DNA from: an uncultured Nitrososphaerota archaeon
Lineage (GTDB): Archaea; Korarchaeota; Korarchaeia; Korarchaeales; Korarchaeaceae
Length of the DNA: 43,056 nucleotides
Direction: 5' to 3'
Assembly (NCBI GenBank): GCA_964618805.1
Contig: CAZUBM010000019.1
Span: 1-43,056, forward strand
This document shows, piece after piece, positions 1 through 43,056 of this stretch (within the stretch, counting starts at the first letter, position 1; the number at the start of each line of letters is the position of its first letter). The notes under the pieces were generated by a model, which did no database searches, was not told where the DNA came from, and saw nothing but the letters and a program-made list of their open reading frames with translations. Made by a program: the position numbers and the translations under genes.

Positions 1-1
1 T

Positions 2-382
2 TGCGTCCTCTGGAGCATTTTTCCAATATTCAAACGTGAACTTAACATCCTCTCCTGTTAGCGGCTGCCCATCATGCCACTTAGCATTCTTCCTGATGTG
101 GAAGACAACCCACTTACCGTTGGGGTCAACTTCCCAGGACTCTGCGAGCCAAGGAATTGGCTTGAGTTGCTCATCGTACGCAATGAGTTCGTCGTAAATC
201 TGGATTAGGAACCAGTTTGTTCTCTCGCTCCTCGGGAACAGAGGGTTCATCTCGCCAATGTCAGAGGGGTAGGCCATAACAAATACCATCTCTTGGTCCT
301 GCGCACTTGTTCCCCTTAGGAAGTATGGGGCTATTGCCGTAAGAAGAATTAGGATGCATACTATTAGTTTTCTCTTGAACAT
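2..382 (-). CDS. ABC peptide transporter substrate-binding protein (family 5, OppA/DppA-like), partial; runs off the window start
   Basis: Not in the ORF track. Hand translation from ATG 382 (AGGTGA RBS at 390-385) gives MFKRKLIVCILILLTAIAPYFLRGTSAQ...IYDELIAYDEQLKPIPWLAESWEV...FHIRKNAKWHDGQPLTGEDVKFTF. This has a signal peptide and the family-5 SBP signature LAESW...WHDG.PLT..DV.FTF. Confidence 0.9.
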   Translation of the reverse strand, partial: MFKRKLIVCILILLTAIAPYFLRGTSAQDQEMVFVMAYPSDIGEMNPLFPRSERTNWFLIQIYDELIAYDEQLKPIPWLAESWEVDPNGKWVVFHIRKNAKWHDGQPLTGEDVKFTFEYWKNAPEDA

Positions 383-585
383 GTTCACCTGTTTTCTTTT
401 GGATCCAGCTTAAAATTTAAGTTTGCCTTCGTGCTCGAATGAAAAAGAATAAATCTATTCTTTGCAATTCAGGAGCCGAAGGTTAAAAAAATGTCAACTA
501 ATTATTGCAAATATTGTTAAAATGTAATCGATTCTCTACAATTGTTTTTTATCTAAAAAATGGAGTAGGATAGGCTTGTTAAAAG

Positions 586-1674
586 TCAAGATATGCTTGA
601 AGACTTTACTAGCTCAATGACTTTTTCTGCAGGCAAAGCATCTACCACATGATTATCTCTCCCAATCATCGTCTCAGCAGTTAAAAGAGAATCTATTATT
701 GCCTCTTCTGTTGCCTCTGCTGCTGCGGCAAAGAGTTTATTCAAGGAGGAATCCCTAAGCACCTCCAACTTTAGCTTTTCCCTTCCATAGTGCGATATCG
801 TATAACTATTTGAGAAAGCAAGCACTATGTCCCCGCTTCCATTGTAAGACTTACCTCCGGTCCTAGCAAGTCCCAAGATTGCTCTCTTGGCAAGTCTTTT
901 CAGCTGTCTGTGGGTTAGAGGGGCATCTGTTGCAAGCAACATGATTATAGAACCCTTTGTCTTTCTACTCTTCCTGTGGCCATAATCCTTCAGCAAGAGA
1001 CCTACAGGGACTCCATTAATGGTCAAATCCTCTCTCCTTCCAAAGTTGGTTAATACTAGAGATCCAACTATGAACTCCTCCCCTTCTATCTCCACAACCC
1101 TTGAGGACGTTCCAATCCCTCCCTTAAACTCAAACGCAACCATACCAGTTCCAGCTCCAATAGAACCCATTTCGAAGGTTTCTGATGCTTTCCTTAAGGC
1201 TTCCATCACATGTTTTTCCTCCACATGCCTTCCTCTAAGGTCGTTGAGGTAAGAATCATTGCACTCCATTACCACTGGGTTTACTGAGCCCGTAGTAACT
1301 CCTATGTCCTCGTTCTCGTCAAGCATATACTGAACTAAGGCATCTGCCACCTTCCATGTGCATAAAGTGCTTGTTAAAAGGATAGGGGTTTCAAGGACAC
1401 CAAACTCCTCTACCTGAACAAGTCCCAAAGATTTACCGTATCCGTTCATCACAAAGGATGCTGCTGGGACCTTTTCCTTGTAGATATTCCCTGCGTGCGG
1501 GATCACCGCCGTAACTCCAGTTCGAACAGGGCCCTTCCCTGGTATAAGCTTTCCTTCTCCTCTCACAATTGTGCAGTGACCTACTCTTACCCCCTTAACG
1601 TCTGAGATAGTGTTTCTCTTACCTGGACTAATCATCCCTACCTCTAAACCGAGTTCTCTAGCTCTAGGTCTCAT
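586..1674 (-). CDS. dmpA: DmpA-family (peptidase S58/P1) L-aminopeptidase/D-Ala-esterase/amidase
   Basis: N-terminal RARELG...GKRNTISDVKGVRVGH, RTGVTAV, NG.GK..G, ECNDSYLND, GAGTGM..FEFKGGIGTSSR, the autocleavage G-S-II site (KGSIIM) and GSGD. Confidence 0.9.
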   Translation of the reverse strand: MRPRARELGLEVGMISPGKRNTISDVKGVRVGHCTIVRGEGKLIPGKGPVRTGVTAVIPHAGNIYKEKVPAASFVMNGYGKSLGLVQVEEFGVLETPILLTSTLCTWKVADALVQYMLDENEDIGVTTGSVNPVVMECNDSYLNDLRGRHVEEKHVMEALRKASETFEMGSIGAGTGMVAFEFKGGIGTSSRVVEIEGEEFIVGSLVLTNFGRREDLTINGVPVGLLLKDYGHRKSRKTKGSIIMLLATDAPLTHRQLKRLAKRAILGLARTGGKSYNGSGDIVLAFSNSYTISHYGREKLKLEVLRDSSLNKLFAAAAEATEEAIIDSLLTAETMIGRDNHVVDALPAEKVIELVKSSSIS

Positions 1675-1778
1675 CTCCTCATCCCAAGTTGATGTCTGCT
1701 GGGTTATTGAAAACGTTCCGTTTTATCGAAAAGCGAACCTAATAGTTGTAATGGGATCATGACAAGGTGCAGAAAAGG

Positions 1779-4700
1779 TTAGGTAAAAGCTTCAATACCA
1801 ACATCTCTCAGAGCGCTGTAGTTCCTAGCTTCTTTAAGGCTTGAAGAAAGACAGAAGAAGGTCGGGAATGCTCTTTTCTCCATTGGATTCAACTTCACAT
1901 TTAGCGTACCAACGATGTGCCCTCCAAAGCTGGATGACTCATCCGCCATTGCAATCTCAAGACCTCTCTCAACAGGAGTTACTACGGTTGCATAGCATTT
2001 CTTGGACGGATTACCTGATATAACGTAGCCTTTTGTGGATGGAAGCCATGCAGAATAAGGATTCTCCTTTCTGACGTATTCTAATACATCGGTTGGAACT
2101 AAGATTCGGTACCCCTTTCTTTCACCTCCAAGCTTAAGGAAGAAACTCATAAGAGTTCTGAACTCTCTAGAAGCCTGCGTCTTGTTTTCAAAGCAAGGTA
2201 TCACTAGTAGAACTTTGCTCATTGGTTTTGTAAGATAAGAGATGCTGAACTTTATCCCCCGCAGATCCCTGTGTTCTTCTCTCATAGGTTCAAACCATAA
2301 CTTAACTCCGGACCATCCAGCTACCTCAACCTTCTCTGCTTCCCACTTTTCCCTATGGAAAGTCCAGTACCATTCATCTCTCTTGATCAATCCGTTTAGA
2401 CCAATTCCACCCAGCCACTCACCCAACCAGGAGAAAGTAGTAACCTTCGGGTAAGGAGAAAGTAAGTGCTCTATGCCATGAGCATCCTTAGCGCTATAAA
2501 GGACTCCACCATACTCATGTGAGACTTTGAATTCAAGATATCCGTTGTCTATAGAGTAAGATTTCTTACCCTTATCCTCTATCTCCCTTACCTTTACTTT
2601 ACCCTTGGTTCCAATGAGGATGAGAGGTAATTCAAATTTTAGCTCAGTTTCTGGGAGATTGAGGGTGATCTCACCCTTATAAGCTCCAGGAGGACAGTTA
2701 GGAGTTATCTTAGTCGTAAATATCTTCTCCTTCCCAAGGAAAAGGTCTTCAAATTGAAATTCCTCTTTATCCGATTTCCAACCTTCAGGAAGGGTAAGAG
2801 TTAGTGTCCCTTTATATCTTCTCATTCTAGAACAGCTAATCTTGATTTTCATGAGAGACTCTTCTTCAAACAATATGGGTTGTGTAGAAACATTCACAAA
2901 GAACTCTTCTGAAACCTTTTCATATGGATCTGGCTTTACTTTATTCCTATATATAGATTTCCAGATTTCTCTGATTGTTCTCCAATCTCCAGGGCCTACA
3001 TATAGATAAAATGGCTTTAACCAAGCAATTGAGAAAGGTTCTAGCTTTACAGGGAAGATGAAGTTTGCCTTACCCCCTCCAAATTCGTTCTCTTCGACCT
3101 CATCCCATAGAAAGCCTAAGGATACTCCTTTTTTGGGGAATTCAAAGCAAAGCCATCTTTCCTCGAAATCCTTGGGGTTCTTTGGCAGGTCTCTTTCCCA
3201 ATAGGGAAAGTCCCCCTCCATGGCTGGAGACCTGATTATCTTCCCTCTAATCGGTATGTTATATATTGATCCCCAGAATTCCACCCAGCTCCTCGATTGT
3301 AACTTGAACTCTCTGTTTAGCTCTGAATTATTGATAAATCCATATCTAATTTTGATTAATGGGCTTCCTCCATAAATAGTTACTTCTTTTAGTATAGTTA
3401 AGCCCTTATATCTCTCGGAGTCAGCGCTCAAGGTTATTTTGTAGCCGAGGGGGATTTCTTCTACTTTAGCTTCAAATGGCTTGATATCAAATTCAGAGGG
3501 CCAGAAAGGAGGCCCTATTCCCGCTCTAAGAGTGTAAGCAAGTAACAACCCAGAAATCTTGTCAAAAACCCTCATTACGCCTCCTCTTCTAAGATTAAAC
3601 TCCACTCTCGTAGTCATGTTCTCTCCAACTAGCCTATGTTTATCCCCTTCTGCTGCGACTACAACACCAGAAGGTTCAAGGACTCGGACGTTAAACTCCT
3701 TTGGCTTTGTTCTGACCTCATTTCCATCTACCTTTGCAGAGGCCGTAAGTATAAGTGGATAAGCCCCCGTCTTGACCTCTTCTGGAACGCTAACCTTGGC
3801 TTTAAGCCCAGATATACCCAGAGGCTCTATCTCACAACCTTTTTCGAACTCAATTGCTATCTCTTCAGCATGAGAGAGTAAAAGAGACACTTTTGCTCTC
3901 TTTTTTATGAAAGACTTGAGGTTTATTGTAATATTAGTATCTGTTCCCGGCCAGCACGCGAATGGAAAGGGATCTATCTTTATCTCTATTGGCTGTCTTA
4001 TCCTAATGCCGGCTGCAAGCGGGATTAGAACATCTCCAATTATCAGATTACTAGATATCTTTCTGGATCTTTCATCCTCTGGTCTTTCTTCTGCCATCAC
4101 ATCTGGTTTGAAAATGGCTTTAACCTCAACATCTTCATGAGGAGGGACCTTAAATGAACTTTCAGGGAGGCTCACCATCTCTATCTCCGGATCTGGTGTT
4201 ATAAACAAACTACAGTTAACTTCCTCATCACTTTTGTTTTCTATTCTCCATCTGATTTCTTGAGAGAATCCGGCTGGAGCTTCTTGCTCCTCAACCCAAC
4301 ATTCAACGGCAAGTTCTGGAGATTCGATGCCCATTATCTCCCTAGCTTCTCTATCAATTAGGACTCGCAACCTTTTTCTATCAACTTCAAACTCATAGGG
4401 AAAGACTTTCATTCCCTTTTCTCTAAAATCATCCTCCTTCTGGGTTATCTCTCTAACAAAGTGCTTGTACCATTTTGGATGAAGAAGGCCATATTTCTTT
4501 AAGAATCTTGATGAGAAAGGGTGCAAAAGAATAGCTGGTATGTAGTTCTGCATGTAAACATTGGTTTTAGGAACCCAAAAGAACCCTGTCTTCTTATAAA
4601 GGGGAACTGCTAGAAGATTTCCTCCCCATGTGTGCAGATCGAGCCTTTTCCTCCCTATCCTCATTGTTTCCTCGATGCTAGCTAATAACAGAGCCTTTCC

Positions 4701-4988
4701 TATTCCCTTGCCTCTGTGTTCGGGATGAACATTAAGGAACTCTATGTAGGCCGAGTCCTTCTCCCAAAAATGCTCTGTTATCGTGCAAATACCGACTATC
4801 TCTCCTTCTAATTCAGCAACTAAAGGGGCAAAGCACCTGCTTCTTTCAATCCATTCTTTGGCCCTTTCAGCAGTATAAGGTATACCTCCAGTTAGTCCTC
4901 CCGGCCATCCTTCCTCGCTCTCGTTCAAGAGCTTTGCCAATCCTTCAGCATCCTTTTCCGTAAACCGTCTGACGATAGGGCCAGTCAT
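1779..4988 (-). CDS. Large (1069 aa) protein with an N-terminal GNAT acetyltransferase domain and uncharacterised C-terminal beta-rich domains
   Basis: Acetyl-CoA motif A (LNVHPEHRGKGIGKALL) and motif B (N..AVPLYKKTGF) lie in the first ~140 aa. The remaining ~900 aa were not recognised. Confidence 0.75.
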   Translation of the reverse strand: MTGPIVRRFTEKDAEGLAKLLNESEEGWPGGLTGGIPYTAERAKEWIERSRCFAPLVAELEGEIVGICTITEHFWEKDSAYIEFLNVHPEHRGKGIGKALLLASIEETMRIGRKRLDLHTWGGNLLAVPLYKKTGFFWVPKTNVYMQNYIPAILLHPFSSRFLKKYGLLHPKWYKHFVREITQKEDDFREKGMKVFPYEFEVDRKRLRVLIDREAREIMGIESPELAVECWVEEQEAPAGFSQEIRWRIENKSDEEVNCSLFITPDPEIEMVSLPESSFKVPPHEDVEVKAIFKPDVMAEERPEDERSRKISSNLIIGDVLIPLAAGIRIRQPIEIKIDPFPFACWPGTDTNITINLKSFIKKRAKVSLLLSHAEEIAIEFEKGCEIEPLGISGLKAKVSVPEEVKTGAYPLILTASAKVDGNEVRTKPKEFNVRVLEPSGVVVAAEGDKHRLVGENMTTRVEFNLRRGGVMRVFDKISGLLLAYTLRAGIGPPFWPSEFDIKPFEAKVEEIPLGYKITLSADSERYKGLTILKEVTIYGGSPLIKIRYGFINNSELNREFKLQSRSWVEFWGSIYNIPIRGKIIRSPAMEGDFPYWERDLPKNPKDFEERWLCFEFPKKGVSLGFLWDEVEENEFGGGKANFIFPVKLEPFSIAWLKPFYLYVGPGDWRTIREIWKSIYRNKVKPDPYEKVSEEFFVNVSTQPILFEEESLMKIKISCSRMRRYKGTLTLTLPEGWKSDKEEFQFEDLFLGKEKIFTTKITPNCPPGAYKGEITLNLPETELKFELPLILIGTKGKVKVREIEDKGKKSYSIDNGYLEFKVSHEYGGVLYSAKDAHGIEHLLSPYPKVTTFSWLGEWLGGIGLNGLIKRDEWYWTFHREKWEAEKVEVAGWSGVKLWFEPMREEHRDLRGIKFSISYLTKPMSKVLLVIPCFENKTQASREFRTLMSFFLKLGGERKGYRILVPTDVLEYVRKENPYSAWLPSTKGYVISGNPSKKCYATVVTPVERGLEIAMADESSSFGGHIVGTLNVKLNPMEKRAFPTFFCLSSSLKEARNYSALRDVGIEAFT

Positions 4989-5073
4989 CGCTTATTCGAG
5001 CCATTACTTAGTTCTGAAAAATAAGTATGACGGTTTTTTGAGGAATTAAAGGGATGTAATTGTTCAAACGTTT

Positions 5074-5511
5074 ATGCTGGGGAGAAATTTGAGAAGAATC
5101 TCCAAGATAACGATATCGAAGGAACACCTAACCGTCTTGTTGGAAGAAAGCAAAAGATCCGGCAAAGAAGTTGGAGCCCTCTTATTTGGAAGATTCGAGA
5201 GAGATAAAGCTGTTGTTGAGCTAGTGAAGATGCTACGCTACTCCGAGAGATCATTAACGCATTTCATGGCAGATCCCTTCTTCCTGCTGGAATCTTTCTC
5301 TGAGGCAGAAAAACTAGGTTTAGAGCTTGTAGGAATATTCCACTCTCACCCAGCACCTCCAAGACCTTCGGCATTAGATATGAGATATATGGAACTAAAT
5401 CCAGTAGTTTGGCTGATAGCAGACAGCATAAAGCTGATGATTAGAGCGTATAAACTGGATGAAGGTGAACTGAATGAGATTAAAATAGAAATAGTTAATA
5501 CCCCTTCCTAA
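5074..5511 (+). CDS. JAMM/MPN+ (M67) metallo-isopeptidase, desampylase-like
   Basis: Upstream Glu in EVGALL and the motif GIFHSHPAPPRPSALD, matching E...HxHx7Sx2D. Confidence 0.88.
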   Translation: MLGRNLRRISKITISKEHLTVLLEESKRSGKEVGALLFGRFERDKAVVELVKMLRYSERSLTHFMADPFFLLESFSEAEKLGLELVGIFHSHPAPPRPSALDMRYMELNPVVWLIADSIKLMIRAYKLDEGELNEIKIEIVNTPS

Positions 5512-5546
5512 TGCTTTATTAGAAAAATGCTTCCTCTAATACCGAC

Positions 5547-6131
5547 TTGTATTTCAAGGACCTACTGCTCATAATATCTGATCCAGAGGCATTCTTTAGA
5601 AAAGTTAGATTGTATGATTGGAGGAAGCCACTTTATTTCTTCCTTCAAACAACACTCCTTCTTTCCATTGGCACCGTAGCCATGAACTTGTATGGATACG
5701 CGAGTACTGACCTTTCTTCAGCATATCAAGCCCAGATAATAGCTTATCGCATTACTACCCGGCATCTTTTCCTTAGGTTCGGACATTTTGCGTTTCTCAT
5801 CGAATTCTTCCTGATAATATCTCTTTCATTGGTCTTTCTAATCGTCCTAACTTTATTTTTCCACATAATCTTTCTACTGTTGGGAGGAAAAGGATCTTTA
5901 GTAGACGCATGGAAGGCAATCTGCTATGGAGCTGGACCTTGCGCTTTAGGGGGCTTCCTACCTTATGTTTCCCTTGTTGTTGGATTTTATTCCTTCTTCC
6001 TCCAGTTTTATATCGGCCCAAGGGTTCTATACAAGTTAAAGGAGTCTAGATTACTGTTTATACTAGCGTTACTTTTTGCAGGCCTATTCATAGAGGTTTA
6101 TTTGTTTGGAACTACGGTAGGATATCCCTAG
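5547..6131 (+). CDS. YIP1-family membrane protein
   Basis: N-terminal I..P..FF pattern, FFHIIFLLLGGKGS...WKAICY, and about 5 hydrophobic segments. Confidence 0.7.
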   Translation: MYFKDLLLIISDPEAFFRKVRLYDWRKPLYFFLQTTLLLSIGTVAMNLYGYASTDLSSAYQAQIIAYRITTRHLFLRFGHFAFLIEFFLIISLSLVFLIVLTLFFHIIFLLLGGKGSLVDAWKAICYGAGPCALGGFLPYVSLVVGFYSFFLQFYIGPRVLYKLKESRLLFILALLFAGLFIEVYLFGTTVGYP

Positions 6132-6333
6132 AATTAATTAGGGATCTTGAAAAAGAAGATATAATTTTCTGAAATGAAAGCACCATCTTTCCCTCTCTCG
6201 GCTCCCTGAAAGCTGATAGTACGGAGTTAACACACAAAAGAAAATCGTTCGACATCTGTTAGAATTTTATCACAATCTTAAGTGAGATAGTTGTGAGATC
6301 TCACAGCCTCAATTGAGATCCTTGCTTAGAATC

Positions 6334-7248
6334 TCAGTCAAGGTTTTTGCTAAGTAGTGCGATCTTGAGTATAGCCATGGCAACAGGCAAATACAAAGCT
6401 GCTTGTTCGAAATATTTGGCATAAGGTGTATCGTCCACCTCTGAACTCAATTCATCAGTTCTTGGCAATGGATGTAAGATTATCATCCTTTCTTTAGCTT
6501 CTCTTAGGATAGATTTAGTTATTCTGTAAGTCCCCTTGAGCTTCTCGTATTCAGTAGGGTCTGGAAACCTTTCTTTCTGCAGCCTAGTCACATAAAGAAC
6601 ATCGAGTTCCGGGATTACTTCTTCTAATCCTGGTGTCTCCTCAAAGTCTATCCTCGAAGTAATTAAGGCTTCCCTAATGTCTTCCTTTATTCTCAGACTA
6701 TCTGGAGATATCAAGTATATCTTTGAAGGAAGAAACCTGGTTAATCCTAATAGAAACGATCTAGCAGCCCTTCCATACCGTAAATCTCCTATTAAACCTA
6801 TTTTAAGTCCATCTATTTTTCCTAGAATGTGTTTAAGCGCATAAAGGTCTAAAATACCTTGAACAGGATGTTCCTTACTTCCATCTCCAGCGTTTATGAC
6901 AGGAGATTCGGCTATTTGAGCTGCAAGCTTTGATGCTCCCTCTAAGCTATGTCTTATGACGATCACATCAGCTATGCTATCAAGTACCTTTACCGTGTCC
7001 GAGAAGTTTTCTCCACGAGATATCGATGATCTCTCTAAGCCTCCCAGTTCCACAGCACATCCTCCAAGCTTGAACATCGCAGCTGAGAAGCTCAATCTTG
7101 CCCTTGTGCTGGGCTCGAAAAAAGCCAAAGCCAGAATTTTTCCCTTCAAGATATCAGAATGCTCCACGGTTTGCATCTTATCTGCTTCGCTAAATATGGA
7201 TTCTAGGTCACTCCTTGAAAAGTCAAGGATAGAAATGAAGTCCATCAT
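6334..7248 (-). CDS. pyrB: Aspartate carbamoyltransferase catalytic chain (divergent active site)
   Basis: FFEPSTR, VIRH, INAGDG..EHP.Q, GDL.YGR, YVTRLQKERF and ILHPLPR motifs. Several canonical residues are altered (see findings). Confidence 0.82.
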   Translation of the reverse strand: MMDFISILDFSRSDLESIFSEADKMQTVEHSDILKGKILALAFFEPSTRARLSFSAAMFKLGGCAVELGGLERSSISRGENFSDTVKVLDSIADVIVIRHSLEGASKLAAQIAESPVINAGDGSKEHPVQGILDLYALKHILGKIDGLKIGLIGDLRYGRAARSFLLGLTRFLPSKIYLISPDSLRIKEDIREALITSRIDFEETPGLEEVIPELDVLYVTRLQKERFPDPTEYEKLKGTYRITKSILREAKERMIILHPLPRTDELSSEVDDTPYAKYFEQAALYLPVAMAILKIALLSKNLD

Positions 7249-7364
7249 CTTAGATAGATACCTCCCTTAAAATTGATCGAAGGATATATTCCAGAAAATA
7301 TTTCAAAGGGATCGATGAGAGAGCAAGATTTCAATCCTAACAATGAAACCCAGAATTTCCAAGG

Positions 7365-7790
7365 TTGAAATGTAAAAAATTTCATGTAGCTCTGATGATT
7401 TTCAGATTTCGCAATGATATCAATGAAAGCCACATAAACCTTGGGTTTAGAATGAGGCAGATAGCAGGCCACTTAGCTAGAGCCAATCGTTTCCTCTCTT
7501 GGGTTATGCTCATTTTATTTTATATAACGATTCTAAGCGGATATTCTATGACAGCAAAAGGAGATCTAGTGATGAAGCTAACTCTAGGTCTCATAAACAA
7601 GAGAAATGGATATTACTTACACAGAAAAGCTTCATATCTCTTGACTCTCTTGACTTCCTTTCATATATCCGTTAATTTAAGGTTAGAACTTTTAAGGAAA
7701 GGAGCTAGGGATTCCGTTTTCCTAAATATGTTGATTTTCGCCGTATTTTTTGCGATGATTGCTGTCTTCACAATAATCGAGTTCTTATAA
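7365..7790 (+). CDS. Small membrane protein with 3 TM helices and two His (possibly cytochrome-b-like); true start may be ATG 7452
   Basis: Hydrophobic segments with ILSGY and LH...FH, a pattern reminiscent of small heme-binding membrane domains (inference). Confidence 0.5.
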   Translation: MKCKKFHVALMIFRFRNDINESHINLGFRMRQIAGHLARANRFLSWVMLILFYITILSGYSMTAKGDLVMKLTLGLINKRNGYYLHRKASYLLTLLTSFHISVNLRLELLRKGARDSVFLNMLIFAVFFAMIAVFTIIEFL

Positions 7791-7821
7791 CAAAAATCTG
7801 TAAGCTTATGCGCACTAACTT

Positions 7822-8118
7822 TCACTGAATTTCCTCCTTTAATCTTCTAACAGCATCTACGAGATCGATGATCTCTGGTTTAGGCATATTCAAGCTTCTG
7901 TATAGATCATCCACTATTGCATTCTCCAGAGCCTCAGCCCCATCTCCAAAAAGCGATTTCAGAGAGTCATGAAATTTCTTTACGTTCAAAGAGGGGTCTG
8001 TGAGATTTAGACCTTTATCCATTAAGTAGTCTTGGATTGCGCTCATCACAACGTTTCCAAATACTTCTCTCATGACTCTATTGATTGAAGCGATTACCTT
8101 TTCTTCTAACCTTCCCAT
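7822..8118 (-). CDS. Small helical archaeal protein of the type found next to KaiC-like ATPases (DUF3227-like)
   Basis: Pattern VFG.VV..AI.DYL...F...L..LFG.GA..LE..IV..LY. It lies 17 bp downstream of the ATPase on the same strand. Confidence 0.6.
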   Translation of the reverse strand: MGRLEEKVIASINRVMREVFGNVVMSAIQDYLMDKGLNLTDPSLNVKKFHDSLKSLFGDGAEALENAIVDDLYRSLNMPKPEIIDLVDAVRRLKEEIQ

Positions 8119-8135
8119 CAGAATCCCCTGAGCAC

Positions 8136-9476
8136 TTAGAGTATTGGAATCATCCTGATCTTCTTCTGCTCATGTACTATACTGTACAGCCCCGTTCTTG
8201 GAGAGACTCCATAAAGGAGCAGTGCTCCGTCCATCTCCTTTAGGACTACGTGTTGGGACGAAAGCCTCGAAGCTATCCCTACGCTCATCATCCCTCCCTT
8301 AACGAGCACTATTACAGGCATTCTATTCGAGAATCCTCGTGATATCGTATCAATTAGGAAGTCAACAGCTTTTCTAGAGCCAAATCTAGATTCTATCGCA
8401 TCTAAATCCACGATTTCCAGCACTTCATTAAATTCGTGTTTCAAGCTTTCGTATTCCCTAACATAATTTACAGCGGTATCATCATAGGTTTCCTCCGGAT
8501 ATACGATAGATATAGGCCTTTTCTTCCTACCTTCAAATTTCTCTGTTCCGGATTCGAAGCTTGGAATAGGAATAAAGTTTAACAAGGCCAAAACGGCCCT
8601 TCCAGATGAAACAGCATGACGTCCGATCACATGAAGAATTGGCAGGTATCTTAGACCTACTCCATGCTCTATTTCTATTAGAAAAACTCCTCCTCTCATA
8701 AGACCCCCGGTAATCTCATCTAGTTCTTTTATTCCAGTAGATAAACGGTTTTCATCCAGTTCACTAACATATGTGCAGGGCTCAGGAGTGTTTTCTGCCT
8801 TATAGGGCAGTATGTAAGTGAATCTACTTCCAGCAAGCGTAAACACATACGTCCTATTCTTAATGGCAACCCCCCTAAGTTTCTCAAATTCTATCTCTCT
8901 AACACTTCTCCTTTCAACATACTCCTCTCTTTCATATCTCTTAGCCCTCTCACCAAACACCCAAGTCTGTCTAAGAGTTACTAGACCATCGACAACATAC
9001 TCAAGGCTCGAGTGATCGAACTGCTCGCTTATGAAGATTAGCCTGGAGCCAGCTGCATCTACCATGCTTATTACCGCCTTTTCGGTCTTCAATCTTTCCA
9101 GATAATCTAGTTCGTTTGCAAATGCGTCCCAGGAATCAAGGACTACAAAACCTTCTTTGATCTCATTGAGGGCCTTACTAACTTTTCCAATCAGATATTG
9201 GACAGAAGATAGCCTTACGTCCTCTATTCTTGTTGGAGCAATTTGAACCACATGTTCTGGTTTAACTTTACCCTTTATCCAAGGAAATTGTGCAAATAAC
9301 TTCTGTTTAGACACTCTACTTGAGAAATACGCTGCATTGCCTGAATCTGCTAGTTGATTAATGATCTCAAGAGCTAACGTTGTCTTGCCGGTTCCAGGGA
9401 GGCCTTTTATCAGGAGAGTACAGCTTCTTGTAAGCAAGAACTCCTCAAGTTCTGGAGGCAGTTTGCCCAGGCTCAT
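8136..9476 (-). CDS. KaiC/RAD55-like (GvpD-like) P-loop ATPase with a degenerate second RecA domain
   Basis: Walker A GLPGTGKTT, Walker B VVLDSWD and the KaiC-type EKLRG. The second domain starts STGIKELDEITGGL.RG but has no intact Walker A. ATG 9476 is preferred over TTG 9500. Confidence 0.8.
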   Translation of the reverse strand: MSLGKLPPELEEFLLTRSCTLLIKGLPGTGKTTLALEIINQLADSGNAAYFSSRVSKQKLFAQFPWIKGKVKPEHVVQIAPTRIEDVRLSSVQYLIGKVSKALNEIKEGFVVLDSWDAFANELDYLERLKTEKAVISMVDAAGSRLIFISEQFDHSSLEYVVDGLVTLRQTWVFGERAKRYEREEYVERRSVREIEFEKLRGVAIKNRTYVFTLAGSRFTYILPYKAENTPEPCTYVSELDENRLSTGIKELDEITGGLMRGGVFLIEIEHGVGLRYLPILHVIGRHAVSSGRAVLALLNFIPIPSFESGTEKFEGRKKRPISIVYPEETYDDTAVNYVREYESLKHEFNEVLEIVDLDAIESRFGSRKAVDFLIDTISRGFSNRMPVIVLVKGGMMSVGIASRLSSQHVVLKEMDGALLLYGVSPRTGLYSIVHEQKKIRMIPIL

Positions 9477-9570
9477 GGCAGAACCGAGGTTCACTATCAA
9501 ACGCTCTTATCTAATAAAATATTATGACAAAAAATTGATCTTGATAGGATTAAGTGTAGGTAGACAAAGG

Positions 9571-9655
9571 GGGGCGAGCGCTCCTCACACATCCTAGCTT
9601 TACGCTAAGTTTGTTAGAGGAAGCGCTTTCGCCTTTCGGCGAAGTTACCCGCCCC
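9571..9655 (-). ncRNA. Candidate structured small RNA (three-way junction), family unknown
   Basis: GC-rich (49/85) island with nested helices. On the minus strand it has a GAAA tetraloop and G-U wobbles, with a TTTTTATA box about 21 nt upstream. Confidence 0.6.
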
Positions 9656-9700
9656 AAAGAAAGATACTTTCGTAGTATAAAAAGGTAAGCTATAATTTAA

Positions 9701-10438
9701 TTGCTCAGAAATTCATTTTTCTTAATGGATGGTGTGCATAGGAAGGAGGTCTTGTTTATTCTTCTAGCTATTGCTGCATTTGCGATAATTTTGGGTTTGT
9801 ACACTCAAAGAAAGCCGTCAATGGCCGATAAGGAAGCAAAAGGGGTTATAGAACTGCCAAAACCAAAACTTAAAGGTAAATTGACGGTTGAGGAGGCCTT
9901 GTCGGTAAGGAGATCCATTAGAAAGTACTCTGATGAGCCCCTCACCCTAGAGGAAGTATCTCAGCTCTTATGGGCTGGTCAAGGAATAACAGCGAAATGG
10001 GGAGGCAGAACTGCTCCTTCTGCAGGAGCAACTTATCCTCTAACGCTTTATTTAGTGGTTGAAGAGGTTACAGGCCTTCAACCAGGAATTTACATTTACG
10101 AGCCAAAGGATCATATTCTCATCACACATCTGAATGGCAGCTTCAGAGAAGGGCTATATGATGCCTGTTTAAAGCAAGATTGTGTCAAGCTGGCTCCAGC
10201 ATCCATCGTTATAGTTGCGAGGTATGAGAGGACTACTCAAAGGTACGGGGAAAGGGGAATAAGATATGTTCATATAGAAGTTGGGTGCGTCGTTCAAAAC
10301 ATCTATCTTCAATGTGCATCTCTAGATCTGGCAACAGTTTGCATTGGTGCATTTGTTGACGAAGAGGTGTCTGCTATACTAAGGCTTGAGAAATCCGAGG
10401 CTCCTTTAATCGTAATGCCCGTAGGGCACAAGCCCTGA
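9701..10438 (+). CDS. SagB/ThcOx-type FMN nitroreductase-family protein with an N-terminal membrane anchor; start may be ATG 9725
   Basis: RRSIRKY, LSQLLWA.QG-like, RTAPSAGATYP and RYG.RG.RY..IE.G..QN motifs. One hydrophobic helix lies near the N-terminus. Confidence 0.85.
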   Translation: MLRNSFFLMDGVHRKEVLFILLAIAAFAIILGLYTQRKPSMADKEAKGVIELPKPKLKGKLTVEEALSVRRSIRKYSDEPLTLEEVSQLLWAGQGITAKWGGRTAPSAGATYPLTLYLVVEEVTGLQPGIYIYEPKDHILITHLNGSFREGLYDACLKQDCVKLAPASIVIVARYERTTQRYGERGIRYVHIEVGCVVQNIYLQCASLDLATVCIGAFVDEEVSAILRLEKSEAPLIVMPVGHKP

Positions 10439-10507
10439 GCCTTTTAATTCAATAAACATTGAACTATTCGGAAAAGCTTTAAATCTCGAAAATTACAAGG
10501 AAATAGA

Positions 10508-11779
10508 ATGCGAAAGCATCGTCTGCTCGTATTATTATTGCTCCTTATGAGCCTTTTAACACAGCAGACTTCGAGTTGTCCTCCAACTGGCCATCACCTC
10601 GGGGTGATAATAAGTGGTGCCTTATCTCCGGAGGAGGTATTAGCAAGGCTCCAGTTAGTTGGAATTAACGCTAGACATGAGGTAATTCAACACAAACTAA
10701 CTTCAGGTGAAGACGCTTCTTTTGAAACGGTAGTCTTCGAGTATGGCCAATGGCTTCCTACTAACCCTTTAACCGGCCAGCCTATAAGAGCTGATGCAAG
10801 GCTATACATAGGAAAAAAGAGCATGGCCCTCAAGGTTAACACTTCTCTCTCCGGATCTCCTGAACCACTTAGGAAGGCCATAGCTTTGCTATATAAGGCC
10901 AATGTGATTGATTATCTTCCGAAGCAGCAGGATTTCATTTTAACGGAGGGTAACAGAGTACCTGCAGACGTAGTTATAGCTTGGGCGAAGCAGGAGTTCG
11001 GTTATGATGTGAAGCAGCTCATTCTTAAGTGTAAGTCCTCGGGGGCAGATGTTCTAATTCCTTTTTTAATGCCCTCAAAGGAAGTCGTTGTTATAGCAAA
11101 TAATGTCGATGCTAGGCTTAGCTATTCGGTCTTAAGAGAAGCTTTAGCTTTGAAGGGTCTAAATCACTCCTTAATAAAGCCCACAGAATTCAAACAGCAC
11201 TTAGATGCTGAAATATTGATAATCCTTGGAGGTCCAGAGGCATATGAGGGCGTAGGAAATATATCCGAATTCTTCCTTTCACCCTCGGACTCGGAGTATT
11301 TGAAAAGAAAAGATAGTTCTTACATCGTTTATCTAGCTCAACCCTTGTTTGAAGGACAAAGGATATTTATTCTAGCTGGAAATGATAGATTTGACACTAA
11401 ACGAGCCGTAGAGAATTTTATAGAAGATTTTCTCGAGTGTCTATTAGAAAAAAGGCCTTCACTCAGATATGAATTTGAGACAAACCATATGCTTCCTCCA
11501 AGAAACGTTATAGTGAGAGGATATCCCTGCATGCTTTTTGTAGAAGTATTTTCGACACTAAGAACTCCTTGTTACAAGCCCATTGTGAACTTTCAAATTA
11601 AGATGAATAAAATTGAAATAAGAGTGGAGTACGTGCAGCTACCCGTTTTCTGCATCCAAGTAATAACTATGGGAGATCTAAGGATTTTCATAGAAGATCT
11701 TCTGCCAGGAAATTATGAAGTAACGATCTTCGCTCCAGAAGGAAGGTTTTTGGTGAATGTTTCGATACCGGCTTGCTAA
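10508..11779 (+). CDS. Secreted/surface protein, function unknown
   Basis: Basic-hydrophobic signal peptide MRKHRLLVLLLLLM. The IILGGPEA..GVG...LAG.DR..T module resembles S-layer/cell-wall-binding repeats. The C-terminal beta domain carries TPCY...CIQVIT. Confidence 0.55.
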   Translation: MRKHRLLVLLLLLMSLLTQQTSSCPPTGHHLGVIISGALSPEEVLARLQLVGINARHEVIQHKLTSGEDASFETVVFEYGQWLPTNPLTGQPIRADARLYIGKKSMALKVNTSLSGSPEPLRKAIALLYKANVIDYLPKQQDFILTEGNRVPADVVIAWAKQEFGYDVKQLILKCKSSGADVLIPFLMPSKEVVVIANNVDARLSYSVLREALALKGLNHSLIKPTEFKQHLDAEILIILGGPEAYEGVGNISEFFLSPSDSEYLKRKDSSYIVYLAQPLFEGQRIFILAGNDRFDTKRAVENFIEDFLECLLEKRPSLRYEFETNHMLPPRNVIVRGYPCMLFVEVFSTLRTPCYKPIVNFQIKMNKIEIRVEYVQLPVFCIQVITMGDLRIFIEDLLPGNYEVTIFAPEGRFLVNVSIPAC

Positions 11780-11790
11780 TCGGGGTTAAA

Positions 11791-12462
11791 CTATTGTAGG
11801 ATGACGGAAGGATCTGCCTCTGATATGATTTTTCCTTCTTCAATTATGTATGCTTTAGAACACACCATAGTAACCAAAAGAGCATCATGAGTCGCTATTG
11901 CTATACTCCTTCCAGAATCTCTGAGCTCTTTTAGCAGCTCCAAGATACTTTTCCTTCTCTTCCAATCCAGGTTTGCCATTGGTTCATCAAGGAGTAAATA
12001 AGAAGGCTCGACTATAAGTGCTCTGGCAAGTGCCAAGAGCTGGGCCTGACCAGCAGAAAGGGTTCTGGCATCCTTCTTGGATAGTTCTTCTATGCCTAAT
12101 TCCTTCATGAGCTTAAGTGCCCTTATTCTTGCCTCCTCTGCTGAAATACCTCTTATCCTAAGCCCAAAGATCACATTGTCTAAGACCGAACCCCTTAGGA
12201 CAATTGGATTTTCGTGAACATACACAACTTTTCTCCTAAGTTTAATTGCCTCCTTTTCTGGAAGTTTCCAAATGTTTCTACCTTCGATAAGGACTTCTCC
12301 CTTCTTTGGAGTATAGATCCCCGCCATTAATTTTAAGATGGTCGTCTTACCAGCTCCATTAGGTCCTACAAGAGCTATACATTCTTTTCCTAATGATAAG
12401 CTAGCTCCTTTAACTACTGGTTCCTTGCTGTAGCTGAAGTACACTTCTTTGAGCTTTATCAT
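11791..12462 (-). CDS. tupC: Tungstate ABC transporter ATP-binding subunit
   Basis: Walker A GPNGAGKT, signature LSAGQ and Walker B LLLDEP. It overlaps tupB by 4 bp. Confidence 0.85.
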   Translation of the reverse strand: MIKLKEVYFSYSKEPVVKGASLSLGKECIALVGPNGAGKTTILKLMAGIYTPKKGEVLIEGRNIWKLPEKEAIKLRRKVVYVHENPIVLRGSVLDNVIFGLRIRGISAEEARIRALKLMKELGIEELSKKDARTLSAGQAQLLALARALIVEPSYLLLDEPMANLDWKRRKSILELLKELRDSGRSIAIATHDALLVTMVCSKAYIIEEGKIISEADPSVILQ

Positions 12463-13097
12463 CTTTTACCACCAACCATTCTTGAGATTGCTGTTATTGA
12501 GTAAGTTATCAATAGCAGAAATCCTCCCAGTGATAGAGCAAGTCCAAATTCTCCCTTAGAGACCTCCAAGGCTATTGCTGTTGTCATGACTCTTGTGAAG
12601 CCCTTTATGTTTCCTCCTAGCATTAGAGCAACTCCTAGTTCACCTATTGCTCTGTTAAACGCGATAAGTGATGCATTCAAGAGTTTTGGAATAGTCTCCT
12701 TGATCAAAGTCGAGGAAGCCTGGTGTCTCAAAGCACCAAGAGAAATGGCAAGTTCCCAAACCTGTCTTTTCTCCCTTTCTAGTGCTTGATATGCAAAAGA
12801 TACCATAAGAGGAGTTATCAACACAGCCTGCCCAAGTGCTATGGCAAGAGGCGTGTATAGAAGCCTTAGCCCTCCTAAAGGTCCTGATCTCGAGAGCAAG
12901 AAATAAAGAGCAAGTCCAACTACAACGGTTGGAACCCCAATGAGGGCCCTAAATACATCAAGTATGAACTTCTTGCCTCTGAAATCGTCGGTCACCAGCT
13001 TGAGAGAAAGAGGGATGCCCCAAGAAGTTGCCAGTATAGCAGCCAGACCTGAGACGATTATAGACCTTGAAGCTATTTCCAGAACCTCTTTGATCAT
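12459..13097 (-). CDS. tupB: Tungstate ABC transporter permease
   Basis: P.VVVGL.LY.LLSRSGPLG, FNRAIGELG..LMLGGNI.G.TR.MTTAIALE, characteristic of TupB. Confidence 0.88.
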   Translation of the reverse strand: MIKEVLEIASRSIIVSGLAAILATSWGIPLSLKLVTDDFRGKKFILDVFRALIGVPTVVVGLALYFLLSRSGPLGGLRLLYTPLAIALGQAVLITPLMVSFAYQALEREKRQVWELAISLGALRHQASSTLIKETIPKLLNASLIAFNRAIGELGVALMLGGNIKGFTRVMTTAIALEVSKGEFGLALSLGGFLLLITYSITAISRMVGGKR

Positions 13098-13102
13098 CCT
13101 AT

Positions 13103-13990
13103 CTACCCACTAGCAAGCTGATTCCATGCTTCCCTCAAGCTACCATCTGGATCGCCGTTAGCTGGGTAAAACAGAGGGCTTCCAAATTCCGTCACCCCAT
13201 AGCTCCCTATAAAACTCTGAATCTCATCCGACAGGACGAATTGCTGGAATTTATAAGCTAACCTCTCATTAGCTCCCTTTATAACGTCAGAATTGACTAT
13301 ATAAACGCTATATACGTTCAAAAGCTCGCTTCCTTGAGTTATCAAGGGAGTCAGGTAAGATAGGTCTGAACTAAGTTTGAGGTAGGTCCCAATATCCGAT
13401 AAGGTGTAAGCCCCGTACTCATTGGCTATCATGAGGGTTTGCGCCATTCCGCTTCCTGATTCTATGTACCAATCCTTTCCAGATGGATCACGTCCAGCAA
13501 GGCTCCACAACCAAAGCTCCCTGTTATGAGTTCCTGAGTTGTCTCCTCTAGAGACGAACTTCGCACTACCAGTCTCTCCTGCTTTATAAATGGCTAGCAT
13601 GGCCTTAATTGGATCCATTCCCCTTATTCTTGCAGGATCATCCTTTGGACCTAGGATTACAAATGTGTTGTAAGCGAAGATCTCTCCGGACTTCAGAACG
13701 CCCTTTTTCAAGTACTTCTTCTCTAGATTTGGAGCATGAACGAAGACCATATCAGCATCGCCACTCTCTGCTTTTTTTAGAGCTTCTCCGCTGCCGACGG
13801 GAATGAACTCTATTATTACCTTAGGATTTCTCTCCTGAAACTTCTTTGCAAGCTCCTCCAGAAGTCCTGTGGCATACAGGCTAGTGGTTGTAGAAACTCT
13901 TAGCGTAACTGGAGCTCTTGTAACTTGCCAGACATAGGTAATAGCTATCAAGCTAAGGACCAAGACTAGAGCAAGGAATCGCTTATTCAT
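13103..13990 (-). CDS. tupA: Tungstate ABC transporter substrate-binding protein
   Basis: TupA signature STTTS, plus VHAP, FVSRGDNSGTH and Y.LSD.GT. Confidence 0.9.
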   Translation of the reverse strand: MNKRFLALVLVLSLIAITYVWQVTRAPVTLRVSTTTSLYATGLLEELAKKFQERNPKVIIEFIPVGSGEALKKAESGDADMVFVHAPNLEKKYLKKGVLKSGEIFAYNTFVILGPKDDPARIRGMDPIKAMLAIYKAGETGSAKFVSRGDNSGTHNRELWLWSLAGRDPSGKDWYIESGSGMAQTLMIANEYGAYTLSDIGTYLKLSSDLSYLTPLITQGSELLNVYSVYIVNSDVIKGANERLAYKFQQFVLSDEIQSFIGSYGVTEFGSPLFYPANGDPDGSLREAWNQLASG

Positions 13991-13997
13991 TATAATC

Positions 13998-14013
13998 TAT
14001 CCGCTATCGGATA
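13998..14013. promoter_or_regulatory. Inverted-repeat operator candidate TATCCG-ctat-CGGATA between the tupA TATA box and start codon
   Basis: Perfect 6-4-6 inverted repeat. Minus-strand TTTAAATA is at 14029-14022 and the tupA ATG at 13990. A near-copy lies at 33280-33295. Confidence 0.6.
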
Positions 14014-14055
14014 ACGTATAATATTTAAAGGTTCGCTGCTGAGCAAGCTGCTCAA

Positions 14056-14655
14056 TTAAGAGGTCACTTCGGTGGAGTCCTCCTTCACTGCAACTACATC
14101 GAACATCCCGAAGAGATCAACTCTGGCTTTTATTATCGAGAAATTATGACTTGTCAAGAGTTCGATTATTTTATCCGAGCTTAAAGGCCTCGAGTGTAAT
14201 CCAGAGGTCCTCTCCAAGAAAGAGATAAACTTTGCAAAGGGATGATCTCCACCAAGATCGAATATTGCAAGCTTACCACCGGGCTTGGTTATTCTAACTG
14301 CTTCTGAAAGAGCTTTTTCCGCTAGAGGCATGTGATGAAGAGAGTCGAAAAAGTATACCAGATCAGCAAAAGAATCCGGCAGAGGTATACTTCTAGAATC
14401 TGCTACGATCACCTCTACACTAGAATGGCATCTAAGCCTCTTCTTAGCGGCTCTAGCCATCTCATAATCCAGATCAACAAGGTATAGTCTTTCAAATGAA
14501 TTGGCCAAGATCTCTGCAGCAAGGCCATACCCTGATCCTATATCGACGCCAATAATCCAAGGCCCATGATCTTTCACTAATTTGACTAGAGGATCGTAGA
14601 TTCTCTTGCCAGAGATTTTATAGGCTATTTTGTAAACTAAGGGTGTTTTTGGCAT
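14056..14655 (-). CDS. Class I SAM-dependent methyltransferase
   Basis: Motif I VDIGSGYG, ADS..IPLPD.FADLV, LHH and KPGG.L. Confidence 0.85.
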   Translation of the reverse strand: MPKTPLVYKIAYKISGKRIYDPLVKLVKDHGPWIIGVDIGSGYGLAAEILANSFERLYLVDLDYEMARAAKKRLRCHSSVEVIVADSRSIPLPDSFADLVYFFDSLHHMPLAEKALSEAVRITKPGGKLAIFDLGGDHPFAKFISFLERTSGLHSRPLSSDKIIELLTSHNFSIIKARVDLFGMFDVVAVKEDSTEVTS

Positions 14656-14902
14656 CTTTAGTATTATGATAGCAAGCTAATTATTAACGCATATCGTTCT
14701 GTCCACGCACAAAGCACGGAAGATATCTTAAATTTCTTCAAGGCTCCCTTTCCTTTACTAGAAAGAAGATGTGCGTGCTGATTCTAACACATTTTTAAAC
14801 GACTAGTAGGTGCTTTAAGCACTTTCTCTTCAATGTAGTAGGTTTAGGCAAATCTCATCAAATCTATAATATTTCAGAAACTTACACATTTGGCGGTGGG
14901 CT

Positions 14903-16675
14903 GTGGAGGAATTCGATTTAGTTATTAACGGCGGAACCATTATAGATGGAACTGGCTCTCCTGCTTTCAAGGGATCTGTCGGAATAAAAGGGGATAAGAT
15001 AGCTTCCATGAGATCCAAAGAACTTATAGGAGCTGAGATAATAGATGCCACAAACCTAGTGGTTGCCCCTGGTTTCATAGACGTCCATTCTCATGCTGAC
15101 AAAACACTTCCAATCTTCCCTACTGCAGATAACTACGTCATGCAGGGCATAACAACGACAGTTGGAGGTAACTGCGGCAACACGATCGCTCCAATATTCG
15201 AATGGTGGCCTCCAAATATGTTTTGGGACCTTGATATAATATACGAGCTTAGCCCATACAAGTACTACTTTGACGGCATGTTTCCGGCCGACGAGGTTAA
15301 AAAGAAGATAAAAGAACGTTACAACGTCGAGATAGATTGGGGCAACTTTAAGGAATTTCTAGATTGGTTGGAAAGTAGGAAAATATCCGTTAACCACGTT
15401 CCTCTCGTTGGTCATAACACTATAAGAGCAGAAGTCATGGGCCCAGAATGGAAGAGGGACCCAACTGAGCAAGAACTAGAGAGGATGAAAGGACTTGTAA
15501 GAGAGGCCATGGAGGCTGGTGCATTTGGCCTTTCCACAGGACTTGATTATCAGCCAGGTGTCTTCTCCAAAACCGAGGAAATAATAGAGCTGGTAAAAGT
15601 TGTAAAGAAATTTGATGGCATATATGCAACTCATTGGAGAAGGACTGGGCTTAGAAGGGAGAGGACTAGGCCCATAACGGAGAAAATAAAGGGGATAATC
15701 GAGGCAGTTGAGATATCTAGAAGAACAGGTGTCCCTGTACAGATATCTCATATAACCATTGGATATACGATAATGCCCCTCCCTCCTCCAAATCTAATTG
15801 AAGCGGCTGTTGAGGCAACTCTGAACGTGATAGATAATGCTAGGAAACAGGGAATCAAAGTATGCTTTGATGTAATTCCAAACACTACAGGAGGAACCAT
15901 GACTTCAATCTATTTAGCAAATGCGTTACTCCCTTGGCTTAAGGTTGCTGGATCAAGGGAGGGTCTGGCGAATGCGCTTAAAATGAAGGATTTCAGAGAA
16001 GAGTTGAGATCTATAATAACGGCTGGCAAATGGTGGGGGATAAACCCGATAGTTAACCCTTACTGGGCTCAAACAATAAAAGTAGTTGCTTGTAAAGTCC
16101 AGAACTGGGTTGGAAAGACCATAGATGAAATAGCTAAGCTTGAAGGCATGGATGATCTAGAAGCCTTGTTTAAGGTTCTCATGGAAGATCCAGACACGAA
16201 AATCAGAAGGCTCGGCCTGAGATCTGACGACGAAATAGCGGCATTCCTGGAGCATAAGTACTGCATGGTTGGTCTAGATACATATGCTTTTGATGATAAA
16301 TGGGAGATGAAGGGACCGCCCTTTTATCTACCTCATCCAAACACATATGGAGGAATGGCAAGGTATTTCCGGAGGTACTATAGGGAGATGAGAGTTTTAA
16401 GCTTAGTTGAAGCTATAAGACGTGTTACGAGTCTTCCAGCAAAAGTCTTTGGTCTTAAAGAGAGAGGCATTCTTAGGCCAGGTGCCTATGCCGATATCGT
16501 GGTGTTTGACCCAAATACAATAAGCGATGTTGAAGATCCCTTAGAACCAAGGAGATATCCTAAGGGGATAAAATACGTCGTCGTGAACGGCAAACTTGTA
16601 GTCAAAGAGGGAAAACACACGGGAGAAAGGCCAGGAAAAGTGTTTAGGTTTAGATCCGGATCTAAGGACTTGTAA
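14903..16675 (+). CDS. N-acyl-D-amino-acid deacylase (D-aminoacylase), amidohydrolase superfamily
   Basis: PGFIDVHSH.D, QGITT.V.GNCG, GAFGLSTGL.Y.PG, PHP..YG, G.LRPG.YADIVVFDP and VVVNG...G.HTG..PG. Confidence 0.9.
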   Translation: MEEFDLVINGGTIIDGTGSPAFKGSVGIKGDKIASMRSKELIGAEIIDATNLVVAPGFIDVHSHADKTLPIFPTADNYVMQGITTTVGGNCGNTIAPIFEWWPPNMFWDLDIIYELSPYKYYFDGMFPADEVKKKIKERYNVEIDWGNFKEFLDWLESRKISVNHVPLVGHNTIRAEVMGPEWKRDPTEQELERMKGLVREAMEAGAFGLSTGLDYQPGVFSKTEEIIELVKVVKKFDGIYATHWRRTGLRRERTRPITEKIKGIIEAVEISRRTGVPVQISHITIGYTIMPLPPPNLIEAAVEATLNVIDNARKQGIKVCFDVIPNTTGGTMTSIYLANALLPWLKVAGSREGLANALKMKDFREELRSIITAGKWWGINPIVNPYWAQTIKVVACKVQNWVGKTIDEIAKLEGMDDLEALFKVLMEDPDTKIRRLGLRSDDEIAAFLEHKYCMVGLDTYAFDDKWEMKGPPFYLPHPNTYGGMARYFRRYYREMRVLSLVEAIRRVTSLPAKVFGLKERGILRPGAYADIVVFDPNTISDVEDPLEPRRYPKGIKYVVVNGKLVVKEGKHTGERPGKVFRFRSGSKDL

Positions 16676-16728
16676 TTCAGTGAACTTAAAAACTAGCGGA
16701 TAGATTGAAAGGTGCAAGGTGTGCTCAC

Positions 16729-17487
16729 GTGTGCAGGATGGCTGCAATGATCTCGTCGGAACCCTTGAAAATAAATGCCTTAGTGGGATGGCTGTCTGAC
16801 CTTGCACTCCTTAAGAACCAGTGCGATGGCTGGGGGATATCAGCATATCAACGATCCAACCTCATATTATACTTTAGAGAATCTACTCCCATATGGGAGC
16901 GACCTACCTTACACTTCCCTAAGGCAGACATCGCCATAGTCCATGCAAGAAAGGCTTCGGAGGGATCCATAAGCTTCCTCAACTCACATCCCTTTGCAAG
17001 GCTTTATAGGGGTAGGTTCTGGTCCTTCTGCCACAACGGAAGCCTTAAGAAGGAACTTCTCAAAGTCAAAAGGGGCGAACTCAGCCTTTTGGGCGAAACA
17101 GATAGTGAGCTCCTTTTCCTTTATATATTAGAGGGAATTGAAGGCTCTAACTTGAATAAGCCGGAGGAAACTCTATCTGCTTTAAGCGAGGTTGCTGGAG
17201 AGTTGAAGGATAAGAGAGAAGAGCTTAGGCTTAGTGCAGTTAACTTCCTGCTAACCGACGGATCCTCCTTGTTCGCTTTCAGAGGAGCAAGGTTGAGGGA
17301 GGAATGGTTCACTCTCTGGGTGAGGGATTTTGAGGAGAGGCTTCTTAGAAGGGATGTGAGGGGCTCCATCATTTCGTCGGAACCTATCCCTGAGAAAACC
17401 GATGAATGGACATCCATCCCGAACTGGACCCTTGTAGGAAGATGGTTTGGGCAGAACGCTCTTATGAGGGAAGAGACTAGAGTTTGA
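16729..17487 (+). CDS. Class II (Ntn) glutamine amidotransferase, YafJ/EgtC-like
   Basis: Starting at GTG 16729 puts the catalytic Cys at position 2 (M-CRM). Other motifs: DGWG, HARKAS, NSHPF, FCHNG and GETDSE. Confidence 0.85.
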   Translation: MCRMAAMISSEPLKINALVGWLSDLALLKNQCDGWGISAYQRSNLILYFRESTPIWERPTLHFPKADIAIVHARKASEGSISFLNSHPFARLYRGRFWSFCHNGSLKKELLKVKRGELSLLGETDSELLFLYILEGIEGSNLNKPEETLSALSEVAGELKDKREELRLSAVNFLLTDGSSLFAFRGARLREEWFTLWVRDFEERLLRRDVRGSIISSEPIPEKTDEWTSIPNWTLVGRWFGQNALMREETRV

Positions 17488-17687
17488 GCATAATGTGCAC
17501 CTTCTCTGATTTTAATAATTTTTTATTGTTTGAATTTACTAATTGTTAAAGAATGGCATTGTAAAGACTCAATTTTTAAAATAAGCCAATTTTATAAACG
17601 CCCGAAAACTCACAGGGGTATATATAACACATTAGATTTTTTTATATCAAATTTAGATGATAATTGGTTAAAATCCAAAAATATTTC

Positions 17688-17702
17688 CCAAAAATTTAAA
17701 TA
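17688..17702 (+). promoter_or_regulatory. Probable archaeal BRE/TATA (A-rich stretch + TTTAAATA) for the precursor-peptide operon
   Basis: TTTAAATA at 17695-17702, about 34 nt before ATG 17736, in a very AT-rich intergenic region. Confidence 0.5.
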
Positions 17703-17735
17703 GAAAAAACCTTTCTCTGCACAATATGATGTAAA

Positions 17736-17849
17736 ATGGAAGAATGGGTAGATCCAATCATTATAGGTCAAAATTTTGAAGCAGAATGTGGTAAATGCTA
17801 TGGATGTTTTTGTTGTTTTGTAAGTTATGATGGTGTAAACCCGTATTAA
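17736..17849 (+). CDS. Putative RiPP precursor peptide, 37 aa: MEEWVDPIIIGQNFEAECGKCYGCFCCFVSYDGVNPY
   Basis: Hand-translated, ATG 17736 to TAA 17849. It has an acidic leader with a WxxP motif and a core with 5 Cys (CxxCxxCxCC). It ends 38 bp before the rSAM gene on the same strand. Confidence 0.8.
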   Translation: MEEWVDPIIIGQNFEAECGKCYGCFCCFVSYDGVNPY

Positions 17850-17887
17850 CTAGTCATTTAATCAAATAATCTGATAAATACGACAAA

Positions 17888-19324
17888 ATGAAGGTACTTG
17901 ATTTTTATCCGGTCTTTATGATAAAGAGATTTAGAAAAGAGAACAGTATAATCGATAACAATCTAGTAGTAGCTTCGATAGAGGATTATGCTGGAGGCAT
18001 CCATCACTTAAACAAAACCGCTCTTGAGATCCTCAGCTTATTTGATGGGAAAAATTCGGTTAAAGACGTCTTAAATTACTTAATGGAGAAATACGACGCA
18101 CCTAAGCACAGGCTGCTGGCTGGAATTAGAAGCGTGTTACGAAATGGCATAGAAAAGGGCTTCATAAGCCTCCAAGAGCATATAGAGCCTCCTGTCCCCT
18201 TAGATGATAAGAGGAAGATTCCAAAAGAGCCTTTACACAATTTCCTATACACTCCGAGGGAAGTTCTATTCGAACTCACGTATGCGTGCAACCTTCATTG
18301 CAAGCACTGCTACTCTTCATCAGGCGAGCCAATGCCAGATGAGTTGGATAAGCAGGAGCTAATGCGCTTGGCAGATGAGCTGGGGGAGATGAAGGTGTTC
18401 AGAGTTAGCATAGGAGGAGGAGAGCCATTGCTAAGGATAGAGGAGCTAATATTCTTCGTGAGAGAGCTTAATTCAAGGGGAATAGAGGCAGATCTCGTGA
18501 CAAATGGAGTTCTTTTTAACGAAGAGGTAGCAAGGGCTTTGTGGAAGGCGGGCCTTAGAAGGGTGCAGTTCAGCCTGGATGGAGTTGGAACCCTTCACGA
18601 TGAGATCAGAGGCTTTAAAGGCTGTTTTGATAAGGTAGTAGAGGCCATTAAACTTGCTAAACTTATGGGTTACAAAATCCTTGTGAAATCCGTAGTTCAA
18701 AGGAAAAATCTCCCTCAACTAAAAAGGATTTACGCCCTTGTTAAGGAGTTAGGGGTCTCTTATTGGTCGGTAAATAGGTTTGTTCCATCTGGAAGGGCAA
18801 AGGAATTCTTAGAAGAGATCTATGTAGTTTATGAGAATTATGCTGCTGCAATAAAAAAGATTAAGGATATCGTTTCGAGAGAGGTAGGAGGGCCTCAGGT
18901 AGGGCTTGAGCCTCTGTTGGACGAGATGAAAGCTAGGAAGAAGAAGGCAAGTGAGACCTATGCTGTCTGTATGGCTGGAACGCTATCGCTTCATTTATGT
19001 CCTGATGGAACAGTTCTACCATGCTCTTACTTTCCCAAGGAGTTTTCATGTGGGAACATAAGAGAGCAGAACCTGCACAATATATGGCTTAATTCCAAAT
19101 TGTTGACAAGGTTAAGGACTTTGAAACTATCTGACATAGGAGAACCCTGCACTTCTTGTGGACTGGAGTGCAATGGAAAGTGCAGGGGCAGTGCCGCTGC
19201 TTTCTTCGGTAGGATAACGGCTCCTGATCCAATGTGCCCCATAGTAGAGAGGAGATCAACTGAAATGCCCTATAAAGTCTACTGGACCAAGCCTTGTGCT
19301 CCTTCTCCTGCGGAGGAGATCTAA
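17888..19324 (+). CDS. Radical SAM/SPASM peptide maturase with an N-terminal PqqD/RRE domain
   Basis: N-terminal LNKTALEILSLFDGKNSV..V...L.EKY...I..G.I (PqqD-like). Radical SAM motif CNLHCKHC with GGGEPLL. SPASM C.AG...L.PDG.V.PC...CTSC...C.G.CR...DPMC. Confidence 0.92.
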   Translation: MKVLDFYPVFMIKRFRKENSIIDNNLVVASIEDYAGGIHHLNKTALEILSLFDGKNSVKDVLNYLMEKYDAPKHRLLAGIRSVLRNGIEKGFISLQEHIEPPVPLDDKRKIPKEPLHNFLYTPREVLFELTYACNLHCKHCYSSSGEPMPDELDKQELMRLADELGEMKVFRVSIGGGEPLLRIEELIFFVRELNSRGIEADLVTNGVLFNEEVARALWKAGLRRVQFSLDGVGTLHDEIRGFKGCFDKVVEAIKLAKLMGYKILVKSVVQRKNLPQLKRIYALVKELGVSYWSVNRFVPSGRAKEFLEEIYVVYENYAAAIKKIKDIVSREVGGPQVGLEPLLDEMKARKKKASETYAVCMAGTLSLHLCPDGTVLPCSYFPKEFSCGNIREQNLHNIWLNSKLLTRLRTLKLSDIGEPCTSCGLECNGKCRGSAAAFFGRITAPDPMCPIVERRSTEMPYKVYWTKPCAPSPAEEI

Positions 19325-19618
19325 GTGGGCAAGAAGCTCTTGAAATGCTTGGATGTAGTGTTATCGTATCCTCTTAAGGGAAGCGCTATGAGGATTTACT
19401 TGTCTAGCGGAGAAGTCGTGCCGCTAGACAAGGTTTCGCATAAGATATGGAACCTTTGCCTTGGATTCTTAGGGAAGGAAGAGATAGTAGAGCAGGTATC
19501 CAGGGAGCTTAAAGTATCAGAGGAAACAGTTAGGAATTGTCTAAGAGGTCTTATGAGGAGAGGTCTAATAAAGGAGGTTGAGTTCTATGAAAATCCTGTT
19601 CATTACAAGCAGCTCTAG
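19325..19618 (+). CDS. Standalone PqqD-family RiPP recognition element
   Basis: LDKVSHKIWNLCLG...EEIVEQVSREL.VSEETV..CL..L.RRGLI is the wHTH PqqD pattern. It starts immediately after the rSAM stop. Confidence 0.75.
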   Translation: MGKKLLKCLDVVLSYPLKGSAMRIYLSSGEVVPLDKVSHKIWNLCLGFLGKEEIVEQVSRELKVSEETVRNCLRGLMRRGLIKEVEFYENPVHYKQL

Positions 19619-20711
19619 AACTCCAGATAACTTACATCCCTTTCAGAAATCGCTTTTACATGCTCTAGAGTCGCTTGGGATTAGAGGACCAAGGATAAAC
19701 TTAGTAAACAATCCGTCTTTCGAAGTTAAGCGCAAAAGAGGAGTAATCCCCTTCATGAAGGATAAGTTGTCCTACCTTTCGGCAATCCTTAAGGAAATCG
19801 AAAGCCTCATAAGGGAAGAAGGTGTTGAAATTATCCACTCCTTTGGCACCTATCTGGCTGGACTGTCGGCATGCTTAGCTAGATCTCTTCTGGAGGTGCA
19901 GTACGTAGTCAGCGTGGATGGAGGAAGTCACATACACGATAAGATACCTAGAGCTAGGAACCTAACCAAAGCAATACTGACAAGCGCTGCTCGAATTACA
20001 TCGCCCAGTAAAGCCCTAGCCTCAGAAATCTCAGAATTCTTCGGAATAAATCCGGATAAAATAACTGTGATACCTCCAATTATTGAGCTTGGCAAGGAAA
20101 GGTTGTCGGAGAATGAAGCGGGGGAGAAGGTAAGGGAAAAACACAAAATACCAGAAGACTCTCCACTTATACTTTCCAGCGGAACTTTCTGGTACTCTCA
20201 AGGCCTTCACCTGCTTCTCTTAGGATCTAAAAAGGTGTTGGAACGCTTTCCACACTTCAAGTTTCTCATAATAGGGGATGGTCCTTTATACCACGAGTAC
20301 TTGGCCATGATACATAGACTTAACCTTCAGGAGTCCGTAATCCTTGTTAAGGGAGCGAGCTCGGAGGAACTTTCTTGTTATTACGCTGCTTGCGATTTGT
20401 TCGTTTACGTCCCAGTTTATGAAGATTTCGCCATTCCACTGCTAAGGGCTATGGCTTTTTCTAAGCCTATAATTGCTACTAGAACTGGAAGTATCCCTGA
20501 GATAATATCAGAGGGGAAAAATGGCGTTCTAATTGATCCATATGATATTCCAGCTCTAACAGAATCGATCATTAAGCTCGTCCAAGATGAAGAGCTTAGG
20601 AAGAAGCTGTCCTTAGAAGCTAGAAGAACTGCTGAAAATTTCAACCCTAAGAATGCAGCTAAATCAATGATCAAGGTTTATGAAAGCATCTTAGCAGAAA
20701 GATGGTGGTGA
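19587..20711 (+). CDS. Glycosyltransferase family 4 (GT-B)
   Basis: MKILFI start (GGAGG at 19573-19577), IIGDGP, CDLFV.VP.YEDFAIPLLRAMAFSKPIIATRTG.IPEII.EG.NG. Confidence 0.88.
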   Translation: MKILFITSSSRTPDNLHPFQKSLLHALESLGIRGPRINLVNNPSFEVKRKRGVIPFMKDKLSYLSAILKEIESLIREEGVEIIHSFGTYLAGLSACLARSLLEVQYVVSVDGGSHIHDKIPRARNLTKAILTSAARITSPSKALASEISEFFGINPDKITVIPPIIELGKERLSENEAGEKVREKHKIPEDSPLILSSGTFWYSQGLHLLLLGSKKVLERFPHFKFLIIGDGPLYHEYLAMIHRLNLQESVILVKGASSEELSCYYAACDLFVYVPVYEDFAIPLLRAMAFSKPIIATRTGSIPEIISEGKNGVLIDPYDIPALTESIIKLVQDEELRKKLSLEARRTAENFNPKNAAKSMIKVYESILAERWW

Positions 20712-20714
20712 GGC

Positions 20715-21827
20715 TTGGAAGATCTTGTTGTGGTAAAGGATTTGGTTAAAGAGTACGAATCTTATTCGATAAAAGGAATGGTTCCAATGACTTACTTCGG
20801 CCTATATCCTCTCTTCGCAAAGCTTGGCCTAAAACTAGGGAGCTATGAGAGGACCATAGTCAGGGCCTTAGATGGGATCTCGTTTAGGGCTAAGGAAGGA
20901 AGGATCTTGGGAATACTGGGACCGAATGCATCAGGCAAGACGACCCTACTTAAGATCCTGGCTGGGTTAACTACGCCCACCAGGGGTGAAGCCTATGTAG
21001 CTGGGCTTAACGTGATTGAAGATCACGATAGACTTCCCGAGGTCGAGATGTTTGTCCCTGGGGTTGCCCTAGTCAACTTGTTTGCAAGACCTGACCTTAC
21101 GGTCGTTCAAAATCTGGAGAGGTTTGCGGAGCTAGCCGAGATTAAGAAAGAAAGGGTAGATGAGATCATATCATTGGTAGGGCTAGAGGATGCTTCAAGG
21201 AAAAGGGTTCTTGAGCTTTCTACAGGACAATTGGGTCGTCTTGCAGTAGCCTTTGGTTTACTGCGAGAGGTGAAGGTTTACTTAATGGACGAGCCCTTTG
21301 TGGGCATCTCTCCCGAGGCGAGGGAATCTTTGTTCAGCTTCATCAAGGAGCTGAACCGCGAAAGGGGGGTTACGGTGCTTTATGCAACCCATATACTGGA
21401 GGAAGCTCAAGATTTCTGCCATGAAGTTATAATCCTTCATAAAGGAAGGATTATTGCGAGAGGAGAACCAAGGGAGCTTGTTAAGAGGCTTGGGCTTAAG
21501 GAAAGCGTGGATGTTGAGGTAAAGCTTACTGAAGACCCTGATTCCCTCCTTAAGAAGGTGAGAAAGATAAAGGGCATTGAGGAAGTCTTTGTGACCGAGA
21601 TTTCTTATCAAGAATTCCCTAAGATCTCCTTTACTCTAATAACTCCCGATAGCAGAGGTGTAATCTCCGATCTCGTGGATCTTCTGATCTCAGGAAAAAA
21701 CAAGGTGATTTACATGAGGGTAAGGGAGCCAAGCCTGAGGGATGTGTACATGGCTTTAGTTAAGGAGTGGGAGGAGCCAAAGGCTCTGAAGGTTGAGACC
21801 TGCCTTATAGTAACTCCGCCGAGGTGA
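20715..21827 (+). CDS. ABC exporter ATP-binding subunit
   Basis: Walker A GPNASGKT, signature variant LSTGQ, Walker B YLMDEP, H-loop ATHIL and C-terminal EPSL.DVY. Confidence 0.88.
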   Translation: MEDLVVVKDLVKEYESYSIKGMVPMTYFGLYPLFAKLGLKLGSYERTIVRALDGISFRAKEGRILGILGPNASGKTTLLKILAGLTTPTRGEAYVAGLNVIEDHDRLPEVEMFVPGVALVNLFARPDLTVVQNLERFAELAEIKKERVDEIISLVGLEDASRKRVLELSTGQLGRLAVAFGLLREVKVYLMDEPFVGISPEARESLFSFIKELNRERGVTVLYATHILEEAQDFCHEVIILHKGRIIARGEPRELVKRLGLKESVDVEVKLTEDPDSLLKKVRKIKGIEEVFVTEISYQEFPKISFTLITPDSRGVISDLVDLLISGKNKVIYMRVREPSLRDVYMALVKEWEEPKALKVETCLIVTPPR

Positions 21828-21831
21828 TTGA

Positions 21832-22689
21832 ATGAAGGAGCTTTTTAGGATCCTTAAGATCGTGAGGCACAGGCTGAAGACCTACACGATCAGGATATAC
21901 GTTTGGTGGATAGCATATATACCCAATGAGGTAATAAGCATCGCTCTGGCTCTCTCTTCTTGGTACTACTATACTGTGTTCGTCTCCCCTGAGGAAGCTG
22001 AAGCTTACATCGGAGGATTTCTTTCATATATTATAATAGGACTTATGTTGGCCCCTCTTTTCGAGATGGCGATGAGAAGCCCAGAAGAGGTGATGAGGGG
22101 CCTTTATTGGGGTTACACCTCTCTGGGCGGGTTTAAGATACCTCGGTGGGCTTATTACTACCTAGCCGGGGCTTCTAGGGCAGACGCTTTCGTAGGATCC
22201 CTAATATTCGAGTTTCTAGTCTTTCTTGTAAGGTTAGGGATATACGCTGGGCTTGGCACGGCCATATTCGGCTTACGCTTGAGTCCTGATCCTAATTTGG
22301 GAGCAGCTTTTCTTTTCACGCTCCTGGGATTCTTGGCAAGTCTTGCAATAGGCTTCATGGTGGCGAACACGTTCTGGTTGTTCTTACACTTTAGGGAGGC
22401 TGCGCTGAATCCCTTTGTCTGGTTCCTCACTCTTTTGCCAAACGTGGTGGGAGGTGTTTACTTTCCCATCGAAATCCTCCATCCAGCTCTAAAGGCGATA
22501 GGTCGTTTGCTTCCGCATTACTACGCCTTCGATGGAGTTAGAAAAGCGCTGTTAGCTGGGAACTCGTTGGCTCAATTAAGACATTTGCTTCCTCCTTTGC
22601 TCTTTTACACAACTCTTTTGCTCCCACTAGGTATACTTAGCTTCAAATACTTCGAGAGGTACATGGTGTACAAGGCAAAGAAGATCTAA
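21832..22689 (+). CDS. ABC-2 type exporter permease
   Basis: About 6 TM segments and GGVYFPIE.L...L..I..LLP.YYA.DG.R (ABC-2 C-terminal pattern). Confidence 0.85.
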   Translation: MKELFRILKIVRHRLKTYTIRIYVWWIAYIPNEVISIALALSSWYYYTVFVSPEEAEAYIGGFLSYIIIGLMLAPLFEMAMRSPEEVMRGLYWGYTSLGGFKIPRWAYYYLAGASRADAFVGSLIFEFLVFLVRLGIYAGLGTAIFGLRLSPDPNLGAAFLFTLLGFLASLAIGFMVANTFWLFLHFREAALNPFVWFLTLLPNVVGGVYFPIEILHPALKAIGRLLPHYYAFDGVRKALLAGNSLAQLRHLLPPLLFYTTLLLPLGILSFKYFERYMVYKAKKI

Positions 22690-23086
22690 TAGCAAATGGA
22701 TTTATTAGGTTTAAGTAAAGCTCAAGTTTAGATGCATGAGCAAGAGTTGAAGAAGGAGGTAACAGACCTTCTGGTTAAGGCTGAGGACAAGGGGAAGATC
22801 GGCTCATTCAGCCATGCCTAAAGCAGGAGTCAACGCTTTGACGAAGATGTTTAAAGTCCTGCATAAGCTCAGTCTCTACAAACCACCATCAGTGGGCCAC
22901 GAAGGAAGTAGAAGAGTTCCTCAAAAGGACCGTTGGAGAATATGAAAGCCTGGAAGAAGCTATTTCTGCCCTTGAAGAACTAAGAAGAATGGTGCATGGA
23001 GTTAATGAAAGAATTAGTCAAGATAACCTTGATTACAGGACGAAGATGTTGGTGGAGTGGATGTGATAAAAAGGGTTATGAGTTAG

Positions 23087-23111
23087 AATGCACCCTAACG
23101 TAGGGTGCATT
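23087..23111. repeat. Perfect 11-bp inverted repeat AATGCACCCTA-acg-TAGGGTGCATT
   Basis: Read directly from the sequence. It lies between convergent transcription units. Confidence 0.75.
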
Positions 23112-23143
23112 AAGGGAGAATCTTTCATCAAGTTATCCTTGCC

Positions 23144-23767
23144 TCAGCAGATCTCTAGTATCTTTTTACCCTTCAACCTCTCAGGACGATAAAGGGGATG
23201 GGCCAAGCAGAAGTCAACTCCCTCAAGAAGTTTCAATTTATCCCATCTCGGTGGACTTGCTTCTTTTGAGGCGGGCATCCACATTAAATGGATTTTAAAG
23301 CACTCATCCCTGTGCTTCTCCTTATGCTTAACGTTTATGGAATCTATTGACGTGAAGCCAAGCTTTTCTATATGCTCTTTCTTTAACCAAGGACTCCAGT
23401 GATCTTCCAAGGCTATTGTAGCAAACCCCTTTGCATTCTTCTCCCTTTGTATCATGAAATTAAGAAGCATCCTCCCGAAACCATGACCTTTTGCTTTTCT
23501 TAATACCCAAATACAATTCATCACGATTATACCATCTCCAAAGATTGGATAGTAAGAAGCCTCTGCTGGAGCATATTCTATCTGACCAACCACCCCCTTG
23601 TCAAAAATTAGTAGAACTTTGTGAAAACCTTTAGGAACGGCTTGATCCAAGTATGTGCTCCTCTTCCTGTATCTTCTAAAAGGGAGAGGAGCAAGACATC
23701 TGTAAAGGTATTTTTCGTATTCATTGCGTCCAATTATATCGATCAGGTTAATTTTATGGTTTGACAT
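23144..23767 (-). CDS. GNAT-family acetyltransferase (YoaP-like)
   Basis: GQIEYAP.E, MNCIWV..KAKGHGFGRMLL and KLGF. ATG 23767 is taken as the likely start; the ORF track starts at 23821. Confidence 0.7.
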   Translation of the reverse strand: MSNHKINLIDIIGRNEYEKYLYRCLAPLPFRRYRKRSTYLDQAVPKGFHKVLLIFDKGVVGQIEYAPAEASYYPIFGDGIIVMNCIWVLRKAKGHGFGRMLLNFMIQREKNAKGFATIALEDHWSPWLKKEHIEKLGFTSIDSINVKHKEKHRDECFKIHLMWMPASKEASPPRWDKLKLLEGVDFCLAHPLYRPERLKGKKILEIC

Positions 23768-23851
23768 CGTTCGATCATGACATGCTATCCTAAAAGACTT
23801 GCTTCCATGGAATACCAGCATCTTAAAGATGGAAGACTTGCTTATCGTGAA

Positions 23852-24616
23852 CTACTCATATTTCAAGTCCTTCTTAAGTGCTTGTAAGATCCTTTTTGTC
23901 ACTTCCTTGACTAATCTTTCGGCAAACTCCTTTGACGCAAGCCTTGGATCACCTATTCCTCCTGTAGGATATCTCTCATCGAAGTAAGTTAGGATCTTGG
24001 TTGATGGGTAGGCCTTGTCTCTAGGAGGTCCTCTGTACTCCTGCTCTCTCATCTTTTCCTCTCTTACCAACTCAGGCCTAATTAGCATAACCATGCTGGT
24101 TTCATAGAAGCCAGAATGTCCATATGGGATTTCTTTGCCATATTCTTCAATTAGGTCCCTTGCAAACTCAGTCCAGTGAACAAAGTATGTTTTCAGGCCA
24201 AGTTCTCTTTCAATTCTCAGCAATACAAGTTTAATTGCCTGTATATTCCCACCATGAAAGTTCATCACGAGTAAACGCCTGGCTCCATGTTTTTTCAGGC
24301 ATAGGGCTATTTCATAAATCAGGTTCATGTAGGTCTCGTCTTTCAGACTGATGGTCCCTGGAAAGTGAATATGGTGTTCAGAGAGGCCATATTTTAGGGT
24401 TGGAAGAACCACAAATTTTAGATCTTCTGAATTTTCTGCAAGATATTTTGTAAGAAACTCTGCTCTTATGCTATCGGTTGATAGAGGAAGGTGAAGGGAG
24501 TGCTGCTCAATACTTCCGGCTGGTAGAACCACAAAATCGGCTTCTTTAATCGCTTTACCGGCTTCTTCTGAGGTCATCTCCTCAAGAAGAACTTTTCGGT
24601 CCATGAGAGAGACCAT
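23852..24616 (-). CDS. Creatininase/MftE-family amidohydrolase
   Basis: LP.GSIEQH..HLPL.TD, S.HH..FPGTISL, N.HGGN, HSG.YETS and G..GDP..AS.E. Confidence 0.88.
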   Translation of the reverse strand: MVSLMDRKVLLEEMTSEEAGKAIKEADFVVLPAGSIEQHSLHLPLSTDSIRAEFLTKYLAENSEDLKFVVLPTLKYGLSEHHIHFPGTISLKDETYMNLIYEIALCLKKHGARRLLVMNFHGGNIQAIKLVLLRIERELGLKTYFVHWTEFARDLIEEYGKEIPYGHSGFYETSMVMLIRPELVREEKMREQEYRGPPRDKAYPSTKILTYFDERYPTGGIGDPRLASKEFAERLVKEVTKRILQALKKDLKYE

Positions 24617-24883
24617 TTTTTGTTCTTTGCAGAAATAATATAACTTCTGCTCTTGAAATGTAAAATTAAAGAGATGTTTAGAGCCAAAAACATTTGATTA
24701 ACGAGTTGAATGGAGTTTAGGATAGAACTCACATGTTTAGTCATGCCTTCCTTTTAGTTAATGAGGCTTACATAGAACAGAACATCTTTCATTAATTAAC
24801 ATTAAGAGACATCATATCATCGAACTCCCAGCAATAGGCCTTTTTTCATTCATAACAAAACTTCATCAAATGATTTCAGTCGT

Positions 24884-26080
24884 TTAAACACCGAAAAGAG
24901 CAGCGGTAATAGCGCTTGAGAGTATTGTAAGGAAGGTAACGGGTAGCAAATATCTGTAGACCTTGAGCATGCTAGCTCCAAAGTATTCGCTTGTAAGTGT
25001 GTAACAAGCATGTAAAGGAGATACAACATATCCTAGTATGGAACAAGTGAGTATAATCCCGGTCTCTAATGAACCTAAGCTAATAATGTTGGTAAACAGA
25101 GAGATAGAAAGAGCAATTGTACCAGTTGGTGTTCCAAGAATAAAGCCAAGGATTGATGGGACTAGCACGAGAAGCAAGATTGTTGGAACGCTACTTTCAC
25201 CTATTAATGAAGCTATTTTGATCGTCACACCCGAGGCCTCTACGGTTGCCCTATACACCATCACCCCAAGTCCTACAAGAATCATTTCAGGTAAATGGGC
25301 TTCCTTCAAAGCCTTCTTAAAATGTTCAAATTCTAATTGCCTTATTGACCATAAGAACACTATTGCAAGCAAAACACCTGCTATTATTAGCCATCTCCTT
25401 ATTATACCAAATAAGGCCACTAGTAAGATTGGAAATATGGCCTTTTCCAAGTCTTTCCTCGAAAATCTCCTTTCAACCTTCTCTTCATGTTCTTTAGATC
25501 CAATAACAAGCCATACTGCGTGCCCTACAAGCACAGATGTAATGAAAACTGGCAGCTGTACTAGGATCAAAGGTTTCACATCTATTCCAGCCAGATATGA
25601 AGCTAATAAAAGGCTCGTGCCAACTGGATAAATGAAGAAGACTACGTGTCTGAACCAAAGGTTAATGAAGGTCTTCTCCTCCGCATTTAACCTAAGTTCA
25701 TTGCCTACTGCATCAACTACTGGTGCAGACATTAGGGCTCCACCTAAAACTGGTAAAAGGCCGAACATAGCTGGAACTAGCTCCATAACAAGTCTATCGC
25801 TTGGTAAAGCTCCTCTTAAACCATTTGAGAGCTCTTCTAAAAGGCCAGTGACCTTGTATATGGCTCCTAATAGGGCAATTAGAGCAACTGCTGCGGTCAA
25901 TTCTAGCGTCTTTCTGTCTAAGAGAGTCCTAATTAGAGTGCTAGTGAAACTCATGGGAGTTAAGGTAGTAAGCCCCAGAACTAGAGAACCTACAAAAAGA
26001 GCTAGACCTATTCCTGCTCTTCTCAGTACAATGATGAAAATTAAGACAAGAGACGCAAGTAGACCTAGTATTTCTGGCAA
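24884..26080 (-). CDS. DUF401-family multi-pass membrane protein (putative transporter)
   Basis: PA..GLLPV.GGAL.SAP, NLWFRH and SPLH.C..LT.EYF, with about 11 TM segments. Confidence 0.75.
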   Translation of the reverse strand: MPEILGLLASLVLIFIIVLRRAGIGLALFVGSLVLGLTTLTPMSFTSTLIRTLLDRKTLELTAAVALIALLGAIYKVTGLLEELSNGLRGALPSDRLVMELVPAMFGLLPVLGGALMSAPVVDAVGNELRLNAEEKTFINLWFRHVVFFIYPVGTSLLLASYLAGIDVKPLILVQLPVFITSVLVGHAVWLVIGSKEHEEKVERRFSRKDLEKAIFPILLVALFGIIRRWLIIAGVLLAIVFLWSIRQLEFEHFKKALKEAHLPEMILVGLGVMVYRATVEASGVTIKIASLIGESSVPTILLLVLVPSILGFILGTPTGTIALSISLFTNIISLGSLETGIILTCSILGYVVSPLHACYTLTSEYFGASMLKVYRYLLPVTFLTILSSAITAALFGV

Positions 26081-26213
26081 AGTCCATCAAACCACATCCG
26101 AGCTCTCATATGTTTAATATCTTTACTGCTAATTGTGTTACTCTAATCCTGTCTTCCTTTTACTATCTATTGGCCTCCTAGATTATAGAAGTGGTCTATT
26201 TGAAAACTTAATA

Positions 26214-27422
26214 CTAGTAAAGAAGATAGTCCTGTCTTTCCATCTGGAACTCCTCAGAGGAAATCTTCGCTTCATCATAAAGCTCAAACGGGTCAGATCC
26301 TTCTTGAAGGGCTTTCCTAACCTTATCGGTGCCAGCAAGGCAGTCGAAATAGTATCCTCCTTTAGGTCTTCTCATCCACTCAAACTTATCCGGGTTCTCG
26401 CTCATTACCTCACTTAACAAACAAAGAGCTACTAGAAACGGTTTAAAGGTTTCTCTATCTGTTATATGCAATTGAACGCCTCTACACTCCTTTCCAGTGT
26501 ATTTAGAGAAGGTAGGCACAAATCTTGCCTCTCTGAAGAGCACTCCCTCTAGGTCAAGGTCTCTAAGCCTATTGACCAATTCCCTCCCATCTATCCAAGG
26601 AGCTCCTACTATTTCAAATGGTCTAGTTGTTCCTCTTCCTTCGGAAATGTTAGTTCCTTCGAGAAGAACCATTCCAGAGTACACCAAAGCTGTGTCCAAA
26701 GTAGGAATGTTTGGAGACGGCAGGACCCATGGAAGTCCTGTTTGATCAAACCACATACTCCTTTCCCAGCCCTTCATAGTTACAACCCTTAGATCGGCTC
26801 CTATTCCATGCTTTTCGTTGAAGAACAAAGCTAGCTCTCCAATAGTCATTCCATGCCTCATAGCTACAGGTAGCATGCCCACAAATGACCTAAACTTCAT
26901 GTCAAGGACATAGCCCTCAACCTTCAAGCCATTAATTGGGTTTGGCCTATCTAGAACTATGTAAAGCTTGTCAAGCTTTGCTGAGGCTTCCATGCTTAAA
27001 GCCATAGTCCATATATAGGTGTAAACTCTAGTTCCAACGTCCTGAACATCAAATATAAGAGCCTCCACGTCTTCCAAACTCTCTGTTAGAGGAGCTCTGG
27101 CTTCTTTAGCCAGAATCGAGTCTACCACATACTCTGGCCCCTTTGCTTGACCAACTGGCCTATAAAGGCTTTTTATGGGAACACCTGTCTCTTCATCAAA
27201 TTCATCTTCTACATATTCACCCGCCTGCAAAGATCCCCAAAAGCCGTGTTCTGGTGCAAAGATTGCGACTAGATCAACGTTTGCTCTTGAAACCAGCAGG
27301 TCCTTTAAATGAACGAGTTTAGAATTAACTGCCGTATAGTTCGTAATGATACCTACCTTCATGCCCTCAATCAGGTTTATTTCCTTCTGAAAGAAGACCT
27401 CCAGACCTGTCTTAACCTTCAT
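26214..27422 (-). CDS. namZ: Exo-beta-N-acetylmuramidase NamZ (DUF1343/YbbC family)
   Basis: FAPEHGF.G, FDVQDVGTRVYTY, LDRPNPI, RHGMTIGELA, PSPNIP and EGTN.SEGRGTTRPFE..GAP. Confidence 0.9.
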   Translation of the reverse strand: MKVKTGLEVFFQKEINLIEGMKVGIITNYTAVNSKLVHLKDLLVSRANVDLVAIFAPEHGFWGSLQAGEYVEDEFDEETGVPIKSLYRPVGQAKGPEYVVDSILAKEARAPLTESLEDVEALIFDVQDVGTRVYTYIWTMALSMEASAKLDKLYIVLDRPNPINGLKVEGYVLDMKFRSFVGMLPVAMRHGMTIGELALFFNEKHGIGADLRVVTMKGWERSMWFDQTGLPWVLPSPNIPTLDTALVYSGMVLLEGTNISEGRGTTRPFEIVGAPWIDGRELVNRLRDLDLEGVLFREARFVPTFSKYTGKECRGVQLHITDRETFKPFLVALCLLSEVMSENPDKFEWMRRPKGGYYFDCLAGTDKVRKALQEGSDPFELYDEAKISSEEFQMERQDYLLY

Positions 27423-27426
27423 ATCC

Positions 27427-29058
27427 CTAAACCCCCGGGATAATCCCGTGTCCCCTCGGGAACATTCCTTGTATGGAAACAGGAAGTTTTCCTTTTGGCT
27501 TGATTTTTCCTAACAAAACATCAATCAAAGCTTCTTGCATCGGTTCATGATAGTCATATGTTACTAAATGATTTTTAACCTCAGGAAAGGCCAGTATGTC
27601 ATATGGAGTTCCAAGCGAGATTACAATAAGGCATTTGTCCTTCTTATCAACAAGTTCATTTAGCTTTCTCACCAACTTAACCTCCTCGGGATACCTTAGA
27701 GCCTCCCACGTACAAATGATGATAAAATCGGCCTTCAAAACGTGCTTAGTGGATCCTTCCAACACCTCCTCTGCTATCTCCTCTTCAAAAAAGATTTCCT
27801 CAACATCAACTCCCTTAGACGCCATTTTTTCGCCTATGGTTGAGGAACTCTCTCCAGTTTCAGTGAGTTTCTTTATTCTCTTGGGGCACACGACTAATGC
27901 TTTGGATAAACCTTCTCTCACCATTGGAAGACATCTTCCATTCAACTTAACTAGAGTGATCGATTCCTCACATATCCTCTTTTCCAAATCAAAGAATTTT
28001 TCAAAGTTCGGCCTCTCCTTCTTCGCCATAGAAGTTCTCTTCTTCAGATTCATGATCCTTAGGAGGGATTCTGCTATCCTCTCCTTCGAGAGATCCCCCC
28101 TCTTGACAGCCTTTATAACAAAATCGATTGCAGCCATTTGCTCCTCAAAATCCCTGCATATCAGAGCCATGTCTTCCCCGGCCTTTATTGCAAGCAAGCA
28201 TGCTTCAGCCAGCGAGTAACTCTTGCTAACAGCCCCCATAAGTAGATCATCTGACAAAACTGCTCCACGAAAACCAAGCTCTCCCCTCAAAGTTCCTTCT
28301 ATTACCTTTCTTGATAGAGTAGCAGGCATTTCTGGATCTATTCCTGGTACTACGACATGGGAAGGCATTATGGCCTCCACACCCTCATCTATTGCCTCTA
28401 TAAAGGGGAGAAATTCTCTCTCCCAGAGAACATCTAATGGAATGTCTAAGACAGGGAGATCGACATGTGGATCTATCGAAGCGGCCCCTATTCCTGGAAA
28501 ATGCTTGGCGACAGCTATAACCCCCGATTTCCTTAATCCAGCTATCATGGCTCTTCCCATTTTTGATACATAAATTGGATCATCTCCAAAGGACCTGACC
28601 CCTATTGATGGGTTCGTCTTATCAAGTATTATGTCAAGAACAGGGGCCAAGTTTACATTAATCCCAAACCACCTTAGCTGCTCTCCAATAGCCTTGCCTA
28701 CAGAGTAGGCTTTTTTCAGCGAATAAGTTGCTCCTAAAGCCATGTTTCCCGGAAAAACCGCAAATCCTTTCCTTATCCTTGCAACTAGGCCCCCTTCTTG
28801 ATCTATTGAGATTAGAAGAGGCGTTCCGGTCAACCTAATGGAAAGTTCGTTTGCCTCGGATATTAGTTCCCTTAACTGTTCCCCTGAATCTACATTTCTC
28901 GAGAAAATTATTATCCCTCCAGGTTTCAGCTCTTCTAATAGTTCCTTTAGCCCTTCCTCCATCTTCTTTCCATTAAAACCTAGCATAAAGAGCTGACTCA
29001 CTCTGTCCTTTAACGACATCTTCGAAACAGACCTTACTGGATCCCAAATCTCACTCAA
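27427..29058 (-). CDS. nagZ: Beta-N-acetylglucosaminidase NagZ (GH3, two-domain)
   Basis: IDQEGG.V.R, APVLD, RSFG.DP, KHFPG.G....DPH (Asp-His dyad) and SDDL.M nucleophile. Confidence 0.9.
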   Translation of the reverse strand: MSEIWDPVRSVSKMSLKDRVSQLFMLGFNGKKMEEGLKELLEELKPGGIIIFSRNVDSGEQLRELISEANELSIRLTGTPLLISIDQEGGLVARIRKGFAVFPGNMALGATYSLKKAYSVGKAIGEQLRWFGINVNLAPVLDIILDKTNPSIGVRSFGDDPIYVSKMGRAMIAGLRKSGVIAVAKHFPGIGAASIDPHVDLPVLDIPLDVLWEREFLPFIEAIDEGVEAIMPSHVVVPGIDPEMPATLSRKVIEGTLRGELGFRGAVLSDDLLMGAVSKSYSLAEACLLAIKAGEDMALICRDFEEQMAAIDFVIKAVKRGDLSKERIAESLLRIMNLKKRTSMAKKERPNFEKFFDLEKRICEESITLVKLNGRCLPMVREGLSKALVVCPKRIKKLTETGESSSTIGEKMASKGVDVEEIFFEEEIAEEVLEGSTKHVLKADFIIICTWEALRYPEEVKLVRKLNELVDKKDKCLIVISLGTPYDILAFPEVKNHLVTYDYHEPMQEALIDVLLGKIKPKGKLPVSIQGMFPRGHGIIPGV

Positions 29059-29066
29059 ATCGACAC

Positions 29067-30167
29067 CTACCTCTTCACTATAGATCCAGCAACAGCGTTG
29101 TGGAACAAAGGCCTGAACTTAAGGATCATCTCGTTCTCCCTCGTTGGATGGACCCTATTAGTTAGAAGGATGACCAAGAGCTTCAACTTAGGATCAATCC
29201 ATATCGATGTGCCTGTAAAGCCTGTATGACCATATGCCTTCATGGAGAGCAAGTCTCCGCTCGAAGTGACACCTCTTGAGTTAATCAGCCAGCCTAAACC
29301 CCTTCTGGCTCCCAGACCTTTAGTATGGTTCTTTGTCATCTTCTTAACGGTTAGAGGGCTAAGTATCCTGACATCGTCGTACTTCCCCAAATTTAAGAAC
29401 ATCTGAGCGAATATTGCTGCGTCAAAAGCCTTTGAGAAAAGGCCTGCATGTCCTGCTACCCCGCCAAGCGCAAATGCTCTTTCATCGTGTACCTCACCAA
29501 TGAGAACCCTGCCTCTCCACTTACAAAATTCTGTAGCAGCTATCCTCCCCTTAAGGTGATCTGGAGGATTGAACATAGTATCTTCCATCCCTGAGGGGAG
29601 GAATATGTTCTCACGAGAGTAGACATCTAGAGGTTTTCCACTTACCTTCTTTACAATCTCGCCTAGTAGGATGTATCCCAAATCACTATATATTACTCTC
29701 CTTCCTGGCTCGCATAGTTGTTCTGAATTAAGAATAGCCTTAATGATGCCCTCTTTTCCAAGTTTGTGTACTGGTTTGAAAGGAGGAAGGCCCGAGGTGT
29801 GGGTTAGCAAGTGCCATATGGTAACCTCCTTGTAACGCCACTTTGCCTCTGGGAAGTAATCAATTACCCTTTCTTTGAGGGTTAGAGTACCCCTTTCAAC
29901 AAGGGTCATTATTGAAGTTGCAGTTGCCATTACCTTCGTCATGGAAGCCATGTCGAATATGGTGTCCTTTGTCATCTCTCTCGTAAAAGGCGTCTTAACA
30001 GCATAACCAAACGCTTCATGAGCTACTATGACTCCTTTTCTCGCTATCAAATAAACAGCTCCTGGAAAAGCTCCTTTGTTGATCCAGTCAAGGGTTAGCT
30101 CTTTTAGACGTTTTAGTCTTGCTGGATCCATACCAACATCTTCTGGGGAGCCATATTCTAACTTCAT
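29067..30167 (-). CDS. amiE: Beta-lactamase-fold serine hydrolase, AmiE/YbbE-like (MurNAc-L-Ala amidase candidate)
   Basis: SxxK (ASMTK), LLTHTSG, YSD.GY, GEVHD..A..LGG.AGHAGLFS, GHTGFTGTS and LTNRVHP. It lies directly upstream of nagZ-namZ. Confidence 0.72.
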   Translation of the reverse strand: MKLEYGSPEDVGMDPARLKRLKELTLDWINKGAFPGAVYLIARKGVIVAHEAFGYAVKTPFTREMTKDTIFDMASMTKVMATATSIMTLVERGTLTLKERVIDYFPEAKWRYKEVTIWHLLTHTSGLPPFKPVHKLGKEGIIKAILNSEQLCEPGRRVIYSDLGYILLGEIVKKVSGKPLDVYSRENIFLPSGMEDTMFNPPDHLKGRIAATEFCKWRGRVLIGEVHDERAFALGGVAGHAGLFSKAFDAAIFAQMFLNLGKYDDVRILSPLTVKKMTKNHTKGLGARRGLGWLINSRGVTSSGDLLSMKAYGHTGFTGTSIWIDPKLKLLVILLTNRVHPTRENEMILKFRPLFHNAVAGSIVKR

Positions 30168-30228
30168 CAGTACCCTTCATTTCGCTCATCGGAAACTATT
30201 AAGTGATCTCTGGTCGCTGAATCCTTAC

Positions 30229-30996
30229 ATGGTTGACAGAGTGTTGTTTGATGTTGACGGGGTTTTAATTCGAAATCCATACAAGAAACTAATATTTCCT
30301 GAAGTAGCTCGAAGGCTAGTTGAAAAAGAGAAAGTTCAAGAATTTGTAGGCCTGATGATGAAGGAAAGCATTAGAAGGATAAGAGAAGGCAAGTTGGTCG
30401 ACGCATACAACTGGGATGACATAGTTAGAGCTGTAAGTAGGAGGATAGGTGTTAAGGGTAATGTGTCGGTAGCAAACGTCGTCGTAGAGGTTTGTTCGTC
30501 CACTGCTAAAATAGAAGCCTATCCAGATGCCATTCCAACTCTTTTAGAGCTTAAAAGCAAAGGGATTGAGCTTATCGCCTTGACTAACGGATTCTATGAT
30601 ATAGTAACTCCAGTTATGAGGAAAGCCGGAGTATTAGAGCTATTAGATGATTTAATAACACCGGACAAAGTTGGTGCTGCAAAGCCCTCTTTGAAAATCT
30701 TTCTAGTTGCAAGCGAAGGTGCGATGGAGCCTCTCTTTGTTGGGGACAATGTTTCAGTAGACATATGCGGAGCGAATTTTGCTGGCATATCTTCTGTTTT
30801 GTTATGGAGAGAGCTTCCAGAAGAGCTAAGTGTGGATCCTAAGGAGAGAGCAGCTAAAGCTAACGCTCTCGGATTAATTCAAGAGAAGCTGATGAGTGAA
30901 AGCACCTCTTTTTTAGCGCTATCGCAGACATGTGTTCCAGACTTCTTAATTCGAAGTCTAAAAGAGTTGATCCGAATAGTTGAGAGAATCAATTAG
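30229..30996 (+). CDS. HAD-superfamily hydrolase
   Basis: FDVDGVL (motif I), LTNG, KP and VGDN...DI.GA..AG. Start set at ATG 30229 because the longer ORF overlaps the amiE-like gene. Confidence 0.85.
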   Translation: MVDRVLFDVDGVLIRNPYKKLIFPEVARRLVEKEKVQEFVGLMMKESIRRIREGKLVDAYNWDDIVRAVSRRIGVKGNVSVANVVVEVCSSTAKIEAYPDAIPTLLELKSKGIELIALTNGFYDIVTPVMRKAGVLELLDDLITPDKVGAAKPSLKIFLVASEGAMEPLFVGDNVSVDICGANFAGISSVLLWRELPEELSVDPKERAAKANALGLIQEKLMSESTSFLALSQTCVPDFLIRSLKELIRIVERIN

Positions 30997-31001
30997 CTCT
31001 G

Positions 31002-31190
31002 TTAGGGAAACTTCTTTGAAGCCTGCTCTCCACCAGAACCCCAGTTCTCTTTGGGTATGTCGTGTATTATGATAGTTACGGCCGAAGCTGGTACTCCAAC
31101 ATCTTCAAAGGCCTTTGTTATACCCTTTATCACCTTCTCCTTTAAGGATACCTCCCTACCAGCCCACCAAAACACGTGAACTACAGGCAT
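31002..31190 (-). CDS. 4-oxalocrotonate tautomerase-family protein
   Basis: 62 aa with catalytic Pro after Met, GR...K..VI..IT and V.III.D.P.ENWG.GG. Confidence 0.88.
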   Translation of the reverse strand: MPVVHVFWWAGREVSLKEKVIKGITKAFEDVGVPASAVTIIIHDIPKENWGSGGEQASKKFP

Positions 31191-31406
31191 ACAGGTCTAT
31201 GAATGAGCTTATAGCAGATACTTTAAACATTAATTCTAAAACTGGCGAATGAGACAAAGCTAGCCTAACTAGAGCTTAGTTAGTGCTGCTAAGAACAGTT
31301 TTTACAAAGATTCTCGCGTAAGACGATAGAGGAATTCTTTGAGAGGAATGTAAGACCTACACTCATTATTAATCTGTAACTTCTTACATTCTCATGAAGA
31401 GGAACG

Positions 31407-32381
31407 TTGAAGTTATTAGCTGGAATTGATGGCGGCGGAAGCAAGACTTTAGCTCTGATTGCAAATCATCAAGGTATAGTAATAGGCAGAGGGTCAGCTG
31501 GTCCTTCAAACCCTAATTTGGTCGGGATTAAAGGATCAGTTCAGAACATTAAGTCTGCTTTAATGGAGGCAATGGGCTTAAGCAAATTGAAGAGGATTAG
31601 CATCGCGGTTTTAGGAGTTGCTGGATCAGAAACTCAGAAAAAGCTTGTAGAAGAACTAACCAGATCTTTGGATTTTGTAGATCGGGTTGAGGTAATGAAT
31701 GACTCTTTCATATGCTTGGCAGCTGGAACATTGGGCAAGCCAGGCGTTGTAGTGGTCGCAGGAACTGGATCCATAACTCTGGCTCTTGACGATGAGGGGA
31801 AAGTAGCCAGAGCGGGAGGCTGGGGTTACTTACTGGAGGATGAGGGAAGCGGGTTTCAGCTCGGGAGAGAAGCTGTCCTAGAAACCTTAAGGTTCTTAGA
31901 AGGGAGAGCCGCCTACAGCAAACTTGTAGATGCGGTGCTCGAAAAATTGGAAGCAAAGGAGGTAAGTGACCTGCTATCATCAATATACGTATGCGAGAAC
32001 CCAGTCTTGATTCTTGCATCTCTCGCACCTCTTGTGGTCAAGCTTGCCGAGGGAGGAGATTCAGCTGCTATGAGAATAGTTAAAAAGGCTACAGAAGGAC
32101 TTGCCTCTTGTGTGGCATCGGTGATCTCTCGTTCCTCCTTTAGCTCGAGACCAATACCCGTGGTGCTCAGTGGAGGAGTTTTCAGCGGATCAAGCATCTT
32201 CCTGAAGACATTTAAGTTAAAGCTTAGCAAGCTAGTTCCAGATGCGGATGCAAGGCTTCTTAAGCTAGAACCGGTAGTCGGAGCGTTGATCCTAGCTTTT
32301 AAAAAAGCAGAACTTCTTAACGATCAGATTCTCAATAATTTGTTAGAATCCTATCGAAACGAAAGGAGGCAACCTTTATGA
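31407..32381 (+). CDS. BadF/BadG/BcrA/BcrD-family sugar kinase (GlcNAc/MurNAc kinase, MurK-like)
   Basis: GIDGGGSKT, ND, AGTGS and GGWG.LL.DEGSG. It overlaps murQ by 4 bp. Confidence 0.85.
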   Translation: MKLLAGIDGGGSKTLALIANHQGIVIGRGSAGPSNPNLVGIKGSVQNIKSALMEAMGLSKLKRISIAVLGVAGSETQKKLVEELTRSLDFVDRVEVMNDSFICLAAGTLGKPGVVVVAGTGSITLALDDEGKVARAGGWGYLLEDEGSGFQLGREAVLETLRFLEGRAAYSKLVDAVLEKLEAKEVSDLLSSIYVCENPVLILASLAPLVVKLAEGGDSAAMRIVKKATEGLASCVASVISRSSFSSRPIPVVLSGGVFSGSSIFLKTFKLKLSKLVPDADARLLKLEPVVGALILAFKKAELLNDQILNNLLESYRNERRQPL

Positions 32382-33235
32382 AAAGAGAAAAAGGCGAATC
32401 AGAAATCATGAAGGAACTAAAACGCCTTATATCAGAGAAAAGGCATCCTAAAACAGTGAACATAGATGAACTCAGCACAATGGAGATCCTAAGGATAATA
32501 AACGAGGAGGACAAGAAGGTGGCCTATGCTGTCGAGAAGGTACTGAAATCTGTAGAAAAAGCTGTAGAGGAGTACGTAAGAGCATTAAGGTCAGGAGGAA
32601 GGGTCTTCTATGTTGGTGCTGGAACTAGCGGAAGACTAGGAGTTATCGATGCTGCAGAGCTAATACCTACTTTCGGAATGGAGGAAGGGAGGGTTCAGGC
32701 CATCATTGCAGGGGGACCTGAGGCAATGTTCAGGCCTAAGGAGGGTGCTGAAGACGATGAGTTGGTTGGAGAGGAGGAGATGTTGAAGAGAGGGGTTAGT
32801 GAGAAGGACTTTGTTATAGGTCTGTCTGCCAGTGGAAGGACACCATTTGTGATAGGAGCCCTTAGGAAGGCGAGAGAGCTTGGAGCAAAAACCGCAATAA
32901 TCTCGGTAAATCCAGAATGCAAGGCTGGTAAATATGCTGATATCAAGATAATACCGATAGTTGGCGAAGAGGTCATCGCGGGTTCCACTAGGATGAAAGC
33001 AGGCACAGCCGAAAAGATGTTGCTAACGATGATGAGCACCGCTGCCATGATAAGGCTCGGTAGGGTGAAAAGCAATCTAATGGTAAATCTGCTTCCACTC
33101 AGTAGGAAATTGAGGGAAAGGGCAAAGAGGATCGTCATGGAAGCTACTGGTGTAGGATATGAGGAAGCTACTAAGATGCTGGAAAAAACAGGATATGACG
33201 TCGAAAAAGCCATAGAACTGATTAAATCCAACTGA
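32378..33235 (+). CDS. murQ: N-acetylmuramic acid 6-phosphate etherase
   Basis: IN.ED..V, YVGAGTSGRLG.IDAAE..PTFG, EGAED, SASG.TP, GSTRMKAGTA.K and NLMV...KL..RA.RI. Confidence 0.92.
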   Translation: MKREKGESEIMKELKRLISEKRHPKTVNIDELSTMEILRIINEEDKKVAYAVEKVLKSVEKAVEEYVRALRSGGRVFYVGAGTSGRLGVIDAAELIPTFGMEEGRVQAIIAGGPEAMFRPKEGAEDDELVGEEEMLKRGVSEKDFVIGLSASGRTPFVIGALRKARELGAKTAIISVNPECKAGKYADIKIIPIVGEEVIAGSTRMKAGTAEKMLLTMMSTAAMIRLGRVKSNLMVNLLPLSRKLRERAKRIVMEATGVGYEEATKMLEKTGYDVEKAIELIKSN

Positions 33236-33279
33236 AGAGAATCAAGCAATAACATCCAGGAAATGGCCTGGATGGCCAT

Positions 33280-33295
33280 TATCCGGTATCGGTTT
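33280..33295. promoter_or_regulatory. Operator candidate TATCCG-gtat-CGGTTT upstream of the ModE-like regulator
   Basis: First 13 nt match the tupA-upstream inverted repeat at 12 positions. It directly abuts an AT-rich TATA-like stretch about 30 nt before ATG 33327. Confidence 0.5.
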
Positions 33296-33326
33296 ATTTA
33301 TGTATGCAGGGCATTTCTACTACTGA

Positions 33327-34415
33327 ATGTCAGAACTACCAAAGGGTCTGATACCAAGAGTTGAAGTAAAACTCGAACTAAAGGGAAAAGCTATACTCAA
33401 TGATAGAATAGCAGCTGTCTTGGAGGGAATTGAGAAGTATGGATCTCTTCTTGCAGCCTCCAGGCGATCTGGCATTCCCTACTCAAGGGCTTGGGATGGC
33501 ATAGCTAAGCTTGAGAGAATCCTAGGTGACAAGGTCATCGAGCCCAAGAAGGGTGGGAGGAAGGGAGGAGGAGCAAAACTAACCCCACTAGGAAAAGCAA
33601 TCTTGGAAGAGTACCGCAGAATCAGGGCGAGAGTTGATAGGTGCGTCGAAGGCATTGCAAAGGGTATTTTAACTATAAAAAGCCTTCCAGATCTAGCCAT
33701 AGCAGGAAGCAACGATCATGCTCTAGAAATTTTGGTAGGATTGTTGAGAGAGAAATATCCCGAGATAGATGTTGAAATAGCTTGGATAGGATCTGCTGGA
33801 GGTCTTGCCTCTTTAATGTTAGAAGAAGCTGATATAGCGGGCGTTCATCTGCTTGATTTGGCTACAGGAACCTATAACTTACCCTATCTTGAAAAATACT
33901 GGTTGAATGGAAGAGTTAGGGTAATTAGAGGCTACAAGAGAGAAATAGGTCTAATAAGCAGGCCAGAAAACAGAGTTGAGGACATCAGCCTTCTTTTCGA
34001 GAGTAATCTGAAGTTCATCAATCGAAATCTGGGATCAGGGACTAGGGTTTTGCTGGAGTCCATCTTAATCAAGAAAGCTAAAGAGCGTGGAATTGATCCA
34101 AGCACCCTAAAAAAGAGGATAAGAGGGTTTGAAAGGGAAGTCAAGACACATATTGATGTAGCTAGAGCTGTTGCCAGAGGAGAAGCTGATGTTGGAGTAG
34201 CTCTAAGGTATGCAGCTGAAATCTACGGATTAAGTTTTACTCCCCTCGTTTGGGAGGATTATGATTTCGTTATATTGGAGTCAAGAATGGCAAAAAGTTC
34301 TGTAGAAGCCTTTTTCTCCATATTTTGTTCTAAAGAATTCAAAAGCTCCCTAGAAAATCTTTCAGGATATCAAATTCCATCTGATATGGGTCAGACCATC
34401 TACAAGCCTACTTGA
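33327..34415 (+). CDS. ModE-like wHTH fused to a periplasmic-binding-fold (molybdate/tungstate-sensing) domain; transcription regulator
   Basis: ModE N-terminus L..I..YGSL..A.R..GI.YSRAW..I..LE...G..GG..GGGA.LT. PBP-like domain GS.D, GS.GGL, AG.HL.D, FINRN.GSGTR and H..VA.AV..G.AD.G. Confidence 0.85.
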   Translation: MSELPKGLIPRVEVKLELKGKAILNDRIAAVLEGIEKYGSLLAASRRSGIPYSRAWDGIAKLERILGDKVIEPKKGGRKGGGAKLTPLGKAILEEYRRIRARVDRCVEGIAKGILTIKSLPDLAIAGSNDHALEILVGLLREKYPEIDVEIAWIGSAGGLASLMLEEADIAGVHLLDLATGTYNLPYLEKYWLNGRVRVIRGYKREIGLISRPENRVEDISLLFESNLKFINRNLGSGTRVLLESILIKKAKERGIDPSTLKKRIRGFEREVKTHIDVARAVARGEADVGVALRYAAEIYGLSFTPLVWEDYDFVILESRMAKSSVEAFFSIFCSKEFKSSLENLSGYQIPSDMGQTIYKPT

Positions 34416-34621
34416 GATTCAAACTAATAACGAACGAAAAGTAGTTCTTATCGAAACTGTTAAAGTCATAGTTTTAATATTACAACTAATTTTATAATAG
34501 TTAAAGACTCAACATTCTTCTCGTTAATCCCAAGGTCTGACTTCTAAAACAATTTTCTCAATCTGTTTTAAATAAGAATTGCTCTACTGGGACAATTGGT
34601 TCATTTCTAGGTGTATAAGTG

Positions 34622-36397
34622 ATGTGTGGAATATTTGGGTACATTGGGTTTAGAAGACTTGGTCCAACCATACTCGAAGGTCTTAAGAGGCTTGAATATA
34701 GAGGATACGACTCTGCTGGGGTTGCATTCATAAGTTCAGGTCTTCGTGTGATGAAAGATGCCGGAAAAATCGATGAGATAAGCCGAAAGTTCAATTTCAG
34801 CAAGATAGATGGAAAACTAGCCATTTCTCACACGCGTTGGGCAACTCATGGAGCAGTCACTCAGGTCAATGCACACCCCCACATTTCGTGCAATGGAAAA
34901 ATAGCCGTCGTTCACAATGGAATAATCGAGAACTATGTTGACTTGAAAAAAGAGCTTATTTCACTTGGTCACGAGTTCAGAAGCGAGACCGACACCGAAG
35001 TGATCCCCCACCTCTTAGGAGAATTCTACAGGAGAACCGGGGATCCCTTAGAGGCCGTATTCATGGCAGTACCTAGGCTGAAGGGAAGCTTTGCTTTCCT
35101 AGCTATCTTTGAGGATCACCCAGATAAGATCTTTGCCGTTCGCTATAAGTCACCACTCGTCATAGGACTTGGTAAAGGAGAAATGTTCGTAGCTAGCGAT
35201 GTCCCTGCCTTTCTGAAGTATACGAATAAGGTGATTTTCCTTGATGATATGGAAGTTGCTGTCATAAGTAAAAACTCTGTTAATGTTTATGACTCACTGA
35301 CAAGGGAAAGGGTAGATAAGAAAATCCATATTGTTCCATGGAGCGTGGAGGACGCAGAAAGAGGGGGCTATCCTCACTTTATGATGAAGGAGATTATGGA
35401 GCAACGCTATACGATAACTAGAGTACTTGGACAGGACGATAGGATAAAGAAAGCATCTAAACTCATCAAGGAGGCCGAGAAGGTATTTCTGATAGCTGCA
35501 GGTACTAGCTATCATGCATGTCTTGCTGCAAGTTATTGGTTTGCTGAAATCGCTGGCATCAATGCTAGAACAGTCCTCGCCTCAGAATTTCCCTATGTTG
35601 CAAATCTGGTTGACGACAAGACCCTAGTAATAGCTGTGTCCCAAAGCGGTGAAACAGCCGATGTACTTGAAAGCGTAAGAATGGCAAAGGAAAAAGGATC
35701 TAAGGTCTTAGGCATCATAAATGTGATAGGCTCAAGCCTCATGAGGATTAGCGACGCTTTTCTGACGATAAACGCAGGACCAGAGATCTGCGTGTTAGCA
35801 ACTAAGAGCTACACTTCTCAACTGGCCATCCTATACTTGCTAGCCAATGATCTTGTTGGTAGGCTTAAAAGAGCGAAGGAGGAAGTAAAAAAGACTGGAA
35901 CTTTAGTTTCACAGATGCTCGAGAAGGAAACTCTTCTAAACGAGGTTAAAAGAATTGCAGAGGATCTTTCCGACTCGAACCATATCTTCCTCATTGGTAG
36001 AGGAATAAGTTATGCAACTTCGCTCGAAGGTGCCCTCAAGATAAAAGAAGCGTCATACATTCATGCTGAGGGCTTTGCAGGCGGAGAATTAAAGCATGGA
36101 ACCCTTGCTTTGATCGAAGAAGGCACCCCTTGCATAGCTATTGTGCCAGAGGATGGGACTAAAGATCAGATCCTAGGGAATGCTACAGAGATCAAGGCTA
36201 GAGGTGGGTACATCATAGGACTGTCTCATGAGGAATATGAGGTTTTTGATGAGTTCATCAGAATTCCTTCAGAGACTTCCCTATCTCCAATAGTTATGAT
36301 AGTTCCTCTGCAGCTTTTGGCCTACTATCTTGCCTTGGAAAGGGGTTGTAATGTAGACCAACCAAGGAATCTCGCGAAGTCGGTGACTGTCTTGTAA
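34622..36397 (+). CDS. glmS: Glutamine--fructose-6-phosphate aminotransferase (isomerizing)
   Basis: M-CGIFG start, RLEYRGYDSAG, HTRWATHG, SQSGETAD, ELKHG and C-terminal D.PRNLAKSVTV. Confidence 0.96.
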   Translation: MCGIFGYIGFRRLGPTILEGLKRLEYRGYDSAGVAFISSGLRVMKDAGKIDEISRKFNFSKIDGKLAISHTRWATHGAVTQVNAHPHISCNGKIAVVHNGIIENYVDLKKELISLGHEFRSETDTEVIPHLLGEFYRRTGDPLEAVFMAVPRLKGSFAFLAIFEDHPDKIFAVRYKSPLVIGLGKGEMFVASDVPAFLKYTNKVIFLDDMEVAVISKNSVNVYDSLTRERVDKKIHIVPWSVEDAERGGYPHFMMKEIMEQRYTITRVLGQDDRIKKASKLIKEAEKVFLIAAGTSYHACLAASYWFAEIAGINARTVLASEFPYVANLVDDKTLVIAVSQSGETADVLESVRMAKEKGSKVLGIINVIGSSLMRISDAFLTINAGPEICVLATKSYTSQLAILYLLANDLVGRLKRAKEEVKKTGTLVSQMLEKETLLNEVKRIAEDLSDSNHIFLIGRGISYATSLEGALKIKEASYIHAEGFAGGELKHGTLALIEEGTPCIAIVPEDGTKDQILGNATEIKARGGYIIGLSHEEYEVFDEFIRIPSETSLSPIVMIVPLQLLAYYLALERGCNVDQPRNLAKSVTVL

Positions 36398-36400
36398 TTT

Positions 36401-36895
36401 TTGGTGGTGCTCGAGTTGGGCTTCCAGATTAGAAGGATGAGAGAAAATGACATCGATGCCATGATAAAGGTGTATCTGGATTGTTTTAGGGGAATGAAAG
36501 ATCCAAAGACCGTTGAAAAGTGGATAAGGTGCAACTTTAATGCGTATCCAAGGATGCAGTACTTCGTCGCAGAAACGGATGGCACGGTAGTTGGTTACAT
36601 TCTATGGGTCGAAAAAGGAGGGTTTAGGAAGGAGGCGGTTCTAGAGCTTGAGCAGATAGGTGTGCTTGCTCACTACAGAGGGAAGGGAATAGGAAGCAAG
36701 TTAGTTACTGAATCACTTGAACAGATGAAGAGATATCTTGAAGAAAGGGGCTCTAGACTCAAACTGGTCGAAGTTACTACCGGAACTAGCAATCAAGCTC
36801 AAAAACTTTACATGAAAACCTTAAACGCTAAGCCAGAGTGCTTAATAAAGGATCTATTTAGAGGAGACGAACTCATAATGATCGCCAGATTCTAA
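36401..36895 (+). CDS. GNAT-family acetyltransferase
   Basis: IGV..HYRGKGIGSKL and N.AQKLY.K. Confidence 0.85.
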   Translation: MVVLELGFQIRRMRENDIDAMIKVYLDCFRGMKDPKTVEKWIRCNFNAYPRMQYFVAETDGTVVGYILWVEKGGFRKEAVLELEQIGVLAHYRGKGIGSKLVTESLEQMKRYLEERGSRLKLVEVTTGTSNQAQKLYMKTLNAKPECLIKDLFRGDELIMIARF

Positions 36896-36897
36896 GT

Positions 36898-37533
36898 CTA
36901 GAAATATCTCTCTAATCCGCTCTCTTCAGGTTTTTCTAGGACCTTTAAAAGATCCTTAAGCTTTAAGAAATCCTCTTCAAGCAACTTTCTTGTCCTAGGA
37001 TTATAAAGAGCGGCTGCTGGGTGAAGAGTTGGCATTAAGAGGACCTCTAAGCCGAATAACCTAACCTTTCTAACTCTTCCCCTTTCTCTCATGATGGAAG
37101 TAGCTCTGTGTCCAGCTAACTCAAATATTTCCATCATGCTGTGTCTACCCAAGGTAACTATAACCTTGGGTGAGATTATCTCTATCTGCCTCCTTAAGTA
37201 TGGCTGGCACGCCATTTTCTCGGAAGCTGCTGGATCTCTGTTGTTAGGTGGTCTACATTTTACCACATTAGTTATGTAGACCTCTTCTCTTCTTAGACCA
37301 GCTAGCTCAAGGAGCTGATCGAGAAGCTTCCCGGCGGCACCTACAAAAGGTCTACCTTGAATATCCTCGTTTCTTCCAGGAGCCTCTCCTATGAACATGA
37401 CTTCAGCCTCTAGAGACCCTTCTCCAGGAACTGCTTTCTTCCTTGAGGCATAAAGTGGACAAAGAGTGCAAGATCTTATCTTTTTCTCCAATTCAAGCAT
37501 TTCTTTCTCTCTTTCATTTGGAGCCAAACCCAT
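36898..37533 (-). CDS. udg: Uracil-DNA glycosylase family 4 (Fe-S)
   Basis: C..C.L, GEAPG..ED..G.PFVG.AG, TNVVKCRPPNNR.P and HPAA.L. Confidence 0.93.
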   Translation of the reverse strand: MGLAPNEREKEMLELEKKIRSCTLCPLYASRKKAVPGEGSLEAEVMFIGEAPGRNEDIQGRPFVGAAGKLLDQLLELAGLRREEVYITNVVKCRPPNNRDPAASEKMACQPYLRRQIEIISPKVIVTLGRHSMMEIFELAGHRATSIMRERGRVRKVRLFGLEVLLMPTLHPAAALYNPRTRKLLEEDFLKLKDLLKVLEKPEESGLERYF

Positions 37534-37640
37534 CAGGAATAATGGACGGAGATAATGAAAAAGCTTAGGCTAAGTGGTTCCAAATTGCCCAGATATCACT
37601 TCAGAGGATTAAACAAAGGTATTAAAGAAGTCCTGTTTTT

Positions 37641-37931
37641 GTGATGATGGGATCTTCATTGAGGCTTTCTGTTGATGTTGTTGGAATTATACTCTGGATC
37701 TTAAACTTCCTTCAAAATATAATCATGAAATTTCTTGAAGAAACGATCTTGGGTTCAAATCCAGAGATTGCGACGCAGTTTAGCGGTGCAATTTCGACAT
37801 TAATTCTCATGACCGCTCTTTACTTGCTTCTCTCATTTGTAAATGCTCTAAGAAAGGTAATAGGATACTTAATTCTTCTTGGATGGGGCCTGCTAGGCTT
37901 AGCAATACTATTAGCTGTTCTAGCAGCCTAA
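37641..37931 (+). CDS. Small membrane protein, unknown function
   Basis: 96-aa ORF with 2-3 hydrophobic helices, filling the gap between genes. Confidence 0.6.
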   Translation: MMMGSSLRLSVDVVGIILWILNFLQNIIMKFLEETILGSNPEIATQFSGAISTLILMTALYLLLSFVNALRKVIGYLILLGWGLLGLAILLAVLAA

Positions 37932-37959
37932 CTAAGTTCTCCTTTCATCAAGTCAGGAA

Positions 37960-38607
37960 TCAGATTGTAACTTTTCTGAGCAGCTGAGCATTTAAAACAA
38001 CGATTATGGTGCTTGCGGCCATTGCAAGAGCGCCCCACTCTGGTCTGAGTCTTATCCCTAATGGAATGAACAGTCCTGCCGCTGCTGGAATTGCAAGAGC
38101 ATTGTATCCTGTAGCCCAAACCAAGTTCTCCCTCATCTTTCTCATAGTTGCCTCGCTCAACCTTATCAGCCTAACTACGTCTCTAGAATCGTTCTTAACC
38201 AGAACCACGTCGGCTGATTCTATTGCTACATCAGTTCCAGCTCCTATGGCTATCCCTATGTTAGCTCTCACAAGGGCTGGCGCATCATTTATACCGTCTC
38301 CTACCATCGCTACCAAGCTCCCGTCTGCCTGGAGTTCTTCTATCTTCATTAACTTATCCTCTGGAAGGACCTCTGCAAAGAATCTGTCTAGTCCGAGCTG
38401 CTCTATCTGCAAGCTTCTGAACCCTTGGTTTTGTTGCCTGGGCCTCCTCAACTAACCTTACCATCCGTGAGAGGACGGTGTCCTCCCCTGTGCTATCAAC
38501 TCTTACCTTTATAGCCCTTCTCCATTTATCGTTCCGCTAATAATCCTGTCTCCAGTAGTTTTAGAAATATGTTTTGATTTTCCCATAACCATAGCTTCAT
38601 TAACGCT
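37960..38607 (-). pseudogene. Degraded P1B-type (Cu, CopB-like) ATPase remnant
   Basis: Actuator fragment SVNEAMVMGKS...GTINGEG, a frameshift, then KV....[29 protein letters not shown]. This is fused out of frame to the C-terminal AEVLPEDK...[10 protein letters not shown]...ENL.WA.GYN...MAAST. There is no DKTGT and no N-terminus. Confidence 0.88.
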
Positions 38608-38802
38608 TGTTTGACCAGATGATTTTCATAATATCATATTTAGATATATCTTTAATAAATATAATGACTATTCATGCTCATAAGGGTTTTTTAGAAGAAA
38701 TGGATGAAATATCTTTGTCTTTCGGCCGTTTAATTACTAGAAAGCTTATGTCTATAATATTTAAAATTGGTGATACTAGAAGATTAGTAGGGGACTGATT
38801 AT

Positions 38803-39999
38803 ATGAAGCCACATAAAAATTCAGTTTTACATAGAGATTCTAGACATCTTAAAGTTCTTTTCCTTCAACCTCAGCCCTGCATACGCGCTCTGAAGTATGC
38901 AAAAGGGCTGAGGTGGGCCTTAAAGGGCAGAGTAAGGCTCATCTTCGGTTATATTTACTATAGGCTTAGCAGGCTTTATGGTTATGGAGATGAATTCTTT
39001 AACGCCTTTGAGAAGCTCGATATGGAAAACCTGGAGGGTTCTATCAAGAAGTTAGTTGAAAAATACAAACCACATCTCATACACAGCCACAATGCCCCTG
39101 ACTTCCTAACGATTGCAGCCATAGAGGCAGTTGGAGGTTCTATTCCTGTCATACACGATTGTCATGAGGCTCTCTCGCTTAGAAGTACGGGGTATTACCT
39201 TAACGATGATGAGAAGAAGATATTGGAAGTTTATCCGAGGGAAGAGAGGGTAGCTGTAGAAAGAAGCGATGCCCGTATCTACGTTTCTGAGGGAATGAGA
39301 GAATACATGCAAAGTAAGTATGATGTGGATCCGAATATGGACTTAGTCTTCCCAAGCTACGTATCTAAATCAGTTATCCCTCAAAATCCAAGGAATAAGC
39401 TCTCTGAGACTGATGGCGAAGTTCACATCGTTTATATAGGGACGTTAACGAGCCTTATGAAAGAAAATCAATACAACTTGGTTGACATTTTCAAGAGCAT
39501 AGCTAAAGGAGGAATGCACATTCACATATATCCATCTAAATTAAGCTTAAGAGACAAAACCTACAAAAAGATCGCTAAAGAGAGCAAGCTTATTCATTAT
39601 CATGGACATCTTGAGAGAAAAAGGTTGCTAACAGAGATAACACAATACGATTTCGGCTGGGCTGGTTTCAATTCAAATGAAAAGAATAGACACCACTTAG
39701 ATGTGGCTCTTCCAAACAAAGTGATTGAATATGTTGCTTGCGGCCTTCCAGTACTTGCTTTTCCTCATAAAACGATCAAGGAATTCATAGAAAGACATAA
39801 GGTCGGTTTTGTCTTCAATAAGATAAATGAACTTGCTCGTTGGCTTGAGAGAGGGGGACATCTAATGGTTAAGGAGAGAACAACAAAATCTAGGTATAAA
39901 TTCACGATTGAAAGAAATATTAGAAAGGTCCTAAACCTATATCAGAAGGTTAGCGGAATGAAGGATATCATCCCGTTGACGCGTGCAAAGATCGTGTAA
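38803..39999 (+). CDS. Glycosyltransferase (GT-B, family 4-like)
   Basis: IHSHN, VIHD.HE, VYIG.L and LPNK..EY.A.GLPV. Confidence 0.8.
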   Translation: MKPHKNSVLHRDSRHLKVLFLQPQPCIRALKYAKGLRWALKGRVRLIFGYIYYRLSRLYGYGDEFFNAFEKLDMENLEGSIKKLVEKYKPHLIHSHNAPDFLTIAAIEAVGGSIPVIHDCHEALSLRSTGYYLNDDEKKILEVYPREERVAVERSDARIYVSEGMREYMQSKYDVDPNMDLVFPSYVSKSVIPQNPRNKLSETDGEVHIVYIGTLTSLMKENQYNLVDIFKSIAKGGMHIHIYPSKLSLRDKTYKKIAKESKLIHYHGHLERKRLLTEITQYDFGWAGFNSNEKNRHHLDVALPNKVIEYVACGLPVLAFPHKTIKEFIERHKVGFVFNKINELARWLERGGHLMVKERTTKSRYKFTIERNIRKVLNLYQKVSGMKDIIPLTRAKIV

Positions 40000-40151
40000 C
40001 TGACTTTTGTTTAAGCAGAATCTACTCGAATAAGAATTTTTGGAAAGATAAAAGAGTTCTGGCATATGTGAAGGACTACCAAATTTCTTAGAGTAAGAAC
40101 TTAGGAGCGAAAGCAAACAAAAATAAAGTATTTCAATAGTACCAACGCAAG

Positions 40152-41267
40152 ATGAGGACCCTTACAAGTGAGGAGGTTCTTAACCTCATACTCGGTGCAG
40201 AAATACTTGGTTGTGGTGGAGGAGGCTCAGTTGAGTTAGCTTTGGAAATATTAAGACAAGCAGAAGAGAAAGGCCTAAAGCTGAAAATAGCTTCATTGGA
40301 GGAACTAAAGGAGGACTCTCTTGTGTTCATAGTAAGCCGAGTAGGAGGAGGAGTCGAGGAAGACATTAAGAGAAGGGTTGAGAAATATCCTAAGAAAGTA
40401 GAAAGGCCTGAACTTGAAGCTGTAAGAGAACTTGCCAGTTTCCTAGGTGAGGAGCCAGAAGCAATACTAGCTTCAGAGACAGGAGCTGGGAATATGTTAT
40501 TGCCTCTTTTCGTTGCAGCATCTCTGGACAAAGTTGCTGTTGACGGTGATGCCTGCGGAAGGGCAAAGCCAGAGATAGCTATCTCTACGACTCATGTCAA
40601 AGGGATACCAATAGCTCCATTAGCTGCAGTGACACCTTTTGGTGATGTAGCCATACTTAAGAATGCCTTAAACGACTATACAGCAGAAGATATTTGCAGG
40701 CAGATTGCTGTAGCCTCTGGAGGGACTTGTGGTGTTGCAAGGTGCCCTGCAACGCCAAAACAGCTCAAAGGAGGGATCGTTGAAGGATCCATGAGCAAGT
40801 GCATTGAGGTAGGTAAAAGGATAAAGGAAGCATTAGAAGCTGGAGAAGATCCGATAAAAGCATTTGTGGAAACAATTGATGGTAAAGAGATCTTTAGAGG
40901 AGTTGTGAAAGCTTGGGAGAGGGAGGAAAGGAGGGCCTTTATGTGGGGAAACGTGGAAATAGAGGGTGTGGGCCCCTATAAAGGCCACAGACTTAAGATA
41001 TTTTTCAAGAATGAGTTCTTAATAAGCTGGCTTGATGATAAGCCCTACGTAACATGTCCAGACTTGCTCTGCGTGATAGATGTCAGGACAGGAAGAGGAC
41101 TGTCCAATTGGGTGGACCTTAGGGAGAACCTAGGTAGGGAGGTAGCCGTTGTTGGAGTACCAGCTGTAGATATCTGGAGAAGCCCAAAGGGTATAGAAAT
41201 CTTTGGGCCTAAGCACTTCGACTTTGACATAGAATACGTGCCTCTTGAAAGCTTATCTCTCGTGTAA
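40152..41267 (+). CDS. DUF917-family protein
   Basis: GA.ILG.GGGG, E.G.GN, VDGD.CGRA.PE, KNEFL and PDL.C. Confidence 0.82.
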   Translation: MRTLTSEEVLNLILGAEILGCGGGGSVELALEILRQAEEKGLKLKIASLEELKEDSLVFIVSRVGGGVEEDIKRRVEKYPKKVERPELEAVRELASFLGEEPEAILASETGAGNMLLPLFVAASLDKVAVDGDACGRAKPEIAISTTHVKGIPIAPLAAVTPFGDVAILKNALNDYTAEDICRQIAVASGGTCGVARCPATPKQLKGGIVEGSMSKCIEVGKRIKEALEAGEDPIKAFVETIDGKEIFRGVVKAWEREERRAFMWGNVEIEGVGPYKGHRLKIFFKNEFLISWLDDKPYVTCPDLLCVIDVRTGRGLSNWVDLRENLGREVAVVGVPAVDIWRSPKGIEIFGPKHFDFDIEYVPLESLSLV

Positions 41268-41611
41268 AGGATCCATCATGTCCGCAAGAACTTTTTATGT
41301 CGACCAGTAGGTCTTGATGATATCTGATGAACAAGGTCCGAGGAATTACAATTAGATTAAAAATCTCTCCCGTTAACTCTTTAATAAATTTTAGAGAACT
41401 TCTAGGTCTAATCAAATATTTCTTTCTTCTTTTGTTATTATTTCTTATTTTTCTAAGGTTTCAGCCCTGGAAGCCCAACTAATCTTTTTTGGAGAAATAA
41501 AAACAAGATCTAGGCTTGTATACAGGCTATCTGGCGTTTATAATAGGAACAAGACCTATGAGTTCCTTTCCTTGGAGACAAAAGATGGAAGAACTTGTAT
41601 TTTAGCACGCG

Positions 41612-41758
41612 CCCGAGAGAGTTGCGGACAAGCCCACTTACCTAGATCCCTATCAGTATCCGGAGGGAATCGAACATGTTATTGTGAACGGAGAATTCGT
41701 TATAGACGAAGAAGAGCATACTGGAGCCCTTCCAGGCAGGGTGTTAAAGCATAAATAA
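41612..41758 (+). pseudogene. C-terminal remnant of a D-aminoacylase-type amidohydrolase
   Basis: Hand translation PERVADKPTYLDPYQYPEGIEHVIVNGEFVIDEEEHTGALPGRVLKHK* aligns with the C-terminus of 14903-16675 (PNTISD...YPKGIKYVVVNG...HTGERPGKV). An in-frame TAG lies just upstream and the catalytic barrel is absent. Confidence 0.8.
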
Positions 41759-41862
41759 AGCTTTAACAAAAAAACCTCTCAAAGCCTGCGCAAGCTACGA
41801 AACGATGCTATACTTCTTCTCTTATTTTAAACCTTAAAAGCAATTAGAGATAAAAAAGCGCA

Positions 41863-42696
41863 ATGAATTGGAAAGTAGGTTTCTGCCAAGGTGCTCTTGA
41901 TCCTTTAGATTTGGAAAAGGGTGCAAGGCTGCTATCAAGTATGGGGTGTGATGCCATTGAGCTCTGGTCCTTTCATCCAGCATTAATGCCTTATGTGATT
42001 GGAAAAAAGGATCCATCAGAGATATCCAGCATAATGAAAAGACACAACCTGAGCTACTCCGTTCATGCCCCTTACCACGACCTTAACATAGCCGGATTGA
42101 ACGACAGAATAAGGAGAGAATCTTTGCTAGAAACCTTTGAAGCACTTTACTTGGCTGCTAACATCGATGCAGAACTCCTCGTCTTGCATCCTGGGAAGAG
42201 AACTACAATCGAGGTTTCTGATGAGATCTACTTGAAGAGGTCTATAGAAGCAATCAAGGAAGTTTGCCAGAAGGCTGAAGAACTCGGATTAAAAATGAGA
42301 ATAGGCTTAGAAAACATGGATTCTAAGAGAAGTCACTTTGCTAATACACCTAGGAGACTTCTTTCAATTTTGGAGGGAGTAAATTATCCAAATCTAGGCA
42401 TAACATTTGATGTTGCTCATGCTAACACCTGCATGGATCCAGTTGAGTTTCTCAAACAAGTTGCAGACAAGGTCGTCCATGTGCACCTTTCTGACAACAC
42501 CGGTCCCACATCAGCCTCTTTTCACATGCCGCTAGGGACGGGAAATGTGAACCTGGTCGGAGTTTTCAAGGAACTTGCAAATGGCGGATATGAGGGTATG
42601 CTCATAGTAGAAGGAGGTGGAGAAAACCCTAAAGAATTCATAAAGAGATCGTTGAAAGTTATTAAAAGTGCTATGAAGGAAGCTGGCCTAACGTAA
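41863..42696 (+). CDS. Sugar phosphate isomerase/epimerase-family (xylose isomerase-like/AP endonuclease 2 TIM barrel)
   Basis: SVHAP..DLN, LHPG, LENM, FDVAHA, HVHLSDN and H.PLG.G. Confidence 0.85.
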   Translation: MNWKVGFCQGALDPLDLEKGARLLSSMGCDAIELWSFHPALMPYVIGKKDPSEISSIMKRHNLSYSVHAPYHDLNIAGLNDRIRRESLLETFEALYLAANIDAELLVLHPGKRTTIEVSDEIYLKRSIEAIKEVCQKAEELGLKMRIGLENMDSKRSHFANTPRRLLSILEGVNYPNLGITFDVAHANTCMDPVEFLKQVADKVVHVHLSDNTGPTSASFHMPLGTGNVNLVGVFKELANGGYEGMLIVEGGGENPKEFIKRSLKVIKSAMKEAGLT

Positions 42697-42778
42697 TGTT
42701 CAAAGAGATGAAATTCCCTTGATGGATTAGATCCGCCATCATTTTTAAGGGAAATTTTTCTAACTTCTTAGGATCTCT

Positions 42779-43056
42779 ATGAGCATCTTCAGAGCCTACG
42801 ATGTGAGGGGAATTTACGGGGCTGATCTAACAGAGGATATAGCTCAGCAGATTGGAGCTGCTTTTGGGACCCTCTTGGGTGGGAGCGGAAAAGTTGTGCT
42901 AGGAAGAGATGGAAGAGTGAGCAGCCCTGCCATAGCAAAAGCTGTGGCAACCGGCCTTACAGAAGCTGGTTGTGACGTGCTTGACATGGGGCTCATTCCA
43001 ACTCCAGCGCTCTACTTTGGGATCAAAGCATCGAAGGCCAAGGGTGGCATAATGGT
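42779..43056 (+). CDS. Phosphomannomutase/phosphoglucomutase-family phosphohexomutase, partial; runs off the window end
   Basis: Not in the ORF track. Hand translation MSIFRAYDVRGIYGADLT...VVLGRDGRVSSP...G.IPTPALYF...GGIM. Confidence 0.9.
   Translation, partial: MSIFRAYDVRGIYGADLTEDIAQQIGAAFGTLLGGSGKVVLGRDGRVSSPAIAKAVATGLTEAGCDVLDMGLIPTPALYFGIKASKAKGGIM

What the first reader, a model, noticed from the sequence alone, without database searches (positions are those of the whole stretch)
17736..22689. Archaeal RiPP cluster: Cys-rich precursor + RRE-rSAM/SPASM + standalone RRE + GT4 glycosyltransferase + ABC exporter
Seen: six same-strand genes with gaps of 0-38 bp or small overlaps, behind an AT-rich TATA-containing region. 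The first is a 37-aa peptide absent from the ORF track. Established: RRE-bearing rSAM/SPASM enzymes install Cys-thioether (sactipeptide/ranthipeptide) or C-C cross-links, and ABC-2 exporters commonly serve in export or immunity. Characterised glycocins (SunS type) and mycofactocin MftF use GT2 enzymes. Inference: this encodes an exported peptide that is both cross-linked and glycosylated. A GT4 enzyme paired with an rSAM in an archaeon is a combination I do not recognise as a described class.
Basis: partly seen in the sequence, partly recalled or inferred. Interest (0 to 1): 0.92.

Follow-up and report, generated by a model that had tools for sequence, protein, structure and literature searches.

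The report
Conserved archaeal cysteine-rich peptide-modification gene cassette
This is a real, conserved six-gene cassette in archaea that most likely makes, sugar-decorates and exports a small cross-linked cysteine-rich peptide, from an uncharacterised family whose chemistry is still only inferred.

Summary
Window 17736-22689 carries six co-directional, tightly packed genes:
- a 37-aa Cys-rich peptide
- an RRE-fused radical SAM/SPASM enzyme
- a discrete PqqD-like RRE
- a GT4 glycosyltransferase
- an ABC ATPase
- an ABC-2 permease

The set recurs in other archaeal genomes and metagenome contigs, in two gene orders. GT4 was present in 10 of 10 distinct loci with enough downstream DNA. A homologous small ORF lies upstream of the rSAM gene in 9 of 10 loci with upstream DNA. 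These peptides share an invariant W-x-x-P leader motif and hypervariable Cys/aromatic-rich cores.

The discrete RRE gene stays directly upstream of the GT4 gene, abutting or overlapping it, in both orders. The cassette GT4s form their own clade.

In a congener the cassette is missing: flanking genes are conserved and an intact M20 peptidase gene sits at the site. The window keeps only a fragment of that gene.

No curated family model reaches its cut-off for any of the six proteins, and my literature searches found no description.

The best reading is an RRE-guided, rSAM-cross-linked, probably glycosylated and exported RiPP. The cross-link type and the GT4's acceptor are inferred, not shown.

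The parts
17695..17702 (+). TATA-box-like element (TTTAAATA) in a low-GC intergenic region; putative promoter of the operon
   Evidence: Sequence read. It lies 41 nt upstream of the ATG. GC is 0.24 in the 80 nt upstream and 0.30-0.32 over 17400-17999. A comparable TTTATAAA lies at -37 in L086. Function as a promoter is inferred, not shown.
17736..17849 (+). Precursor peptide, 37 aa: short leader with W4-x-x-P7, then a core with 5 Cys (C-x2-C-x2-C-x-C-C) and aromatic residues
   Evidence: ORF. Homologous ORFs lie upstream of the rSAM gene in 9 of 10 distinct loci with upstream DNA. In alignment A2 of 8 distinct peptides, W4, P7 and one Cys are invariant. It is the only credible such ORF in the genome. 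No Pfam or NCBIfam family matches.
17888..19324 (+). Radical SAM/SPASM peptide maturase with an N-terminal RRE (PqqD-like) domain
   Evidence: Pfam PqqD 29-93, Radical_SAM 129-266, SPASM 361-424. CX3CX2C and 8 SPASM Cys are invariant in 10 of 10 family members. The best NCBIfam hit, MftC, scores 167 bits against a cut-off of 265. The model has pLDDT 84.2, and its top PDB folds are PqqE, SkfB and SuiB.
19325..19618 (+). Discrete RRE (PqqD family, 97 aa), GTG start directly after the rSAM stop codon
   Evidence: Pfam PqqD 28.7 bits, cut-off 23.4. The model has pLDDT 86.2, and its top PDB neighbours are leader-binding RREs: TbiB1 (E 1.7e-4, 26-28% identity), TbtB, the lasso B1 protein, TruD and PqqD. 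It lies immediately upstream of GT4 in all 9 loci where both genes were placed, in both gene orders.
19578..20711 (+). GT4-family (GT-B fold) glycosyltransferase; likely start is ATG 19587, overlapping the RRE gene
   Evidence: Pfam Glycos_transf_1 at 1.8e-36 and Glyco_transf_4 at 6e-13. Nearest solved relatives are BshA, MshA and Tll1590. The cassette GT4s form one group, SH-aLRT 99, against 39 nearest database GT4s. E305 and H84 are invariant; the usual GRxxxxKG motif reads GTFWYSQG here.
20715..21827 (+). ABC transporter ATPase (DrrA-like, with a C-terminal extension)
   Evidence: Pfam ABC_tran at 1.9e-23. NCBIfam drrA subfamily 190.5 bits, cut-off 312. It is 45-53% identical in the related loci.
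21832..22689 (+). ABC-2 type membrane permease
   Evidence: Pfam ABC2_membrane_3 at 1.3e-10 and ABC2_membrane at 2.2e-8. It is 37-48% identical in the related loci.
22769..22975 (+). Remnant of an M20 peptidase gene, marking the downstream edge of the inserted segment
   Evidence: A DNA match to a congener resumes here. The ORF at 22814-22945 is 82% identical over 28 aa to residues 230-257 of the intact 455-aa Peptidase_M20 gene at the same site in congener G002.

Best explanation
This is an operon for a ribosomally made, post-translationally modified and exported peptide (RiPP).

1. The 37-aa precursor is translated. This is inferred; ribosome-binding-site-like GGTGA sequences precede the homologous ORFs in 4 relatives.
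2. Its short N-terminal leader carries a W-x-x-P recognition sequence, which RRE domains bind.
3. The RRE fused to the radical SAM/SPASM enzyme presents the Cys/aromatic-rich core to the enzyme. The enzyme uses its SAM cluster and two auxiliary clusters to install intramolecular cross-links. Cys-to-carbon thioethers (sacti- or ranthipeptide type) are most likely; carbon-carbon links between aromatic and neighbouring residues are the alternative.
4. The separate RRE is always encoded directly in front of the GT4 gene, abutting or overlapping it. It most likely hands the same leader to the GT4 enzyme, which adds a sugar to a Ser, Thr, Tyr or Cys of the core.
5. The ABC ATPase and ABC-2 permease export the product or protect the producer.

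The cassette is an accessory, horizontally moving unit. It is absent from a congener, in which flanking genes are conserved around the empty site, and it occurs in a different archaeal phylum.

Shown: gene content, domain integrity, conservation of all six genes, the leader motif, RRE-GT4 linkage and the insertion. Inferred: every chemical step, transcription and export.
For: Domains are intact. CX3CX2C and 8 SPASM Cys are invariant in 10 of 10 family members. The rSAM model (pLDDT 84) aligns over its full length, RRE included, to SuiB, and best matches PqqE and SkfB.

A precursor homologue was found in 9 of 10 distinct loci with upstream DNA, with W and P invariant. [quoted passage not shown]

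Cys positions are kept while the residues between them vary within subfamilies: L001 versus L088 share 6 of 6 Cys, and L002, L082 and L083 share 3 of 3.

Among the 10 distinct loci with enough downstream DNA (window, L001, L002=L087, L003, L082, L083, L084, L086, L088, L089):
- GT4 is present in 10 of 10.
- The RRE is detected in 9 of 10.
- ABC plus ABC-2 are present in 9 of 10.

There are two orders, rSAM-RRE-GT4-ABC-ABC2 and rSAM-ABC-ABC2-RRE-GT4. The RRE therefore travels with GT4. The RRE stop overlaps the GT4 start by 4 nt in 6 of 9 loci, leaves a 2-nt gap in 1, and overlaps by more in 2.

The cassette GT4s form one group at SH-aLRT 99, with internal branching like that of the rSAM identities. 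The discrete RRE model's nearest solved structures are leader-peptide-bound RREs.

Flanking genes (GATase, amidohydrolase, GNAT, creatininase) are not conserved in any of the 15 loci examined. Congener G002 has GATase followed by an intact M20 peptidase where the window has the cassette plus an M20 fragment.
Against: - There is no direct evidence of transcription, translation or any modification. No RNA run was available.
- One locus, L085, has no precursor-like ORF in the 2.5 kb upstream of its rSAM gene.
- L086 lacks an intact transporter.
- The GT4's nearest characterised relatives, BshA and MshA, act on small molecules rather than peptides.
- In the window protein the two basic residues of the usual GRxxxxKG donor-phosphate motif are T and Q. 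The donor may therefore be unusual or activity altered.
- GT4 plus ABC-2 is also a classic pairing for glycolipid or glycan export.
- The cassette has no protease, so leader removal is unexplained.
- The rSAM's nearest curated model is MftC, which does not make thioethers.
- The two RREs show no detectable pairwise similarity, so they need not bind the same motif.
Confidence: 0.6

Rival explanations
1. The peptide and rSAM pair is a RiPP, but the GT4 does not touch the peptide. Together with the ABC-2 transporter it modifies or exports a lipid or glycan of the cell envelope, for example as producer self-protection. The discrete RRE serves the rSAM enzyme, as PqqD does for PqqE or MftB for MftC.
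For: The GT4's nearest characterised relatives act on small molecules or lipids: BshA, MshA, PimA and diacylglycerol glucosyltransferase names. ABC-2 transporters commonly export glycoconjugates (established knowledge, recalled). Discrete RREs serve rSAM enzymes in the PQQ, mycofactocin and StsB/StsC systems (PMC12710340, passage).
Against: The RRE gene stays glued to GT4, not to the rSAM gene, when the modules are permuted. The rSAM enzyme already has its own fused RRE. A single GT with no polymerase, flippase or sugar-activation genes is a thin basis for a glycan pathway. The GT4 clade is specific to the cassette.
Confidence: 0.22
2. The cassette makes a peptide-derived redox cofactor analogous to mycofactocin or PQQ, rather than an exported bioactive peptide. 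The parallels would be an MftC-like rSAM, an RRE like MftB, and a glycosyltransferase decorating the core like MftF.
For: MftC is the best curated model for the rSAM enzyme at 167 bits, and PqqE also scores 128.5 bits. PqqE is the top structural match. In the window only, a creatininase-family gene lies 1.16 kb downstream and hits the MftE model at 103 bits. The window peptide ends in Tyr.
Against: - Both rSAM scores are far below their cut-offs of 265 and 381.
- Cofactor precursors have invariant cores, whereas these cores are hypervariable in length, Cys number and C-terminus: Y, T, V, F, S, C, C, I across the 8 peptides.
- The creatininase gene is on the other strand, scores below its cut-off of 172, and has no homologue in the 15 related loci.
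- The GT is GT4, not GT2.
- A dedicated exporter is conserved.
- The cassette was not found in 42 other genomes of the phylum, and no partner dehydrogenases are co-conserved.
Confidence: 0.06
3. The rSAM enzyme installs carbon-carbon cross-links from aromatic side chains (cyclophane or 'triceptide'-like, or streptide-like). The Cys residues then form disulfides or bind metal rather than making thioethers.
For: Nearly every Cys has an aromatic residue 1-3 positions before it:
- F-x-C recurs six times in L086.
- Y-C recurs three times in L003.
- Y-G-C, F-S-C, H-E-C and F-Q-C occur in the window, L002, L082 and L083.

SuiB and PqqE, both C-C bond formers, are among the top structural matches. WgkB scores 132.5 bits.
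Against: The only invariant core residue is Cys. SkfB and CteB, which form thioethers, match comparably. No sequence feature available here separates the two chemistries.
Confidence: 0.12

Closest known systems
Sactipeptide / ranthipeptide systems (AlbA, SkfB, CteB/SCIFF, StsB with discrete RRE StsC; archaeal CrpC)
   Same: RRE plus radical SAM plus SPASM enzyme beside a short Cys-rich precursor, with an ABC exporter in the cluster. SkfB and CteB match by sequence and fold. AlbA aligns from the RRE through SPASM. A W-x-x-P-type recognition sequence is shared with StsC-type RREs (PMC12710340, passage). CrpC shows that SPASM enzymes of archaea do install ranthionines (PMC13692751: abstract and section 8 read).
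   Different: No curated maturase model reaches its cut-off. The family has only about 9 close relatives, then falls to about 33% identity. It has a second, discrete RRE tied to a GT4 glycosyltransferase, and no protease. CrpC acts on a large protein in methanogens, and that study screened only proteins of at least 100 aa.
Mycofactocin pathway (MftA-F)
   Same: This is the nearest curated model for the rSAM enzyme (MftC). It also combines a short peptide, an RRE, an rSAM/SPASM enzyme and a glycosyltransferase.
   Different: The score is below the cut-off. The core is variable rather than an invariant C-terminal motif. The GT is GT4 rather than GT2. There is no MftD, and the MftE-like gene is not conserved. 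An exporter is present.
Glycocins (SunS/GccA-type S- and O-glycosylated bacteriocins)
   Same: A Cys-rich exported peptide with a dedicated glycosyltransferase. An odd Cys count would be compatible with one glycosylated Cys (recalled analogy).
   Different: Glycocin transferases are GT2/GT-A enzymes without an RRE, and glycocins have no rSAM enzyme (recalled). Here the transferase is a GT4/GT-B enzyme with a coupled RRE.
Predicted bacterial rSAM plus glycosyltransferase peptide systems (NCBIfam TIGR04157 'glyco_rSAM_CFB', NF038229 GPMC-system GT4; Bacteroidales BGC3/BGC9)
   Same: A GT-B/GT4-type transferase encoded with an rSAM peptide maturase. These systems are known only from genome mining (names; PMC10352776 passages).
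   Different: The window GT4 scores 71.8 and 91.4 bits against cut-offs of 400. The lineage, precursor family and RRE-GT4 pairing all differ. What those models' systems contain is recalled from their names, not tested here.
Lasso-peptide B1 proteins (TbiB1) and RRE-fused GT2 enzymes
   Same: The discrete RRE model is closest to TbiB1 bound to its leader. A discrete RRE handing a leader to a non-rSAM partner enzyme is the lasso B1/B2 logic. RREs fused to PF00535 glycosyltransferases have been noted (PMC12710340, passage).
   Different: There is no B2 protease or lasso cyclase among the six genes. The partner here would be a GT4 (PF00534), encoded separately rather than fused.

Membership tests
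RRE-dependent radical SAM/SPASM RiPP (sacti-/ranthipeptide type) | Radical SAM CX3CX2C cluster motif | tested here: met
   C134, C138 and C141 are invariant in 10 of 10 family members. Pfam Radical_SAM at 1.3e-26.
RRE-dependent radical SAM/SPASM RiPP (sacti-/ranthipeptide type) | C-terminal SPASM domain with 7-8 Cys for two auxiliary Fe-S clusters | tested here: met
   Pfam SPASM at 7.3e-11. Eight Cys (361, 379, 388, 421, 424, 428, 432, 450) are invariant in 10 of 10.
RRE-dependent radical SAM/SPASM RiPP (sacti-/ranthipeptide type) | RRE (PqqD-like) domain for leader binding | tested here: met
   PqqD domain at residues 29-93 of the rSAM enzyme, plus a discrete 97-aa PqqD protein. Fold matches to RRE-bearing maturases and to leader-bound RREs. 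Binding itself was not tested.
RRE-dependent radical SAM/SPASM RiPP (sacti-/ranthipeptide type) | Adjacent short precursor with a conserved leader and a Cys-containing core | tested here: met
   Found in 9 of 10 distinct loci with upstream DNA. W and P of the leader and one Cys are invariant in 8 distinct peptides.
RRE-dependent radical SAM/SPASM RiPP (sacti-/ranthipeptide type) | Cys sulfur to alpha-, beta- or gamma-carbon thioether in the product | not testable with these tools
   Needs mass spectrometry or NMR of the modified peptide.
Mycofactocin system | MftC equivalog | tested here: not met
   TIGR03962 scores 167.2 bits against a cut-off of 265.
Mycofactocin system | Precursor with a conserved C-terminal Gly-Val-Tyr (recalled) | tested here: not met
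   The C-termini of the 8 peptides differ (Y, T, V, F, S, C, C, I), and there is no shared C-terminal motif across the family.
Mycofactocin system | MftE creatininase-family peptidase in the cluster | tested here: not met
   Window 23852-24616 (- strand) hits TIGR03964 at 103.2 bits against a cut-off of 172, and hits creatininase at 112.9 bits. There is no homologue in the 15 related loci.
Mycofactocin system | GT2 glycosyltransferase MftF (recalled) | tested here: not met
   The transferase is Glycos_transf_1/Glyco_transf_4, that is GT4.
PQQ biosynthesis | PqqE equivalog and a PqqA-type precursor | tested here: not met
   TIGR02109 scores 128.5 bits against a cut-off of 381. No NCBIfam precursor model matches any of the 8 peptides at E up to 10, apart from one unrelated hit at E 2.3.
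Glycocins | SunS-type GT2 peptide glycosyltransferase (recalled) | tested here: not met
   Only GT4/GT-B families are hit.
NCBIfam rSAM-associated GT4 families (TIGR04157, NF038229) | Score at or above the curated cut-off | tested here: not met
   The scores are 71.8 and 91.4 bits against cut-offs of 400.
Lasso peptide | B2 protease and lasso cyclase next to the B1-like RRE | tested here: not met
   The Pfam scan of all six cassette proteins shows neither. Only the RRE fold resembles B1.
Known anti-phage defence systems (PADLOC) | Specific match of cassette proteins to a defence-system model set | tested here: not met
   There are only superfamily-level hits (rSAM core to pVip; P-loop ATPase models). 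There are none for the peptide, GT4 or permease.

The most novel reading that the evidence does not exclude
This would be the founding example of a new RiPP class found, so far, only in archaea. The peptides would be both cross-linked by a radical SAM/SPASM enzyme and glycosylated by a GT-B/GT4 enzyme that is aimed at its substrate by its own dedicated, translationally coupled RRE. That would be the first RRE-guided GT4 peptide glycosyltransferase. It would also be the first case where two unrelated RREs in one pathway read one very short W-x-x-P leader. The cassette moves between archaeal phyla in hot and marine or soil habitats as a self-contained six-gene unit.
Probability: 0.38. Interest if true: 0.8.

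Novelty: new variant of a known kind. Interest (0 to 1): 0.62.

Why it matters
According to the 2025 survey I read in part (PMC12144867), only a few archaeal RiPPs have been characterised, all lanthipeptides from haloarchaea. The thousands of predicted rSAM-type clusters remain untested.

This cassette is compact (5 kb, six genes) and conserved across distant archaea. It has an unusually short leader, which makes it a practical target for heterologous reconstitution.

If the GT4 is guided by the RRE, leader-directed modification would extend to the GT-B glycosyltransferase fold. That would offer a portable way to glycosylate peptides, possibly from thermophiles.

It would also give a first look at what small secreted peptides do in archaeal communities, whether antagonism, signalling or metal binding.

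Tried and rejected
- Complex prediction of GT4 (alignment A4) with the discrete RRE (A3) returned 'no answer' (scores 0.08 and 0.05, mark 0.32). It says nothing either way.
- The look-up of sequencing runs listed no RNA holder: three DNA runs, all labelled hydrothermal vent metagenome. I therefore did not lay reads.
- A profile of the 8 precursor peptides against 1.84 billion representative proteins gave 0 hits at E up to 0.001. The peptides are evidently not among called genes, or the 43-position profile is too weak.
- NCBIfam scan of the 8 peptides: nothing except one unrelated hit at E 2.3.
- A word-based search with the GT4 found no cassette GT4 other than itself. The best other hit was 29% identical, because the cassette GT4s are only about 30% identical to each other.
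- L004, a bacterial match that seemed to cover the RRE, is an Ahb/NirJ-like rSAM gene behind an HflX-like GTPase gene with no peptide cassette. It was rejected as a relative.
- The sigma-70 promoter and terminator scan was uninformative for an archaeon: 6 found against 8.2 expected.
- Rfam and tRNA scans of the window were empty.
- The PADLOC scan gave only superfamily hits.
- BLASTP of the rSAM RRE domain against the discrete RRE gave no alignment.
- The careful tree did not finish in time. The quick tree is what I cite. It used 39 of the 83 non-self hits (P0122-P0164 of 330-430 aa). P0141, P0154, P0160, P0162 and P0165-P0204 were left out.
- Literature searches found no description of this family. 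Supplementary tables of PMC12144867 and PMC13692751, which may list these loci among predicted clusters, were not available to me.

Full report
**What is there.** One search confirms six + strand ORFs at exactly the reported coordinates:
- a 37-aa peptide (17736-17849)
- a 478-aa protein (17888-19324)
- a 97-aa protein (19325-19618, GTG start directly after the preceding stop)
- a 377-aa protein (19578-20711; an ATG at 19587 gives the usual GT4 N-terminus)
- a 370-aa protein (20715-21827)
- a 285-aa protein (21832-22689)

The spacings are 38, 0, an overlap, 3 and 4 nt. The 250 nt upstream are AT-rich: GC is 0.30-0.32 against about 0.44 around. They contain TTTAAATA at 17695-17702, 41 nt before the start codon.

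Pfam and NCBIfam give the following.
- Protein 2 has PqqD (RRE), Radical_SAM and SPASM domains.
- Protein 3 is a PqqD-family protein.
- Protein 4 has Glycos_transf_1 and Glyco_transf_4, that is GT4.
- Protein 5 is a DrrA-like ABC ATPase.
- Protein 6 is an ABC-2 permease.

No curated equivalog model reaches its cut-off. For the rSAM enzyme the best is MftC at 167 bits against a cut-off of 265, followed by NirJ2, AhbD, WgkB, GeoRSP and PqqE. The genome is archaeal: a 16S fragment scores 745 bits on the archaeal model after clan competition.

**Is the small ORF real?** The rSAM enzyme has only nine close relatives at 41-59% identity among 5.8 billion clustered proteins. After them identity drops to about 33%, into MftC-like proteins. 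Scans with their alignment gave three genome loci and eleven metagenome loci.
- The genome loci carry the record titles Nitrososphaera sp., Thermofilum sp. and Thaumarchaeota archaeon.
- The metagenome loci are L082-L092. L087 is the same contig as L002.

Ten distinct records have DNA upstream of the rSAM gene: window, L001, L002, L003, L082, L083, L085, L086, L088 and L092. Nine of them carry a small + strand ORF directly upstream, 4-166 nt from the rSAM start, that aligns with the window peptide. L085 has none in 2.5 kb.

The eight distinct peptides (alignment A2) share an N-terminal [K/R/E][K/E/R/N]-W-x-x-P motif, with W and P invariant. Behind it lie cores of very different length, with 3 to 7 Cys. 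Within subfamilies the Cys positions are fixed while the residues between them vary: L001 and L088 share 6 of 6, and L002, L082 and L083 share 3 of 3. Nearly every Cys follows an aromatic residue by one to three positions.

GGTGA-type ribosome-binding sequences precede the ORF in L001, L003, L086 and L088.

A regex for the motif plus a Cys-rich tail hits three places in six frames of the whole 2.18-Mb genome. One is this ORF, and the other two are in unrelated reading frames.

A 2025 study reports W/Y/L-x-x-P/L/I as a widespread RRE recognition sequence, shared by FusE, McjB, PqqD and StsC (PMC12710340, passage read).

**Is the whole set a unit?** I ran tblastn of the window proteins against 15 loci and inspected ORFs. 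Ten distinct loci have enough downstream DNA: window, L001, L002, L003, L082, L083, L084, L086, L088 and L089.
- GT4 is present in 10 of 10.
- The small RRE is present in 9 of 10. It was not detected in L084 at E up to 1e-3.
- ABC plus ABC-2 are present in 9 of 10. L086 has only a broken ATPase on the other strand, beside a DDE transposase.

Two gene orders exist:
- peptide-rSAM-RRE-GT4-ABC-ABC2: window, L002, L082, L083, L084, L089
- peptide-rSAM-ABC-ABC2-RRE-GT4: L001, L003, L088, and probably L090

In both orders the RRE gene sits immediately before GT4. The stop overlaps the start by 4 nt in 6 of 9 loci, leaves a 2-nt gap in one, and overlaps by more in two. The flanking genes of the window (amidohydrolase, class-II GATase, GNAT, creatininase-family) have no homologue in any of the 15 loci.

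In a quick maximum-likelihood tree the 8 cassette GT4s form one group (SH-aLRT 99) against the 39 nearest database GT4s. The internal branching mirrors the rSAM identities.

**Integrity of the enzymes.**
- The CX3CX2C motif and eight SPASM cysteines are invariant in 10 of 10 family members.
- The AlphaFold model of the rSAM enzyme (pLDDT 84.2) best matches PqqE, SkfB and SuiB. The SuiB alignments span the full length, including the RRE. By sequence the nearest solved structures are SkfB, PqqE, BlsE, CteB and SuiB.
- The model of the discrete RRE (pLDDT 86.2) is closest to TbiB1 bound to its leader peptide (E 1.7e-4, 26-28% identity). TbtB, a lasso B1 protein, TruD, LynD and PqqD follow.
- The two RREs of the cassette show no pairwise similarity.
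- The GT4 is closest to BshA, MshA and Tll1590. The conserved Glu of the EX7E region (E305) and H84 are invariant.
- The usual GRxxxxKG motif reads GTFWYSQG in the window and VGD/E-x-WYTSG in the Thermofilum-type loci. It is kept as GRL-x3-KG in L003, L086 and L088. I cannot say what this means for the sugar donor.

**The cassette is accessory and mobile.** The rSAM gene was not found at E up to 1e-60 in the 42 other genomes held for the window's phylum. That includes 4 congeners (71-90% complete) and 31 further genomes of the same family. The three genome loci that do carry it must therefore belong to another phylum. This is an inference together.

A 14.5-kb DNA query around the cassette matched congener G002 on both sides.
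- The match runs to about window 17450, the end of the GATase gene.
- It then resumes at 22769.
- In G002, 84 nt after the GATase gene, there is an intact 455-aa Peptidase_M20 gene.
- The window keeps only a fragment of that gene (22769-22975). Its ORF at 22814-22945 is 82% identical over 28 aa to residues 230-257.
- The GNAT gene at 23144-23821 is also missing from that stretch of G002.

Another congener, G003 (75% complete), has a 3.5-kb contig with the ABC-2 gene (89% identical) and only the last 216 residues of the ATPase, in a different neighbourhood. That looks like a decayed or rearranged copy.

**Interpretation.** The parts list is that of an RRE-dependent rSAM/SPASM RiPP pathway with a tailoring enzyme and an exporter. 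I rate the existence of such a pathway at about 0.9.

The chemistry is inferred. Fixed Cys positions, and Cys as the only invariant core residue, favour Cys-based thioethers. The aromatic-x-Cys periodicity keeps aromatic carbon-carbon cross-linking open. Nothing available here separates the two.

That the GT4 acts on the peptide rests on four points:
- Its co-inheritance with the cassette.
- Its private clade.
- Its fixed coupling to a second RRE.
- That RRE's structural neighbours, which are leader-binding proteins.

I put this at roughly even odds. The main rival is an envelope-directed GT4 working with the ABC-2 transporter.

A cofactor pathway of the mycofactocin or PQQ kind is unlikely. 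The cores are hypervariable, an exporter is conserved, the curated models are missed by wide margins, and the MftE-like creatininase gene near the window cassette is not conserved.

**Novelty.** Five full-text searches and targeted reading found no description of this family.
- PMC12144867 (passages) reports thousands of predicted archaeal RiPP clusters, including rSAM types, with only haloarchaeal lanthipeptides characterised.
- PMC13692751 (abstract, section 8) characterises a SPASM enzyme of Methanococcus acting on a large protein, and screened only proteins of at least 100 aa.
- PMC10352776 (passages) predicts rSAM plus glycosyltransferase clusters in Bacteroidales.
- PMC12710340 (passages) notes RREs fused to GT2 enzymes.
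- NCBIfam has GT4 models named for rSAM or peptide systems.

The general pattern of an rSAM maturase with a glycosyltransferase is therefore not new. What does appear undescribed is:
- this archaeal clade
- its precursor family
- the discrete RRE coupled to a GT4

**Verdict.** This is a new variant of a known kind, with interest 0.62.

Noticed in passing
window 26214-29058 (- strand): An exo-beta-N-acetylmuramidase NamZ homologue (NamZ_N 265 bits, NamZ_C 178 bits) lies next to a GH3 glycosidase (288 bits) in an archaeal genome. These genes handle bacterial cell-wall sugars, which suggests scavenging of murein fragments by this archaeon.
   Followed up: no
window 22769-22975 and 23144-23821; L163 6081-7448: The window keeps only a fragment of an M20 peptidase gene that is intact in congener G002 at the same site. 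The GNAT-like gene at 23144-23821 is also absent from that stretch of G002. The segment between the GATase and creatininase genes is therefore a variable spot in this genus.
   Followed up: partly
window 23852-24616 (- strand): A creatininase-family protein scores 113 bits on the creatininase model and 103 bits on the MftE model, both below cut-off, but only 23 bits on the archaeal riboflavin ArfB model. Its role is unclear. It is not conserved near the cassette elsewhere.
   Followed up: partly
L165 (G003:C118) 489-2004: A congener contig carries the ABC-2 gene (89% identical) and only the C-terminal 216 residues of the ATPase. They sit next to unrelated genes: an S-layer-like ORF and another ABC fragment on the other strand. 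This is either a decayed cassette copy or an assembly break.
   Followed up: partly
L086 3945-6510: In this metagenome locus the transporter genes are replaced by a broken ATPase on the opposite strand and a DDE transposase (DDE_Tnp_1, 86.7 bits) just upstream of a 60-aa, 7-Cys precursor.
   Followed up: partly
G000 contig C27 57-824 (L162): In the genome-wide search the 16S rRNA gene at a contig end matched in three pieces separated by short gaps, although cmscan joins them into one match. This may reflect small insertions or assembly quality.
   Followed up: no
window 20715-20860: The ABC ATPase has an insertion of about 30 residues between its first beta-strand region and the Walker A motif. 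The related cassettes conserve this insertion. Its function is unknown.
   Followed up: no

Follow-up and report, generated by a model that had tools for sequence, protein, structure and literature searches.

A small open reading frame upstream of an archaeal radical SAM gene is a probable RiPP precursor gene with a W-x-x-P leader

The whole stretch of DNA analyzed here (43,056 nucleotides, in the following "the window") contains a 37-codon open reading frame (ORF) which, judged by sequence comparison, is a real gene and not a chance ORF. We regard its product as a genuine RiPP precursor of a known overall kind; the chemistry of its cross-links and the sugar acceptor are what we infer. Taken as a whole, the following reading is probable: the ORF is an archaeal RiPP precursor gene encoding a W-x-x-P leader, with cross-linking by a radical SAM enzyme (rSAM), glycosylation by a stand-alone RRE (RRE2) together with a GT4 glycosyltransferase, and export or protection by an ABC-2 transporter. 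The genes for the peptide, the PqqD-rSAM-SPASM protein, the PqqD-like protein, GT4, the ABC ATPase and the ABC-2 permease lie on one strand with short gaps, the peptide gene being the first (Table 1). The sequence W-x-x-P-x-I (residues 4–9) would act as recognition sequence, lying as a strand in the winged-helix RRE at the N-terminus of rSAM, and would probably also be bound by the stand-alone RRE preceding the glycosyltransferase. The rSAM would cross-link the Cys- and aromatic-rich core, most likely through sactionine- or ranthionine-type thioethers, in which the sulfur of a Cys is bonded to a carbon atom of a residue close by, and the RRE2–GT4 pair may put a sugar on the same peptide. If expressed, the peptide may also lose its leader and have a biological activity, with the ABC-2 transporter exporting the product or protecting the producer.

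Table 1. Positions in the window of the putative precursor gene, its parts and the genes of the cluster
Feature	Position	Strand	Remarks
TATA-box-like element TTTAAATA	17695..17702	+	33 nt before the ATG
Precursor peptide gene	17736..17849	+	37 aa plus stop, ATG start; translation MEEWVDPIIIGQNFEAECGKCYGCFCCFVSYDGVNPY
Leader part, residues 1–17	17736..17786	+	Acidic, Cys-free; putative boundary to the core
Predicted RRE recognition motif W4-V-D-P7-I-I	17745..17762	+	W/P invariance and modeled interface
Core part, residues 18–37	17787..17846	+	5 Cys, 3 Tyr, 2 Phe, 1 Ser
RRE-fused radical SAM/SPASM peptide maturase (rSAM)	17888..19324	+	478 aa; Pfam PqqD 29–93, Radical_SAM 129–266, SPASM 361–424
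Stand-alone RRE (RRE2), PqqD-like winged helix	19325..19618	+	97 aa; Pfam PqqD 28.7 bits, cut-off 23.4
GT4 (GT-B fold, group 1) glycosyltransferase	19578..20711	+	377 aa from TTG start; overlaps the end of RRE2; Pfam Glycos_transf_1 E 1.8e-36
ABC transporter ATPase, DrrA-like	20715..21827	+	34–53% identity in family loci
ABC-2 type permease	21832..22689	+	Kept in family loci
Counterparts of the peptide ORF in related loci	Same position	Same	L102, L103, L106, L107, L108, L112, L187, L188, L189

The ORF exists with a translation identical to that originally predicted, and the features ascribed to it can be read off directly: an acidic, Cys-free half of 17 residues, a half of 20 residues with five Cys, three Tyr and two Phe, the pattern CxxCxxCxCC, and WxxP followed by hydrophobic residues. 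The acidic residues of the first half are E2, E3, D6, E15 and E17, and basic residues are absent from it. I8, I9 and I10 directly follow W4-x-x-P7, the Cys residues occupy positions 18, 21, 24, 26 and 27, and the C-terminal end reads GVNPY. No second precursor copy was found in 17488–17887 or 22690–23143 of the window.

Of the 11 related loci for which DNA upstream was available, 9 carry a small ORF with W-x-x-P and a Cys- and aromatic-rich tail at the same position and on the same strand. The frequency of such ORFs by chance was estimated with a pattern requiring [W/Y]xxPx-hydrophobic-x and at least three later Cys just upstream of an rSAM gene. In a metagenome scan of 140 loci with at least 200 nt of upstream DNA, the pattern occurred in six of the seven family loci vs two of the 133 non-family rSAM loci. 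Further family loci taken from genomes carried it in three of four cases, and the fourth (L190) retained a remnant only. In L105, the rSAM gene is present and the peptide ORF is absent from the 700 nt upstream. The GC content of the peptide gene ranges from 33% to 48% across the loci that carry it. For the diverged copies L103 and L107, pS has reached saturation (0.95) and pN is 0.28, values from a single pair over 29 codons. The corresponding values for L102 and L107 (pS 0.86, pN 0.57) were discarded, as the ungapped alignment placed the core out of register.

Conservation of WxxP in homologous loci, set beforehand as a test of the prediction, was borne out by the alignment, in which W and P are invariant in all nine distinct precursor candidates. 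The conservation of the Cys spacing held in part: CxxCxxC is kept in four of the nine peptides, and the remaining ones contain three to seven Cys with other spacings. The distance from the Pro of the motif to the first Cys is 8 to 13 residues in all nine. C21-x2-C24-x2-C27-F of the window peptide aligns with CxxCxxC-[F/Y/S] of L102, L103 and L107, so that the conserved triad is C21/C24/C27 and not C18/C21/C24. Beyond this, the cores vary (15–44 aa, 3–7 Cys, 3 to 8 aromatic residues each), an aromatic residue stands at −1 or −2 of 25 of the 41 Cys, and in L106 aromatic-x-Cys units recur up to seven times. No conservation was seen at the C-termini. As a small ORF beside genes for an RRE and a tailoring enzyme, with a recognition sequence that is kept while the core varies from cluster to cluster, the gene has the features expected of an RRE-dependent RiPP precursor. 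The alignment contained no conserved leader cleavage motif, and no leader protease gene is conserved among the family loci; the cleavage site near FEAE/C, between the two parts of the peptide, is a presumed one.

The peptide had been described as unannotated, which its absence from the protein collections searched supports indirectly. Six peptides (seven entries, with two alternative starts for L106) had no exact match in a collection of 15 billion proteins, and a profile built from the six retrieved no protein at E ≤ 0.001 from 1.84 billion representatives. The window peptide matched no NCBIfam family at E ≤ 0.1 and no Pfam family at E ≤ 10, and the five relatives gave chance-level matches only, all below the cut-offs of these databases. 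The suggested comparison with curated Cys-rich precursor families such as SCIFF led to no relationship, as none of the NCBIfam or Pfam models matched; neither did the models of MftA and PqqA. In the ESM Atlas, similarities of 0.89 to unnamed clusters and of 0.80–0.82 to clusters of CLI_3235-type bacteriocins were obtained at a recognition of 1814, which is below the informative level, and the likeness to these bacteriocins is a lead only. A published description of the peptide family or of an archaeal RiPP cluster with rSAM and GT4 was not found in open-access papers or bioRxiv. Because precursors of 37–60 codons are missed by gene callers and are absent from the collection of 15 billion entries, searches of protein collections cannot find them.

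The rSAM belongs to a small, sharply delimited archaeal family. Nine full-length relatives share 41–59% identity with it, as opposed to ≤33% over 72% of the length for generic rSAM-SPASM proteins. Altogether, about 60 full-length relatives were found, in clusters with 63 member sequences, and the organism names among these members are all archaeal (Thermofilum, Infirmifilum and Thermoproteota MAGs). Its distribution is patchy: within the window's phylum (43 genomes), only the genome of the window itself has it, and in the phylum of G052, 4 carriers were detected in a sample of 401 genomes. The domain of life was assigned from a clan competition, which the archaeal SSU model won with 745.5 bits, as this model taken alone scores in bacteria too. 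Among 40 relatives no rSAM ortholog was present (best match 35%, core only), and a scan of contigs with the rSAM as single protein yielded only generic rSAM-SPASM loci (≤33%). Two other PqqD-rSAM-SPASM genes of the same genome (C1 and C9) have neither a W-x-x-P nor a Cys-rich small ORF upstream. In 10 family sequences, C134, C138 and C141 of the CxxxCxxC motif as well as C361, C379, C388, C421, C424, C428, C432 and C450 are invariant.

With the CxxxCxxC motif, the SPASM domain and the Cys residues of auxiliary clusters, the rSAM shows the traits of sactipeptide and ranthipeptide maturases. Nine PDB sequences matched at E ≤ 1e-5, among which SkfB (2.8e-23), PqqE (4.7e-18), CteB (2e-12) and SuiB (8.4e-10) are the only RiPP maturases. 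These enzymes (CteB 5WGG/5WHY, SkfB 6EFN, SuiB 5V1T, PqqE 6C8V) share the domain order RRE-rSAM-SPASM with the window protein, but sequence similarity is low and the precursors are unrelated. Neither a GT4 nor a second RRE is known from any of the four. No NCBIfam model reached its cut-off with the rSAM. The best scores came from MftC, NirJ/Ahb and PqqE-type models (129–167 bits, all far below the cut-offs), and the named sactisynthases scored lower still (StsB 106, AlbA 101 and SkfB 85 bits, likewise below). With all scores this far below the cut-offs, homology does not predict that thioethers are formed.

The scores leave room for a reading in which the precursor is genuine but the rSAM links the conserved aromatic residues by carbon–carbon or aryl bonds, with a chemistry like that of cyclophane/triceptide enzymes, PqqE or MftC. 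The Cys would then stay unlinked and could bind metal, form disulfides or be S-glycosylated. CxxCxxC is a common metal-ligand spacing and was counted for free Cys, as was the presence of a tungstate-type ABC importer near the window cluster and directly beside that of L103. The ranking of MftC, PqqE and WgkB-type enzymes above the sactisynthases points in the same direction, as do the aromatic residues of every core and their frequent position one or two residues before a Cys. On the other hand, Cys is the sole feature common to all nine cores, and the sactisynthase SkfB is the nearest solved structure by sequence. Moreover, Cys-rich cores encoded beside RRE-rSAM-SPASM proteins have so far been thioether substrates, among them the archaeal pair CrpA/CrpC (PMC13692751). 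We consider this reading unlikely, though by no means negligible, and prefer thioether formation by the rSAM.

The predicted recognition of the leader by the RRE fused to rSAM agrees with a model of the complex. Residues 1–12 of the peptide were placed on this RRE (interface with rSAM residues 22–87) with a score of 0.69, compared with 0.01 for the best of three controls. In calibration, the mark applied was attained by 58 of 80 solved complexes and by 2 of 110 mismatched pairs, but the input used here (shallow alignments, three chains) differs from that of the calibration. The runs agreed in at least 54% of the contacts, with a partner pLDDT of at least 43. In the model, W4 is in contact with Y69, and P7 with rSAM residues 44, 45, 48, 79 and 83; of the contacting residues, N42, I48 and Y69 hardly vary among family members. 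As RRE–leader complexes have already been solved, the pass may reflect likeness to these structures. Modeling of RRE–leader complexes had originally been suggested. No confident peptide contact was named for RRE2, which is not evidence of absence. The motif (W/Y)xxP followed by hydrophobic residues is the RRE-binding motif attributed to PqqA leaders. RREs of lasso peptide and LPP systems bind [Y/W]xxPx[L/V/I/F/A] (PMC13381572), and the sactipeptide precursor StsA carries a WxxP recognition sequence bound by the discrete RRE StsC (PMC12710340); the leader motif of the window fits both (PMC13381572, PMC12710340).

The claim of two RREs in the locus was supported by Pfam PqqD matches in both proteins (33.6 bits for the domain within rSAM, cut-off 23.4) and by the fold of RRE2. 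Its AlphaFold2 model (pLDDT 82.9) is most similar to TbiB1 with leader peptide (5V1V, E 2.7e-4), followed by other RRE domains and PqqD; the structural matches to TbiB1–leader complexes share 26–28% identity with RRE2. The RRE2 profile also aligned with rSAM residues 31–96 (probability 91.8%). GT4 directly follows RRE2 in all 11 loci, including the rearranged L108, G100 and G172, and both genes are absent together from G291 and G267. In comparison of nine sources, the recurring genes were those for rSAM, RRE2, GT4, the ABC ATPase and the permease. Apart from these, recurrence was limited to shadow ORFs in antisense orientation and to a trio of transporter genes that the window shares with L103. 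Genes for creatininase-family, GNAT, GATase_4 and amidohydrolase proteins were left out of the cluster, having no counterpart in L102–L112 and L187–L194.

GT4 and RRE2 might instead serve another substrate (a small molecule, a lipid or a surface glycan) or self-protection, leaving the product as an unglycosylated cross-linked peptide. The nearest relatives of GT4, BshA (closest solved structure 5D00, E 2e-23) and MshA, act on small molecules, and in G291, a genome in one contig, the genes for peptide, rSAM and ABC proteins are intact with neither RRE2 nor GT4 in the next 4.5 kb. A fusion of RRE2 and a glycosyltransferase was not found among 8000 candidates, which is weak evidence, and the lack of a confidently modeled RRE2 contact, with the reservation made above, fits as well. 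This is opposed by the peptide-binding fold of RRE2, with leader-bound B1 proteins as best matches, and by its constant place directly 5' of GT4, the two moving together upon rearrangement. In addition, RREs fused to glycosyltransferases of the PF00535 family have been reported (PMC12710340). An activity of GT4 elsewhere is judged unlikely, and glycosylation of the peptide by the RRE2–GT4 pair is preferred.

Mycofactocin biosynthesis involves the small peptide MftA, the stand-alone RRE MftB, the rSAM/SPASM protein MftC and the glycosyltransferase MftF. The window resembles this set in its small peptide, stand-alone RRE, rSAM/SPASM protein (with MftC as top NCBIfam match, 167 bits) and glycosyltransferase. 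The peptide could give rise to a redox cofactor derived from it, of the mycofactocin or PQQ kind, rather than being exported, and its GVNPY C-terminus and a creatininase-family gene located 1.2 kb downstream would suit such a role. However, the MftC score (167.2 bits) stays below the cut-off of 265, the creatininase-family protein reaches 103.2 against an MftE cut-off of 172 and its gene is missing from the other loci, and the peptides match neither MftA nor PqqA models. Neither a conserved C-terminal Val-Tyr nor MftD or MftE occurs in the conserved set, which does include an ABC-2 exporter. Mycofactocin was rejected on these grounds, and a redox cofactor is highly improbable. The last alternative, that the ORF arose by chance within an intergenic promoter and the true rSAM substrate is encoded elsewhere, could draw on the shortness of the ORF, the lack of a Shine–Dalgarno-like sequence in the window and of similar database proteins, and the missing ORF in L105, but is already contradicted by the sequence comparison (position, strand, motif and Cys-rich tail kept in most loci over a broad GC range, the rarity of the pattern in the control, pN far below pS) and by the passed complex model, and is scarcely tenable.

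Among known systems, streptosactin (StsA/StsB/StsC) is similar in its W-x-x-P leader (StsA recognition residues W-15, V-14, K-13 and P-12), its discrete RRE (PMC12710340), its Cys-containing core and an rSAM/SPASM protein with N-terminal extension. The window system differs in being archaeal and in having an additional fused RRE, a GT4 and an ABC-2 exporter, and its peptides match no model. Assignment of the rSAM to the StsB family of sactisynthases was rejected (106.2 bits, NF045574 cut-off 625). With the lasso B1 proteins TbiB1, PbaB1 and TfuB1/FusB1, the system shares the RRE2 fold and the leader consensus (PMC13381572), but its tailoring enzymes are rSAM/SPASM and GT4. A lasso peptide was dismissed because a B2 protease and an Asn-synthetase-like cyclase were found neither in the window cluster (Pfam) nor among the conserved genes of the nine sources. 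The one archaeal case of rSAM thioether formation found is CrpC of Methanococcus voltae, an RRE-rSAM-SPASM protein which forms thioethers on the adjacently encoded Cys-rich CrpA (PMC13692751). In contrast to the 37-aa peptide, however, CrpA is a large protein (28.8 kDa, 10 repeats), CrpC belongs to TIGR04463, and no glycosyltransferase or exporter is mentioned there (PMC13692751).

Glycocins such as sublancin and glycocin F are comparable in concept, being Cys-rich ribosomal peptides that carry a sugar. Their transferases are SunS-like GT2 S-glycosyltransferases without rSAM. A glycocin was rejected, as the window transferase is a GT4 (Glycos_transf_1) and an rSAM is present. The glyco_rSAM_CFB system of Bacteroidetes is known in silico, with GG-type leaders, and is uncharacterized; the glycosyltransferase family TIGR04157, whose name refers to its occurrence alongside rSAM peptide systems, matches GT4 weakly (71.8 bits, cut-off 400).

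Beyond the probable precursor function, the cluster might found a RiPP class of its own, specific to archaea and made up of glycosylated, rSAM-cross-linked peptides of thermophiles, a tentative proposal that we hold to be possible but somewhat less than evenly likely. One W-x-x-P leader would be read in turn by two RREs, of which one is the RRE fused to rSAM, the lasso-B1-like RRE2 would recruit the substrate for GT4, and aromatic-x-Cys would be the unit of modification. With it, RiPP biosynthesis would have its first RRE-guided GT4, and archaea their first small peptide natural product made by an rSAM. In archaea, RiPP clusters are widely predicted and almost no products have been characterized (PMC12144867). 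If GT4 acts through RRE2, RRE-guided tailoring would extend to a new enzyme class and offer thermostable parts for peptide engineering. The rSAM family itself now has a candidate substrate, including the peptide genes, the motif and a minimal gene set.

No Shine–Dalgarno-like sequence was seen before the peptide ORF of the window. The TATA-box-like element upstream is a possible archaeal promoter, from which a very short 5' UTR would result. TATA-like boxes also precede the peptide ORFs of L102 and L106, and GGTGA is located immediately 5' of the ATG in L106, L108 and L187.

The ORF that the original prediction had called an unannotated precursor peptide is an uncalled but conserved small gene, and together with the five genes directly 3' of it, all on the same strand, it forms a conserved six-gene set. 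Residues 1–17 of the translated peptide are acidic, lack Cys and contain W4-x-x-P7 followed by I-I-I, and residues 18–37 contain five Cys (CxxCxxCxCC), three Tyr and two Phe; the residue counts had been given correctly. PqqA has a similar N-terminal W-x-x-P. When the sequence is read directly, C18, C21, C24, and C27 recur regularly as CxxCxxCxxC. The element TTTAAATA could be an archaeal TATA box, in which case the 5' UTR would be very short. The genome is archaeal (SSU fragment; an archaeal model takes the Rfam clan competition with 745.5 bits), and the GC content over the cluster is unremarkable (0.38–0.47 in 1-kb windows). The peptide had no match in Pfam or NCBIfam. None of six peptides looked up is present in a collection of 15 billion proteins, and a profile of six sequences found no match among 1.84 billion representatives; the whole peptide family has therefore been missed by gene callers.

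Features of the precursor gene and the five downstream genes in the window
Feature	Position	Strand	Remarks	Basis
TATA-box-like element TTTAAATA	17695-17702		33 nt ahead of ATG	sequence reading
Precursor peptide ORF	17736-17849	+	ATG start, 37 codons + stop, product MEEWVDPIIIGQNFEAECGKCYGCFCCFVSYDGVNPY	
rSAM, PqqD(RRE)-Radical_SAM-SPASM protein	17888-19324	+	478 aa	Pfam/NCBIfam scans
RRE2, PqqD-like protein	19325-19618	+	97 aa	Pfam/NCBIfam scans
GT4 glycosyltransferase	19578-20711	+		Pfam/NCBIfam scans
ABC ATPase	20715-21827	+		Pfam/NCBIfam scans
ABC-2 permease	21832-22689	+		Pfam/NCBIfam scans

None of the five downstream genes reached a curated NCBIfam cut-off. The highest score of the rSAM was obtained with MftC (167 bits vs. 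a cut-off of 265), followed by NirJ2 (152), AhbD (151), WgkB (132), GeoRSP (129), and PqqE (128 bits); the sactisynthase-type models scored 106 (StsB), 101 (AlbA), and 85 bits (SkfB). The solved structures nearest in sequence are SkfB (E 2.8e-23), then PqqE, CteB, and SuiB. An alignment of 10 sequences showed that C134-x3-C138-x2-C141 and eight C-terminal Cys are retained in the family, that is, the canonical rSAM/SPASM Cys framework. In a database of 5.8 billion proteins, 8000 candidates were scored, 265 of them at E ≤ 1e-30, and the best 120 of the 265 were considered. Among the matches listed, nine were full-length relatives (41–59% identity, at least 87% coverage), and the next fell to 33% identity over 72% and were generic or MftC-like. 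The 90% clusters of the nine relatives contain 63 member sequences. Where a name includes an organism, it is Thermofilum pendens, Infirmifilum sp. NZ (two fragments, 222 and 108 aa), or a "Thermoproteota archaeon" MAG, with the annotation "PqqD family peptide modification chaperone"; other names are generic, for example "radical SAM protein with 4Fe4S-binding SPASM domain". As far as these matches indicate, the family is small, sharply bounded, and archaeal. Its distribution is patchy: among 43 genomes from the window's phylum, the window's own alone contains it (E ≤ 1e-70), and it was found in none of the 40 relatives examined and in four of 401 genomes sampled from the phylum of the genome G052, which is labelled Bathyarchaeota (E ≤ 1e-100). 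The window's genome (G000) encodes two further PqqD-rSAM-SPASM paralogues (C1:81390-82559 and C9:25733-26989, both on the minus strand; 32% and 26% identity to the window rSAM, respectively). Counterparts of both exist in many relatives; upstream, neither showed a small ORF that contains W-x-x-P or is rich in Cys.

A profile scan of metagenome contigs yielded 11 family loci (L102–L112, 43–54% identity), the other 69 kept loci having at most 36%. Upstream DNA was present in seven of the 11, and in six of these seven (L102, L103, L106, L107, L108, and L112) a small ORF on the same strand ends 9–155 nt before the rSAM gene and encodes a W-x-x-P near the N-terminus and a Cys-rich tail. The peptides of L112 and L107 are identical. 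L105 has no precursor-type ORF upstream of its rSAM because unrelated sequence replaces the corresponding stretch. The genome loci L187, L188, and L189 each contain a precursor-type ORF. The fourth genome locus, L190, forms with L194 a decayed cluster in a one-contig genome (G267:C1:501405-509500): the rSAM gene is broken up into three parts and has in-frame stops, a W-R-L-P peptide remnant with two Cys stands right after a stop codon and lacks a start codon, and the ABC genes are intact. Altogether, nine of 11 loci with upstream DNA contain an intact peptide ORF, giving nine distinct peptides including that of the window. Their motifs read WVDPIII (window), WVAPKII (L102), WVTPKIS (L103), WVAPKIM (L107), WVKPIYS (L189), WEDPQII (L188), WETPLII (L106), WGKPIAI (L108), and WVKPLAF (L187). 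W and P are the sole invariant columns of the alignment; W is located at residue 4–12, and the first Cys follows 8–13 residues past the Pro. As a control, the pattern [W/Y]xxPx-hydrophobic-x followed by at least three Cys was found upstream of two of 133 non-family rSAM loci (L077 and L085). The peptide genes of L103 and L107 differ with synonymous and nonsynonymous proportions of 0.95 and 0.28 (29 codons), which in this single short pair matches the expectation of protein-level constraint. GGTGA is found just ahead of the ATG in L106, L108, and L187. The control locus L077 (736-945, +; Eubacteriales MAG) harbors a 69-aa ORF with Y-E-P-P-K-V-F near the N-terminus, a Gly/Cys-rich tail and no Pfam or NCBIfam match, located upstream of an unrelated bacterial rSAM/SPASM gene (26% identity); this ORF is likely a further uncalled precursor of the RRE type, different from the window family.

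The cores are less uniform than the leader motif. The Cys pattern emphasized in the original prediction is true of the window and a subgroup and is not a family signature: CxxCxxC spacing occurs in four of the nine peptides (window, L102, L103, and L107). C21, C24, C27, F28, and Y31 of the window align with CxxCxxC-[F/Y/S]-x-x-[Y/F] of the other three, relative to which C18 and C26 are extra. The L189 core has C-x3-C-x2-C after one earlier Cys, that of L188 four Cys spaced by 4, and those of L106 (seven Cys), L108, and L187 (six each) have spacings of 3–6. F, Y, W, or H occupies position −2 of 18 of the 41 Cys, including all seven of L106, and position −1 or −2 of 25, which suggests "aromatic-x-Cys" as a possible unit of modification. 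Every core contains at least one Ser or Thr. The alignment of the nine peptides revealed no shared cleavage motif before the first Cys, and both the cleavage site and the acceptor residues named in the original prediction are conjectural.

A tblastn search and an all-against-all comparison showed rSAM, RRE2, GT4, ABC ATPase, and permease in the window's order in L102, L103, L104, L107, and L109. The order rSAM, ABC, permease, RRE2, GT4 was found, up to the contig limits, in L108, L110, and the genomes G100 (L187 with L191) and G172 (L188 with L192). In L106, rSAM, RRE2, and GT4 are present, and the exporter is not downstream. RRE2 lies immediately 5' of GT4 in all 11 loci where either occurs (window, L102, L103, L104, L106, L107, L108, L109, L111, G100, and G172; L111 was counted since its tail past RRE2 matches the N-terminus of the L109 GT4). 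Both are absent from the 3.5–4.5 kb downstream in the decayed cluster and in the genome G291, where peptide, rSAM, ABC, and permease are intact. RRE2 and GT4 therefore behave as one accessory module. No protease gene recurs across the compared loci, nor does any other gene barring antisense shadow ORFs in GC-rich loci and a transporter trio of the window and L103. In this three-gene ABC importer (window 11791-13990, −), a permease and an ATPase accompany a TupA-like substrate-binding protein (165 bits, under the cut-off of 400); in L103, the homologous trio (2120-4403, +) immediately precedes the precursor gene. Its proximity may reflect coincidence, shared neighborhood ancestry, or a metal link. 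In L104 (2765-4732), the match to the ABC ATPase and that to the permease both fall into two pieces, possibly owing to frameshifts or assembly errors; the contig is otherwise L103-like.

The cluster contains two RRE folds. In the RRE2 model (pLDDT 82.9), four strands and three helices are followed by a last strand; among PDB entries it most resembles TbiB1 in complex with TbiA leader peptides (E 2.7e-4 to 1.3e-3, 26–28% identity), followed by the RREs of TruD, TbtB, a lasso B1, PqqD, MibB, and others. The RRE2 profile aligns with rSAM residues 31–96 (probability 91.8%, 19% identity), so that both are RREs, mutually distant. A three-chain complex prediction with rSAM residues 1–112, RRE2, and the peptide as partner scored 0.69 vs. 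0.01 for the best control. In the calibration, 58 of 80 solved complexes and two of 110 mismatched pairs attained this mark; the shallow alignments and three chains used here depart from that calibration. Between runs, 54% or more of the contacts agree, with a partner pLDDT of 43 or higher. The confident interface joins peptide residues 1–12 to rSAM residues 22–87; in it, W4 contacts Y69, and P7 contacts residues 44, 45, 48, 79, and 83. The rSAM residues N42, I48, and Y69 hardly vary across the family. Because RRE–leader complexes exist in the PDB, this result speaks for likeness, not for binding. The model named no contacts between peptide and RRE2, which is not evidence against binding there. 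The main points of the original prediction, a conserved WxxP precursor and predicted RRE-type recognition, are supported by the invariance of W and P in all nine peptides and by the modelled leader–RRE interface. According to a study on discrete lasso and LPP RREs, [Y/W]xxPx[L/V/I/F/A] sits in a hydrophobic cleft, mutations of Y and P weaken binding, and specificity is set by W vs. Y (PMC13381572); another describes that the StsA variants W(−15)A/V(−14)A and K(−13)A/P(−12)A lost retention on the RRE StsC (PMC12710340). This work supports reading W-x-x-P as a putative RRE recognition motif.

The leader would dock on the fused RRE of the rSAM through W4 and P7, and the core would be cross-linked by this enzyme. 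Thioether formation appears to be the likeliest chemistry: Cys is what all cores have in common, and Cys-rich RRE-rSAM-SPASM substrates are thioether substrates, including the archaeal CrpA (PMC13692751). A C–C or aryl cross-link in place of the thioether is rather improbable; it is retained because the NCBIfam scores of the rSAM do not favor sactisynthases over C–C-forming enzymes. The same leader might be presented by RRE2 to GT4, which would add a sugar. The nearest relatives of GT4 are BshA and MshA, enzymes acting on small molecules, and this kinship hints at a possible UDP-HexNAc-type donor. The ABC-2 pair would export the product or give immunity.

The working mode is closest to RRE-dependent rSAM RiPPs. 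The system shares a similar leader and a discrete RRE with streptosactin, a similar enzyme architecture with CteB/SkfB, and a B1-type leader reader with lasso peptides. StsB, MftC, SCIFF-type precursors, lasso, and glycocin each fail in at least one defining feature, and no curated family tested fits. Novel features are an archaeal family centred on thermophiles, a precursor family that gene callers missed, the combination of two RREs with a single leader, and an RRE-tied GT4. A literature search, with BGC tables in supplements outside its reach, found no description of this cluster. The cluster is solid and experimentally tractable, yet of a sort that RiPP genome mining should yield.

The region 14903-17487 (+), immediately 5' of the precursor gene and on its strand, contains genes for an amidohydrolase of 590 aa and for a protein resembling class-II glutamine amidotransferases (EgtC-like, 54 bits vs. 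a cut-off of 218), neither of which recurs in other cluster loci. A creatininase-family protein (23852-24616, −) scored under the creatininase (112.9 vs. 235) and MftE cut-offs (103.2 vs. 172); its gene is absent from the other cluster loci and is therefore not counted as a cluster member. A 423-aa ORF (10508-11779, +) had no Pfam match at E ≤ 0.001 and no NCBIfam match at E ≤ 1e-5. Both domains of NamZ, an exo-beta-N-acetylmuramidase, occur in the protein encoded at 26214-27422 (−; E 3e-79 and 3e-52), which is unexpected in the genome of an archaeon, an organism without murein.

Follow-up and report, generated by a model that had tools for sequence, protein, structure and literature searches.

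Can an archaeon without murein of its own make use of the cell-wall fragments of bacteria? Peptidoglycan is a large carbon and nitrogen pool in sediments, and bacteria are usually held responsible for its turnover. The question is raised by contig C19 of an uncultured archaeon from hydrothermal-vent metagenomes (genome G000, genus g1), on which genes resembling those of bacterial muropeptide recycling lie together. We analyzed a stretch of 43,056 nucleotides of this contig, referred to as the window, together with related genomes and metagenome contigs, and asked to which organism the cluster belongs, which reactions its products could carry out, and where the cluster came from.

Layout, conservation and host of the cluster

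The genes of the cluster and its neighbors are listed below, with coordinates in the window.

23144..23821, minus strand: weak GNAT-like protein (weak PF13508 and PF00583 matches)
23852..24616, minus strand: genus-specific paralog of the creatininase-fold amidohydrolases (PF02633, 5e-62)
24884..26080, minus strand: divergent DUF401 membrane protein, candidate importer (PF04165)
26214..27422, minus strand: NamZ, GH171 exo-beta-N-acetylmuramidase (PF07075, 3e-79; PF20732, 3e-52)
27427..29058, minus strand: NagZ, GH3 beta-N-acetylglucosaminidase (NF003740, 225 bits; cut-off 207)
29067..30167, minus strand: AmiE-like protein of beta-lactamase fold, first gene of the minus-strand operon (PF00144, 1.5e-63)
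30229..30996, plus strand: HAD-family phosphatase, divergent from amiE (PF00702, 1.5e-17; DVDGV motif)
31002..31190, minus strand: 4-oxalocrotonate-tautomerase-like ORF of 62 aa, between the HAD and kinase genes (PF01361, 1.6e-10)
31407..32381, plus strand: BadF-type sugar kinase (PF01869, 3e-37)
32378..33235, plus strand: MurQ, MurNAc-6-phosphate etherase (TIGR00274, 314 bits; cut-off 302)
33327..34415, plus strand: regulator with ModE-type HTH and PBP-like domains (PF12727, PF00126)
34619..36397, plus strand: GlmS, GlcN-6-P synthase, an amino-sugar pathway neighbor (TIGR01135, 717 bits)

The initial annotation had described tight coupling of the amiE-like gene, nagZ and namZ, with a BadF-family kinase gene overlapping murQ about 1.2 kb away, and this layout was found: namZ and nagZ are separated by 4 bp and nagZ and amiE by 8 bp, the kinase gene and murQ overlap by 4 bp, and the starts of amiE and the kinase gene are 1.24 kb apart. 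The HAD ORF opens at 30076, with M52 as its likely start.

The entire locus is present in a second species of the genus (G002), including glmS, and in both genomes murQ is found two genes upstream of glmS. G003 and G004 carry HAD/amiE-nagZ-namZ up to the contig end, and in G001 amiE adjoins namZ and nagZ is missing. This recurrence of gene order across species of the genus is far beyond chance. Among 43 genomes of the phylum, all five pathway genes are limited to g1, with NamZ in five genomes, AmiE-like orthologs in five, full-length NagZ in four, MurQ above cut-off in three and the kinase in two; AmiE-like proteins at high identity and HAD orthologs (59-83%) are likewise restricted to this genus.

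The host of the cluster is an archaeon, as had been assumed from the start, and this is established by 16S, composition, synteny and native flanks. The bin holds an archaeal 16S fragment (C27, 745 bits to RF01959), and relatives were labeled by their submitters as Korarchaeota, Thermoproteota or Nitrososphaerota archaeon. That C19 instead stems from a bacterium contaminating the bin, or was assembled as a chimera, is largely refuted and can be given hardly any weight. Contamination of the bin, a MAG, is estimated at 3.4%, and the first descriptions of all five families came from bacteria, but 6 of 6 tetranucleotide windows of C19 fall near the center of the genome's 283 windows. The segment from PBP to glmS, native flanks included, is syntenic at 61-92% amino-acid identity with a 57-kb contig of the second species (G002:C13), and NamZ occurs in 4/4 other species of the genus. 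The ModE/PBP-like regulator beside murQ is a native archaeal flank gene, present in 41 of the 43 phylum genomes with graded identity (91, 75 and 49-37%). The junctions are also bridged by Logan contigs, one of which (7,528 b) covers nagZ through glmS, though these may stem from the source sample.

Enzymes encoded by the cluster

Catalytic motifs were checked in all five proteins and are intact, as the initial annotation had reported. The AmiE-like protein contains the beta-lactamase-fold motifs SMTK75, YSD160 and HTG314, shares 55% identity over its full length with the AmiE-like gene product of metagenome contig L124, and scores 208 bits against the PBP4B equivalog model NF002968, below the cut-off of 385. 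From its sequence we infer a candidate MurNAc-L-Ala amidase. In four metagenome loci the AmiE-like protein and NamZ are fused in one ORF, which ties the amidase to NamZ and supports a shared pathway. NagZ, which is absent from G001, carries the motifs KHFPGIGAASIDPH and SDD (KHFPG...D-x-H pattern; at 185 and 265), and its top PDB matches are 6k5j (1.4e-96) and B. subtilis YbbD, 3bmx (6.5e-66). NamZ matches PDB 4k05 at 3.6e-74. Its PEHG motif, shared by 75 of the 102 NamZ rows aligned, has its glutamate at E58, which corresponds by position offset to the conserved Glu92 that PMC8054146 gives for B. subtilis NamZ.

The N-termini of all three hydrolases are hydrophilic and have no h-region, whereas an ABC binding protein of the same window (13103-13990) has a classic hydrophobic leader. 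The claim that none of the three has a signal peptide therefore withstood comparison with an internal control, and a cytoplasmic location is presumed because leaders are lacking. The nearest bacterial relatives of NamZ are likewise leaderless, as are the NamZs of contigs L124-L126.

The kinase contains the motifs DGGGS and GTGS and matches both PDB 2e2n (1.1e-40), which we take to be the hexokinase of Sulfolobus tokodaii, and the MurNAc/GlcNAc kinase 8zo3 (2.5e-38). It is as close to this broad-specificity archaeal hexokinase as to MurK, and may be regarded as a candidate MurNAc/GlcNAc 6-kinase. A kinase gene also lies immediately upstream of murQ in L124-L126 and in many other loci. No PTS EIIC (PF02378) was found in the five genus genomes, which bears out the suggestion that a kinase stands in for the PTS. 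MurQ has the motifs GAGTSGR, DAAE and EGAED and matches PDB 4s12 at 7.8e-82; DAAE and EGAED are conserved in comparison with 4s12 and 1nri, and their glutamates are presumably the catalytic residues.

A proposed route and its alternatives

MurB (MurB_C) was found in 0/5 genus genomes, so MurNAc must have an outside source, and the premise that this organism does not make its own MurNAc was upheld. We consider it probable, judging from gene content and motifs, that the cluster provides a cytoplasmic, PTS-free route by which imported MurNAc-containing peptidoglycan fragments are converted to GlcNAc-6-P and D-lactate, with a MurQ drawn from an archaeal pool. The genes, their integrity, the missing leaders, the conservation and the archaeal host are observed, whereas for the substrates and the import step we infer the following. 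Fragments freed by other organisms would be imported, with the DUF401 protein, a predicted elevator-type anion transporter encoded just downstream of namZ, as the candidate carrier. NagZ would then take off the non-reducing GlcNAc, the AmiE-like amidase would cut the stem peptide from MurNAc, and NamZ would free the non-reducing MurNAc from MurNAc-GlcNAc. The BadF-type kinase would make MurNAc-6-P, and probably also GlcNAc-6-P, after which MurQ would convert MurNAc-6-P to GlcNAc-6-P and D-lactate.

The DUF401 protein has 12 TM-like segments, and its AF2 model (pLDDT 89.3) suggests a candidate importer of an acidic sugar or fragment. The best Foldseek matches of the model are to the sialic-acid TRAP transporter SiaQM (TMq 0.69-0.74, E about 1e-8), of which the elevator-type M subunit (PDB 8thi, 8y4w, 7qha) superposes on it; SiaQM substrates are of the N-acetylated acidic sugar class and similar in size to MurNAc. 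Unlike SiaQM, with which it shares 14-17% identity, the DUF401 protein has neither a Q subunit nor a periplasmic binding protein encoded next to it, and DctP and DctQ were not found among the window ORFs scanned. Atlas feature matches were to DctM, GntP and CitMHS (0.93-0.94), and no Pfam match besides DUF401, to DctM or otherwise, appeared even at E up to 10. The gene adjoins namZ or lies within 2 kb of it in g1 genomes, and the protein is only 25-28% identical to the DUF401 proteins of seven genomes from sister genera. A 44% relative (P0129) is on a contig that matches in length and source the contig of the NamZ sister P0010; DUF401 beside MurQ was not seen in other archaeal-type loci. Elevator-type carriers usually move small solutes, and if DUF401 imported MurNAc alone, the three cytoplasmic exo-enzymes would be left without a substrate.

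Beyond GlcNAc-6-P no continuation of the pathway was recognizable. The nagA and nagB genes for which a search had been proposed were not found (NagA above cut-off and NagB each in 0/5 genus genomes), nor was PIG-L (0/5), and tblastn with the NagA-like protein of L027 gave no match. Ten amidohydrolases considered as NagA were rejected as deaminase, dihydroorotase or dipeptidase types. AnmK was not found in these searches, so anhydro-muropeptides are not covered by the pathway, and a search for secreted muramidases, likewise proposed, yielded no GH25 or GH73 enzyme. LdcA is present in two of the five genus genomes (G000 not among them), and FAD-oxidase_C enzymes, potential D-lactate oxidizers, in all five. 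The creatininase-fold paralog is 83-86% identical to its counterparts in G002 and G004 and at most 39% identical to any other copy; speculatively, it is a candidate for the missing deacetylase or for a peptide amidase. The GNAT-like gene 30 bp downstream of it is also present in G003, and its product has no specific relation to the GNAT of L125.

A variant of this route, compatible with it, is that the cluster serves amino-sugar salvage rather than energy catabolism, with GlcNAc-6-P feeding the UDP-GlcNAc that the cell itself uses in glycoprotein and glycan synthesis. We regard this as possible but doubtful. It would account for the missing NagA and NagB, with PIG-L likewise not found, and the position of murQ near glmS in G000 and G002 speaks for it. 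The bacterial and archaeal route to UDP-GlcNAc passes through GlcN-6-P and GlcN-1-P, and GlcNAc-6-P would still require a deacetylase or a GlcNAc-phosphate mutase, neither of which was identified; moreover, the small GNAT whose gene follows glmS is similar to N-terminal acetyltransferases and not to GNA1, and D-lactate-type oxidases are present.

Two further readings depart from the route itself. Archaeal homologs of recycling enzymes are presumed to have other roles in PMC6262408, within the literature searched, and that paper holds that archaeal MupG-like proteins probably differ in function, archaea being without peptidoglycan. The substrate of the enzymes could accordingly be an archaeal glycan, or a lactyl-ether or otherwise acidic amino sugar that does not come from peptidoglycan; the incomplete downstream pathway and the separation of the archaeal MurQ clade from bacterial-labeled rows would fit such a substrate. 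We judge this unlikely, given that the locus unites five families that are specific to MurNAc handling or typical of it and are conserved as a set, MurQ exceeds its equivalog cut-off and retains both conserved Glu residues, NamZ retains its PEHG glutamate, and MurB is absent from the genus. Still somewhat less credible is that the hydrolases work extracellularly, exported without a classical leader, and that import is limited to the monosaccharides MurNAc and GlcNAc. AmiE, NagZ and NamZ are secreted in B. subtilis, according to PMC8054146, and the DUF401 fold suits a sugar that is small and acidic, as MurNAc is; however, 0/3 hydrolases have a hydrophobic N-terminus where the binding protein of the same window has one, and leaders are missing in the nearest bacterial and the L124-L126 NamZs as well. 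We retain the cytoplasmic route from imported fragments as the preferred reading.

Origin of the cluster and comparison with known systems

A MurQ clade of 104 rows holds 17/17 archaeal-labeled sequences (Thermoprotei, Bathyarchaeota, Brockarchaeota, Methanomethylicia and Korarchaeota) and no bacterial-labeled row, in trees that are quick searches and in which no other row of the clade has a taxon label. Those contigs whose MurQs are closest (L124, L125 and L126) repeat the divergent core, with AmiE-like and NamZ genes on one strand and the kinase gene followed by murQ on the other; identities are 58-65% for MurQ and 45-55% for AmiE, and the encoded proteins lack leaders. L125 also encodes PurP, which we take to be of archaeal type. 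These loci differ from that of G000 in lacking NagZ, HAD and DUF401; L125 and L126 include a GNAT and a PIG-L deacetylase within the module, and L124 has proteins of the GHL10 and DUF6785/6784 families. Sequence comparison indicates that the history of the cluster does not come down to the capture of a Bacillus-like operon, and its source need not be bacterial, with MurQ in an archaeal-labeled clade and the core recurring on other archaeal-type contigs. The module was probably acquired by the ancestor of g1, with MurQ, and probably also the AmiE-like gene, coming from a pool common to TACK archaea and not directly from a Bacillus-like donor.

More tentatively, a dedicated MurNAc/muropeptide module, with leaderless AmiE-like and NamZ proteins encoded divergently from a BadF kinase and MurQ, may be widespread and spreading among TACK archaea of hot and anoxic sediments, completed by non-orthologous parts: a DUF401 importer and a creatininase-fold deacetylase in g1, and PIG-L in Bathyarchaeota-type loci. 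If true, archaea would have a significant and overlooked part in consuming the cell-wall necromass of bacteria. The G000 locus and its relatives in other TACK lineages suggest that murein-less archaea keep a cytoplasmic, PTS-free MurNAc route, and no description of such an archaeal cluster was found in the literature searched. The locus provides five soluble enzymes with known assays and a candidate transporter of the uncharacterized DUF401 family. The fate of GlcNAc-6-P is a defined gap, to which the solution may be a new deacetylase.

Among known systems, MurK (8zo3) and MurQ of Clostridium acetobutylicum resemble the kinase-murQ pair, in that the gene beside murQ encodes an ATPase of the BadF/BcrAD family that has DxGGS and GTGS motifs and would phosphorylate MurNAc independently of a PTS, although the G000 kinase matches MurK no better than hexokinase 2e2n. 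The B. subtilis operon has the order murQ-murR-murP-amiE-nagZ-namZ in PMC8054146. The proposal of a shared gene order stands for amiE-nagZ-namZ, which are adjacent, co-directional and tightly coupled in both organisms, with their order unchanged; it fails for the remainder, as the kinase-murQ pair of G000 diverges from the hydrolase operon and both MurR and MurP are missing. No RpiR-type protein was found among the scanned window ORFs, and the adjacent regulator is instead of ModE-HTH and PBP-like type. B. subtilis secretes its hydrolases and obtains MurNAc-6-P through the MurP PTS, whereas their G000 counterparts are leaderless, presumably cytoplasmic, and accompanied by a BadF-type kinase in an archaeon without MurB in which NagA and NagB were not found. 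Both systems would share the sequential, exo-lytic loss of GlcNAc, peptide and MurNAc, with MurQ as the committed step. The pathway itself is known, and the archaeal cluster is a real, variant form of it.

Gene layout and identity of the host

The window is the entire contig C19 of a genome bin (G000) of 2.18 Mb in 62 contigs, with an estimated completeness of 93.7% and contamination of 3.4%. Its putative MurNAc salvage genes are arranged as two divergent groups.

Genes of the putative salvage cluster
26214-27422, minus strand: namZ, GH171, both Pfam domains present
27427-29058, minus strand: nagZ, GH3, NCBIfam equivalog cut-off passed
29067-30167, minus strand: amiE-like gene, PBP4B/AmiE-like, beta-lactamase fold
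30229 (likely start), plus strand: HAD phosphatase, divergent from the three genes listed before it
31002-31190, minus strand: 62-aa ORF of the 4-oxalocrotonate tautomerase family (PF01361, 1.6e-10), within the HAD/kinase gap
31407-32381, plus strand: BadF-type sugar kinase, 410 bp after the HAD gene
32378-33235, plus strand: murQ, TIGR00274, 314 bits against a cut-off of 302

The initial annotation described tightly coupled hydrolase genes, a kinase gene overlapping murQ, intact catalytic motifs and a lack of signal peptides on the three hydrolases, and each of these was borne out. Spacings are 8 bp between the amiE-like gene and nagZ and 4 bp between nagZ and namZ, the start of murQ overlaps the end of the kinase gene by 4 bp, and every diagnostic motif sought in the cluster enzymes was found. 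A hydrophobic N-terminus is lacking in all three hydrolases but present in the ABC binding protein encoded in the same window, indicating that ordinary leaders are used by this lineage. A scan for sigma-70 promoters and terminators, which is not suited to archaea, returned fewer sites than in shuffled sequences, a simple TATA-box regular expression gave nothing clear upstream of amiE and the kinase gene, and no tRNA was detected in the whole window. We regard this as a real, conserved archaeal cluster for MurNAc/muropeptide salvage, with an activity that is predicted from sequence.

The host is an archaeon. Two of the checks that had been called for, a marker gene and the tetranucleotide profile, agree with the archaeal assignment of the contig. 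An 827-base 16S fragment in the bin scores 745 bits against the archaeal SSU model, and in a tetranucleotide principal component analysis of 283 seven-kb genome windows all six C19 windows, including the one bearing the cluster, lie near the centre (distances 0.63-1.46, median 1.75). The assignment is further strengthened by synteny with G002:C13, a contig of 57 kb from a second species of this genus (g1), on which the order is ABC binding protein, amidohydrolase, creatininase, DUF401, namZ, nagZ, amiE, HAD, kinase, murQ, regulator and glmS, with protein identities to the window of 61-92%. In two more species of the genus, HAD/amiE-nagZ-namZ runs up to contig ends. Of the 43 phylum genomes, 41 contain the regulator gene that lies 91 bp downstream of murQ; its identities of 91 and 75% in the genus fall to 49-37% elsewhere, and judged by these homologs it is a native gene. 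Submitters have labelled members of the genus as Thermoproteota, Nitrososphaerota or Candidatus Korarchaeota archaeon, and the window DNA was found in hydrothermal-vent metagenomes from two studies, with no RNA data set among those listed as containing it. Given the 16S fragment, composition, synteny, native regulator, labels and vent occurrence, contamination of the bin or a chimeric contig is very unlikely. Logan contigs from run X1 also span nagZ to glmS without a difference; this run is perhaps the source sample and hence does not constitute independent support.

Distribution and origin of the module

Occurrence of cluster proteins among the 43 genomes of the phylum searched (G001 and G002 are other species of genus g1)
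NamZ: 5 of 43, all in genus g1
AmiE-like ortholog: 5 of 43; elsewhere weak paralogs, 30-34%
NagZ, full-length: 4 of 43; absent from G001, an 85-residue fragment in G018
MurQ above cut-off: 3 of 43 (G000, G001 and G002)
Kinase: 2 of 43 (G000 and G002)

In the other two g1 assemblies, the expected place of murQ coincides with a contig end. The gene nagZ is absent from the 28 bp that separate amiE and namZ in G001 (contig C179, 2073-2101), and it was not found elsewhere in this 71%-complete genome. Two genes adjoining the cluster are likewise genus-specific versions: HAD is 59-83% identical within g1 with a next best match of 37%, and for the creatininase-fold gene (23852-24616) the values are 83-86% within the genus and 39% for the next best match. 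The restriction of the families to the genus, together with these flanking versions, points to entry of the module into the ancestor of genus g1, and its fully ameliorated composition argues that the acquisition was not recent.

Gene trees had been proposed as a means of identifying the donor, and none emerged. Capture of a Bacillus-like operon from a bacterial donor was considered and rejected: in a NamZ tree of 102 rows the genus clade (SH-aLRT 99, or 100 including the database relative P0010) sits on a long stem within the bacterial radiation with no resolved sister, and the order amiE-nagZ-namZ did not turn up in any of 78 loci, bacterial or unlabelled, that were retrieved with NamZ. MurQ groups with archaeal-labelled sequences. 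Its best matches outside the genus carry Thermoprotei and Thermoproteales labels at 63-66% identity, a Bathyarchaeota label at 59-61% and Thermofilum, Brockarchaeota and Methanomethylicia labels at 56-58%, and the first named bacterium is a Clostridium at 55%. A tree was built from the window protein, all 120 of the listed matches and seven locus-derived MurQs. One 104-row clade in it (support 93) contains all 17 archaeal-labelled rows and none of the six bacterial-labelled ones; within this clade, the window MurQ belongs to a 39-row sub-clade (support 98) with Thermoprotei- and Bathyarchaeota-labelled rows.

Among metagenome contigs, the closest MurQs outside the genus are encoded on L124 (65%), L125 (61%) and L126 (58%), and all three show the divergent core of the window cluster, with AmiE-like and NamZ genes on one strand and the kinase gene followed by murQ on the other. 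The proteins of these cores are leaderless, a form that proved common among relatives, and L125 also encodes PurP, which we take to be an archaeal-type purine enzyme. Their NamZs form a separate clade (support 99); a topology uniting them with the genus, for a group that was chosen after viewing the tree, was not rejected (p-AU 0.83) and scores above the quick free-search tree. The simplest reading is that an archaeal version of the module, bacterial in ultimate origin, has been moving among TACK archaea, and that nagZ, HAD and DUF401 would be additions to it by this genus.

On L124 the flanks of the core (7-2819) encode a DUF6785/DUF6784 protein together with a GHL10 glycosyl-hydrolase-like protein. 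A Bathyarchaeota-labelled locus, L027 (5.3 kb, GC 0.63), carries a tight string of kinase, murQ, namZ, Amidohydro_1 (NagA-like), anmK and M20 peptidase genes; its bin assignment is doubtful, because the L027 MurQ is not part of the archaeal-labelled clade and no placement was obtained for its NamZ.

Candidate importer, product fate and neighboring genes

A DUF401 membrane protein is encoded 133 bp downstream of namZ. The family occurs in 33 of the 43 genomes, and the possibility that the window copy is a native ortholog was rejected on the basis of only 25-28% identity and no shared neighbors in seven sister-genus genomes. Its 44% relative P0129 lies on a 12,859-bp ENA contig that matches in size and source the one carrying P0010, a NamZ that is sister to the genus clade, which suggests that the DUF401/NamZ pairing reaches beyond g1. 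DUF401 was not found beside MurQ in other archaeal-type loci. An AlphaFold model (pLDDT 89.3, pTM 0.88) best matched sialic-acid TRAP membrane subunits (TMq 0.69-0.74), followed by ArsB, VcINDY and NaCT, and language-model features agree with a TRAP-like assignment. If the protein is, as modeled, an elevator-type carrier for N-acetylated acidic sugars, MurNAc would be a good fit as its substrate and disaccharide-peptides a poorer one; the latter weakens the cytoplasmic model. The MFS transporter gene beside DUF401 in G002 was dismissed as a conserved partner, since the orthologous gene of G000 (67%) is found on a different contig.

No recognisable consumer of GlcNAc-6-P was found in the genus. 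The suggested search for nagA, nagB and secreted muramidases was answered for the first two, and GH25 and GH73 enzymes were looked for as well: NagA above cut-off, NagB and PIG-L were each found in 0/5 genus genomes, and GH25 and GH73 enzymes in none. A divergent NagA among the G000 amidohydrolases was discounted, as each of the ten with weak NagA-end matches either is of the deaminase, dihydroorotase/hydantoinase or dipeptidase kind or has no assigned type, and tblastn of the L027 NagA-like and AnmK proteins against G000 gave no match. A stand-alone double-SIS protein on C5, considered as NagB, has HAD, cytidylyltransferase and UDP-glucose dehydrogenase genes as neighbors. The small GNAT after glmS was rejected as a GNA1 making GlcNAc-6-P, its best matches being N-terminal acetyltransferases and RimI.

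On L125 (2906-4583) and L126 (4068-5728), the AmiE-like gene and namZ are separated by genes for a GNAT with two domains and for a deacetylase of the PIG-L family, and this deacetylase is likely a non-orthologous replacement of NagA. A correspondence of the window GNAT at 23144-23821 to the L125 GNAT was not supported (BLASTP E 0.07). We speculate that the creatininase-fold amidohydrolase, private to the genus and adjoining DUF401, is a candidate stand-in deacetylase. Closeness to glmS suggests that the cluster is linked to the amino-sugar pool of the cell itself. Candidates for D-lactate use are FAD-linked oxidases, which occur in 5/5 genus genomes; LdcA occurs in 2/5.

Several other genes of the window were noted. 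Some members of the S58 (DmpA-type) and Amidohydro_3 families act on D-amino-acid substrates, and the S58 peptidase (586-1674, minus strand) and Amidohydro_3 protein (14903-16675, plus strand; PRK09061 178 bits, below cut-off) could be relevant to stem-peptide use. A frameshifted M20 peptidase remnant (22766-23083) has pieces 68-100% identical to an intact M20 at the corresponding place in G002, and an intact paralog (58%) lies on G000:C17. The genes at 17888-22689 (plus strand) look like a peptide-modification (RiPP-like) cluster: they encode a radical SAM/SPASM enzyme with a PqqD domain at its N-terminus, a small protein similar to PqqD/TrmB, a glycosyltransferase of the GT4 family and a pair of ABC-2 exporter proteins. 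The 1069-aa protein at 1779-4988 (minus strand) has an N-terminal GNAT as its only recognised domain, with about 900 residues remaining.

Predicted salvage route and comparison with Bacillus subtilis

Searches of open-access PMC and bioRxiv yielded no paper on archaeal NamZ, MurQ or peptidoglycan salvage. Many archaeal MurQs are already annotated in public records, and the window cluster is one case of a wider archaeal pattern. Archaea are not mentioned in the excerpted text of the NamZ paper (PMC8054146), and in that of the MupG paper archaeal homologs are supposed to have another function (PMC6262408). The kinds of enzyme are known; their presence in an archaeal host is unusual, as are the layout free of leaders and of a PTS, the lack of NagA and NagB, and DUF401 as a candidate carrier.

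MurB was found in 0/5 genus genomes, so MurNAc should be foreign to these cells. With no GH25 or GH73 enzymes and no AnmK found, the genus seems to scavenge reducing-end fragments freed by others rather than to live as a lytic predator. The least certain enzyme, the AmiE-like protein, is tied to the pathway by four bacterial metagenome loci (L160, L178, L188 and L196) in which it is fused to NamZ as a single ORF of about 820-840 aa; in some of these fusions the N-terminus is hydrophobic, which suggests that they are bifunctional enzymes destined for secretion.

In B. subtilis, according to the excerpted text, AmiE, NagZ and NamZ are secreted and take GlcNAc, peptide and MurNAc off fragment ends, and MurNAc is taken up via the PTS MurP before MurQ cleaves the lactyl ether (PMC8054146). 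The hydrolases of the window, in contrast, are leaderless, and in place of MurP there is a kinase whose gene overlaps murQ, in keeping with the earlier proposal of a kinase substituting for the PTS; PTS EIIC was found in 0/5 genus genomes. From the missing leaders, the lack of PTS EIIC and the kinase at murQ, the same exo-lytic chemistry as in B. subtilis would be expected to take place in the cytoplasm, on imported fragments.
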